DNA of 64,000 bases, taken from Catajapyx aquilonaris. Lineage: Eukaryota. The translations under genes and the position numbers were made by a program. Below the pieces are notes generated by a model, which was given only the letters and a program-made list of their open reading frames with translations, did not search any database and had not been told where the DNA came from. The first letter of the stretch is position 1; each line of letters opens with the position of its first letter. Shown piece by piece: positions 1 to 64,000 of the stretch. The stretch lies in assembly GCA_000934665.2 (NCBI GenBank), contig KZ538243.1, positions 1 to 64,000 of the forward strand, in the 5' to 3' direction.

Positions 1-170
1 TAACACCTCTGAAGAAGTGTTGGGGAAACTGCGAAGGAACAGTCGCCATCTTGGCCAGAGATGTCGGCTGCAAATTTTTTTTTTCTGACTCTCAACCGTG
101 GAGATGAACGGGATTTGAACCCACATCTCCCGATTGAGAGTCTGATGCGTTACCATACAGCCACGCTATG
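1..170 (-). mobile_element. tRNA-derived SINE head plus part of its body, probably cut by the window edge
   Basis: The reverse complement of 101-166 is GCGTGGCTGTATGGTAACGCATCAGACTCTCAATCGGGAGATGTGGGTTCAAATCCCG. It has A-box and B-box (GGTTCAAATCC) motifs and shares GACT..AATCGGGAG with the SINE head at 52611. There is no intact acceptor stem. Confidence 0.6.
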
Positions 171-307
171 CTGCAACGAGAGTGTGAGGGTTGGAAGGGT
201 CTAGCCTATTTACCAGATGCACTTCAAAGAGAAATAAATGTGAAATGAGTGATGAAGTAACAGCGAGAAAGGTCCATAGCGATAAAAAGAAACGACGTCT
301 TTATTTG

Positions 308-373
308 CTGATTCGATCCTTCAACCTTCTGGTTACGAGGAGAGAGTCTTAACCACTAGACCACTGCGCTACC
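308..373 (-). pseudogene. degenerate tRNA-like sequence (pseudo-tRNA or isolated SINE head)
   Basis: The reverse complement is GGTAGCGCAGTGGTCTAGTGGTTAAGAC...CTCGTAACCAGAAGGTTGAAGGATCGAATC. It has an A-box and a degenerate B-box, but the stems do not close. Confidence 0.45.
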
Positions 374-3300
374 TCTATACTCACGCTCTCTCACACATGT
401 ACTTATGGTAAAGAAAGGGCGCCACAAAATACCATTAATCTCTATGTAGTGTCATTTGTCAAATAAATTATCATAATATATCCTTTTATATTTTCAAGTG
501 GAATTTATACAATTTCAGTGTAAGTGACCTCTGAATGACCACAAATTGCTTCGTTAACTAGGAGGAAACAGACAACTTTATTCAATGATAATATGGTTTG
601 ATAATGCAGCTTTGTAATTTTTTATTTGATTTTCATATAATGTTGTATATGAGTAGCCTACAATCATCTAGACGAAGAGAAAACCACAGAATATCAGTTG
701 TGATTTATGTATCGATTCTTTATTGGCATTTTGTGTACAGAGAGAGATGGTTGCTTGAAGAGGCCACCATCTTGATCTGCAAGACGAAAACATGTATGAG
801 AAAATGTACAATAATAAAGATTTATTCCCTTCCATGGTCACCTTTTCCCATCCAGCCCTCTGTTGTTGGTGGATAGGGGAAGAAGATGCATGAGTGAGGG
901 GGAATGTCACTCACCCTGACCCCTTTTTTCATCTGTTGTTATTAGGAACAATTTACAATATTATAGTATTTCTCTACAAAATAAAGATATTTCAATGCTC
1001 TTGACACCTGTGCTCATTTGAAGTTTTAAAAAGTTGGTTTTCAAATCCAAATTCAATTGGGGACTTAAATATATGCAACAACTGAATTTGTTGCTGTTAT
1101 GCCAAGGGTTTAGCACTTAACATTAATCACATAGCTCATTTTAATGGTTCCTCACAATAATAGAAAAATCTGCTTCGCTCTGCATGTGAATACCACTAGT
1201 TTCATACAGCAAGTCATCAACACCTGCCTGCTTTGCACATCACACACACTTGTTCTGCGCATCATTAGCCACATTAAATTTGAGTATAAATAAATCTTAG
1301 GACTACAACATACCATTAGTTAAATAAAAAATCTTGTGCCACAAAAATCCATTTCCGCTAATTTTGTTTCTTCTGATAATCGAGAGTTACAAGGAAACCC
1401 ATATTTGACAACCCAACCCAACCAATACAGAACTGATGTAAGCGAGGAAATGGCCGATCGATAGACATGAATGTGCATCAATATTTGACACATTCAGATT
1501 TGGACATTTTAAAGTCTCTAGGGAAGCTACTGTCTCAAAAGGGAAGGTAAAACTCCATAATTATGATATACAGGGAGTAGCGTTCAGATAGCTAATAACT
1601 CCCGTAGTTTCCATCCGATCTGGTTCAAATTTGTTGGAAAGTTGGGCCACCCAAATCTGCGAAGAACTGACCCGAAATGACCTCGGCACCTGCCTTCAAA
1701 ATACATATATTACATAATGGAGGTAACCTACTGATATTACCACCTGCAGTAACAGGAATTAATTTTTTTTACACTTACAATTTTACATTCATTCTTAAAG
1801 GTCCTTTAATCTGCATAAGTGTGATTTAGCTCTGCTTTCAGCTTTTTTGCTTCACTTTAAACCTTACACATCCACAACATGCAATAATTGTGACTGACAT
1901 ATTAGTAATTAAAATTACGATCCTTCCTTAAATGTTGACATCTGCAAGTACATTTAAAATGACCCATAATTATTTTTGGGCAGGCCCGAAAATTGCTCAA
2001 TTTTCACGCCCTTCTTGATATACAGTACCACTGGACTTCAGGAGATACAAAGTCCACTTGAAGTGCAGGTCTGGACACAGAAAAAGATCTACAAGCAAGT
2101 CTGAATGGGCCACATGGTTACCCCTCATCCACTTCGGATAATATTCCCTTCTTGTCAAATGCATGTGTACACATCTCCTCAAATCGGATGCAGAGTTCAA
2201 TACACAAAACAATGTGTTTTGGAATAATACAGACAAGCCTGGGCTGACCTGGGTACCACGTTTTATCAATCTTATAACTGAAGCCATGAAGTTAATGACC
2301 ATGGCATAATCAGTATTTAGCAGTTTCTTCACGCTGGAAACACCCGAGACTAATATAAGCCACAGAAACATTCCAATTCTGTAAATCCTGGGCTTGGAAC
2401 CGAACCCAGGAGCTTATTAACGGGCTTCCCTGCTGGGTATAAATTGGCAACAATAATTGCGGTTTCCCCTGGAACCAGTTATTAGCGACGTGGACCAATT
2501 TGTACCTCATCAGAGAAGTTACCTCACCGCAGTGTAGCACTGTACCAAAGGTATCTCTTTCGGAACCCTGCACTGTACTCCCCTCAAAAAATAGCTGGCA
2601 GTCCAATCACGCTCAAAATAGACCATCATTTTAATTAACGGACAGAGTTTAAAATTCCTCTCTAAACCAGTTTTATCTCCGGTATAAAGCGCCGTTTGTG
2701 GAGTGTTTATTCGCGTGTCACATTACAAAACACAATGCCACGATCATATGAACAAGTATACACTCGTGCTGTGCATCAGGTGATATGTGCCACCACAGGA
2801 TTGGAATTCCCAACAGTCCAAGTCCAGATTCTCTCTGAACCTTGTTTTTTTCACAGAGTCAATATTGTTGCTAGAACCGGTGCGATGGAGTATATCGATG
2901 TATTTTGGCACCAGCTCCGACCAATGGCTTCAGGAAAAAACGAGGGGTAATAAACAAACGTATAAATCCAAGCTCCGATTGTGAGCTGCGGAAATTTTGT
3001 GTGTGTATGTGTGAAACGAGACTTACACTTATTTAATCAAGCTTAAACATACCAGTAGGTGCTATCACTTTAACACAATATAAACAATAAATCATTGCTT
3101 CGAATTATTTTACTCGTAATGAACTCTGCTGCTTAATTGAATTATCTTTTTGTTTGTATATAGCAAACTTTGCCTTCGTGGTAATTTTCATTTCATATTT
3201 CAGTTCAATTCAAGCAAAGTGCTGGCCATTTAATTGACTTTTCCAAAAAGTTGTGAAAATTTAGTTGAGATATTTTGCTCACAGGTGAAGCTGGAATTTT

Positions 3301-6300
3301 TACTAAATTTCGTAGAAAGTATACTGTAGACTGTAAGTGAATATGTACAGTACAAAATGTTCAATGTGCTGAGCAAAACCTTCTGCAGTAAGGTCAGTTA
3401 TGATTGTCCTTTTAATCGATTTTGATTAACAAAAAGTTTGACTTCAAAGAGATGAGCCAGGACAATGTTCAGGTCTTGACAATGTCATACAGTTAACCTC
3501 GCCTGTAACAAAACTCTAGTACAGTAAAAGTTTGTAATGAACCCTGTGTACAGCCAAAACTTTCTCATTACTGAACTTTGGTTTGGTCCAGGTCCTATTT
3601 AAGCAGAATTATACACTTTGATTACGTCAAGTGATTTCAGCGCATGCAGGTATAGCATAAATTTACAGTGACGTGCGAATGGTCAATAATTTACATGACG
3701 CATTAGGTTCCCCCAAGAGTCCAGAGCGCCATGCTTTATAACAGAGCACACAACGCTGAGCTTTATTCAGGTGACAGCAACGGCGGGTGGTGTCAGTTAC
3801 TTTAATGAGCATCTGTCATAAGATGCATGTGCAACGCCTGCACAGTTTTAAAAAAAATGTACAGTGCAAGGACGTACCTAGTCCAATATTTCAGCTAAAG
3901 TGCAATGTATCATTACATTAATGTTACTTATGGGAAAGGTTCGACAGGTATATTTAGTAATGTTGGCCACACAGTGTTAGAAAGTAATGCCATCTACAGC
4001 GCACTCTTAACACTTCTGAAAAATTTGCTTGCGATGCTCTCTTGCAGAAACACCTTGAAGTTTGCTGAGAACTGGCGAAAATATGAAATATGGCCGCCAG
4101 AAACCTGCCATAAGTTTTAATGGAAAAGTATGGAATATTTATTTCCAGAACAGCGGTTTAAAAAGGCGGCCGTGGAAATGTCTCTAAAGGCACATTGCTT
4201 GAATCAGCAATATTATTATGCAGATTCATTCCAGATGACACGTTTCATTATTTAAAGTTATTTGTTTAAAAAAACTACACATGGAGAATAGTCCGGGCAT
4301 TGGGAAATAAAATTGTAAAAAAATCATCTAAACAATATGGAATAATATTTCTAAAATATAATAAATGCATTATGAGCATATCCTAATACAATTTTTTTCG
4401 CACATTTCAAAATGGGCCGCGTCCAAATATTAAACATTGCCCAAAATTACCTATTGTTACTGGTACCTCATTTTTAATGAACAGTTTTAATGCAAGTTCT
4501 ATATATACCAAACGGGGCTTTTGAAGCCGAAGGAAGTAGCCGGCTACCAATTTGCCAGTTTTTGTTCTCCTTGTAGGCACCCAACCCACTAAACGATCCG
4601 GATTCCTCAGCTCCCTTTGCCAAAAACCCAGCCATAATTGATTCGGGGAAACCCCCGCCTCTGCCTGCCATCTACTGCACACCATTTCAACCCCATGAGA
4701 CTCACAGTGCTAGCTTCGCCCTCTGGAAAAATTAAGCAAAAACTTCTAATGTTAACAACAATAGACCAGAAGTTCCAACAATGAGGCAGATAGAGCCAGT
4801 GATTTTTACATGCTCAAGTCTGGAACTTTTTGTGTGTTTTGTCAATGATGTTCGTTTTTTTTGGGGGGGGGGGGCGGTGAAGTCCAAAAAGTCTGGCGCA
4901 GATAATTGGGAGGCAGCAGCAACAACCGACGATCCTGTGGTGGTCCTTCATCTCCATGGCTGGATGCGCAAGAGAGACCTGAGAATATGTGTCTGACTTG
5001 TGAGAATACTTTTTTTTTTCTAGAGAGAATCTGAAAAGAAGTCAGAACTTGAGATCAGTGACAAAGCATTTTTTTAAAGTTAAAAAATAAAGAATTCCAG
5101 TTTGCGAGACTCTGAATCACACGTCTGATTTTTTTCGCGACTATTTGCACAATATTAGGATGATGTGTTTTAACCCTGGAGGTAAAGTTTTTCAAGGACT
5201 TGAAGTTCGAACTGCGTAACGACACGTCGTTTTCATTTTTTTTTCTTAATTTTCTTTTTTTTACAGACATACCTTGTGGTTAGGTGCCTTTAAGGATTAT
5301 GGGCTGAACTATAGGAATCTGTGGTAAATAACTTCGGATTTTGGTGACTTTACGTATTACAAGCGTATCAATGGTCACGCAAACAGGATGAACGTATCTT
5401 TAACAGGTCTCAAACAGGTTTTGTTCCTTATTGAAAAAGGTAAAAAAACTCTTCCGGTGGCTAATGACTGCTCTTCTTTTCTGTACATTCCCAGCTGACT
5501 TGAAATAAACCATCAAAAAAATGTTAAAGGTTCAAAAGAATGCACGTGTTGTTGCCACTAAGGAACAAAAATTCCTTTGTTCATCGGTTATCCAAACAGC
5601 CTCTTGAATTTTTTGTGTAGTTGACAATTTTCTCATAAAAAGACTGCGGTTTTTACTAGGATTCTTTTGAAGCAAAAACCACTTCATAAAACATATATTT
5701 CAATGTCTCTTTTTTGAGAGAGAGAGAAAAAAACTAAAGTCGATTTCTCATACAAAATGGTTCATTCATCTCTGAGCAGTCGCTAACTAGTGGATGAACC
5801 TTATAAAATGCTTTTTTTGTGTGATGGAGTTACGTGCAGCACATTTGTTATTATTCAGATGTGAAGTTGCCGAACCAAACGAATTTCAGAAGCGGTGTGA
5901 CGACTTTTAAAAGAACCAGGCTGTGGGTCGCTGAGTTGTGACGATTAAAACGTGCTGATGTTGAACAAATTGCGAGGTAAGATACCACACGAACATAATT
6001 ACTGAGCATGCCAAAGTGAATTACACTTCAGACTTAAATAATGTGAATGGCCTGAAACTATCCATAATAAACATTGGGCACGAAAATTATTTTAAACAGG
6101 GCCGTGAAAATTGCGAATTAGAAGTAAATTAGTTCTTGTAAATTGAGTTGAAATGTCATTTAAAATGTAAATGAGCTCAGCAGTACTGACTTTACAACAG
6201 GTACAAAGAGTCTGTAATTATAGCAACCTTTTCTACAAACCGTTACCTCAACAGTTGTGGTTTCTAAAATACCCACGTCCCATTTCAGCAAAATGACATC

Positions 6301-9300
6301 TGCAATAACTCGTCTCCATACACTAGAGGTGCTGAAGCATCACAGTTTCTGCTGATTACTTTGTCAGGAATCCTTTGACCCCGCTAATTTTCTGGCCAGT
6401 TTCGTGTGGCTCCAAGGCGGTTGAGAAGAGCTTCCGTCCAGGAACACGGTATATCACGTCAGGAACCCATGTTTTGGTTCCGTTACGTGGTCGCACGTCC
6501 GAGTTTTTCGGATGGGGTTGGGTCATGGCGGGTTGCCCATCACATGCGATATCAGCCGGATGCTGAGGCCAGACTCCGGTGATGCACTTGGAATAAAATT
6601 CTCCGGAGTTTGCTATGCAAATATTTGTACACTTTTCCCATGATGGTTACGCCCTGTCGATGGAAGTAATTAGGGGAGATATCACATTTGGCTTTTGGAA
6701 AGTGAATAGTATGGGAGGTCAGGGGGTGTGTGGGGCATCATGTTTTTTCCCACATTAGTAAGGTTTACAGGTGGTGTAAGGAAGTGTTGATGTTGAGGGA
6801 GGAAAGAAAAGGCGTAGATTATCTGAGGGATATGGCTGCCCCAGGACTCATTCGACGAAGGTTTGCGCCCCAGAGAAATAAGATCTTGGTAAATAGGACT
6901 CAGGAATATTTGTGAGATCAGATGTTCTGAGGAAGAGAAATTTGTAATCAGACACTGGCGTCAGGGACAAGAATGTTGGAAGCAGTTATTATTAACAGTC
7001 TGCAAATGTACCGTATTTCGTATACTGTATTTATTTATTATTTCACTCTTGTCAACATTCACTGTAAACTCGAAAATCACTGTCATGATTACACAGTTGC
7101 TTCAGTGTCCTTATGACATGCATTCGGATGATTCTCACGGATTCTGTCAAGGTTTATTGTTCTCTTTTTGTGACATCTCTGTTTATAGTAGTGTCATATT
7201 TCTTTGCTAAGAATAGCGGCTTATTGCTGTTTTCCCAGAGTCTAAAAATACAGGATTACGTGCCGTAATCTCCGTAACATTTATTACTGTTGAAAAATTG
7301 CAAAAAAAAAATAACGGCACAAAACACAGCTATCATCTCTCGCTAAAAGTCACGTGCACGAAATCACGCTTCATTTTTTAGCGACTAATCATTTTAATAA
7401 GCTACCCAGGAAGCCAGTGTCCATTAAACCAACGGCCAATGATTAGCGCAATATGAATGGAAACCCCTTTTGTTTTTGGCAGCGATTTCGCTACGAAAAT
7501 TACACCAACCCCCTTCTAATTAATTGGGATTGTCGATAATGATCTCATTATGAAAATGCATCCGTGTTATCCAATTTGGTTGCACCCCTTTTTCCCTTCC
7601 CCAATTTTTGTTTTTAAAAATGTTTAAAAAATGGCGTCAGTTCAAGGCTTCAGAGAGGGCACCACCCTTCCTTCCGTGCTGATGTGACGCTTGACATGAC
7701 AAAGATGGCGCGATATACACGCAGACATTTTACAACGCATCTGCCAATTTTTTAAGTTGCTTCAACCCTAGATCATTCACCCTGTCGTTTAGACATGGAT
7801 GCCAGCTATGGAAATTAGTATGTCACTGTTTCCGCATCTTTCGCGTGTTGTCCTCTCTAGCTAGTAGGTGTAGACAAGAAGACGAGCTCATTGTCATTTT
7901 TTGGAGTCCAGATTATGGTGCAATATTAGGGGGGACGCCCGCCTTTGTTCCGTGAAAAAGACCATAATTATATCTGGAACAGTGAGCTTTGAAACTATTT
8001 CGGAATTTAAATGAGAGTTCGCACGGGGATGAATAGGTTGGAAAAAAATGGTCGTAAGTACGTGCAGGGCATACGAAGGTCACATGTTTATTTTGGATGA
8101 TACCTAGAGAAGAAAAAAATGTATAGTTGTCACCCTGATGGTTTGCTGATGGGAAGGTTATTTGGCTGTGCATGCAATGATGTGAGGTCGAATGAAGAAA
8201 GTAGGCATTATTATAGCCATTGTTGGAAGATGCGTGCACTGTCAAACAAGTCTGGAAAAAAAGTAATTAGCACTTGAATACAACCTACGATACTTCTATC
8301 AAATTCTGAAACCGGTTTTTGGTGTATTTGTACTTATACTGCTCATTAATGATCATACTGCCTTCCGCCTCGCATAACAATGTACGCTCATTATTCGACC
8401 AATAATGTCCCTAAATAACTTCCGTCTTCTCATCCCTGCAATTCCAATCCCCACAATTTTTAGCTCTAAGTACTAGTGATGTACCAGATAACCAGCGTTC
8501 AAATTACCCATTTTTCTATTGTCCTCACTCTTTTGGTGTTCCCATAAGCTGTCATGTTTCCACAGCACTATTTGGCACTAGTTGTAAATATTGCGAGAGA
8601 ATAATGAACGGAGGTTGCTTCGACGGAATTTTAATTTATTTTTTTTCCATTTTCTGCAGCTCCTTATACCTTTGGGGATGAGAGGAAGGTGTGATTTCTT
8701 CACGGTTATGTCTTTTGTTGAGGAGCTGCGGCCTCCTGAAGATCTGCGGTCAGCGTTAAATGTCCTAATGGGAGGATGTGGTTGGGGAAAAGGTAACCTG
8801 GAGTCGATGTCTGCTCATATTTTCTCTGGGCTTTCGAACAAGCTTTAAGGTGACTAATGTGAGCTCAAAATTTGATTAGTGTGAATAAGCTGTTGGGGTA
8901 AGTACCAAGAAAGATGATAAGAATTATCAATAAAGCTTGTGGTGACATATGTCCTGTCTGTACACAAAATGTGCGTAAAAGCATATGCTATTATTGTGTG
9001 TCATGCATTTATTTTTATACAAAGAGGCAAGGCTCTAACCATGTCCTATATATAGTTTTGTTGCTCATGCATGACTTTGTTGGCACCACAAACATTTAGA
9101 TAGGGCAATTTTTCAACACAAAATTCTGCATGCAACAATGAACAGGAACGACAAAAAATTTTATTGGCATTAAAACGATTTCCTGAATGATTTCTTGCAC
9201 TCTGCCATTGTTACCAGCAATCCCAACAATGACAGGAATAATTCGAGTCTCACCGTGGTTTGTATATGGCATTGTTAAGACATGTCGCACCGAATCTCCG

Positions 9301-11530
9301 TCCTTGACATTGGCCTTCCAACGATATCGAGTCGGCGGTCACCCCTTCTTCTTTTCTGGACGACCGTTCAGCTTCGATACATTTCTTTGTTGCGGTCCAC
9401 CCCCACTCTTTTTTTAACAATAAAAAAACAGGCGTGAGAAACAGCGGTTCGAAAGCCCCCCGAGATTCCTTTTTCTTTCTCATTCATTCCGATGCAGCTC
9501 AGTCGGGAGAGAAATCGGATTGTTGTCACGGTCGCACCCTGTGTCACCTAATATGACGAAGTTTTTCGCATGGCAAAAATCTTGATAATAACACGCGTAT
9601 GTGTGGGTTGGTTGGTTTGGTGCCAGGTGTTGGCAGAGTCCCTCAAGCTTGATTCCTCCTTCCTCAACCTGTCTGTCCCCCGGTAAGGTCACCCCTACCT
9701 GAAGAAGACGATGGTCATGTGGCATGCAGAAGGTGAATTCGGTAGGGGCCAACAGCTGCCCCCTCTATTTTTAGTGGGGCTTGACTTCCAAAATGAGAGG
9801 ATCAGGTCGACTTTTGGGGAATGCTGCCTCGCATGTGCTGGGGTTAAAATTAATCCCTGTGGTCACCTGTCCGCCCTAAAGGACGCCCAGGGTTCTCTTG
9901 GGCCAGGTGACCATCTGCTTTGGATGTTTTGGTCAAGGTTATTTTCTTGAAGTATGAGGTATGTTTCCACCAGATGCAATGTCTGTCTGCAGAACCGGTT
10001 GTCTCAAAACGGCCCAAAATTCAGGGACAAAATAGTGGACAGAAATCCAAAAACGTGGGCAATGAACCAAAATTCTGGACACAAGTGGACAACGACCCCA
10101 TATGAGGTGTAACATGTTCTAAACCAAAAGAAACAGAAATATGAAGAGATGTCTCCTCGCAAGTGACATATTTGGTGAGAAGTAGCCTAAGGTACAAAAA
10201 TCACAAAAATTAAATAATATCCGCAAAATTAAAATTATGTAGAAAAATTAATAAATTAAATACACAGAATCAATTTTCTCACGTTTATGCCTCCAATTGC
10301 CCATTTCCTATCTGGGTTTTTTTTCGACAATTTTATTTCAGGTATTTCAGGTGAATAAGTGACAAATCATTTTCCATTAACCCTCGAAATATTGCAGGAC
10401 CTCGCAATCTCCGTAGTTTCATCCCATTTAGCTTTGATTAACTGTCCCGAGGACAGTTCTTCTCTGCTGCCAACATCCCGAGAGGTAAGATTGCCCAGGG
10501 GCAAGTCCAAACAGGTCCCGAACTAGAGAGAGGAAGTGGCCCATGGGTGAAAAGAAAATGAAAAAAAAAGGGCTGGCCGGATGTCACAAACTCCTCAGGC
10601 CATTCAGGTCTGCTCGGCCGTAGAAAATTCATAGGTCTAATCTATCGGTATTCAGAATATTTTCAAGTGTGTTCAACATGGTTGATCCAGAGCCCAGATA
10701 AGGATGACGTCAGTGCGTCAATCTCACCTTGCTAATTAATGCCTGGAAGGTAGGTTAATTAATAATGGCAGGTCTATTGTATGCAAATTATTTAATAGCC
10801 ACGACCTAATGGACTGCATCTCCTTGCAGAAAAGTAGGACCGGCAGTTTTTTTTAGTGGGGCATTAGAAAAACGTTATTAATTGCCTTTTTGGAATGTAC
10901 CGACGGACAGTAATGGGTACCGCCAAAAATCGTTTGTCATCCCGGTCAATATAATTACCCAACCGTGTACGACAGTGTGTTAAAAAATGTAAGAAAACTT
11001 CATCCGCATACTTTGCTAAAAATTTCGCACGCAGGAATTCAGTGCGAACTATAATTATCTCACATTTTTAGAAGTTCTACTTATTTCTTTTTTTATTTTT
11101 ATTATTCACAGCGTGCAAAGAATGTCTTGGGCGGAACACTCTGACTTACTAATTAACAGGTGCGTACCGGCGGCGGACGACACATTTTACATCATGGTTT
11201 GTACTCTAGGTGCCGACAATAGGCATAATTTTTTGCGTACTCCAAGGCTGAGGTGTCATCGCCATTTTCACCTGCGAATTACAATAAAAAATATTAAATA
11301 TGTAGCCAAATGACAAATCTTTGCAATAAGACAGTAAAATAATAAATTAAGTTGATGTGTGTGATAAATATTAATAAAATATAACAAATATAACAAAAAA
11401 TCTTGTGAGATGGTAGAAATGGCATGTAGAAAATAAATATGCATGTAAAATTTAAATTTAAAATTCTATGACATTGATTCCTATATAGTGTATAAATCAA
11501 TACTAATACGGTATTAAAATATTTCGTTGT

Positions 11531-11635
11531 ATGACAGAGGCTTCTGATTGGCCTGCCGTATACTGTTTGCGCGATGCTTCCGATTGGCCCCCGTTCTGAG
11601 TCTGCGCAATGGGAGGAGGCAGCGCCTCAGGTGGA
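11531..11635 (+). repeat. dispersed ~105-bp repeat, copy 1 (others at 16500-16603 inverted and 26803-26888)
   Basis: It carries the shared blocks CTTCTGATTGG..CGTATA.TGTTTG..CTTC.GATTGGC.CCCGTTCTG...TGCGCA.TGGGA.GGCAGCGCCTC..GTGG. Confidence 0.7.
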
Positions 11636-14313
11636 GGGGACGAGGAACTAGTACCCGTATATGCAATAAAATAGTGTATACTACTGTAAACCGTATTAAA
11701 TGTCTAAATGCAATGAATTAAATAAATAATGAGTGTAAGTAATAACGTAATTAATGTCATCAAGTACTCACCCGTCTCACTGGGGGTCAATCGGCACTTT
11801 TTAGTTGGTCCAAAAAAAACTTTACAGAGATTTTAAGGAGTACATGGGGGGCTAATAAGAAGGTTGATGATCAAAGGGGACGGTGCAGCTTTGGAGGTCC
11901 CAGGTAATTGGCCAAAAAGGCGGAGTACAACGACATGAAAAGGCGTGGGTGACGAGCGTTGCCACATTTTGCGCATACCTGATGCTCTTTATTCGAACAA
12001 TTGCGGGTTCGTGCCAACGGTTCGTTTGTAATCAAGGGGTCCTGGAATGCGTTTCTCTGATTTCAGCAAGGGTGTCATTTCCCCCTCGCAATGTCAATCA
12101 ATTTACAGGGTGATTACAGCTTACAAGCCAAAGGTTTCCGTGTACAAATTGGGTGCAAGTTGATGGCTAAACGTGGGTTCGGTTTTTTGCATACAGGATT
12201 GGTTTCGTCCTTTGTTGGGGAGGTGTGAACTGCTTTGCATCGCCGAGTTGGTCCATTACGCTTGGCTGGACACCTCGGTTGTGCAGCATATATTATAGGA
12301 GAGGTGGCAACACAGGTGGTTTATGATGATGCGTTTTGAAGCAGATGGTCCGTGTGACCTGGTTCATGACGTGTAAGGGCATGAAAGTGTAAACAATGAG
12401 CTTAGTGACACTTAGGCAGCCTAGTTAGAGAGTAATTATATGTCAATGTCAACCCGACGCCCCCATTTGGCATCGCGCGCTAATTAATATTACTTTCCCA
12501 AATTTCAGACCCTTAAACGCACCCTCGACTATTATTTTATACATAATATTTCTTTCAGTTATGAAATGTTATTACTGTTAAATCTACGTTGGACACTGAC
12601 AACATACAGGGAGGTGTCCACAGGTTTCGCTGTATTATACGTATATTATCGAGTATATTATTATATTATATCATGATAGTACTTACTGTAATTTCTCATT
12701 TAAAAATCACTGATTCTTTATTGAAAGGCCCTCGTATATTATTAATAAATTACCAATATTTCCAAATGTATGCTAATTTTAGGCCTGTCAAAATGGTGCA
12801 ATTTGGCATCGTGCACCATGATTAATTGCACCTATTAATCATATACTGACATAATTATAACCAATACTTGAGTCTCCTTCCAGAATGATGACTTACCTAA
12901 AAGTTGGACACACCGCATTTGGATCGCCAAAAAATTCCGCCCTTTTCCCACGCTTGCTTGGATTCTCGCGTTGCGAATCGACCATTCGACATAGAATCAC
13001 TTGTCTTTTTCTCTTCACCTTGCAGTGTCAAGAGGAATTCGGGCAAGGACGCCGCCGAACTTGTCCTCTTATTGTTGTCAAACAAAAAAAAAGAAGAATC
13101 GGTGACATGTTTCTGGTGCGAGGTCCACGTGGCAACATGTCATCTGATGGCCGAGACTTGCTATTCATAATAAACTACCGGAAGTAATGACTTAACTACC
13201 TGACCAAATTGCTGTTCTCGTTAAGGAATCCGCGAAGGCATGACAATGTGGTAAGGCCCCAAAGAGGATAAGCCACTTGGAAATAAATGAGTGCAGCAAC
13301 AACTGTGTATAATGATCGCTGCTGTACTGTACATACATTCACGCACCGATGTTCGGGTTACGTTTTATTACCGAGTGGAAAATGAATGTCGGAAATTGTG
13401 AAGGGGTGTTATGGACATATAAAAATTAATGAAGCTTAAAATGTAGGAGTCAATGTACTTTGCAAAAGTGGAAGATTTGTATGCATACGACATATTCTAA
13501 CTTCACAATAATGTCCCATTTATCAGGAAGTCATCTTTAAAAAAATATTCTCTTGGTCAAAGGGCAATGGCGGTACTTCAAATGTCAACAAAAATTCAGT
13601 ACAACAACAGGAAGCAACCACATCCTCTGCAGTGATATATATTCTTGACCACCATGATGATCACAATAAGCTGCGGTTTGCTCTTAACTGTACAGTGCCT
13701 CAGATTATTTTATATCATAGCATCATTATACGCAGTGAAACCTGTCTTCGGGTCAGAATATTGACCTGACACCCTCCAAAGTGACAGGGTGGTCCTCTCA
13801 TCACAACCTACAATGAAACAATACTTTTGTACAAATCAGCACAGCACAATTGAATTGGCCAAGTCTCACACGCATTTAAAAAGACACACATGGTTTCCTC
13901 CGATACTTGGCCCTTTTAAAACACTCCCGGGGGCAACTTGGGACAGGTAATTCCACCCAGGTATCTTCTTTTTTTTTTTACCTCTCTTCTTCTTCTTCTT
14001 CGAATCCCCATGAAGAGGTTTTCCTCTGCAGGAGCACATGCCATGCTCGCTCATTCATGGACGAAAGGTGGTGGTGGTGGTGGAGGGGTTGCTTGGGAGG
14101 TTCATTCATTCATTGCCCGGTGCTGAGTGGCTGCCTTTTGCTGGCAGCCAAGGGCAACTCTGGTTGGTCGAGTTTTCACTCTTTGGTCTTCCAGCTCTGG
14201 TTGTTGGTTCGAGAGACAGTTCAGAACCGCGGCAGAGGCCGGTCGAATCACAAGGGTACAAGTTAGGCTCCCAACAGGTGTAAGGTTTTGCACCTGTCCG
14301 GAGCACCATCATC

Positions 14314-17300
14314 ATGGTGTACCGGTGCTGGTTTAGTGCGGTGGTGCTGGTCATCTTGGCTAGTGTTCCAAGTGGTAAGTTGCTGGAATTTTTTTATATA
14401 TAAAATATGGTGTGTCACACGGTGGGTACGGACCCGTGAATCCTACACCCACCATGAGACGTTGCCGTGACGTAACTGCAAGATTGCAATGCGAAAATTG
14501 GTGGGAAGTGTGGGGTTTTTGTGCACGAAAAGGTCCGGTTGCATCAGCTCAAATTGCGTGGAATTTCATATAATACAACCAGGCCTAAGTGCGATGTAGT
14601 TGAAGGCCCTCTTTCTTGCTAACTGCATTACAGGTAAGCAAAAACCTTCAACTACATCACGAGGTTGCATCATTGTTGTTAGATTATCAATGTGTTAATT
14701 GCCGGCAATAATGAACCGAAAACTTGGATAATCATGCTTTGGAGCCACTTACACGAACACAAATTAAGTGAGTAAATCTATGAAAATGCTGGATTATACA
14801 TTGCGAATTGCAGATTTCCCGAAATTTGCTTTCATGTAGCTTACAACCGGTCTTAGTGAACAAAATTAATATATGGTATGATTTACTGATATAGAAATGA
14901 TCAATGGCTGTTTTAGATATTGCAAGATACGTTTGTAACGTTACGATTTCTCTCTTTTAAATCTTCTGAACCGATGATAAATTTGAAAGCTGTTTGTGGC
15001 ACTCACTAACACCGTGGGGTTTAATAAACGTCACTCACTACTATCAGCATCTGGTTCTGAAAATGGTACAACCGGTTCAAATATTAAAACAACATGCCTT
15101 CCATCGCATTAGCAGTCCTATCTCTCCTGGAAAGTTCCCGTTTTAAAATAGAACCCAACATACCCCCTAGTAATCTGTAAGAAGGCAGCTGCCATGCCCC
15201 CTATTTGAACCGTAAGAATAGCCACGCTCCAAAAGCGAAACCGTTCCGGAACACCACACCTTTTTCTTGAGTAAAATATCTCCCGGAACAACACGTGGTG
15301 TTCGTCTCTCATACGGGCTTTCAAATCTATGTAATATATAAGATGGGCCGGAAATTGCAATAATTTTTTTTCCGTCCATTCCAGTTTTTAAAAAATTAAA
15401 ATAATAAGCGGCCTTTGCACTCTAGAGGTTAACGACTGCTAAGGGAGCCACACAGAATGGGTCTTGTCCATTTCACTTTCTTGGTCGGGCATTGCACGGA
15501 AGAAAGAACGCACATTTTATGATATCTGGGTGCCTGAAGGCCCAAGGGAAAAAGAGGTCCTATTTTCCCACGGAGGAGTATTTCGCAGAATAAAAAAAAA
15601 GAACGAGACGTACCTGTGCAGACGACAAAGTCCGGGTGCGGTTGAGACATGGGCGCGTCATATGTAGGCAGTACTTGTCCTCCTTGGAGTTGATGAGTCA
15701 TTGAGAGGTTGGAAATATTTTTCTGACCAAAAAATTTCGGCGAAATAACTGTGTGTTCACGGTTCTGGGTTGCGAGGTATGGCGCAATTTTCTTGGGCCG
15801 GAACAAGCATCGCACCTTTAGCTCAGTTTTTTAACGGAAAAAATGCAGGAAATGTACAACTGGTTAGTGAGTCATACCCGGTGTAAATGAACTTCTAAAA
15901 AAAAACATCCAACAATCGGACCCCACAATTGGTCGTGCCTTCTCGGCATTTTGATCGCTATGGGAAAATGGGCATTGCATTGTTTAGTGGAATATCGTCG
16001 ATGTGTGAGAAAATAACACATGCGTTCCAACGCAGTGCGTCGAACCAGACTTTCCCTTTCTGGTTTTTTCGAAGCAATCGGTCTCTTTTTGTGATTGGTA
16101 TCGCCCGCCATGCAGGTGAGCAGTCAAGAGGCTGCTAGCCTTGAAGGCCTCGAGCTTCTAACCCCCCTCTCTGCAATTAAGTAGGGGGTGGAATGAGGTG
16201 GAGAAGAAGATGCCGCTTGCCCCCCACCCACCCAACTCGAATCTTATCAATTAGATCACAGTCTCTTGTGCACATACATTTTTGTGGGCAAAGAATCGTC
16301 TGATAACTTGTGGCATCGTGATGTACCGCGATGTGGGGTAGTTACCTCATGTAGATGATGAGGGGGTGTCAAAAAGTCGACCACGATATTCATTAGTGCG
16401 ATTTTGGTAATTTTACTTTATATAATAATTGTAATAATAATATCATCAGTCACTATCTAGTACAATGTTAAAAATTTAGTAGTAGGCCTACCTGCTCCCA
16501 CCCACTGGAGGCGCTGCCTTCCCCATGCGCAAGCGCAGAACGGGAGCCAATCAGAAGCTTCGTCCAAACAATATACGGTGAGCCAATCAGAATCCTCGGT
16601 CATTTAATATCATAGATTTGATTTATTTGCATAACAATAATATGTAGAAAAGGCGCCATATTTAATTCCGTTTCTCTGTAGGGTTAAGGTCGTGATTCAT
16701 TCGGTGTGTTGTTTTTATTGGTCACGAGGTGGCATGGGTGGTGTCCCGGAAGCGCTCGTGACCACCTCGGTGACCTTTTCGGTCACACGCCCATCTCATC
16801 TCGCTGGGCGCCCAAAAAGAGCCCAATTTTGGCCGGAGAAGAGACATGAGGTGCCCCGCCTTGGGGTTGCCAGATCACGTCGTATGCGCCTGGTCACCCT
16901 GGAAATTGGCGATGTATTTTACAGGGTTGTATGGTACATAGACGTGACTTCCTGCAAGGGAGTGGATTGGTTGGATTCTTTTTTTTTAAACAAAATCTAA
17001 ACAGGTCCATGGTCCGGTGAAGCTGCCACTTTTCACAAATTTTTTGGTGGAGTCCGCCACTTCACGTAACAATGAGCTTTAATGTTAAAGGGCGACATCC
17101 TGGCTTTTAAAAAGGGGGTCGAGGATAGATCTGAATTACATAGTGGGCTTTTGACCAGCGAAATGTGACAGGATATCATGAAATTTTTTTTTTTAGAAAA
17201 AATATTTGAACTTTCACTGATTGCACAATGGGCATAACGTCATTTCCAGTCAACAGATAATAAAAACCCTTGACATTGGCACTGAAGTCGCTCGAGATTT

Positions 17301-20300
17301 TTTTTTTGAGTTGAGGACGTCTGCATGCTTAAAACCAGTTTGCGAAATTTGTAGGCGTGCTGTGCACTCAGGTGTAAATTTGCTGGCCAATAAGGTCGTC
17401 TCCGGTCAAGGCAATGGATCAACAGTGTGCTATCGTGACGAAATGTCCTTCAAACGACTCAGCTGGCAGGAAACCATCAATTCTTCAATTTCTACTATAA
17501 TAAATATGAAAAAATTGCAATTTCTAAAAAATATATATAAATCACTCTGTACTAAAGGCATTACTATTCATTAAAATTTTGCAAACATTGCAACTCTCAC
17601 CGAAGTACATAAGGTGAAAAGGTTGAGAAAAAGTCAGTCAAAACCTAGCCCACAGACCGACTCGAATTTTTTTAGAGAGTTATACTGTACGTTTCTGTCT
17701 TTTTCGCCACGATGGTGGGTTACCTCAACGGTACTTTCCAACTGTAGCTTAGATGAGAAATTCAAAAAGTCTAAGGCCCGCACTATAACTCGGGTTAGTT
17801 TTCTCGGACGCCTTCATTGCCAAAGAGCGAAATCTGTGAGAACCTTTGCTCCATCCTGTACAAGTATGATATCACGCCATCCAATTTGCGTGCTGGTAAC
17901 GAGCAGACTTATCCAGCACCTTCTGCAAAAAAAGGCAGAAGATCATACCAGTGTGGGTGCTAAAATCTAAAACTGGTCCTATATGATTTGACAGGCTGAA
18001 AAAAAAATCTGACGAAATGGTGAAAGTTTAATAGTATAGCCCCGGAAGTATGTGTGTGGCGTAATAGCAGCATGCGATGAGAATGTATGTTCATGAAGGT
18101 CAGTCTTGTTTTCTGGGGTGTGACCAGGCAATCTCTTAGCATCCCTTGAAGGACCAGGAAGGGTGTAGAGTAGAGAGAAGGAGGGGGTCCCATGGCCTTT
18201 ACTTCCTCTTTCCCACCATTTGGCTACCACAGTGTTGAGAAGGGGAGAATTTTTTCTTCTTCGTCTTCTTCGTCTTCTACTTCTTCCATCCATCAGCTCA
18301 TGGGAACCTCCGTTATTTGAGCTCCGTCACCTCAAAAGCGGCGGATAAAAGGGGACTTTTTGTCCGTCCCAGGAAGATAAGGAGACAAGTCCAGACTCGC
18401 TTCCTGGAAGCAAAAACTGAAACCTGACACCCCTGGGTTTAGGACCCCCCTGGTCCTCATGGTTGCAGGAAGTGGGACAAAATCGACACGGAAAATTTTT
18501 CGAGGAAACCTGAAAAAAATGGCAGAACTAATTAGGGTTGTGACACTTTTGTGAAGGTTGAAACCTTGGTAAAATATGGCAGCCGGTGGATAAAAAAGAA
18601 GCCTGACCTGCTGCTGCCCATCCCTCGCCGTCTGCCGCCCAGGTAATTACTCAGCCTTTGTTGCCACCTTACTCCCTCTCACCTGCTGCCTCACTGATCC
18701 AGAAGGCTACCACTGACTTGGACCAACGCCAGGGTCAACCCCAACCCGGTTTTTTAAAAGCCACTGAGATTTAAACCTGACATCACACACTCAGAACTTG
18801 TGGACTAAAAATGGCAGAAATTGCTTGGCAACCAAGGCATTTTGGGGGGCTACATTCCGCGACGGGGCGTAAGGATCTCCACCCTTAGGGGATGGTAAAA
18901 GGAGGCCGAAGGATTTCCAAACAGAGACTCGCCCTTTGTGTCCCCCTCTTCCATCTTTATCATGGCTCAAGCACAGAATTTGTGTTTGCAATGCTAAGCA
19001 ACCAAACACCTCAGGGGTTGACATGTGGCAAAGACTTGCGCAGAACATGAGTCAAATTTGCGCAGAACATGAGCCAAAGAATTGCTCAGAACAAGCCAAA
19101 GAATTGCTCAGAACAAGCCAAAGAATTTCTCAGAACATGTGCCTTCCTGGACACTGTTTCTGTTAGAAAACCGGTAGTTCCGGTAGATTCTTATCATGAA
19201 CTATGGCCCTAACGTTTATTTCTGGAAGGAAATGGTCTCCCCTATACCATCAGAAGCATATGGCAAATGGAACTAATTAATACGTTAAGATGGCTTCCTC
19301 CAACTTGTGACCAACTGACAGAAGTTCAGTTGGGTTGTACCTGAGGATTTGTTTGGTGTTGTCTCCCACAGAGGCCTAAAGGAATTTATGGTCCTTTCTT
19401 AGGGATTAGGTCTCATTGTTAGAGGATCTTAATACCGGATTAGGGGGGAGGTTTTCCGTTTTCCAAGAAAATAGTTGGTGAAAAATGGATTTGTTAGCAG
19501 GGGTTTTTGGAGTTGAATGGTAGGATCAATCATGTCCGGTTTTTCTATGGACGTTCCGTTCCGTTAGGGACCACCGATTCTTTACGTGTGTTTGAACACG
19601 TGCTGACGGGGAAAGGGATCCGTTTCTGGCCCCTCCGGTTTTTAATGTGTGGTCTGGAATGCGGGGGGGTTACAAATCTGTCAAACTCTTCACACCGAAT
19701 TCATGTCCCCTTTGCCCTTTGACCTCCTCCCAAACTTCCAAGGCGTCTGGATCTTCTCAGATTTTTTCTTCTTCTTCAGATCCATTAGCGTATGAATAAG
19801 GTAACACGCGCCGACTTACAGCTGCATCCTGTCTATTTTCTGTGAGGACATTTTTGGGGTCCAGATACTATCGACTCCTCCCCCCTCCGGTCTCCTTTTT
19901 CTTTTCTGTCCCAACTGACCCCTGCTCCAAAAGTCTATTCTCCTCAGTCACTCTTGCGAGGTAGGTTTCCAACCCAAAACTGACAGTAATTATTGGGCGT
20001 ATGCACCGTGAATAGGCCGCATGGAAAATTAAGGACAAGGCGAGCCTTTTTATTGCAGTTTGCTGGGGTTAATCAATTTACCTGGGCTATACCTATTCAT
20101 CAGTACAATGGTCAAAACAATGGAGCTTAAACTTGGTCAGAAACAAGGTGACAATGGGGACACAGTCTTCCAATCACGCTCTGAAGATCATGCATTATTA
20201 GTATACTACATCCAATAATGCGTAAATAATATTATAGTCAGTGACGTAGCCAGGATTCCAGTTCGGGGGGGGGGGGGGGGGNNNNNNNNNNNNNNNNNNN

Positions 20301-23300
20301 NNNNNNNNNNNNNNNNNNNNNNNNNNNNNNNNNNNNNNNNNNNNNNNNNNNNNNNNNNNNNNNNNNNNNNNNNNNNNNNNNNNNNNNNNNNNNNNNNNNN
20401 NNNNNNNNNNNNNNNNNNNNNNNNNNNNNNNNNNNNNNNNNNNNNNNCCCCCCCCCCCTGGCAACGTCACTGTTATAGTACCCACAACATAACTGCCCAA
20501 AGAAATGGATTAGGCGATCTCCACACCAGACACCCTAACCGATCTGATTGGTGGAGCAGATGCTGGGGGGCCTCATCCACCAATCAGATCGGTGGATACA
20601 GTGCGGTACAAAAGAAATGCTCTTTTGAAACCCTATACCCGATCCTACCATGACAGATATCGCGATATTTAGGCCGTTTTAGGGTCTGTAAATAAATAAG
20701 TAAATAAAACTAATAGCAATTAAACAAATAAATAAATGTTATTTTCTTATTGACATTATGAAGCAAGATGCCAATATGAAATTTTTTCCAGCCCAATGAG
20801 ACAATAATAAAAAAAATGATGTGTACGCTTTTGACGGTATCGTATGGTACGACGTATCCGTTGCCCAAAAGTGGTTGTTTTCGTTTGCCGGTATCCGACC
20901 AAAATTGCTTCGTGCCGCAATGTACCACCGTGTCAAACGCTGTTTACATTCAGTGTGCAAGCAGCGCTCCCGCATTGTCCGTAATGACAGGCCTCCCAGA
21001 ACATTCCTGGCACGTCGGCCCCAAGTAGCGCCAAAGCTAAAGGCACACAAAATGACAGGGCACGAGCACCAGGTGAAGAAGAAGAAGAAGAAGAAAAAAA
21101 GGAAGGTTTTTCTACCCAAAGGTATAAAACGACCTTGGTATGGCCAAAACAGCTGGGGTCCCCTATTCTGGTGCAAGTTTCAGTTCAATTGGGGAGAACC
21201 CACGTTTTGTGCATCAAGTACACTAAGGTGTGAAAGCTCAGGAATTCTCGTCTTTGTGTCTCGAAAATTCCCAGCAGGAAATGACACCATTAACGGGAAA
21301 GAGACAACATTTTTTTGCTTGGTCGTTTCCGGTGTTCCGTTTCTAGAGGTGGGAATGCGCCTAGTTTTGCGCAATACCGTTTAATTTTTGGGGGGTTCTT
21401 CATTAGCGGTCCAAATAAGGTGGGCTGCTGAGGGAGGGTTTTCTCTTTCCCAAGATAAATCTATTCGGAGTGAAGGGTAAGGGGGCGTCGGACCGCATGT
21501 TTGTAGTTCCATTGCCCAAATAAGTCCACGCAAGTAAAGGCTTTTTCCTCGGCGACAGCTATAGGAATGCACGCAGGGCAAGGAGTGGCTGGCATTAATC
21601 ATGGAAGCTTATGGAGAAGCTATTCCACCCCGTGATTTGTTGTAACAGATCGTGTCAAAGGAAAAAAAAGGCAAAAACTAGGGTTAGATCTAGAGGGGAG
21701 GAGAAGTAGGGGGAAAAAAAGAGTTAAGTCAGGTTACGCCTACTTGCTTAGAGCTACATTTCGATTTGCTTCCCACGCTTGAAAAAAATAAAATGTATGC
21801 ATTCTCATTTCGCTGGGTTTTTTTGGTCCATGGTCGAATTGAGAGTGCCAGAAGATGCGAATAATTTGTTTGAAAAATAACATTGTTGCTACTTAACGAT
21901 TACGTGGAAAAACAAATCGGAAAAAATTTAAATGAAAATCCAGAAGTTACCCATGTTTTAGTCAAAATTTAATTAGGTTGAGTAATATGGATGATAGACC
22001 AGTCACCTTCGAAAATGTTTTAAAAATTAAAATAAGGGATCATGCAGTATATTGTCAAACAATAAACTGGAAGTCAATAAATATGATGCATTTCAATTTT
22101 TTATTATTCATTCACTGACTCTTCAGACAGCCACACAATAAATGAAATTATGCAAAGGAAAACAAGCAAATATTTCCACATCCAATCAGAATTGATCTCT
22201 AATTGTTCCAGGATCTGATCAATTTTCACTCTATTTATTTCAAAGAATGTGCCTATGTACGCATTTTGAAAATTGTGCAGTGAAAATTCCGGAAGATTGG
22301 CAAACGAATTGTTCTCGAGATATTCACCTATCCATGAACCCCCCCCCCCTTTTTTATAATACAANTTTTTATACTGCATCCAAATAGGGTCTGGTTCGGC
22401 TTCATTTTTGGTTGACTTTTCGGCCAATTTTATGTTGCGGTTCACTCAAAGGCGCCGTGTTTTTGAAGCCAGAAACGGCCAAGACGTGCGCAATATGTCG
22501 ATCCCATCCGCCGATTTATCCTTGGAGACTTGAACGCCCGGATCGGAGGTGAGCAACTTGGTCACCTTTTTTTTGTTGTTGTTGTTTCTTCGTGACGCAC
22601 ACCCCTGACCTGCCCTTCACGCTTTCTTCGCCGGACCATCTGTGGGCTTCTTTATTTCTACAAAAATAGATGGACCGGAACTCCGAACTATTCACAGTTT
22701 TTTGACCAGGTCTATGGAAACATGCAAATGCTCTTCGTGCGAAAAGCAAAGAAATGTTGTCGGCACGTCTGAGAAACTTTTGCTAGATGGGCGTTGCGTC
22801 TCTCACGGATCAGTTTGCTGAAAAAGGCCATCCGAAAAAAATATTTTATGCAAAACCTCAGGACAGTGGAATGTGGTTCGATAGCCGTGGGAACCGTGTC
22901 TCGATTAGTATTCACAAAAGGAATTCGCCAAAAGGACACGTTATTTTTTTGCACATTCCAGAAGGGGCAATGCAACTGCAGTTTTGCCATTTAAGCGACT
23001 GGTTCAGGTTGAGTGCTTCCAACCTGTTGAGAAATATATTCGGGACTGATTTACACGGGAGGTTATACTATCCCAACCTATGGTGACAGGAATCGGATAT
23101 CCTACAGGGCGGTGTTTGACCTGTCGAAAAAAGGGTGGGCCACCAAATTGAGCCTTCAGGGTCAGTGTCCTGAATTGTTGGAGAATTCCAACAACGTCCT
23201 GACAGTGTAGAGAGATAGAGAAAAAAATGGAGCTCATCAACCTCAGGAATTGCGTCAACGGTGACGAATTTAGACAGGTAGACATCCCGGAAGCCAACAG

Positions 23301-26300
23301 TACTTGTCATTTGAGCAGTGTTTTTATCATGTAGAGTACAGCTGATGTGATGGGGTTCAGTGTACAGCAGCCTTGGACAAGGCGACCAAGTTCAAGTACA
23401 GCTTCTCTTGGACAGGTATCAATTATTGTACCTGTTCAGCCCAGTTTCCTGGGCACGAGTAAAAGGGTCGTAAAAATGGCAGGCGACGCGTGAAATGACA
23501 GGTGCGGGGGTGACATTTTGCGAACTTTGAACCTGCTGGAGGGAAATTTTTTTGAGGGGATGTTGAGGCCACTCAACCAACTAACCTTGGGCGAATAACT
23601 GTGGACACAGGAAATGATCAAATATAATAATTTATTCACAAACCCCCCAACACGCAAACAATGCTCTGGACCTTTCATGGAATTTGATTTTTTTTTGTGT
23701 TGTTATGTTTAGTACCTACAGTACCGGTACTGGTACTGGTACTTAATATTGTAATAATAAACATATGCCAAGAATTTTGAAAGATTTATAGTAAAATAAT
23801 GAAATAATTAAATGAAATAATTATAGTAAAATAATGAAATAATGAAATAAAATAATTATAGTAAAATAATGAAATAATGAAATAAAATAATTATAATAAA
23901 ATAATGAAATAATGAAATAAAATAATAATAATAAAATAATGAAATAAAATAATAAATAAATAATAAAATAATTATAAAATCAAATATTTCATAGCCATAC
24001 CTATATACGCTATTGTTTGTTATATGGTAGTAATGCTGGTATAATGAATAACACATTTTATGATTCAGAGTAGACATGCCTGAATTATTATTTGCTACAT
24101 TTTAATACATTTTTATGAGAAAATGAAGAATCAACAATGACTAAAAGTTTAACAACTTACAAGTTTCCTGCACATACTATAGGATGCTATATGCACACTG
24201 CATATGGATAAATTAAGACGATTTAATTATTAAATTTAGTATATAGTGGAATGAATCTGGGTAATAAGTAAAGGACGTCCCATTTTTGGGATCTGATACA
24301 CTTCAGCATTTTTTAGGATAGTTAAATTTAGATTAGGGGTGATTCCGGAACAGGTGGGGGAAGGCACAGGGTAGTTATTCAGGCATGCGGGCCGGTTATT
24401 TCCCATTTTTTTCTTCTTCTTTCTCTATCCCCCTCACCACCACCACACCTCCTCAGGTAGCAGCTTGTCGGTGGGTAGCTACCGTCCCTTGATTGCCTAT
24501 GATCAACTGCCAGTGTTGTCGGAGCTAAAGACAGGAATTACGGTCCAAGTACAACGCATGCAACAAAACGCCATGCGACACGCCATGACATTATATTAAA
24601 TTTTTTTTGTGCAGATGACCATTGGGCAGGCTTTCATAATTAACTGTGTTAGAAGGAATAGACGTGGGAGTAGCCTTATCCCAATTCGTTAGCTTTGAAG
24701 CGGCCGCCAAATTATTTTTTTTTCTCCTTCGAATCCTTATAGCCCTGAGCTGTAAACACCATCTCGTTATTTCTGGCGATAAATTACTCTTAATAAGATA
24801 GTTTGGCAACGGCGCAAGTCTCTCAAAAGAATGCCTACCTTTCCATTGCCCCCACGGGGCAACGTCTACGCCTGCGCATGACACAAACATGGGGAATGTA
24901 AGAGATGTCGTCGCCTCCCGAAAACCTGATGGATATGTGGTAGCAACGCCCAAAAAGGCGGCTGCCGACTAGGTGACAAAACATAGCCCTCTCAAGTATG
25001 TGTCGAGCACGTTGTTGTCTGCACGAGTGCGAAACAGCCAACAACAACAACAAAATATTGAAGAAGAAGAAGAAGAAGAAGAAGAAGAAGAAGAAGAAGA
25101 AGAAGAAGAAGAAGAAGAAGAAGAAGATAAAAAAAGAAGAAAGACACATAAGGGAGGGTCTTGAGGAGTTAACATGGGTGGAGACTGTTTGAGATTATAA
25201 TGTGAGTTTGTGCTTAATAGGGGCGTAAAAATCTGATTTACATGTGGTGGTTAAATGTACTTGGAATTTTTTAGCGGGGTGCGATGGCAAACAGCGGCAG
25301 TAAATTGTGGACTAAGTGCCTGCTTGACCTGAGAACCAGGGTTGCATATTGGGTAGGATGAATTGTCTCTTCGTGAGAATTGAAAGTGGCCAAATAGGGC
25401 CATTTTTAACAGGGTGTGAATCATTATCGAAAAATCTGACATCAGAATCAGAAGTATTTTTAAAAAAAGACAACGAAAAATGTACGGTACCGTATATTAG
25501 GCAAGATACTTACAACCGGTCCTAAATTCCTCGGATAAATTAAAGGATAACATTAACATGAAAAATAAAATTATACAATTCAATCAAAAATCGAGTGGTG
25601 CCTACTTAAGTATGCAGGTGTACTTCAAAAATAATAGTGTGCATAGTATTTCATTGAAATATATGGATAACATCACCAGAATAATATTGTCACAATGATG
25701 GCATCAAAGATGACATCATTCCATACCTAAATTGGATTAATTATCGTATTCGGAATAGTTGACAGTATCTCTCACAAAAAATTAATTTAAGCAAATAATC
25801 ACATTTCAACTTCAAATTATTCGCAATTTGCAAATCCGCCTTTTGTTCACCACTCTTCTCAAAAACATTGCATTGAATGTAGGTATACACATTATATAAA
25901 AATCCTCTGGAATTCCGCAAAAATTCCAGGAATTGGCCCATCCTGTTAATGAAGTACGAAACAGTCCACGTGTCGAAAGAAGTTGGTTAAATGTTCCGTA
26001 CTAGACTCAGCCATGTGGAATTCCAAATGGAGGTAGGGGTGTAGGTAGTGTGCCGAAGGCACCTTCAATCTCTCAAAGTTTTTTTTTATGGGTGTGTGTG
26101 TGTGTTGTTGTATGCCTTCTAAGTCATTTCTTTTTCGGGGCGGCGGCCTGCCATCACGGCTCCTGTGGCCTGGAATGTCGGCGGCTGCCTTCCAACGCAG
26201 AAAAAGCCAACCCCTGCCGTGGATGAATCTCTTCTCTATACGCCTCCTACAGAGAAAGGAGCTTCAGGGCCATTCAGTGTAGTGTTTTTCGAGAGGGGGG

Positions 26301-29300
26301 TCATTTTTACCCATTTTTTTTACACTTGTTGGCTAAAAAAGTTAAACTGGAACATCACGGCTCGTTGTGGCCTGTAAACCTGAGTCACACTTGGATGGGT
26401 TTAGCTTTAATTGGCCAATATTTAGACCCACATTTTTGTTTTAAAATTGGCAAGGGGGCGTTTTGTGGTGAAGTTATGCCCGTTTCGGTTCGGTGCTTGT
26501 AAAGAATGCGTAAAAAAGCATGTGACCTGCAAGCATTCCAGGGGAGCTGCCCGTGGTCGTAATTCCTCAGCCCTGTTGCATCTCATTATGGGGCAGCCAC
26601 CATGTTTATGCAGACGCACACCCTTACATTCTTGAGGTTTTTTTTCTGCTTCCTCTTTTTCTGTACAAGTGAAAGTGTACCGAAATAGTTGAGGACCATA
26701 ATGTGTAATGTAAAAAAATTGCATTCTACATAATTATGTAACATATGTAATGCCACATATGTAATCTGCAGTATGATATTAAAATCCTTCGTTGTATCCT
26801 TCGTCGTATAGACTATTGTTACCGCGACACTTCCAATTGGCTCCCATTCTGCGCCTGCGCAATAGGAAGAGAGAGCGCCTCTGGTGGGCGAATCAAAAAA
26901 ATAATTGGTATCACTCCGATTGAAATTTCTTTCATCATATCCGTTCCGTGGTAAAGGTATCCTGAGAACATGCTCCTTCAGAAGCTATCCAATACCCTTA
27001 TTTATGAGCCAGCAAATTCTCCAGGACCGGAATCAATGGGTCTCGTGTGTACATGTTCAATAGGTGGCTGCGGGGCGCTCTCTTAACACGCATTATCTCG
27101 TTGTTGGGGAACAGAATGGCCGCCTGGGTGATTCGCAGCGGGTGATGCACTACAATGATGGCCAATTGCGAGCGTTTAAAGGTCAACCACCCGGGTGGTC
27201 GCTCCCTGGTGGGACCGTCTGTTGATTTTTTTAAATATATATATTCCACAAAAAAAAAGTGGATGACAACTGGAGAGGGACAAAGGGCGTTACGACCCGG
27301 TGGAAGTCGTTCGTCAGAACAAAGTTCTTTGTGATGCTCTTTTGCTTCAGATCTTGTGAGCTGAGGAATTCGCATGAATTCTTATCTGGGGGTTAGAGAA
27401 ATGGAGATGAGTTCCGGGATTGTCATATCTTGCCGCATTGTTTCCTCTGGAGCGATATATTGCTCTCCTGCTGGTTTTACAGATGTCACGAGCCGGTGAC
27501 GACAATGGAGACATGTGGCAACCATGCCATGCTGCCTTCTCTGTTCATGAGTGGCCATGCTTGTCCGCTTTGACGTGACTTCCTCCTTCGGTAGAGTCAC
27601 CCTTCTCTACTGGACCTTATGACGATGACTACGCATAGTCCACGCACAAAGACAGTAGATTACGTGCAATTGTGGCTTCTAGTACAAAGTAATATGACAA
27701 TGATACAGCGAAACCTGTGAAGTTGGATATTAGTTTCTAAGTTGGAAACCCCTCTATATTTACACCATCAGATAAATGATATTGCTGCGACATCATTTTG
27801 AGGAACTCTTGAGTAACTTTGTGTCTCTTTTGTTCTTTGTAGGAAGTGCGGTCTGTTACTTCCCTGCCGAATATCAAGGAGAGTTTGTGACGCAGAGTAC
27901 GTCGACGGCCAGTGGAAATGGTGGTCCTCCGAGGGTACAGTACAACCAAGTCAGCGTCATGGCGGAGTCCATACCAGTATGGGGGTCATGCCATCGAAGG
28001 ATTGGAAACAAGGTTCTCCTTATGGACATGTGAGTACATTCCAGGTCTTGTCTGCTGCAACAATATTGCAGATAAGCTGAAGCAATTTTTCATTTTGATC
28101 ATGATGTAAAGCATGCAGTTACATGATCTTCAAGCAGTTCTCACTGATTAATTTGATCTCTTCCTGATTCCGAAGCCTGCAATTAAAACGTCTGACAATT
28201 ACTTTCCCAGTAATTACGACATGCCAGCTTCAAAATTGATTCCCTCGATTTCGTTGCACATTGCATCTCAGGTGCATTGTGCGAATACAGCCTGCAATAC
28301 TTCCACAGTCCTCTGACGTGTAACTTCCTCGTATACCATGACCTAATTGGTATGATTCAACCATAATTTTTTTTCCAAGAACTTGATAACCTTTCTCTCG
28401 AAAAGTCGTCCACGTCCGACGGCAGTGCTGACCCCCATCGAAGGGCGGCAAGAATGGAAGCGCAAAGCATGACGACTCTTCTGAAGGCAGTCTTTCGTAG
28501 CATAGAAAAGAGATGATACGTTTGTCTTTGTCAGTCACATGGAAAATACACGCCAAAAAAATGAGAGGGACAGTACCAGTGTTTTAATGTCATTGTCACG
28601 GGTTCATTGTTATTTCCGGCCCGCTTACTTTCCCCTTCAAGATAATTTTTTTCAATTTTCCTAGCTAAGATAAGGTGCGCTTTTAAAGAAAAATTGGGTG
28701 CCATTTTTTTGGGGCTTGTCCCAGGTCTTATCCGTGATACCTGTTCCGTGACCATGTGCCCCATCACCTTATTGGCCATGCCCTCTGAGGTCAAAATCGA
28801 CCCTTCAACCGGAAGAAGGGGGGGAAGGAAACCGAAAAAAGAATAAGGTTTCCCCGCAGGTATATTTATTTACCGAAACCAAAAAGAAGAGAGGGGTGGG
28901 AGGGCGGCCTTTTCTTTGGAAAAGGTCCACCACAGCCTACCTTTTGGGAGGGCAGAGACAAATGCGAAGATTTCGATGCGGTTCGCGGGTCGCTGCCTAG
29001 GGTAAAAATCGCTTTCCACCTGTTACTCCATAACCTGTGCGTATACTATATGTATACAGGGTGATGCATTGCCCAAGTCACCTGTTCAAATAAATCGACA
29101 GTTGTTACGGTTTGTCCCAAATGGGCTTATTAACTTATAGGTTATTGCTTTTCCTTTCCATTTCATGAATATGGGCACTGTTTCGTGTGAATTCATTGTC
29201 GTCCATATATACTTGTTATGGGCATGTCCGTTCTGTTGGCACTCTTGTCAAGATTGTTGCTTCTATTGGATACTGGCTGATGGGGTCAACAATCCATAGC

Positions 29301-32300
29301 ATTTCCTCCATTGCTGACTAGGATATTGGAACACCCTGTACGACCCAACACGCACTTGTGGGAGCGAGAGAAAAAAATTTAATTGGAAAAATCCTGGCTG
29401 GCATTGGCCGTGTCCGCACATTGCCGCTCCAGTGGCCACCATTTTTCTGACACATACCGGGACAGCACCATAAGCTTCCCGTAAGGCTCCGGATGCCATT
29501 TTTAATGTCTGCCATTGTTCTTTGTGGCCGACTCAGACCTAGAAAAAAAATATTGGCCCGCGGCTAAGTATCACCGGCAATTTAACACCTCTAGGGACAG
29601 AAAGGGGGGTAACCCATATTTAGGATTAATGGTGCATAATCACTTTCACCACATCGGTTTATGACCTGAAATCAAAGTGATTGCACAATTATTACACTGT
29701 TGCAAGTTGAGTCCCATTTCTGCAAATATTTTTGCCACACATGTCAATTTGGCGAAACGCTTACAAATCAGCAGGTGTTAGTGATCAGTGACTTATGCAA
29801 CATGTATTGCTGCCAGTATATGTTTCTCTTGCTCTATTTTGAACAAAAATTGACATTTTCCAGCTAATTTTTGCATATCTCGTGGCCTTAGTTGCATATC
29901 CGTCCAATCTAAACCTGTTCTTCGTTGCAGGACCGGTAGTACCAACTGCGTCAGATGCTTCCAGCTGCAACTACTCTCCAGGAATGTCCTGCAGGTGCAC
30001 ACCGAAGGATTAGACAAGTGCTACACTAAAGAAGAAGCTGCTCTTGCCACCTGTCCTACTGAGGAAAGCATAGCCGTTGGCCGATTCCAGCAAATCCTAT
30101 TATTCAGTACGTTTTCTGCAAAAAAATATATTTTGATCCAAAAATTTCCGCACGCAGGACTTGAGTAGCCTTGACTTGGGTGTACTTTTTGGGAGGGGTC
30201 ATCCCCAGCTTTTCGGTTCTACCCTTCATGCATTTTCCGGCGGAAGTGTCCCCGCCCTCGTCACACATCCCCACCCCTCAGGGTTTTATTTTTATATATA
30301 TATATTTTAAAACCAAAGATGCACGAATGGTCATTTTTTCGGTCAATCCGCATGTTAAATAATTACACATACGCACTTCCGCCCTAAGAGAGAGGTAGGT
30401 GTCCTTGGTTGGGTCAAAGGTGGGCATCTCTCCAACATCTTATTAACAGGTTTTAAGAAAAGTGCAGGTGAAAAACAGGAAATTTTCTTGGACCGGATGC
30501 ATTTTTTGAAGAGCTTACCTGTAAAACCATGTTTTTTTATCAGTTGCTCGTGTTTGATTACCGGGGCTCAAACGACTGGATTAAACGTGTAATAATCAGT
30601 GTGTGATATCTGACGGGAAATTATACGAATATAGAAGCTGTGTTATCAGCAAGGTTGGGTCTTTCAGGGAAATAATCGGTTCCGATGACCTTGTTTGGAG
30701 GTTGATAATATAAAAAATAGGGTTGATTATGATCGGGAGCGTAGGCGGTTTTTGTGATCTATACTGTGTTGATGTACAGGGTGATGCATTATACAAATTT
30801 CCGGTTCAACAGGCGGGGTGTTTACTCCAGAAACCTGTTTTAAAAGCGAAACAACACATCACGTGCAATGTGCAAAATATTTGGATGAGTCGATTTAACT
30901 GCAATAAAAAAGGTGTTTGAATATTATCTGATAAGGAAGAGATCGATTGTCGTAGATGACGGCCGATTGTTGCTCAATATCAGCTCAAAAAAATTAATAT
31001 AGATATATCAATAACCGATATTCGACTCCACAAAGAATATTGTCGATTTTCAGTGTTTATATCAATTTTTAATTTTTAACGTACGGGCCATGACATTTAA
31101 TTTGTAATAAAATTTAAAATCTGTTTATACGTAAGTATAAGAAAAGGAAATGTTTGTTCATTTTTCGATTGTCCAGGATGGGTTTAGAATTATGTATTAA
31201 TTCTCATTTACTTAATGACTAGAAGCATAACCAATCATGGACAAACCAACAAACTTTTCATTTTCTATGTAGAGATTTTAAATTTTCTTACAAATTAAAT
31301 ATTAAGGCCGCCAGGTTAAAAATTAAAAACTGCATTGCAAATTGACAATATTTATTTGTAAAGTCTATTAAATGCATTAATAATTTTGAAGCTACAATAT
31401 TTCAGATTCAGATATTGAAACCGATATTTTATATTTATAAATTGCCGATATTTTTTACGCACCTAAAGCAATAATGGTCTTTTCAAGTGGTAAACAGTCC
31501 CAAACTTTTTCACCCCAGTTGAACCCGTGATTGGGGCAGTGCACCATCCTGTATACGAACAAAAGAATTTTTCCCATCTGTGGGAAAAAAAAGCCAACTT
31601 CACCTGTCGAATATTAATTTGGCAACCTAGAAATCGCTGCTCGGGTTATAATTGGACAAGCCTGCTGGCTTAATGCAAACGATGTTTTCGCCGCCAGTAA
31701 TGATCATAATTTTCTGTGGGAAGAACTACGTCGATTCTTGGTCCGTTTCAAAACGGGCGTGTTTATTTCCCACCGAAAAAACATATTTTTTATATTTGTA
31801 AATTTTTTTATATGTGTAAAATCCCACCCTCATATTTTATAACGAAGGCGTCGATACCATCACAGCGTGGGTTTTTGGTTTTGTGTTTCTTTATATTCGG
31901 ATTCGTTCCAGCCCGCACCGGTTTCGCTTCGTACACCTCTGAATGTCATGGTCGTGGTCCTGTGGTTTTTCGACTGTAGACTCCCCCACACAAAATCTTT
32001 TTTTTTGTCAATGGCCTCAGTTTGGTGCATGTGACAATTAGGCCGCCCATTCAACCAGACACATTCCAGTTGTTTTACGCCTATTTTTTTTCCACCTTAC
32101 AGAGACAAAAGGGTTCAGCGAGGAGGAGACAATCACGCAGGAGTACTGTCCACTCAATGGTCGGTTCAGGTTCACCTACAATGTTAACGATGGAACCGAG
32201 AGCAGCACAGAGTGTCCTCAACCTGTATCCGAAATCAGCAACTGTCCATATGGGTTCGGACTGTCCGTCCGATTTCGTGGATGCACTTTTCATGACCATG

Positions 32301-35300
32301 GTACGTCTTTACTATACTGTAGTAGTGAACCAGTTGACAAAATTTGGCAACACTGCCCAGCCTGCCCCCCCACTTTGTCGTAGTGTGATATGCCACAACC
32401 AGATGGCGCGCACACTACTCCCACGCCAAGTGGTAACAATGGTAACTACATGCACTTAGGTGATGAGTCAACGCATGTTACCCCAAGCCAATTTTTATAT
32501 TTCATAATATTTAATTTCATCATAAATTGTTATATTTTCAGATTTGAGCTTCCAGTGCTTAGGCGACTGGCCAGGACCAAACAACCAGCGATACCTGGCC
32601 TTACTGGACACCCAAGCAGGATCTGAATCTGAACAAAGGCCTCGGTACCGATGCGCGGTGAGTATTCCCAAGACCCTTTTTACTTGCAAACAAAGTGTCC
32701 AAAAATTCTGGTCTGGTTTTTGGAATGAAAAGCGGTCTGGAAAGGCAACCGGCCGTAACAAGAACATCTCGAACTTGCCCAACTTCCGTGGAGGAACGAA
32801 GCAAGATTTCTCATTACGAGCAGAAAGTGGGGGAAAAAAGCACAAGATTGAAATCCCGGACATTCCTTTCGTGTTATGGCTTTATTGCGCTATTATTGTA
32901 CTCATCTTGCCATAGTGTGCGAAGTGGGATGTTGCGTTATAGTGTGCTAATTTCCACATTTTGGTTTTTTAAGCTGTACAGAGAAGAAGTGGGTACAGGA
33001 AGGATATACCTGGCCTTCTCCAGCGATTCGACTTGCCAGAATCAGCTACGTAGTGCCAATGATGGATATGAGATGCTTCAATTGATGGCTGTTGCTGCTC
33101 CTTCTTTACCAAGAGAGGTGCAGAGCAGCCCTTGCAGATTTCCAGAATGGGCGCAGGGTCACTGGGAACATTTGTATGTCGATGGATCCAATCTGGTGTA
33201 CAGGGACCTTCGAAATTTCAAGACCTACACAGGAAGATGTATTGGACCTAATCATGGAAGCAGCGAGCATTTTCCAGTGTACATGAGGACTCAATGGTGT
33301 GTGGCTAATGTATTTTATTATTATGCTTACGTTATACACATTACATTGAAACATACTGACACCGTCTGTTGTGTTGCAGTGGAGACGAGTTTTACAATTG
33401 CATCAGGATGAATGAAAGAGGCATCAATGTGCTGGAGTTTCAACTTGGTAAGATCTGTTCATTATTCTTTACATTGCAAAGTGTAACACTCTGTACTTCT
33501 CAGGTGTAATTCCAACAAACAACTACAATGAGAGTCTGTGCAGGGATCAACGACAGTTCATAAACAGGAATTGGATCACACAAGGGAGGAGAGACATCTT
33601 CCAAGAGTCTCCTTGTCCAATAGCAGGGGAATACACTGGAATCATTCCTGATGCTGATGGCCTGTGCGCCAAGTTGTCTTCGGATTGCAACAATCCTGAG
33701 ATCATGTTCTACTCCGTGTCCAACTGCTATGACCGCACCGAGGTTTATGAAGGTAAGGACAGGTCTTGCATGTCTGATGGATGTTGACTAATGTACATAA
33801 CAAGGGTGGGCATGCTCTGTAACATACCGTAACTTCTTGACGTTCTTGTACATTTTGTGTAGATGTCATTTCCGTAGTGGTTTTTGGGGTACGTTCTGTT
33901 AACTCTGTCTATAAAATTTCCAGGAAAGGTTCAGTACCCTCCTTCAGTCCCTACCCTTCCTCCGGCTGGATACTTTCGACAGCCTCGAAGACGAATACGA
34001 AGAAACCCGTCTTCCACTATAGCTCCAAAAATAGTTGTCGAAAAAAACGAGCCCACCATGTACGATCCATTTGTATACAACGGATACAGAGCAGGATCTC
34101 GTTCACTTCCGAGCCCCGTTTCCACACCATCAACCTCAACCACCACAACCACAGAATCCACCACAGAAACCAGAGATCCCATCATGGAAAGCGAATCCTC
34201 TCAGATCCACCAAAACACCTCTGTTCAAACCAACACTTCAGAACCAGTTTCATACGATCCTTACGATTTTAACGGATACCCATCCAGAGGCTACTACCCT
34301 CCACACCAACGTTGGACCTCTTCGTACGACACCCGGTACTCGTACCCAGACTACGAATACAGACCCCCAGCTCCTATGTACGACTCCTCTTCTGACTCTC
34401 CTGTACCTTCGACTCCTTACCCACGTCTAGATCCCAGAACAGATCGGATTAGACCTTACGAAGCAGGATTTGTACCTTCTAGTCCTTCTTCTGTTATGCC
34501 CACCCATTTTCAAAGAACTACGACGTACAGACTATCTTCAACTTCTCCTCTTCACTCCTCTTTGCCACCATTGGACCAACCTCCTGCTTCTCCACCTCGA
34601 CAACCCTCTTCTTTCTTCAGAGTCCGTCAACCTTCTCTGCCTCAACCTACCACACTTCCTCCACGTCGACAGTCTTTTCGAAAACCAGACACGACCACCA
34701 CACCTCCTCCAACACCTCCATTGTTGTACCCAAAGTTTTCTCATCAACGTGCGCCTCATCCGGATGAAGAAAATCGGCTGGATGATAGTGAGTGGTAGAC
34801 GGATTGTTAAAGGTTGTGGGTTTGTGTGGGGAAGATTGTTCTGTTGCTTGTTGGGTACTTGGCTCACACTCTTTGGTGGTGGTTCTTCCTGTCTTTGGGT
34901 GTCAATGCTAACTACTGACTCTATGCGTTATTCAGAAGACACGATGCAAATTTCGAAGGCATATTTGCACCTTTTGCATCCCCACATTGCAGCAAGCTTT
35001 TCACCAACACCAGCTTGACTTCAACGCAACCTGGCATCAAATTATCAGATAATCCTCCTAAGGGTCCAGAAAAGTCTCCCCTAAAAATTAGTGACCTCCC
35101 AAATAGAAGAATGGTTGAGAAAGGAGACGAAGGTCGCCTCTCCCACCCACACTCTTGAAAGTTAAAAAAAAAGAAGGAATGAAGACATTTCCTTGGCCTC
35201 TGGGAGGTCCGTACTGGCCGACAGAGAGATAATTTCCTCCGCCCCGTTCAGATGTCTCAGACTGGTGACAGTGACAAACAGAGCCGGTTCTCGCCTCTGG

Positions 35301-37062
35301 GGCTCACTTTTCAAATTTAGAACCTTTCAAAAAACTGTAGGATGCTGTTTCATCAGCCGGCGTCCTTTTTACACCATCAGTCCGATGCGAATAGTGTTCC
35401 CAAATTGTAAATATAGACAAGTCCGTGACGTTGAAAACACTCAAAATCCTTCTCCAGAAGTTGCAAGTCAGACCCTCTCCTTCTAACAAACCGGACAGGA
35501 CAAAAGGAGAAGGTTGAGATTAAACGCGGGACATCCCAGCCATGTTTCTAAGGTGACAAATGGGGCAGGGCAGACTTTTCTTTTCACACACACACACACA
35601 AAAAAGAAAAAGGTAGGGGGTGGTGGACGAACCAAATTCCTTCGTCGGGGTGGCACCCACAGAGGCGCGAGGAGCTCCCAGGAATGTCAGGAAGAAGCTC
35701 CTGTTGCCTCCTGTAATTTATCACGTTTTTCTTCAGAGATAAGCCGCACGGGCGATGGTGGGACAGGGGTCTTGATCGGGACGAATTCCTTTCGGATGAT
35801 GGAGATTAAGAAGGATAGAAAAAAATATATTGGTGTCAGACGCCAACTTGTCCAATGGAATTTTCGCACAATAATTTTGGCAGAAGATATGTCCAAATAA
35901 AATAACATTGGCCAAGGGCTAATTGACGGACGAAAATTTATTTAGAGGAAACCGTTTTTGGCACTGATTGCACTCACCTAGAATCATATTGACACCGATG
36001 TTACCAGTCGCCAACAAAAGCCTTTGTCTTCACCATTCAATGTGACACGTTCACTGCACAGTTGCTATCCAGTACAGTGTGTGACATATATTTTGACACA
36101 ATTTTTCCTCCACAGAGCGAGAGTATCGTTGCCTCGGACAATGGGAAGAGAACGGAGTCACCTACACGTACACTCAGCGTCGTGATGTCTTTGGCTACGA
36201 GTGTTTCGTCGGATCAGTTGTCAACGACGGTGAGATTTACATCAAGGAAGCTGGAACCAACTGCCAGAGAGGAATCGAGCCTCTCAAGTTTGGGATGAAG
36301 CTGACCAGGCAGGGAACCGCGGGGTCATGCTTCGTGCCCAGACCCACAGGTCCTGCTCGAGATGGGAGTGACCCTCGACCCAATGTGGCACCGACGCAAT
36401 GGCCTCCAAGGGGAAGGTTGCCTGACAGGACGACCAAACCGTGGCAGCCTATCAGAGGTTCGTAATATACTCATAGGGGGTCATGGAAACCAAACCTGGA
36501 CAACCAAACAAGCAACCATTGCCTATATTTATAAATGGGTATGAAATGTGTGTAAAATTAGTACGAAATGGGCACGAAATGGGCATAAAGTGGACAAACA
36601 AACAAACTTTGCCTCATAAATAAAGAGAGGAGCAGAGGCAGCCACTCCATCTATTGCATGTGGCAGGAGGCTTCTTTTATCCGAACTGGCAGCCGGCGCC
36701 ATCCGGTCTCATATGCCGTAACTCCAAACTTTTGAAAAACTCAAATTTTGGGGGTTTATGCCCAAAAAAGTGTGGCTTTCAGACAATTTTCTCAATCACT
36801 GTCTGGCTTACTATCAGTGTGCCAAGTGTCAGGTCTCTCTGTAGTCTGGTAGTGGGTTAGGATGACCGGACAAACATGCAAACTTTATCCTTTATATAAA
36901 TAGAGATGTAATATAATTATTTGTTCAATGAATAACTTTATTGCCCTTATGCTTTCAGGCCAAACTCAGGGACATGAAGCCAAGCCTTCATCGGCGTGCA
37001 AGCCGGTGGGCCTGGGCTTAGTCATCGCCATTGCCGTTGTATCGACATCTCTGTGGTGGTAA
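14314..37062 (+). CDS. 11-exon gene for a secreted, probably GPI-anchored Cys-rich repeat protein (arthropod DUF7044/DUF7042/DUF7043-like family); 607 aa without and 895 aa with exon 9
   Basis: Exons with GT-AG ends and matching phases: 14314-14374 (signal peptide MVYRCWFSAVVLVILASVPS), 27843-28029 (CYFPAEYQGEF), 29931-30106 (CVRCFQLQLLSRNVLQV), 32103-32300 (YCPLNGRFRFTY), 32542-32657 (FQCLGDW..RYRCA), 32974-33296 (CRFPEWAQGHW), 33380-33447, 33504-33752 (CPIAGEYTG), 33924-34787 (P/S/T-rich), 36116-36457 (REYRCLGQWEE), 36959-37062 (SSA..GLGLVIAIAVVSTSLWW*). The sum without exon 9 is 1824 nt with no stop. The family name comes from motif recognition, not a search. Confidence 0.85.
16500..16603 (-). 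repeat. dispersed repeat copy 2, inverted relative to 11531-11635
   Basis: CCCACTGGAGGCGCTGCC...GAACGGGAGCCAATCAGAAGC...AGCCAATCAGAATCCTCGGTCAT is a reverse-complement match to copy 1. Confidence 0.7.
19036..19139. repeat. minisatellite, about 5 copies of a ~22-bp unit (TTGCTCAGAACAAGCCAAAGAA-like)
   Basis: CAGAACA recurs every 22-24 bp. Confidence 0.8.
20239..20472. mobile_element. MITE (CAG...CTG termini, hAT-like) spanning an assembly gap
   Basis: The TIRs are CAGTGACGTAGCCAGG and CCTGGCAACGTCACTG (1 mismatch). The direct repeat TTATAGT lies at 20232-20238 and 20473-20479. Internal poly-G and poly-C flank the N run at 20282-20447. Confidence 0.7.
20282..20447. other. assembly gap (166 N)
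   Basis: Run of N. Confidence 0.99.
20538..20593. repeat. perfect 18-bp inverted repeat with a 20-nt loop
   Basis: ACCGATCTGATTGGTGGA (20538-20555) pairs with TCCACCAATCAGATCGGT (20576-20593). Confidence 0.85.
23786..23980. repeat. AT-rich minisatellite (~35-bp unit TTATAGTAAAATAATGAAATAATGAAATAAAATAA)
   Basis: Direct tandem repetition is visible. Confidence 0.85.
25060..25127. repeat. (GAA)n microsatellite, about 22 units
   Basis: Seen directly; it produces spurious poly-E/K/F/S ORFs. Confidence 0.95.
26803..26888 (+). repeat. dispersed repeat copy 3 (more diverged)
   Basis: CTTCCAATTGGCTCCCATTCTGCGCCTGCGCAATAGGAAGAGAGAGCGCCTCTGGTGGG matches the 3' half of copy 1. Confidence 0.6.
30777..31551. 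mobile_element. degenerate Tc1/mariner-type MITE in intron 3; related solo TIR at 29057
   Basis: The left end is TA|CAGGGTGATGCATT...GGTTCAACAGG. The right end, reverse-complemented, is TA|CAGGATGGTGCACTGCCCCAATCACGGGTTCAACTGG. Position 29057 reads CAGGGTGATGCATTGCCCAAGTCACCTGTTCAA. Confidence 0.55.
33924..34787 (+). CDS. 864-nt Pro/Ser/Thr-rich (mucin-like) candidate cassette exon of the 14314-37062 gene
   Basis: It has a ttccag| acceptor and an |gtgagt donor, phase 1 at both ends, and 288 codons open in frame (ORF 33884-34798). Confidence 0.7.
36490..36907. mobile_element. possible Helentron/DINE-like non-autonomous remnants in intron 10
   Basis: There are repeated GGACAA(A/C)CAAACA tracts. 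One is followed by AACTTTATCCTTTATATAAATAGAGAT, which resembles HINE/DINE-type ends. Confidence 0.35.
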
Positions 37063-37660
37063 CCGAGAAGAAGACAGTGACTCGAGGCCAAAGATAAGAT
37101 TGAGGAAGTTACCAGTTCACTCAAGACTGTTACCAGTTTTAAAGTTGTGCTTGACAGTGTTCCAATAATACTGAGCTGCTCAACCCAACAAACTCGAAGA
37201 CTTCGAGTCTGAACTCCTGCCGCGGAGGTGAACATGGCTTCCCACTCAAGACAAGAACAAAGAACGTGTATGAAGTGTAGTATGTGTGTAATTTTTAGTT
37301 ATCTGTGATCATTGTCCTGAATGCAAGTCCAGTGTATTTTTTGTTTTCTGCAAATATTTTTTTTTTCACTTGTAGGTGGGGTCCGGTTGAACACATCGCG
37401 CTGTATTCTTGTCCGCATTGTTTTATTGTCAGTGAGGGAAAATTACTAGTCTTTGTCCGAACATGTGTCACCGGCTCAGTCTCACAGCTTAATCAAAGAT
37501 GCTGGTTATTATTATTATTTAAAAAAGGAGAGGGGAAGGGTGAAAAAGTTACAGCACGACTGAAACATGTGGCATTCTTTGATGCTTAAAACTATTTGAT
37601 GTGAGTGTGTGGAATCTGTGTGTAATTTATAACTTTTCCTAACGGTCACTTGTAAATAGC

Positions 37661-37666
37661 AATAAA
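37661..37666 (+). terminator. candidate polyadenylation signal AATAAA of the 14314-37062 gene
   Basis: AATAAA lies about 600 nt after the stop, followed by GT-rich sequence. Confidence 0.5.
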
Positions 37667-39502
37667 CAAAACATCTTGTCAGTTACAACATTGTCTTACT
37701 TGCATGTAAGTGTTTATGCAGATGGAATCAGCGTATATGATATGAGATATAATGATATACCTGATGACAGTGATGAGATATATGATACAATATATGATAT
37801 AATTATGATATGAGAATGTATCTCTTTCAATCAGCTTTCAATCCACGACGACTAAGAATAGCCTATCAAAATCATCAAGCAACTAAGAGAAACAAATCAC
37901 ATATCAACCAATAGTAATTTTCTTCACGATTCAACAGTTGAAACCCTAGGATTCAAACCCAGAACATTCTGAGAGACTTGCACGCTAAACCACAGACAAC
38001 ATGTGGCAACGAGAGTCCCTTTGTTCAGTAAGTCTAGCCTATACTTACATGGTATTGTCCTTGGCAATTTAAATAAATGAAAAGGCTTTATGCCATTTGG
38101 TTCTGGCTCACCCTGCACATAATTAACATGAATTCAGATCATGATGACCAACCGCAACTTCCGTAGGTCCTAAAGCGATCAACGGTTTTCAACGGATCTA
38201 ACTGCAGCGTATCATTAAATTTTAACAGATAACCATGATTGCTCGGAGCAACACCTGCTACAGAATACAGTACGGTAAATAAAGGTTTGCAATTTGTAAA
38301 TCCGGCATATCGGTAAGGCACAGTTTCACATCGAATCATGTTCAGACGCAATTTGAGACCATCCCGCTATCACTGTATACTAGTACCGAACACCCCCAAG
38401 GCAATTGCACCGCTTCTTTTTTTTCTGTCTTCCGTTCTGATGATTGTTATCAAAGATGTGTTTCCTTTGGCAGTTTGGCTGCACGCGTTTCCCTTATAGT
38501 GACGCCTCCTCAGGTTCTCTTTTTAGTTAGACATATGGGAAGCAACTAACACTCAAGGCGTTGTTTACATGCCTTCATTTTACCCCAACTGTTCATCGCC
38601 CTCTGCAGACCTGGTTTAAGACCCGTAATTACACCCAGATTACACCTTGGACCTTGCCAGATGATGAGGGAAAGTTGATCAAACGATCACTGGTGGCAGC
38701 ACTCATGGTTAGCAGGTGGCGTTCCTGGTATGAAACTACCCAACTATTTCTGGGCCAAAGTAAAGTACCGTAACTGGATTAGGCGACCACAATCTTCTAC
38801 ATACAGTACCGTTACAGACCACTAACGTCCATAATAGAGCACAGTGTTGGGTAGTAATTGCGTAGAAGTAACTGGCTTTTTGAGAACGTTTTTAGTAATT
38901 TTGTTGCTTTCATGTCTAAGTTCCGTACCTATGACTCTTTGATTTGTTAAAAATCCCCATTACTGTATTATAAAGCACAAAGTTTTGTCACCATGTAATG
39001 ACTATAATTCTTGAAATTCGTTTCACAATTTTACTGAATCTGAACCCTTTGAAGCTTGAATATAACTGCTCACTCGGCTCATTGGTAATTACAGCCTTAC
39101 AAATGTTTTTTTTTTTTTTGGTCTGGATCTCACCCGATTCCAAAGCCAAAATTCCCAGCTCATTGAAATGTGAAGCGATCATTTCCTTGGATGGTAGGCA
39201 GGGGGGAAAGAGGGGGCGTCACGAAAAGTTCCGCTACGTTGGATCACGGTTTTACCTTGATGAGTCCCCGAGTCAAGTGGCGGCATCTGGCTATCCAGGT
39301 AGACCTTAAAGAAGAGGTGGCCAGGTGGGCAGCATTCAAGTAACGCGAGCTGAGGAAGTCGCTTGGCTCTTTTGCGACAATGGAACTCAGCCATGGTGGG
39401 TCACTTACTTAGGACATGCCAACAGTGACCAAAAATTCTTTGTTGGTTTCTTCCTCAGTGGTCTTCCAAGATGTGAGAGTGCTTAGAGATTCCTGGTGAT
39501 TT

Positions 39503-42500
39503 ATGGCTTCAAACATGCGCTTTGGTGTGGTATTGTTGGCGGTTGTGTTGGCGGCTTTGGCGGGTAAGTTGATCCTATTTGGTAAAACTGCGTATTGTTT
39601 ATCTACAAATCTTATACGTCTGTCAAGGTCTCTGTATTTTTTTTGTTGCACTGACGCCAGAGCGTGTTTTTCCGGTAAAGACAGGAAAGCGAAAGTGTAG
39701 CCGGGAGGAAACATGTTGACTTAACGCCTAGTCGCTCAAACGTAACTGTATGATGACATGGATGGGTATTCGATTTTTATGGGCTTTTTTGTGTGGCACT
39801 GAAGGGGCTAGGCTTGATGGATAGGTGGAAAATAATACCGGTAGGCATGGGAATAGCGGAAATACGAGCGAAAAATTATTTATGCAAATAGATCTAAGGT
39901 GAGCAGATTTTGGTGCTATTTTTAAAACTTTCTCAGGGGAATTTACTAATCCCACACATAATTTTAGAATTCCGAAAAGTTGACCATAACAATTACTATT
40001 GCAACATTATTTTATTGTATAGAATGTAGTATTTCATCATTGATGAAATAATTATTTGCTGTAGACATCTGAAGATATCATTAATCAAATTTTAACATTT
40101 CATCTAATAGTAGTACAGTGTATAAAATTAACACAAATGCATAGGAAAATTAATGTAATGCCAAACCACAAAATATTTGTTACAATTTTTCAACGTTTTT
40201 CAAAATATTGATATATATTTATGTTCACGATTAATTTATTTGATTCATTCCATTGCATCATTGGTATTTATTGTTTATTCATACAATGTTACAAATGGTG
40301 TAAGAGAGCATGACATTATCTGACAAAGCAGCTACTTATACCATCTTCTACATCAGTATGCAACGAAATTATTTATAATAAAAATGTCTTTTACAAGCTG
40401 AGATATAAAATGAGGGTCTAATTCAAACCAGCTCACAATAGCCCTTACTTTTTGCCAATGTGAAAACTGCAGTTTTTCTGTAAATTCTGGCTCATTGTAT
40501 TGCTCATGTTTTGCTCCAATCTCCATGGGAAACAAATCCGTGTCATATCAACAAGTCCGAACACAATACCTGGGAGAGTGTTGTAAATGAAAAAAAAAAA
40601 ATCATCTGCAGATCTCCCCTAGAAAAAAAAAATCTTCAGGAAATAGAGCAACTTACTTTCCAAGGGCTGTTTGTGGAACTGCCAGCTCGCAGGTAATTGC
40701 TGGTACACGCTTCCTAGAACACAATTAACCTACTTGCAAGGGGGGGCTTTAAGCAATAAACATCGCGAATAATCGCAGTGGGTGTTCCTTTTTTGGGAAG
40801 AATTTTTTCGACTCGAAAATTACCTCCATCCTTTTTTAAAATAAAAAGAAACTCGAGCCCTCCCATGGCGCCAAAAAGACACGCAAAAAATGGCAATCTT
40901 CCTCGCCAAATTTGACTGCCCATCCCCATGAGAAGATACTCTTTTTTTTCTTTTAAAACATATATTTTTTGTGGCTTGAGAAGTACTGGGTACAGGCGCG
41001 AAAAATAATTAGAGATATGTCCCGAGAGGCGTCGCTTCCGTTCCGGATTCCCATCATCTTGGCAAAACAGCCCAGGGTTGCTAACCTTTAATAGCAGGGT
41101 TTAAGAGTATGTCATTGGCATCAGATTCGGTATAGTCCGGAAAATTACACGGTGCATAGGTCATCACCCCTTTTTATGCCAAGGAGAGGTCATGATACCA
41201 GGCCCATAATTGGCATTATTGGCATATTATTCCTGATAGTTAATTTTTTTTTGGCCAAACTATTGGTAGGGTCACAAAGGGCAATCAACTCGATTACATT
41301 TTCTCACCGTTCCAACAGAAGGAAACGGACTTCATTTTTTGGGCACTAAGAATTTGGCGAGGCATTTGGATAAGGAAGGGACTCGTCTTTACGACATATT
41401 GTGTAAGGTTGTGGTTCTCACCGTATGTACAGCGTGTTGCATAATAATACCACAAAACGATGCCATTTGTCCCTAAGTATGATTCAATGTTATTTGATAA
41501 TATTTATAACGGAACACCCTGTAGAATACATGACCTAGCCTACGCACACAATGCTGGGATACAAACCCCAGGAGGTACAAAAAGAGAAGGGAAAGAGAGT
41601 TTTCCTTGAAGAGAACATGTTGGAGACGCCTACATGCACACACATATGTACACTGTACGCCTCCAATCATATTACATGTGGGTCAGTGGTATGCGTTTTT
41701 TTTGAGCAGCGCTGGTCAGTGGGAATACACTTCCAGCTTTCATTTCAAGGCGTATCCACGACCTATGACTCGTCCCTGTTTCGTATACGGATTTCACCTT
41801 GTTTCGACACGAGTATGATTATCCTTGGTAGTAAATTCAATAAAAAGTTTTTTTTGGTGGAGAGCAAACATTATAGGCACGCCTTCAAATTGCTCGTGGC
41901 ATGCGGTTCACCTGAAGAAGGTTCAAGGTGAGTGTGACAATAGGGAGGGAAGAGATGGGTGGTCTCCTTCCGGATTTAACACTATTCGTTCGTATATTAT
42001 TGTAGGCAATAAAATGCGGAAAATTGAGCATTTTGGTAAAAATTTGCACTCTGACATTTAATGGGTATGACAGAACGAAGGGTTGATTTAAAGCACAAAT
42101 GTAATGGATAACTGTACTGCAACATATTGCATAATTAAATAAAAATAAATTAATTACAATACATATATAATAAATTACCGTACGCAATAAAATAATATGT
42201 ATATAATGAACATATTAAATAATATTTCTATTATATATTTTAAAAAGTTCATTTTGTCCAGATTTTGTCCGCAAGTTGACCGCCAATAAAATAACAGGCA
42301 CGTGTAAAGTCTCATAAGCCGCGTGCCAAAATTGTAAAGGGTTAACAGTGGGTGAGCACCCAAGTATTGTTCCCCATTGTTGGAGACGAGTCCGTGCGGC
42401 GGAGAATATAGTGGAAGGTGTAATCCCAGAACGTGTATGACTCACAAAGAATGCAGGTTTGACAGGTTTGCGGTGAAAAGAGGCGGGGGCGGAAGAAGAA

Positions 42501-45450
42501 GGAAAGTCCGCTTTTTTTTTTCCAGGCGAGTTCCTCGCAGAAAGCGAGTCTCACCTGTCAAAAGAAAGGTGCGAGAAAGAAAGGGAAGAGAAAAACTATA
42601 GAGACGAGGAAAGGTGAAGGCATCGCTGGGCACTTCCTATCATAAAGTACAGGATGATCAAAAAAACTATAGGCTATGGCAACTGGCAAAAATCGAATAA
42701 TTCGCAATTTTATTCAGTCTGTTCGCATATTATTTTTACTGGTTTTATTAAGCAGTTTTTTTTGGAACGGGCTATTTGATGCTAATATTAGGTGCAATAG
42801 ACACTGGATTAACTAATGCAAAAAAATTGTCTAGGTTATGCGAAAAAAATAGTTAGCAATTATTGGCTTAAATGCACAATGGGTCGTTTCAAATATTTTG
42901 CGCTCATAAATTAACTGAGGTTCATGACCCGATGGGAATATGTAATCCAATATTGGCAGACTAATAAATTTATATTAGAAGTAATATGAAGCTAAAATTA
43001 CTAGACTATAAATACTTTCATTGCAATGTATCTGTAATTTATGTCGTTTATTTAATATCAGTACCGCATCATTGCTCTTTACGCACAATTGCCCTATAAG
43101 TGCACATTTAAAGATTTTAATGAAGCAATTTAAATGAGATAAAATAGCAATAAATTGATTAAAATAAACGCAAATAAATCCGTCTAAATTAAATTAATAA
43201 AGTGTATTTAAAATTCGCCTACCCTAAAAGTTTTGGCCCACCCTGTAAGTTTAAGGTGAAAATTCGGGTCACTGTCATGCTCGGAATCACCAATCGTGAC
43301 CCACCTTATATTTAAGAAGGTGCACTTATGAACTTTCTCTTCCAAGGGTGCCCATTCATTACATCCAACATCTCCTTTTATTAGTGACAAGAGTGGTGGA
43401 AGTAGGTTGTTACGGTTGTTGGTTGTAATGTTATTTTAGAGTGAGTTTATAATTCTCTGACCGTTTGAAGGCTATCGGAGAGAGATCGGGTTGAGCGGAA
43501 CTTTGACCCTTGTTGGTTGGGGGTTGCACAGGAAGGAACTCCTGAATTTCATTGGTACCTTCCGTTGTCAGGTCGCAAGTCGTGCGTGCAGTGCATGACT
43601 TCACTGTTATTTTGCTCCAGGTTCATTAGACAGAGAGACATACATGCAAAAAAAATTATTATGAAAGAATGTTGCAATGAGCTGCTCACAGGTGCACATC
43701 ATTATTGCAAAATGTGCGGATTCCAATTATTCTCTACAAATTTTTGCGCAAAAAAAAATGTTTTTTTGATATTAATCGTGCGTGGAAAGTGAGAGAATCG
43801 GTATCGCGTACGGTAGAAGATTACATGGTATAGGGTGATTTATCCTTGGTCGTAATTATTGCGGTGTTGAGCTGTGCCCTGTTAAATTTCAAGCGGTGGT
43901 CCATACTTACAATGGATTACCGGTATTTCGCTACATTACGTTCGCAAAATGTGTAACGCTCCATAAATTATGGCCATACACTATTATAGAACCGAGTGGT
44001 TTTTGCTATCTGGAGAAGGATCAGCAATTTACTGTCATTATAATATGTAAAGGTAATGAGCAATCGGATGTAGGGCTATTCACTATATGCAGCAAAATTT
44101 AAACAGAATATGCAATAATTTTAACTGCGAAAAATCTGTGTAATTGCTGAATATTTTCTGATTATACCCAGGTACCGGTACGCCCAGTTGCATGACTCGC
44201 ATAAAAATGCCGGCCATTTAAAATTAACACTTTTTGTCACCGCAATTAGTAGCCTACACACTTGCTGAAGTCCCAGCCGCCACATACCGGTGTGCAAATG
44301 TCACAAAATGTAGCAACTGCATTTCCGCGAGAACATTTTGCCACAATTTTTGCAGAGAACATTGTGGCAAAATTCTTGCTCACGCACCGGCCATAAAACT
44401 TTCACACATTCACAACTCATATGCTCTCCTTTACAATGAGCAAAGAACAATATAACAGAGACCAAAAGATGGCCAAGAGATGGCCCCCCAATAGGCCGAG
44501 ACGCAAATCAGCCTCGTTTTCAATCAAGTGCGATGCGTCTAACGGGGCCAAGGATACGACACACATTCACATATGTCAGAGTTAGCACCTTGGAATGTGC
44601 CAAATCAGCCGACTTGAACTAAATGAGACTAAAGGGCACCTTATTAGGACAGCGGTCATTTTTTACTTCGGCTTCATGTATACATAATACCCCAACCTGT
44701 ACTCTTACATAACTGACGCTGTTCCTGTGAAAAGTCATCCCTCCTGAGGCTATTCCTGCTTCTTATCCCACGCTGGATACCACGCCTTTTGAAGCTTCCT
44801 CGAAGTAGAGGCGTGATTGCGGTTATGTCACATATTTTTCATCCAGACTTCCTCTTTGCAGAAGACATAACCAGCACCGTTGGAGGGGATGAATCAACCT
44901 CGGTGACCGCATCGACGGACACGTTCCCATCATCTTCTGGTGATGACCTGTCCACCCCACGTCCCACGTCCGTACACACAGGCCTGTACGCCATCTTGAC
45001 ACATGTCCGGACTGAGACGTCGGTGGGGTCGGAGGTCACGTCAGTTCCGGAGCAGGCGGTGGAACAGCCTGTTCTGCTGGACTCGGACAATGAGCTCAAC
45101 TGGACGTCCACTACTTCCATGAGAGAGTTTTCCTACCCGCTCAAGCCTAGTGGCACAGGAGGTATGCAAATTTCTGCACCAGGGTGTACCCCAAATTACT
45201 GGGAAACATTAGGTAACTGTATCTCCCCATACACTTGTGCTTGGACCTACAATGCACTTTACTTTCAGTTGGATTCTACAAGGAAGTCAGCTTGTCTGGA
45301 CGTCCTCTGTCCCAGGCTACACGAGAAGGACGAAGCTTCAGCGGAGTTCAAACCGAAGCTTCAGCGTCAAGTGGGTCGTGCCAGGTGACGCAAAGTGTTG
45401 TGATGGCTGCGGCTGTCATGATTCATCTCAGATGGACGCTAATTTGCTAA
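39503..45450 (+). CDS. small Ser/Thr-rich secreted or GPI-anchored protein (~180 aa), 3 exons found
   Basis: Exon 39503-39563 encodes the signal peptide MASNMRFGVVLLAVVLAALA with a G|gtaagt donor. Exon 44862-45161 (alternative in-frame acceptor 44847) encodes EDITSTVGGDESTSVTAST.. Exon 45269-45450 encodes ..SASSGSCQVTQSVVMAAAVMIHLRWTLIC*. All junctions are phase 1 and in frame. Extra exons in the 5.3-kb intron are not excluded. Confidence 0.6.
42650..43245. mobile_element. degenerate Tc1/mariner-type MITE
   Basis: The left end TA|CAGGATGATCAAAAAAACTATAGG resembles the right-end reverse complement TA|CAGGGTGGGCCAAAACTTTTAGGG; the interior is AT-rich. Confidence 0.4.
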
Positions 45451-45691
45451 TGTTTGTTGCAATGTTCATAGTGTGTAATGCATTCCTTTATAGTCAAGAG
45501 GACTCGTCTTCCATCGTGTTGTTATGTCATACTCCATTCATTTGTCGTGTAAATAAGCTGTAACAAGTTCAGTCTTATCGTTTCATTTATTGAAAATACC
45601 TGAATCCGACTTGAGCAGTTAGCATTACACATTCAAGTTATAATTATCATTATTCTTATTGGCATGTGGTGAACACTGAAGGAACAATGTA

Positions 45692-46305
45692 CAGCGTGGA
45701 CGGAAAGTTTAGGACCCCCCCCCCCCTCCCACAGATTTGGGATTCTAATGTGTGTCCTTGGAGGAGACATTGTGAATATTGAAATGTGTCTTGTTAATTA
45801 ATTTACCAAGGTACAGGACTGTCTACTGACCTTTCGTACCAACAAAATATTTTCAAAGTAGAAATGGTGAGTACCAATGTGAGGATTGGAAAGTAATGCA
45901 TCCGCTCGGATCCGCAATTTAATGCATTGCTTTTCATATTTTTATTGGACCAGGTTATAGACCAATGCGAAAAATAAGGTCAGGAATATATTTACCACAT
46001 TTTACTGGAGGGAAATTCATGGAAAAGGGTCACGAAAACCTTACCCGCCACAGAATATGACCAGGTTCCTCCAAGGCAACGAGCAAAATAAACGCAAAGC
46101 AGATAGGATGTATGGATGAGTCACAGAGGCGAAGTTATTAATGGAATTGCAGGAGCGCAGGTGCTCACAGTCATGTTGTCAAGATTATGCTTCAAAAGAT
46201 AGTGTACATTATAACTGCTTGTGGAATTTTAAAAGATGTGAACAGACCCTGTGAAATGTACAGTTCAAAAACCTGGGGGGTGTCCTAAACTTTCCGTCCA
46301 CCCTG
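45692..46305. mobile_element. Tc1/mariner-type MITE (614 bp) with TA target duplication
   Basis: The TIR CAGCGTGGACGGAAAGTTTAGGACCCCCC matches the right-end reverse complement CAGGGTGGACGGAAAGTTTAGGACACCCC. TA lies at 45690-45691 and 46306-46307. Confidence 0.85.
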
Positions 46306-47695
46306 TAGCTATTACAGTCACAGTCTACACTTCATTATGTGACCTGAAACGCATGAAAACAAGGTCACATGTTCCTCGGAATAGAACTAGTCATTATGAA
46401 CAGTATAGTAGTCCTTGACACGTACTTTCTGAGGGTCAAGTCGGTTATTTTTTGCCTGATAGGAACAATGCTATAAACATAAAGGATGTTCAATAGAATT
46501 GCATAATAATTATGCTTTGCGGTTCATATCCAATGATATCCAATGATCATTCATATCCAAATGAGATATAAAGTACGCCATCTCAAGTTAACGCCATTGC
46601 ACAGTGATTAAAAACAGGGAGCAAAGATCCAAAGTTTGTCAGCGAAACTTTAACTTGCTCTCCTGAAAACGTGGGTCTGATTTGGATGCAGGATACTCCC
46701 TTTTCCTCCCAACCAGCTCAATCCAAACTTCTTTCCTGCAGACTAACTTTGCCACTAACTCCACGAAATCATGAACCCAGAGCCAATATAACATAGGGCT
46801 GTTTGCTAGTGACACAGCCGACATTATAGCATATAATGATAACACGAAACCAATAAATTTAAGCAGAGCCTTTATGTTTCAGTAACTCACAATCTTTCAG
46901 TTGTTTCTTTTTCCTTATTTATACAATGAGTGCAATAAAAGTTTAGTACCCCATCGTAGTAAAATTGTCGGCAAATTGCAACGTCGCTTGTACGTCGATG
47001 CAACGTCACTTGTACGTCGATTTTTTGCTAGCCAACAATACAAACTTTAGATGACTGGTAACTCACATACTATACCTCATGCACTGGTTATAACCACGGT
47101 TATAACGTCTTGCAAAATATGAACTGCCGAGAAATGGTATACTCTCTCGTTCGCTCTTTTGAGGGTTGATATCAACGCCTTGTCGACAGTGTTGCCAATT
47201 TTCATAAGAGCATGTATTTCAAGCATAATTGAACATGAAGTGTGAAGTAACTGTCAGCAAACTTTAAATTTCACAATAATAAGTACTGGTATCTCCGATG
47301 CTGGTTTTCAAATTATGCTTACAGTCAGAGAAAGATGAATTATTGTTGGTCTCTAATCAGGGCGTTCCTGATGTACTCTACTAGACCTGTATGTCCTGTA
47401 TATTGTCAGCTGGGTTTGTTAATTCGCAGCACTGATTATTATGAACACGTAGGCTACTGTACAGCAGGCTTTATCATCCAGTTCACACAACCCTGAAGCC
47501 AGCGGAATCATAAGGCGTGAAATGTATATACCACGGACCGTCTACAAAGAGTAATGTCATTCGATACGATAAAAAGTACACGTTCCATTTCCTTGATACT
47601 CGTATTCATGCAACTGATTTATTATGAACGCCCTTAAAATAAGATGTGCATATCAAAAACAACAATGCCATGCATTTAAATGCAATTAAATCAAG

Positions 47696-49494
47696 TCAAC
47701 ATAAATTCCCAGACTCCAAAAAACTCTTCATAAAATTGGAAATCTCTTCCGCTGTCGACCTTTCCTTAGGGTCGTGTTTGCACATCATCTTCAGCAGCTG
47801 CTGCCTATGGGTGTCGTTGTGAGGCTCAAATTGCTCAGGTAAATAATCATCCTCAGTCTTCAATCTGGAGAAGTTGATAATTAACTCGTGGTCTTTGAAT
47901 ATGGCGGAAAAAGGTGTCAGTCCCTCGAAGAAAATCGCGCCAAGAGAGAAGATGTCAGTCTTACGACCATATCTACTTCCAGTCCACTGCTCAGGACTCA
48001 CGTAGTTAGTAGTGCCTAGGTATTTCGTATGGTCCACATTTGAGAGGCTGTGTATCGGAACTCCTGCCACTTCTTTAGTAATTCCAAAATCGGCTACTTT
48101 TACCAGATCGTTAGAGCACAGCAATATATTTGCAGGCTTTAAGTCTCTATGCATGAACATATTGCTATGAATGTACTGAACTGCTGACACAACTTGCCTG
48201 AAGTATTGCATGAACTTGTCACTGTCCACGTTGTACCTCTTCCTATCAATATACTGTTTCAGCGTATCATGTTCGCAAAGTTCCATACTAATGTACAAAT
48301 AACGGGAATTTCTACCGTAGAAGCTGTACTGACTTGCATCAAATTGACGTTTCAGGTATCTGGCATCCCAAGCTATTTGATCATCTCTATCTGCATTCTC
48401 TATCCAAGACTCAAAATATGTTATGATGTTCTTGTGCTTCAAAGTTTTCATTGCTTCTACTTCTCTCATCATCTTATCGATGTCTTTTTTGCTAAAAGGA
48501 TCTGATGTGTTGGGATTAGTTTCAGCCAATCGAATACGTTTGATGGCGCTCCCCTGATCCTCCCTTCTGTCCAATACTTCGAAGACCACCCCACATGCAC
48601 CACTTCCGAGGTAGCCTTCAACCTTAAATGTCTTGTCGCAGTAGCCATCTTTGATGGGGATATCGGATGGACAACTTTCCACGCTGTAAATGATTATGTA
48701 GTTATTAGCAGTTATTATTAGCACCGTTATTAAGATATGCTGGTATTCATTTCAAACTGTAAACTTAGAATTATTTTTATTTTCTCACCCTTTTTCATTT
48801 TCCTCCAATATTTCAGATAAATGATTGGGGCTGCAAAGAGAACGGACACAATAAGAGACTCATCATCACCGTGCGTTGTTGTCATCTTCGTCATTAATTT
48901 ATGAGCAAGATGGGTGCATTTCATTGCTCGTAATGAACAAATGAAGATGTTATACTTTTTGGCAGAATATAGCATCCTAGGAATTGGCAAGCAATTCATT
49001 TCAAAAGTTATCATATTTTTACAGGCATTTAAAAACTATGGCAAAAGTTAATGGATATTTATGTCATTGCTTGGAAAGGTACACTGATTTTACTATTTCG
49101 TCTTTTGGCCTCACCATATTTTCTCATCCACGTCACCCTCATCATCTCCCTTTTCCAGCAGCTCCTGACTAAACTGACCACATCCACCTCCTGATGCAAC
49201 TGATATGTCACTTAAGCTATCTGTGCTGATGCAGGCACTACAACCACAAAGATCTAAGAGAAAATTACATATACAGGCACAACATTTTCCTTTGGTGTAG
49301 TACATGGTGTAGCAGAGAAGAAAACAGCATGAAATAACAACCACAAATCCTAGCGCAGAGAAAACTTCTGCAACGACAGTTATCCATGATGGTACCCTTT
49401 CAATCTCAACTACATTTTGTTTCGTGAAGTTGTCGACGAGATCCACGGATCCGTTTTCATCAGCACCGAGATAGTCGACTGGCCCGGTTGCCAT
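47696..49494 (-). CDS. K1: single-pass membrane eIF2-alpha-kinase-family protein (PKR/PERK-like domain), 455 aa, intact
   Basis: Exon 49494-49115 (MATGP..NGS..NFT.., TM WITVVAEVFSALGFVVVISCCFLLCYTMYY, then KGK and a Cys-rich stretch; TG|gtgagg) splices in phase 2 to kinase exon 48683-47696 (988 nt). Motifs: GSGACGVV, AIKRI, MREVEAMKTLKHKNIITYFESW, YLYISMELC..TLKQYI, HRDLKPAN, DFG, HTKYLGTTNYVSPEQ, KTDIFSLG. The YLYIxMELC and HT...GT..YxSPEQ signatures are typical of eIF2-alpha kinases. The start codon is inferred. Confidence 0.85.
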
Positions 49495-50637
49495 TTGAAA
49501 CGAGGGCCTTTTTGTATCCAAGGTCTCTGTGGTTGAAGCTGTAAATTTTTTTTTAAATGTATAACCCTTCGGGCTCCGTCACATTGGGCCTACTGCATAT
49601 CAGTCACACATTACGTACCTGAGGAATGGTGGTTATAATGGTTATAGTGACGGAATGGTGGTATAATAATTGTGCCGCACACATCAAAGGCGATCGATCA
49701 TTTCAAATTGTGGTTTTGTTTGGTTGCACGGAACGAACTACTAGTAGTCATCTTGCGATGACCCCTTGTTGTGTGTCCTGCTGATATTAGCCAGTCTGAA
49801 ACTCATAAGAAAAGAGACTGCTGGTATAGGGGCCGGAGACTTAACTTTACAGTCCCCCACCCTTCACTCCCAGCCAATGCAGCAGAGGTGTTACCGGCAG
49901 AATATTGATCTGAGCAAGACAGAAAAAGTGTAGAAAAGTAACACATAGAATACATACTGTATGTGGAAGAAATGCTTTTGTTCAATCATGGATGGATGCA
50001 AAACATTGATTATTAGATTAATGTCCAAAAAATGATATAATGTCACAGTCTCACATACCTGGTATTGCAGAAGGCGCCTTCCACAAAACGACTGACTCAT
50101 GTCTCATAATATTATCAATCCGACTCTTCATCAACAACTAGATAAAAAAACTGCATATTTCCTAAGAATCTTTTATAGATCACTCATGCACAACTTGTTT
50201 TATACCCTTACTGATAGCAGATTATGTTGTGCACCCCAACTTATAGCCTACTAAAATGACGTTACATTTACAATAAGTTGCAATTAAGAAATTCGTTATG
50301 ATGTTATTGAAACAATGAACTCTTACCATGACATCCCGACTTCCCGAGTTATCAAAAAGGAAAAGCTGTTAATCCGATTACGTGATAATGATAATCTTAT
50401 CATTCCAGGAAATAGTTTTTATAAGCGACACATTCAAGTCTACTGTAATGCAGTCTTTTTATGTGGTGTGTAAAATGTATTCCCACAACTGTAGCCTGCA
50501 GGACGTTTACTTGGAATCTGAAATTTTCTGCAAGGTTTATACGAAGCGTTTAGTTATAAGGCTTATGACTGTCATAACTCCAGTTTCCTCACATTTTACT
50601 GCATGGTCATATCTAGCAAACAGCATATTGTACCATA

Positions 50638-50993
50638 GGGGGAGGTGTGGTGGCCGGGATGGTAACATCTCGGCTTGCTGAGTGAAAGGTCCCAGGTTCG
50701 ATCCCCGCCTGGGAGTTCCCTTCCACCTGCGTCGGGAGGGTCTCTGACCTGCACCTTGGAGGTGTCTGGCAAACTAACCTCCTGGGGGACTGCACATGGC
50801 CCAAACTTGAGACATTGCACCTGCACCCCTGTCCCCTCCCCGAAAATCCCTATATCCTTACCTAATGTCCTTGTTTCCTTGCACCGGAGATTGAAGTTAA
50901 CAAATCAGAAAATTGATGGTGGTGTGCCACCCCACAAAAGGGCCTATGGAGGCCTATAATGGGGTAAAATAAGTAAATAAATAAATAAATAAA
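50638..50993 (+). mobile_element. full-length tRNA-derived SINE, family A
   Basis: A/B boxes (GGTTCGATCCC), a (TAAA)n tail and a 13-bp TSD ATATTGTACCATA at 50625-50637 and 50994-51006. Confidence 0.9.
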
Positions 50994-51132
50994 ATATTGT
51001 ACCATAAGAGCAAAAACATTCCCTTCAGTGAAAAAAGGGTAGTAAGACCTCCGTGGCGGAATGAAAGTACTGAAACAAGGCAGGCGCACGTAAGACCTTC
51101 ACCAATTGATTTAAGCTGTAGCATACGTCTTA

Positions 51133-51258
51133 GGGCCAGTTTCACCGAGCTCGGTATATGATAAAACCTGGTTTCTTTCTGAAAATCCATACAAAATCGT
51201 ATGAATTTTTAGAAAGAAACCTGGTTTTATCATATACCAAGCTCGGTGAAACTGGCCC
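51133..51258. mobile_element. 126-bp palindromic MITE, PIF/Harbinger (Tourist)-like
   Basis: The 60-bp arms start GGGCCAGTTTCACCGAGC and have 4 mismatches around a 6-nt loop. TTA TSD at 51130-51132 and 51259-51261. Confidence 0.85.
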
Positions 51259-51310
51259 TTACTCAAGCAATTTCCAATTTACTGCTCATGAAGTCTCCTT
51301 TCTGAAAACA

Positions 51311-51441
51311 ATGGGTGAAATTTTCGTCGTACTACTAGTTACTTCTAACTTAGCAGTATCTACCATTGTAGTGCAATGGTACTGCTAAGTTAGTAGTAAC
51401 TATAGTTACTACAGTAGTCGTACGACGAAAATTCCATCCAT
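51311..51441. repeat. second long imperfect palindrome (probable MITE)
   Basis: Outer arms are ATGGGTGAAATTTTCGTCGTAC / GTACGACGAAAATTCCATCCAT. Inner arms are TAGTTACTTCTAACTTAGCAGTA..TACCATTG / CAATGGTACTGCTAAGTTAGTAGTAACTA. Confidence 0.75.
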
Positions 51442-52610
51442 GAATTTTCCACGAGCCACTCCATATAAGTGTTTTCTGAAATTCGGAACTTCAATATATG
51501 CACATTGAATTTCTATGCAATTGGTGCGAATTTATTGCCATGAAACATTTATGCAGAATGGTCACCTCTTTCAGATGCTAATTTTAACTCTAATGTTTAA
51601 TTTTTCACATGTAAATGTAAATTGGTGAATTTTCGAGTCTTTTTCGATTGTATTCAGCATTTTCAGGAGCGAAAATTTCCAAGTCTGTGAGGATGGGTAC
51701 TGACTTGATCAAGGACTTGATCTTTCTGTTAGGGAACCCCAGCGTGCATTATTTGGTTTGTCGACAATACTGACACAGTGTTATATGATGTCACCTTTTT
51801 GACATAGTTATAGTGACCGGGTTAAGAATGATAACAATGTTATTGTTATTTTTGGAATGTGGAAAATTGGAGTATAGGCGTCGATGGCAAGTAGCGAGGG
51901 GAGCGATACGTTGACATTTTTATCGGTATATTTTATTCTTGATGCATATTTTAATATAGCCTAATAAACATTTTAAACACGAGTATATGATGATGAACAC
52001 ATCTTTTCATACTGAAGGGCGATCTTACGGATGCCCGGAACGGTCACGTCTCACATTAATAATTATTATTGTGCCGCACACTAAACATCAAAGGCGATCA
52101 ATCATTTCAAATTCCCCGTCAGCGCACCGAAAGTGCATATGTGTAAATAAATTGCACTGCAGTATAATCACGTATATTGGTACAATTAAACTGATGGCAT
52201 ACTTCAATGTCGCTAACTAAATTCCGTTGGAAATGTATAGCCTTCTATTTTTGATACACTCTAAGAAATGTCTTGGATAAAACAGGAATTGTCATTAGTT
52301 TCACTTTTCAATAGTTCATAACATTTGCAGATATGAAGCTCGGCACAAAATGATTTCATTTTCGGTTGTCATATATTGTCCTTTATTAGCATGTTCAGTT
52401 TCATCAAGCCATAATTATCACCTCGCAAAGTTCTCGTGTCAGGAGACTCTGTAGCAAGTTGGATTACGTTTGTGCATTGTGGTGATTTACTTTAGGAGAA
52501 ACTCATGGCAACCATGTAGTCTATGTGTAAGGCTAGCAGCAATGACCTCCCTATGCAAAAATGGTTTAGGTTTTCAAATGCTTATTGGTAGACATAAGAA
52601 GAATTTATCA

Positions 52611-52924
52611 CCGAAGCAGTAGTGGTGTAGTGGTATGGTGTCCGACTGCTAATCGGGAGGTCCTGGGTTCGAATCCCGGAGGCCGGCGACCCTGACCATG
52701 GTTTTCTGTGGTTTCCCATGGTCCTTGCAGGATAATTCCGGGGTCGTTACCGTAATATAGGCCACAGCCGCCTCCTTACTTCCCTTTCCCTGCTTCAATC
52801 CGGTGATGAGAAAAATAGTAAAAATGGAAGAGATCCAGACAAAAAATTGGGAGAAATCCCCCCCTAGGAAAGCCCGTAGGCTGATAATGGGGTATCAAAT
52901 TATTATATTAATTATTAATTATAT
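52611..52924 (+). mobile_element. full-length tRNA-derived SINE, family B
   Basis: The head is CCGAAGCAG..GTGGTGTAGTGG..GGGTTCGAATCCCGG and the core is GGTTTTCTGTGGTTTCC..AGGCCACAGCCG. The 16-bp TSD TAAGAAGAATTTATCA lies at 52595-52610 and 52925-52940. Confidence 0.9.
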
Positions 52925-53479
52925 TAAGAAGAATTTATCAGAGAGAGAAAGAGAGAAAGAGATGACCTGAAGGGTGTGGTGGAAGAACTTCATAACCCTC
53001 ATTTTTGGCAATATTTTTTTTACCTGAACACGTACCAATTAATTATGTATAAAAAAAACAAACATGACAAACAGTTTGGTATTCTCCAAGTTCAGGTATC
53101 ATGCACGATACGGCAACACGGAAAAATATATCAAAACCCACATGCCATATATGATTTGTGATAAGAGTGCAAACTTCAGTTTGCTGTCATGAAAAGTCAT
53201 ACTTTTAAGGGTTATGAAGTTTTCCCACCACACTACTGATCATAATGTATGTTCGGCACATTCAATCAGCAATATTTTTTATTCATTTGCAGAGCTGTTC
53301 AGCAGGGTTTATCATCCAGTACACGCAGCCCTGCAGCCAGCGGAATCGTAAAGGGTGAAATGTACTACGAGTCTACAAAAAATATTGACTCGATATGATA
53401 CAAAGCGGTACGTAGTACATCTTGTCACTTCCTCTGCAGGTAGCTGTTTTATTATGGACCCCTTTAAATATAAGACATG

Positions 53480-53482
<3 letters not shown>

Positions 53483-53562
<80 letters not shown>

Positions 53563-53901
53563 TATTGTACCCCGGTGGGTTTAAAAAACCTTTGGGGGGA
53601 GACGACTGGTTACATTGTAAATATAGTTACTAACATTATTGCTAGTTGGGTTTTTGGCGTAATACGTAATTACAGCTTTACATCTAAAGGGGGAAACATC
53701 TTAACATATTTGATAATTTGGGAAATATGTATGAGGTTTACAAAATCGCTGAAGACGTTATGCTGCAACCATGCACTTGCTCACATGCCTCACTGTCAGA
53801 AAATTTTGGAGGTTGTAGAAGTTGTGTCCATCGATATTATTTGTCATTGCGACCGTGTTTAAGTTTGGTGCTGGCGGAAAAGAATGTAAAAAAATTGCTC
53901 G
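53483..53901 (-). mobile_element. 5'-truncated non-LTR retroelement with a (TAA)n tail, inserted just downstream of the K2 stop
   Basis: The 13-bp TSD ATAAGACATGTAT lies at 53470-53482 and 53902-53914. The + strand has (TAT)n at 53483-53565. The paralogous K1 3' flank (47631-47670) lacks the insert. Confidence 0.8.
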
Positions 53902-53965
53902 ATAAGACATGTATCAAAACAACAATACCAAAATGAAACCTGTAATGCCTGTAATGTAAGTCACG

Positions 53966-56813
53966 TTAACATAAACCGCCAGACTCCAAAAAACTCTCAA
54001 TAAAATTAGCCACATCTTCTGCTGTTGACCTGTCCTCAGGGTCACGTTTGCACATTTTATTCAGCAGATGCTGCCTATGGATGTCGTTGTGCCGTTTAAA
54101 TTGCTCAGGTAAATAATCGTCCTCAGTCTTCAATCTGGAGAAGTTAATAATTAACTCGTCGTTTTTGAAAAAAGCGGAGAAAGGTGTCAGTCCTTCGAAG
54201 AAAATCACGCCAAGCGAGAAGATGTCAGTCTTACGACCATATCTACTTCCAGTCCACTGCTCAGGACTCACGTAGTTAGTAGTGCCTCGGTATTTCGTAT
54301 GGTCCACATTTGAGAGGTTGTGCATCGGGACACCTGCCACTTCTTTAGTTATTCCTAAATCAGCTACCTTGACCTGATCATTAGTACACAGCAATATGTT
54401 TGCAGGCTTCAAGTCTCTATGTATGAACATTTTGCTATGAATGTACTGAACTGCTGACACAACTTGCCTGAAGTATTGCATGAACTTGTCACTGTCCACG
54501 TTGTACCTCTTCCTATCAATATACTGTTTCAGCGTATCATGTTCGCAAAGTTCCATACTAATGTACAAATAACGGGAATTTCTACCGTAGAAGCTGTACT
54601 GACTTGCATCAAATTGACGTTTCAGGTATCTGGCATCCCAAGCTATTTGATCATCTCTATCTGCATTCTCTATCCAAGACTCAAAATATGTTATGATGTT
54701 CTTGTGCTTCAAAGTTTTCATTGCTTCTACTTCTCTCATCATCTTATCGATGTCTTTTTTGCTAAAAGGATCTGATGTGTTGGGATTAGTTTCAGCCAAT
54801 CGAATACGTTTGATGGCGCTCCTATGACCATTGCTTTTGTGCTGCACTCCGAATGCCACTCCAGATGCACCAACTCCAAGGAATCCCGAAATCTTGAATG
54901 TCTTGTCGCAGTACCCTTCTCGGATGGAGACAACAGATGCAGGACTAGAGTTTCTAAGCATGTGTAAGATGCATAACATTATCACTTTGAAACATACTAA
55001 TGAAAGGACAGTACAGCAGAAGTATCACTAACTAAAAGCTTACCTTGATTCATTTTCTTCCACTTCCTCGGTTGAGACGTTATAACAGTAAGTTAAATAA
55101 ATCATATGGCATATTTATAAATTTTATCGAGTACAGTATACTGTAATTAATACGTAAGAGCGCATAAAAGGAAGAGGTATGAAAGGAAGTAATTAACATG
55201 GCAAATGTAAGTGAAAATTGCTGTTTTTGAAATGTTCTTGCAAAATTATTTAGTACCTCTGGAACTGTGCTTCATCACGTTCTGCTGTACATCTGGACCC
55301 TTCGCCTTGTCCCTCTAAATTATCTTCAGAGGAGATTCTGAAATTCAGAATGCAGCAATATTAAAATATTGGCAATGTGGCGGTAGTAAAAATTTAGAGC
55401 ATTCCCTCTTTAGTAATTGCGAATTTCAAATATGAAATTATCCAAACTGATTTTATCCATGTCGATGTCATTAAGGATTTGCATGTTATCTTATTACAAT
55501 TGTCATATTATAATTATGGGAATAATAATATTCCATACATTGCGGGTTATCCCTCTGGCAGATGCCTTGTGCAGATGAGTCTGGAGTGCTCCTGAACTGG
55601 AGGTTGCAGCAAGCAAATCATAGAGCTTTACCTTGCTCTCACTATCAACTGTGAATTTACTCTGACAGTGTAGCCTACTTACTATCTCTAATGGAAACCG
55701 GTTTAGTATGAAAAATTCACAGGATGGAACAACACTGCACATTATTTCAGAAAATTCTTCCAACAAATCTTTAGGATAAGTATATATGATATACCATTCT
55801 GAAGAAGAGAGGATAACTTTATGTTTGAGGGGAAGGGTCATTTAGCTCCTCCAAGCTAGGTTACAATATAATTATTTTCGTGATGAGTACCGTAATTACT
55901 GTGATTACAATTAAATTTGAAGTGAAAATGTATCTATGAAGTGTTAATTGCTGTCACTACTAATCCCTTACAATCATATTATACTATAGTTGACGGCAGA
56001 GGAAGCATAATTATTGTGTCAGACGCACCTCATGCGTGGTAGGATGCAAGCCTTCAAGGATATGTTAAACTACATGGCAAACAGTCAATTATCACATCGT
56101 CAGTAACGAGCCTGCAGAGACCAAACGGCGCCTTTGCCTAAGTGATTTTATGGTAAACATAAATTCGCCCTAAGGTTTGTCGGAATCCTTATGAAACACC
56201 ATGAAGGCTACGGTAGGCTACTATATCACATTTTAAGAATATAGTGTGCAATATTACTCTATAGCTCATAATATTCTCAGTCTCTGACTCTCTGGAACAG
56301 AAAGAAACAAATGCTCCCAATGTATTACCTGTTACTGATACCCACTATGAATCGCACCGTCTCATCCTGGTCGTGTTTAACAGCAAGAGAACGTGGAGTC
56401 TCGGATCTGTCGTTCATTCTCTCGACATCAGCGCCGTATCTTATAAGCATTCTTAAAACCACTAATCGTCCATTCTTAGCTGCGTAATGAATCGGTGTTG
56501 ATCCCTCGTTGTCCTCTTTGTCCACCTGGCCCCCCCTTTTGATAAGCTCCTCACAAATTTCAACAGATCCTGCTTCGGCTGCTAATGACAAGGCGGTTCG
56601 TCCATTGTTGCATTGTGCATTAACATCAGGGTTTTACTCGAGCAGCTTCATGCAGAAGTGCAAGTGTCCTCTTCTGGCAGCCACCATTAATGGTGTTTCA
56701 TATTCGTTGTTTCTTGCATCGACATCTGCTCCGTTTTCCACTAAACTGGTTATAAGGTTCGCTGATCCACGTACTGCTGCCTCCAGTAGACATTGACTCA
56801 TGTTGGACGCCAT
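53966..56813 (-). CDS. K2: ankyrin-repeat + eIF2-alpha-kinase-family fusion gene (517 codons); kinase exon open, one in-frame TAA in the ankyrin exon
   Basis: Exon 56813-56329 encodes 4-5 ANK repeats (LLEAAVRG..NGADVDARN; ETPLMVAARRGH; GRTALSLAAEAG; GSTPIHYAAKNG..YGADVE) and ends AG|gtaata. It is followed by linker exon 55337-55257 (81 nt) and kinase exon 54953-53966 (988 nt; HRDLKPAN, DLG, GTTNYVSPEQ). All junctions are phase 2 and in frame. The TAA is at 56636-56634 (codon 60). Confidence 0.75.
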
Positions 56814-57979
56814 TTGAAGCGGCCTTACCTATCTGGCTCGTATCGGAAGTGCTGCACCTGTGAAAGAGTTTTACACACAAAAATTGTAAAATGGCCAGAC
56901 TACCTCCTTTCAGCACAATTGAGTTGGTCGGTGAATGAGTTACAAAGAGTAAGTGATGACAAGCAGCATAGAGTTATTTTCTATCCCAATGTAGCCATTA
57001 TCAATTATTCAATTCGAAGAACCGCTTCCTATTTCTGCTGTGATAAGGCTCTCAGCAGTCCATGGTTAATCCCATCAGTTAGCTTGAATTGATGTATAAC
57101 AGATTATAGACCATACCCAGCCTGCATAAGGATAATATACTTCGTTAATAAAAACATTATCTTCCAATCTCATACAGACTCGTAACATTACTATAGGCAG
57201 CATTATCTTCACGATAAATGCCTTGGTAATGACTAATGAGATATATTACTGGTCTTGAAGGCTGTTCTCCCGCAGTACCATGTAGGAAATTTCCTGCAAA
57301 ATACTGTACAGCGTACAACATCCTGCACAGATACTTGTACAGTATTTGTTATTCTTTCACAATGATTAGTTACCGTTGAGGGATAGATACAGTTTCTTTC
57401 ACAATGATACCGTATCCCTCAGCAACTGGCAAACACAGCTTCAGGTGGATATAATTATGTAATAAATAATAATTTACCTCATATTACGTATATCTCTTTT
57501 TTGCATACCGTAGACGGTTTTCAAATATCTTGCCTTCAACCATACGTTATGCACACCTTGTCAAATAAATACATTATCTTCGCCCCCCAAAAATGCTACT
57601 GAAGTCATAAGGGTGAAAGGAAACAAATGCCTTACATGCAAGGGACTCTCATGATTTCGGTTGGTTCCTTTTTCAAACTTATGCCGTGCGTGCAGTCACA
57701 GTTCGGTAGAATACAATCAGGAAACCAATAACGTCACTGGTGAGCCGATTATTATTTTGCTAGCCAACAACAGAGAGGCTATTTGTAAATTACTTACCTC
57801 AACAATACGGCTACAGTCATAACCAGCTTCTAAATCTTAACCGCTATGTTGTGAAACTGAGAGACAGGGGATATCAACACCCTTATCGACAGCGTTGACA
57901 AATTTCTCACAAACTTGTACGTATGGCGTCTGAGTTCTAAGTCGTAGATTTTAGATGTGTATACATGTATTACTTTCCG

Positions 57980-58028
57980 CTTCTGCTAAAAGATAAGATG
58001 CTGTTGAACATCATCTTTTTAGCAGAAG
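57980..58028. repeat. short imperfect hairpin
   Basis: CTTCTGCTAAAAGAT..GATG pairs with CATCATCTTTTTAGCAGAAG. Confidence 0.6.
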
Positions 58029-58472
58029 AGTGGACCATGCTGGAAATGACTACCAGGAAGTATCTGCTTTCAGACTGGCAAATAGGTTTTCAAATTCTCG
58101 GTAAAGATAAGAGGAATTTATCAGAGATCTCCTGACCCTTCATTATTTTTATACCATATATGCACGCTAATGGTCGCCGATTTTTTGTTAATTCACAGAA
58201 CTGATTATATGAACAACTACACCAGTCATTATCATCATCTGGTGTAAATAATAGACATCCTTGCAGTCAGAGAAATTATACCACGTGGAATAATGTGACA
58301 AGCGTCTACAAAAACGTATAGTCATTCGATATGATAAAAAGTACATGCTACTGCACAGTACATTTCCTTTGCAACTCGTAACGAGGCAGCTGCTTTATTA
58401 TGAACCCCATTAAATATGTGACTCTTACCAAATCCTGGTACAACAATATCTTGCACATGTCTATAAGTCAGG

Positions 58473-58748
58473 TTAACATAAATAGCCAAACTCCCCAAAA
58501 AAAAACTTTCAAATCAAATTAGGCACATCTTCTGCGGTTGATCTTTCCTTACAGTCACACTTGCACATCAACTTCAGCAGCTTCTGCCTGTGGATGTCGT
58601 TGTGCTGTATAAATTGCTCTGGTAAATAAAATAATGTCCTCAGTCTTTAATCTGGGGAAGTCAGTGATCAACTCCTTGTTTGAGAATGTTGGCGGAAAAA
58701 GGTGTCAGTCCTTCGAAGAAAATTGCACGGAGCGAGAAAATGTCAGTC
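58473..58748 (-). pseudogene. K4: frameshifted C-terminal remnant of a K1/K2-like kinase exon
   Basis: It matches the K1/K2 3' ends at the nucleotide level (AAGGTGTCAGTCCTTCGAAGAAAAT, CCTCAGTCTT.AATCTGG, TTGCACATCA.CTTCAGCAGC, stop context TTAACATAAA). It contains indels and no N-lobe. Confidence 0.85.
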
Positions 58749-59050
58749 ATCTCGCTATCCTGATGTACAGTACTTTCATGAACCAGTTGTTATTATGTAA
58801 CAATTCCCTAAAAATATTTGCTTATTACTGTAAAATCCACACTTACCTGTGTTAAATATGGAGTCATTTATTTGCCTAAAGTGAGTCTATAACAACAAAA
58901 AAATTACATCACAATACACCATTATCTATCATGCTGTGAGATCTACCTCGGATCTACCAAGAGCTTATTAGCTCTTGGATCTACGTAAGGTCTTCCTAAG
59001 AGGAAATAAATAAAGCACAATACTGGTACATACTCCACACATTTACATAA

Positions 59051-60876
59051 TCAATATTTAATGTCAAACTCTTTGTCAATGTAATTAGCAACATCTTCCA
59101 CCGTTGGCCGTTTCTTAGGGTCACATTCGCACATACTCTTCAACAACTTTTGCCAATGGGTGGGATTGTGATTTGCAAATTCTGCAGGCATGTAGTCGTC
59201 CTGGCTTTTCAACCTGGTAAAAATTATGCTCAATTCGCTGCGTGAAAACGTACTGGGAAAAGGTGTCAGGCCCTCGAAGAAAATTGCCCTTAGAGCAAAG
59301 ATATCAGTCTTCCGGCTGTAATTAGTCCCAGTAAGTTGTTCAAGACTAATGTAATCGATAGTTCCTGTCTGCTCAGTGTGGGCCATGTTTGAGAGGCTGT
59401 GTATTGCAGCTCCAGCAACAGCCTTCGTCACTCCAAAATTAGCTACTTTCACGTGATCATCAGTGAACAGCAGTATGTTTGCTGGCTTCAGGTCTCTGTG
59501 CATGAATCCTTTCCCATGGATGTACTGAACTGCTGACACAATCTGTCTAAAGTATTTCAAGAACTTGCAGCTGTCCACCTTTGACCTATTGGCTTCAATG
59601 TACCATTGCAGGGTATTCTTTTCACAAAGCTCCATCCTGATGTACAAGTAGATTGTGCTTCCATCTAAAAAGTTGTACTGATTCACATTAATTGAGTTCT
59701 TGACGTTTTCAACATCCCAAGCCCTTTGCTCGTGTGTGCCAGATTTTTCTAACCAAGATTCATAGTATGACACAATTGTTTGTGCTTGAAGTCTTTCATG
59801 ACCAATACTTCCCTCATCATCTGCTTCATACTACCTTTGTCACCTGGTTGTGATGGCAAGGATTTCTGATCCACACAAATTCGCTTAATTGCACTCTTTC
59901 GATGTGTGACTTTGTTAACTGCTTTGAAGACTACTCCGTATGCACCACGACCAAGATAATCTTGACTCTTGAACGTCTTCTCACAGTAACCATTTTTGAC
60001 TGGTATAATTCCTGCTGGTGCTAGACTTTTCCTGTGAAAATACAGTGATATCCAAGGAACATAAACTTGGAATTCTCATCAGTATCATACCAACTATTGC
60101 GTTTATGTACATACATTTACTTCGTGGCTTTGTAGACAGCCAGTGCATAATTTTCCATCTCATTCAAAAAGTACTGTAGCAGAAGGCTACATTACACATG
60201 AATCAGATTCAATATGGCATGTTAGCAGGGATCAAGTTGCAAATAGATTAGGCCATAATGATGTGATTATTTGAAAGCAAATAAAATTACATTTTATAGA
60301 CTCTGGTAATAAAGTGCAGTATTTCTGGCTAATAAAATATTGAGAGCTGACAGAGAACACTTACACCTCTTCAAACTTCTGTGAGACAGGTCTTGGAGCT
60401 TTCTTGGTCTGATGCCATAACCTGCAGATAATTTAGGTTTACAATACTACATGATAAGCTTTAGTCATTTTTGATATTTTTGGCCATGTGGCCAGAAAAC
60501 TTGGCCTATGATCTACGACCTAAGTTATGTAAGCTGCACAGAAATTCGACTCACACATTTTGACCTTGCCTGGAATCTATCATGACCGTCTGAGTGGGTC
60601 CATTTCAGATTATCAGATACTTCTTAACCAGGTTCTCAGATCCGTCGCTTACTTCATCATGGGTTTTACCACCAAAGGAACCATTAACAACTTCTCTACA
60701 TGCTGCTGCATTACAGTTTTTAGCTTCATAAGTATTATAACCAACAGTAAATGGTGTAGTAGCCAAATGGTGGATTGTGCCCACCTTAGATTTTTTAAAT
60801 AATATTGGGAGGCCACCAGTTGCCATTATGATGATCAAACAAAACATTTGTTGAAGTCATAAGACATAGCACAGAC
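59051..60876 (-). pseudogene. K3: more divergent eIF2-alpha-kinase-family paralogue, pseudogenised
   Basis: The kinase exon 60031-59051 (phase-2 acceptor; GRGAYGVV, SAIKRI, MMREV) has a 1-nt frameshift near 59777, DFG changed to NFG and SPE changed to SLE. Linker exon 60421-60365 is 57 nt, phase 2-2. Upstream exon 60876-60555 encodes MFCLIIIMATGGLPILFKKSK.. with an in-frame TGA at 60607-60605. Confidence 0.8.
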
Positions 60877-61780
60877 CTGGAAGATAACAAATTAGGTATA
60901 TGCCCTGTGAAGCTGGTGAACAACTTGGTACATTACGACATACTGTACCTGCTGCGTGGCTGAGGAAGGCATAACTAATGCAGTGCAACACTTGCACTCT
61001 CTCCCAAATATACTGTTTAAACTATCAGGAAAAATCAAATAGTGATAAAGATACTGTAGGTGTGCCAGTCTATTATTATAAGATAGCTTGAGTTATTCTG
61101 GTTGCTCCAAAGTTGACATGAGGACTATTCAGGAAGGACATCTGATTACTTGAAGTATGTAAACTGCTATTCCATATAACCTTATGTGCAACTGTGCAAG
61201 TGCAGTGCACTACTTTTCTAAATTACGCTTAATTTAATGTAATGTGAAGTGACTGATTGCAAGTTCTCTGTAAGAATGTACTGAAAATTTCAGTTCACGT
61301 AACCTATGCAGCTATTGTTATTAAGACTTTCTTAGTAATGGCAATAATAGTGATGACATTTGGAATTTCAAAGATGCAGCTGAAACAGAACTGCAGGTTA
61401 CACTGGCACTTCCTCATTCCAGGTATTTTCAGCTTATTGATATTAAGAGATAATGCAGACTGTGAGATACTAATAAACACGAGGTCATAGTTATGATGAC
61501 AAAAAAAAAATTGAAATGCTTAAGCATAACATGGCGAAATGATTGGCTTCTGCAGATATCAAATTAAGGCATTTACTGCAGCTAGTAGTGAAGCAGCATT
61601 TCACTGCGGCAATTTCGATTCATTAGTGTGTACTCTGTGCTCTGTGCATATCATTTCCAATAATAATAATTGATGAAAGGTTGAGTACATGATAGGCAGA
61701 GCAACTTAAAAATTATCACAAGCCTGCTGCATATTACATGTATTACAGAACAATAACAAATATTATGGTCCTACGGTACA

Positions 61781-62010
61781 CTTTAATTGATATTTAAGGA
61801 GGTTGGCCCAGCATTTGCCATTCAACCTCCAAGGATAGGGAAGGAAGGAAGCGGCTGTGGCCTATTATACGGAAGCGACCCCGGAATTATCCTAGAAAGA
61901 CTGTGGAAAACCACAGAAAACCACGGTCAAGGTTGCCGGCCCCGGGATTTGAACCCAGGACCTCCCGATTAGCAGTCGGACGCCTTATCCACTATGCCAA
62001 CCTGCTTCGG
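61781..62010 (-). mobile_element. tRNA-derived SINE with family-B head and core but a different 3' tail
   Basis: It has the same CCGAAGCAG head and core as 52611. The 15-bp TSD TGGTCCTACGGTACA lies at 61766-61780 and 62011-62025. Confidence 0.9.
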
Positions 62011-62970
62011 TGGTCCTACGGTACAGTGATCTTCAATTTCATGGACTGAGTCGTATAAAATTGTAATATCACATTCTGCTGATAGATTTAACTACTGGAC
62101 AATGATAAAATAAACCAAGGCTACTGCTGAGTCAATGTGTGTGGCATCCTCAGATATGGTATAACATTGCACTGTGCAAACTGAACTAAACAGGTGTCCT
62201 TCACAGTCATGTCATTGCCACTCCTTTATTGACATACACGAATATCAGCATGCTTCTACTTACAAGATGTAACAGGTAATGCTACCTTTACCAGATCCTT
62301 TTTTATAATTATTCTGCCTCATATATTGAAAATCTATTCACAATTTCAAATACTGTAACCCTAGGGCATTGAAAACGCCCCTGCAGATAAAATTGACGGA
62401 ATCGCCCAATTTAAACATAGTAGCAGAGTATTTCAGATGCATTCCAGTATGACTCTGCTTGCATTGTGTGGCGCCAGGTTGACAGCGCACATAGAAATGA
62501 GAGGTGACCTATTTTCTTTCGGTACACCCTGACCAGGTGGCCATACCCACTGGAAGGAAGCTCTCAGTGTCCACCTGTCAGAGATACGAACTACTCTGTA
62601 ACAAAATCAGTCAATTAAGGTCCTTCGATACATCAAACTTGTCTTTAGAACTGAATGGGTCCACTACATACAGGTCTCACAGTATTAATTTAATAATTTT
62701 AAAATATGAATAGGGCCTGCGAGGCATAGCATAGGCAGTTATTAGTGCTTCTAGGTCTGTGATACAGCAAGAAACCTTACGTCCATGGGCAGGGTAAAAT
62801 GCAAGGTGCAGATGCAATGTCGGTCTGGGTCACCAAGGGTTTGGTACGGTTTGGAACCACTAGTTTTACCTGATAATGTGAACATCCTTTTGGCAATTAT
62901 TTTAAGGTAATGAAGACAAACTCCTCACATTAAAAATGCACTTGCCTTCTCAGTTTTAATTAAAAGCAGT

Positions 62971-63834
62971 TTATGTGTTACTTCCATCACCCAATACAAC
63001 TTCCTCAACTTTCCCCTCCTTCTTTCTTCTTACGGCTTCTTCATATGGTGGGTGTATTGGAACCTGTGTTGGTTCATGATACTCATACTTCTTCTCCCCA
63101 ATTTCCAAAGGATAGGTCACATCAGAATCCCATCCACTCAAGTCTCCACACACAACAAATGGGACAATCTTCTTGTTAGGTCCTTCTAAGGCATTCAAAT
63201 CCAACTGGTCATTACCCAGCAGAGGGTTCAGCATTGTCGGTATGTATCCTTCCGGTGGTGAATACTTACGACAAACGACAAATGCTTCGATGCTCGAGTT
63301 CCTCGAGCTCTTAGGTTTACAAATGGAGACGTCTTTAAAAAAGCAATGCATCTGTGCATACAGCGGGGTCATGTCCTTGCCTCTGAACATCTTGGCCACA
63401 AACGAACCATTTGGTTTCAGTATATGCGTGGTTATGTTCAAAGCAGCCAACAAGAGCTGCGCCTGCACATATATATCCATGCTGTGGTAGCCAGTCACAT
63501 CCGGAGCACCATCGGATACTACAAGATCAGCCTTCTCACCCTCAAAGTGTCCAATTATTTCCTGCGCCGTGGACAGCTTGGTGATGTCACCTTGCAACTG
63601 GATTACTCCTGGAATAGGCGACATGGACTGCAGGTCCACTGCTACTATTTTGATCATCCTAGGGTCAGCCGCAGCACCTCTGAAAATGAGATCCCATTCA
63701 GTTACTCCAGTCACAAAAAGCAAGCAATCCTGGCCCTTGAAAAGTCCACTGGAAGTGAACTTACCGCAACTTCTTTGACAGGACTTGGCTCCAGCTTCCT
63801 GGTGCCGCACAGAGGTCGACCACTCTGGTAACAC
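62971..63834 (-). CDS. FTSJ1: tRNA (cytidine32/guanosine34-2'-O)-methyltransferase FTSJ1/Trm7, last two exons (5' part outside the window)
   Basis: Exon 63834-63765 ([23 protein letters not shown]) splices to exon 63679-62971 ([81 protein letters not shown]). These are diagnostic Trm7 motifs. Confidence 0.93.
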
Positions 63835-64000
63835 CTGAAACATACAATCCAACTTTACTTTCAGGAACTGCCCACGAGCACTCAATCTTAGTGTCATTGT
63901 CTTTACGTGCTGATCTTATGATGCAATGTGCAGAAACTTGCATATGGCCTAAGAAGGTGCCCAATATTACATTTTTTAAATGCATAAAAATCATTTAGGC

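Follow-up and report, generated by a model that had tools for sequence, protein, structure and literature searches.

An ankyrin-repeat exon spliced towards an eIF2-alpha-kinase-like exon in a tandem gene family of Catajapyx aquilonaris, in a copy carrying a premature stop

An eIF2-alpha kinase is defined by the signal that its N-terminal region senses, be it heme, double-stranded RNA (dsRNA), unfolded protein, uncharged tRNA or Z-form nucleic acid. N-terminal ankyrin (ANK) repeats ahead of a kinase-fold domain are familiar from RNase L, a pseudokinase involved in the antiviral shutdown of protein synthesis. Among the eIF2-alpha kinases (eIF2AKs), PKR and PKZ are described as products of domain shuffling, in which an eIF2AK already present acquired dsRNA-binding domains (dsRBDs) or a Z-alpha domain, respectively (PMC11305385; PMC7137213). 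The first of these studies traces PKR to such an event in jawed vertebrates, the only group from which it reports PKR, and also describes PKR-sis, which in yeast showed no activity unless dimerised through GST (PMC11305385). Here we describe a locus of Catajapyx aquilonaris (contig KZ538243.1, positions 1 to 64,000; this whole stretch of 64,000 nucleotides is referred to as the window) that carries three tandem kinase exons, K1, K2 and K3, of which K2 lies downstream of an ANK exon. Our preferred reading, to which we assign a probability of roughly 0.55, is that K2 is a real three-exon ANK-linker-kinase gene in a tandem family, the copy seen here likely being a young null allele or pseudogene that is still transcribed.

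The predicted K2 coding sequence is 1554 nt long (517 codons), with three exons on the minus strand that join in frame. Exon 1 (56813-56329) starts with an ATG at 56813-56811 and ends at a GT donor after 56329, and its ORF is bounded at 56828 by an upstream in-frame stop. Read by eye, it encodes an N-cap, three canonical ANK repeats and a C-cap, i.e., five repeats where an earlier reading of the DNA from its letters (the sequence-only reading) had counted four to five. Pfam gave matches to Ank in the 5' part (1.3e-08), to Ank and Ank_2 in the 3' part (1.2e-18 and 2.1e-18), and also to Ank_4 and Ank_5 (exon 56329..56813). Intron 1 (55338..56328, minus strand, 991 nt, ends verified) is followed by a phase-keeping linker exon of 81 nt or 27 codons (55257..55337, minus strand). 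The linker had been called acidic; it is only mildly so (7 D/E vs 4 R over 28 residues). The kinase exon (53966..54953, minus strand, 988 nt) is open, as the sequence-only reading had it; it spans 328 codons and encodes a full eIF2AK-like kinase domain (Pfam Pkinase, 6e-50) with a short tail and a TAA stop, the ORF ending ~10 residues past the domain. Both introns are GT..AG, and the frame is kept across both predicted junctions.

In all of K1, K2 and K3, the acceptor AG of the kinase exon falls at one shared codon position, 17 codons upstream of a common GYC[DE]K motif, and in one shared phase, which marks a conserved cassette boundary. K1 (47696..49494, minus strand) consists of exon 1 (ATG at 49494), a 42-nt mini-exon and a kinase exon with DFG; its exon 1 encodes a short N-terminus (~40 residues), a long hydrophobic stretch that is probably membrane-spanning, and a Cys-rich acidic tail. 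By-eye comparison identified a homologue of the K1 mini-exon ahead of the K2 kinase exon (55044..55085, minus strand), a 42-nt relic whose frame is open and whose donor GT is retained, with the acceptor AG replaced by TG. A shorter, 23-nt exon using the AG at 55067-55066 was considered and rejected, as it would shift the frame into a stop. K3 (59051..60075, minus strand) is decayed, with a frameshift near 59773-59791, NFG for DFG and SLE for SPE, and none of the 14 minus-strand ORFs of at least 45 aa in 60076-62960, upstream of it, was recognisable by eye as an N-terminal exon. A fragment of a fourth kinase exon (58476..58747, minus strand) is frameshifted and covers the C-terminal ~87 codons in three tblastn pieces in different frames.

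Transcripts were assessed in X1, a single public run whose kind is not on record, with contigs at depth 3-6. Variant contigs in this run equalled K1 at 16/16 listed places and were thus separable from K2, and K2-specific contigs on the kinase exon showed 0 differences. Cover was found on the K2 exons and 3' flank, with none in intron 1 or upstream of 56617; the stretches 55027-55266, 55338-56328 and 56618-58300 were without cover and therefore carry no weight. Contig 8 (depth 4) spans 56617-56329 (289 nt of the 3' ANK exon) and 55337-55267 (71 nt of the linker), joining 56329 to 55337 exactly with 71 letters on the shorter side. The skipped ends read CT..AC on the plus strand, equivalent to GT..AG on the minus strand, and no contig covered the skipped 991 nt. 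Hence, the K2 locus is transcribed, and its ANK exon is spliced towards the kinase exon. The junction from linker to kinase exon (55257>54953) was not seen in the X1 contigs, and we infer it. Contig 8 stops 10 nt before the linker-exon donor, and contig 7 is continuous over 54779-55026, crossing 54953 unspliced and extending 73 nt into the predicted intron, so that the kinase exon may be transcribed alone or the intron retained. Of the in-frame splicing through the linker proposed earlier, the frame, the GT..AG introns and the first junction therefore stand on what was found, and the second junction is a prediction.

A rival reading, which we consider quite unlikely, is that the ANK and kinase exons belong to separate transcripts. 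The RNA made from the ANK and linker exons would then be a short or non-coding remnant of exon shuffling, and the kinase exon would be expressed alone, resembling PKR-sis, starting within the 90-nt intron or close to it. Contig 7 fits such a transcript, as it comprises 73 nt of intron plus kinase exon, ends at 55026 and includes no upstream exon; in-frame ATGs occur in that intron stretch, inside the stop-to-stop ORF 53966-55024. The loss of the acceptor from the relic mini-exon (which lacks X1 cover) also shows that the upstream structure was rearranged, and kinase-only eIF2AK relatives are known, such as the short aphid EIF2AK3-like proteins and PKR-sis (PMC11305385). Phase and frame, however, fit at both junctions, each with a chance of ~1 in 3, and the acceptor at 54953 coincides with the conserved cassette boundary that K1 uses. 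Moreover, an unspliced linker would reach a stop two codons beyond its GT donor, making it a poor last exon, and contigs of depth 3-4 drop rare forms, so the missing junction is not evidence against the splice.

The open frame implied by the sequence-only reading did not survive inspection, as that reading had missed an in-frame TAA at 56636-56634 (minus strand). This stop is codon 60 of 517 and falls within ANK repeat 2, just past its second helix; translation of K2 as assembled would thus yield 59 residues. The same frame continues on either side, which indicates a substitution rather than an indel, and the ANK exon, which scores as ANK on both flanks of the TAA, is without further stop or frameshift, which points to a young lesion. 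Several ways around the stop were considered and rejected. A tiny intron removing it would have to use the sole GT there with an acceptor at ~56582, which is out of frame, and contig 8 is unbroken across 56582-56617. A variant genetic code is contradicted by the ends of the genes themselves (TAA for K2, TGA for K1), in an animal that is bilaterian by its TRM7 gene. Re-initiation would have to use the next in-frame ATG, in repeat 4, and would lose most of the ANK module. K2 as assembled is therefore likely non-functional, and the small local gene family to which it belongs probably has in it a disabled copy.

Codon 60 of K2 is known from one assembly, however, and a heterozygous allele or a base error could explain the TAA (X1 cover is absent from the first 196 nt of this exon, ATG and TAA included). 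It is conceivable, though in our view unlikely, that the gene is intact in the living animal and encodes an ANK-regulated kinase of eIF2-alpha type that halts translation on meeting a ligand or pathogen protein, the role suggested in the sequence-only reading. K2 is a single substitution away from an open frame, the ANK features are otherwise sound, and the locus is transcribed with its first junction correctly spliced. Nonetheless, the TAA is present in the sequence, in a context (TAA followed by A) that makes a strong terminator, and the ANK ligand is purely putative. The state of the kinase domain, described below, bears on this question in both directions.

The assignment of K2 to the eIF2-alpha kinase type in the sequence-only reading was borne out by structure-database and tree comparisons. 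In a phmmer search of the PDB with the K2 kinase, the top 19 of 1259 sequences were GCN2, PERK, PKR or HRI (133-91 bits), 17 of them named as eIF2-alpha kinases and two (1zxe and 9bf3) carrying generic names; the first match outside the family was PLK4 (82 bits). In a quick FastTree phylogeny of 131 C-lobe rows, which were chosen by likeness to K2 and labelled from Pfam/phmmer rather than from names, K1-K3 formed one clade (support 100) nested in a 69-row eIF2AK clade (support 96). The latter takes in 14/14 GCN2 (RWD/HisRS)-labelled rows and 17/18 of the dsRBD-labelled rows counted in the PKR clade, with bacterial and TKL rows falling outside. K1-K3 were placed within none of the labelled eIF2AK subfamilies, fell outside the 19-row dsRBD clade (support 95) and sat on a long stem branch (0.97). 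An N-lobe insert between beta4 and beta5 defines the eIF2-alpha kinase family, and in HMMER alignments K2 residues ~95-126 align with the corresponding inserts of PKR and PERK. The family retains the HRD Asp and, at the position of PKR E480, a Glu, and a Thr precedes SPE/APE in the activation loop of K1, K2, K3 and 64/66 eIF2AK-clade rows, in the column of PKR Thr451, which is among the highly constrained sites in a PKR mutational scan (PMC11556786). The alphaF-alphaG linker of K1-K3, measured from the FFE motif to the start of alphaG, has the same length as in other clade rows, a short linker being an eIF2AK feature according to the same study (PMC11556786, citing Dar 2005). By sequence and tree, the K2 kinase is thus assigned to the eIF2-alpha kinase family.

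Within this family, K2 diverges at sites that are otherwise nearly invariant. Of the four catalytic motifs, all present in K1, K2 has GxGxxG, AIK and HRD, but DLG for DFG (54361-54353, minus strand), a change already picked out in the sequence-only reading; K3 has NFG. DLG occurs in some active kinases, e.g., RIPK1 and the TGF-beta type I receptors, and together with the presence of all other catalytic residues this suits the reading in which K2 is intact. Against that reading, the DFG Phe is found in 66/66 family rows as well as in K1 and K3, which leaves K2 alone with Leu. A second departure lies at the start of helix alphaG (54152..54184, minus strand), where K1 and K2 have Ala at the position of PKR Thr487 (the 66 rows have T in 61, S in 3 and N in 2). 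A 3-residue insertion comes next, and a 2-residue insertion lies further along the helix; of the rows shown, only K1-K3 have either. In the PKR mutational scan, Thr487 is one of few highly constrained sites and is needed for phosphorylation of eIF2-alpha (PMC11556786), so its replacement also weighs against an intact K2.

These changes raise the possibility that K1 and K2 are eIF2AKs by descent, now signalling kinases whose substrate has changed, in which case translational arrest would be the wrong output regardless of what the ANK repeats sense. Such a shift, which is compatible with the other readings, is possible although somewhat improbable. The Ala in place of Thr, the two alphaG insertions, the stem branch of 0.97 and the lack of any relative at 50% identity would be consistent with it, and the Thr-to-Ala change and the 3-residue insertion argue against ordinary eIF2-alpha recognition by K2; eIF2-alpha is thereby only a putative substrate of K1 and K2. 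On the other hand, several features of the eIF2AKs persist, namely the N-lobe insert, the activation-loop Thr, a short alphaF-alphaG linker and Glu at the E480 position. Moreover, K3 has Ser then Thr at the Thr487 spot, and much of helix alphaG in PKR is tolerant of change in the scan (PMC11556786).

A comparison of K1 and K2 offers a further view on how far K2 has decayed. Their kinase exons share an identical tract of 391 nt (54432..54822 in K2, minus strand; 48162-48552 in K1), which, as judged from this identity, is a recent gene conversion between paralogues. dN/dS between the two was 0.27 over codons 174-328, and 10 changes could be polarised to K2 and 6 to K1 (16 ambiguous), indicating that K2 is not changing much faster. 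Such purifying selection on the kinase C-lobe favours an intact gene; gene conversion, however, can give K2 an intact-seeming kinase exon even when K2 itself is not under selection.

Searches for relatives of either module returned no precedent for their combination. A word-index search with the kinase gave 86 matches (best identity 33%), and a search of 1.84 billion representatives gave 241 at E<=1e-30, the best with 45% identity and none at or above 50%. Metagenomes yielded one locus (26% identity), and none was found in viral contigs. The best named match was an aphid protein (P0001, 33% identity), and dsRBD-bearing proteins were among the best single-domain matches (~145 bits, 39% identity). 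The ANK exon had 294 matches, and the best 120 of these were all generic ANK proteins with at most 44% identity, one of which, an oomycete protein, has a kinase Pfam domain. Among the 86, 150 and 120 database matches listed, no protein paired ANK repeats with an eIF2AK-type kinase, and no orthologue with the K2 layout was present, a further point against K2 being an intact gene. A full-text literature search likewise found no description of ANK repeats on an eIF2-alpha kinase, and 'ankyrin' occurs 0 times in the main texts of PMC5851622 and PMC11305385. The architecture that the sequence-only reading did not recognise is thus apparently new, as well as real and transcribed.

A plausible history under our preferred reading is that a single-exon kinase cassette spread in tandem within one lineage (K1, K2, K3 and the fragment), and that the family diversified by the setting of different N-terminal exons before that cassette, hydrophobic in K1 and ANK in K2. 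In an intact K2, by analogy with all eIF2-alpha kinases studied, the N-terminal module may bring two kinase domains together and so switch them on, with the ANK repeats acting as a protein-binding or self-associating module; the paired domains would autophosphorylate the activation-loop Thr and then phosphorylate the substrate. The copy seen here would be a null one, its translation stopped by the single-base TAA at codon 60 and its DFG Phe replaced, at a locus that is still transcribed and spliced. A more speculative proposal, which we hold to be very doubtful taken as a whole, is that an invertebrate lineage independently built PKR-like sentinel kinases from cassette copies capped by a membrane anchor (K1) or ANK repeats (K2), that the ANK form arrests translation on meeting a pathogen or danger protein, and that the TAA is a segregating null of a fast-evolving immune gene.

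The locus looks like PKR-type shuffling in progress in an invertebrate, with one kinase cassette present in tandem copies that bear different first exons, are homogenised by gene conversion and have decayed to varying degrees. An intact ANK form acting on eIF2-alpha, should one exist, would extend the eIF2AK family by a protein-sensing class and provide a tractable case for the origin of stress or immune sensors. Otherwise, K2 would be a tidy example of exon shuffling, a short-lived chimera of modest interest.

Proteins that join ankyrin repeats and a kinase in one chain, as K2 is predicted to do, include ILK, ANKK1/RIPK4, TNNI3K and oomycete ANK-kinases. Their kinase domains belong to a different kinase group and scored only 36-69 bits against K2; of the ANK-plus-kinase proteins met in our searches (P0191, P0182 and P0443), the ANK-bearing P0191 and P0182 lie outside the eIF2AK clade. 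The sequence-only reading had likewise set ILK and RNase L apart as other kinase groups, and neither of these, nor RIPK4/ANKK1, TNNI3K or IRE1, appeared in the 60 PDB matches listed for the K2 kinase. With the ANK exon, the PDB gave 423 matches, and RNase L was not in the best 60 of these. RNase L resembles K2 in having ANK repeats N-terminal to a kinase fold, but K2 has no KEN/nuclease domain after the kinase and, unlike the RNase L pseudokinase, retains its catalytic residues other than the DFG Phe.

Closer parallels are found among the eIF2AKs. PERK, the second-best PDB match to K2 (122 bits), shares the kinase domain and N-lobe insert, and resembles K1, though not K2, in having a hydrophobic segment ahead of the kinase; the luminal sensor domain of PERK has no counterpart here. 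PKR-sis of cartilaginous fishes and the aphid EIF2AK3-like proteins (365-417 aa) are, like K2, lineage-restricted eIF2AK kinases beyond the four canonical classes, but they are kinase-only and of low identity, whereas the kinase exon is preceded by an ANK exon in K2 and by a hydrophobic N-terminal exon in K1. PKR and fish PKZ differ from K2 in their dsRBD or Z-alpha modules, both of which K2 lacks (Pfam found no dsrm match in any K1 or K2 exon), and PKR differs further in that the K1-K3 kinase occupies one exon, lies outside the dsRBD clade and, in K1 and K2, has Ala at the Thr487 position. What K2 shares with PKR and PKZ is an eIF2AK kinase domain preceded by an exchangeable N-terminal sensing module, which in K2 would bind protein rather than, as in PKR, nucleic acid.

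On the minus strand of the window, the gene model K2 joins ankyrin (ANK) repeats in frame, through a linker, to a protein kinase domain, in the three-exon arrangement that the sequence-only reading had proposed at these coordinates. Exon 1 (56813–56329) opens with an ATG at 56813, which has an in-frame stop just upstream, and is followed by a GT donor after 56329. Exon 2, the linker (55337–55257; 81 nt), preserves the phase, and exon 3 (54953–53966) encodes a complete kinase domain (Pkinase, 6e-50) plus the stop codon. Each of the two introns has GT..AG ends, and the joined reading frame is 1,554 nt long (517 codons plus stop). Both halves of exon 1, the only ANK exon in the window, match ankyrin in Pfam (Ank, 1.3e-08 and 1.2e-18; Ank_2, 2.1e-18), and by eye it reads as five repeats (N-terminal cap, three canonical, C-terminal cap). 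The linker, previously described as acidic, does have an acidic excess, albeit a mild one (seven D/E versus four R among 28 residues), and DLG does replace DFG after the HRD box.

The earlier account left the frame unbroken, overlooking that codon 60 is TAA (56636–56634), within ANK repeat 2 and directly past its second helix. As assembled, translation from the ATG yields 59 residues. The reading frame is identical on both sides of the TAA, hence the stop is a base substitution rather than an indel, and since the ANK domain of exon 1 is otherwise clean, the lesion is young. A mini-intron concealing the stop, a variant genetic code and re-initiation beyond it were each weighed and dismissed. 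We favor the reading of a real architecture whose present copy is a young null allele or pseudogene (probability roughly 0.55).

To this locus we compared contigs of a public sequencing run (X1), which contains 45% of the window's sampled words and whose record does not state the kind of data. Over the segment compared (53700–58300), cover was unbroken from 53700, in the 3' flank, to 55026, and resumed at 55267–55337 and 56329–56617, tracking the K2 exons; it was zero across the 991-nt intron 1 and upstream of 56617. In one contig (360 nt, depth 4), 56329 is joined straight to 55337, and the skipped segment is bounded by GT..AG when read on the minus strand; the junction coincides exactly with the first one predicted (56329>55337). 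The cover pattern and this intron-skipping contig indicate that X1 is RNA-derived. Contigs with no differences to the K2 kinase exon span stretches that distinguish K2 from its tandem paralogue K1, while two others, which differ from K2 at 16 and 11 places, carry K1 bases at 16 of 16 listed places; hence, both paralogues are represented in X1 and can be told apart. K2 is a transcribed chimeric gene model, composed of ANK repeats, a linker and a kinase of the eIF2-alpha kinase (eIF2AK) family, with its first junction correctly spliced.

The second junction, 55257>54953, was not among the X1 contigs, an absence that at depth 3–4 is no evidence; contig 8 terminates 10 nt short of the exon 2 donor. 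Contig 7 crosses 54953 unspliced and ends at 55026, including 73 nt (54954–55026) of a predicted 90-nt intron, which could come from pre-mRNA, from a retained intron or from a transcript that starts internally. Because of this contig, there is room for a kinase-only or intron-retaining transcript, and thereby for the alternative that the ANK and kinase exons reside on separate mRNAs, which we regard as improbable. The ATG and TAA of K2 both lie outside X1 cover, and at this contig depth (3–4) such gaps carry no weight. That the TAA is an error, or is confined to one allele, and that the gene is functional is likewise unlikely, if slightly less so than separate mRNAs.

The neighborhood of kinase cassettes explains the ANK-kinase architecture. 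The minus strand of the window holds three kinase exons and one fragment. The K1 kinase exon (47696–48751) shares 85% protein identity with K2 and has DFG, and the reading frame of the K1 gene (47696–49494) is open. The third exon, K3 (59051–60075), is 56% identical and decayed (it is frameshifted and has NFG in place of DFG and SLE in place of SPE), and a likewise decayed, frameshifted kinase C-terminal fragment lies in three frames just upstream of the ANK exon (58476–58747, minus strand). As all three kinase exons start in the same phase and at the same codon, 17 codons ahead of a common motif, the kinase domain behaves as a cassette whose 5' boundary is fixed. At K1, this cassette is preceded by a first exon and then a 42-nt mini-exon. 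The first exon comprises an ATG, ~40 residues, a long hydrophobic stretch that is probably membrane-spanning, and then a Cys-rich and acidic tail, with no Pfam family above cut-off. A copy of the mini-exon is recognizable in K2 (55085–55044), with its donor intact and frame open, and with TG replacing the acceptor AG. Upstream of this relic, the K2 linker and ANK exons have no counterpart at K1, and nucleotide similarity between the two genes covers no more than the kinase exon plus a short 3' stretch.

Although 97 of 984 nt separate K1 from K2, the two are identical over a central 391-nt tract (K2 54432–54822, K1 48162–48552), while about a third of bases differ over the 44 codons upstream of it. 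This indicates recent gene conversion, confined to the central part of the kinase exon. The first 44 codons give a K1/K2 dN/dS of 0.82, against 0.27 for codons 174–328, and polarizing private changes with K3 assigned 10 to K2 (two of them in a poorly aligned part) and six to K1, with 16 ambiguous. DLG aside, the K2 kinase exon does not look decayed, and conversion from K1 could help to keep it intact-looking.

The surrounding window is eukaryotic in character, with spliced genes, SINE-like and microsatellite repeats, and ~40% G+C. A long (TAT)n microsatellite lies directly downstream of K2 (53416–53633), and two tRNA-like or SINE-like stretches with similar translations lie between K1 and K2 (52570–52775 and 50596–50959). 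Elsewhere are a plus-strand gene with DUF7042, DUF7043 and DUF7045 exons (32042–36462), among which sits a Pro/Ser/Thr-rich ORF of 306 codons (33878–34798), and an assembly gap (a run of N at about 20198–20653). At the right end, a TRM7/FTSJ1 ORF (62971–63915, minus strand; Pfam FtsJ, 5.3e-36) covers most of the tRNA 2'-O-methyltransferase in 314 uninterrupted codons, with about equal identity (70–71%) to molluscs, hemichordates, a crustacean and fishes; as one long undivided exon is atypical of this gene, it may be a retrocopy. From these matches, the source is a bilaterian animal, probably an invertebrate, and annotated proteins include no close relative of it.

Against all PDB sequences, the top 19 matches to the K2 kinase were GCN2, PERK, PKR and HRI (133–91 bits), ahead of PLK4, the first match outside the family (82 bits). 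When 1.84 billion cluster representatives were searched exhaustively with HMMER, 241 matched at E ≤ 1e-30, with a best identity of 45% and none at 50% or above. The closest by single-domain score were PKR-like proteins bearing dsRBDs, along with a short aphid "EIF2AK3-like" protein (~145 bits in each case). In a FastTree phylogeny of 131 C-lobe segments, with rows picked by likeness to K2 and labeled via domain matches, K1–K3 grouped together on a long stem (support 100), nested in a 69-row clade (support 96) with all GCN2-labeled (RWD or HisRS) and 17 of 18 PKR-labeled (dsRBD) rows. They fell outside the dsRBD clade, adjoining one unlabeled 505-residue kinase with weak support (81). At the level of the family, though not of the exact branch, this placement shows that K1–K3 are eIF2AKs.

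Residue columns across 66 eIF2AK-clade rows bear on the substrate. K1–K3 keep the activation-loop Thr that corresponds to PKR Thr451 (a column with T in 64 of 66 rows), and the family in the window retains the HRD Asp, the short alphaF-alphaG linker and the Glu equivalent to PKR Glu480. The DFG Phe is present in all 66 rows, with Leu in K2 alone. At the PKR Thr487 column, where helix alphaG starts (T 61, S 3, N 2), K1 and K2 have Ala and K3 has Ser, followed by a 3-residue insertion exclusive to this family in the comparison. In a human PKR mutational scan, Thr487 is among the few highly constrained sites, and it stabilizes alphaG and induces the eIF2-alpha change required for phosphorylation (PMC11556786). 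The kinase domain is, on these comparisons, an eIF2AK by descent; action on eIF2-alpha is plausible, although weakened by the alphaG changes. That the family has abandoned eIF2-alpha as its substrate, a possibility that cuts across the other readings, is doubtful, if less so than the alternatives concerning the stop codon and the mRNAs.

The sequence-only reading did not recognize this architecture, and we likewise found no protein with ANK repeats and an eIF2AK-type kinase in searches confined to the matches listed, nor a description of such a kinase in a literature search. No ANK Pfam match occurred in 86 kinase matches within a length range admitting the 517-residue fusion. ANK repeats were present in 2 of 235 kinase-match proteins, whose kinase domains match K2 weakly (36–69 bits per domain) and fall outside the eIF2AK clade; one of the two resembles a TKL-type kinase by eye. 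By Pfam, one protein contains several kinase and ANK blocks, the other TPR together with ANK. Conversely, 1 of 120 listed ANK-exon relatives, an oomycete protein, carries a kinase domain. The ANK exon is generic, with ankyrins, designed repeat proteins, NOMPC and TRPA1 as best PDB matches; neither RNase L nor ILK appears in the best 60 of 423. A metagenome scan returned one relative at 26% identity, and a viral contig scan returned none. Interest is tempered by the interrupted ANK copy, the unobserved key junction, the uncertain substrate and the failure of the searches to yield an orthologue that would show conservation.

The window's kinases form a lineage-specific branch of the eIF2-alpha kinase family in which first exons have been shuffled in front of a kinase cassette. 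The ANK-capped form in this branch was not found elsewhere among the listed matches. By analogy with the family, N-terminal modules would activate such kinases by pairing two kinase domains. An intact K2 protein might then be controlled by a binding partner of the ANK repeats or by their self-association, and K1 by membrane tethering. PKR-sis, a kinase-only relative, is active in yeast once dimerized through GST (PMC11305385).
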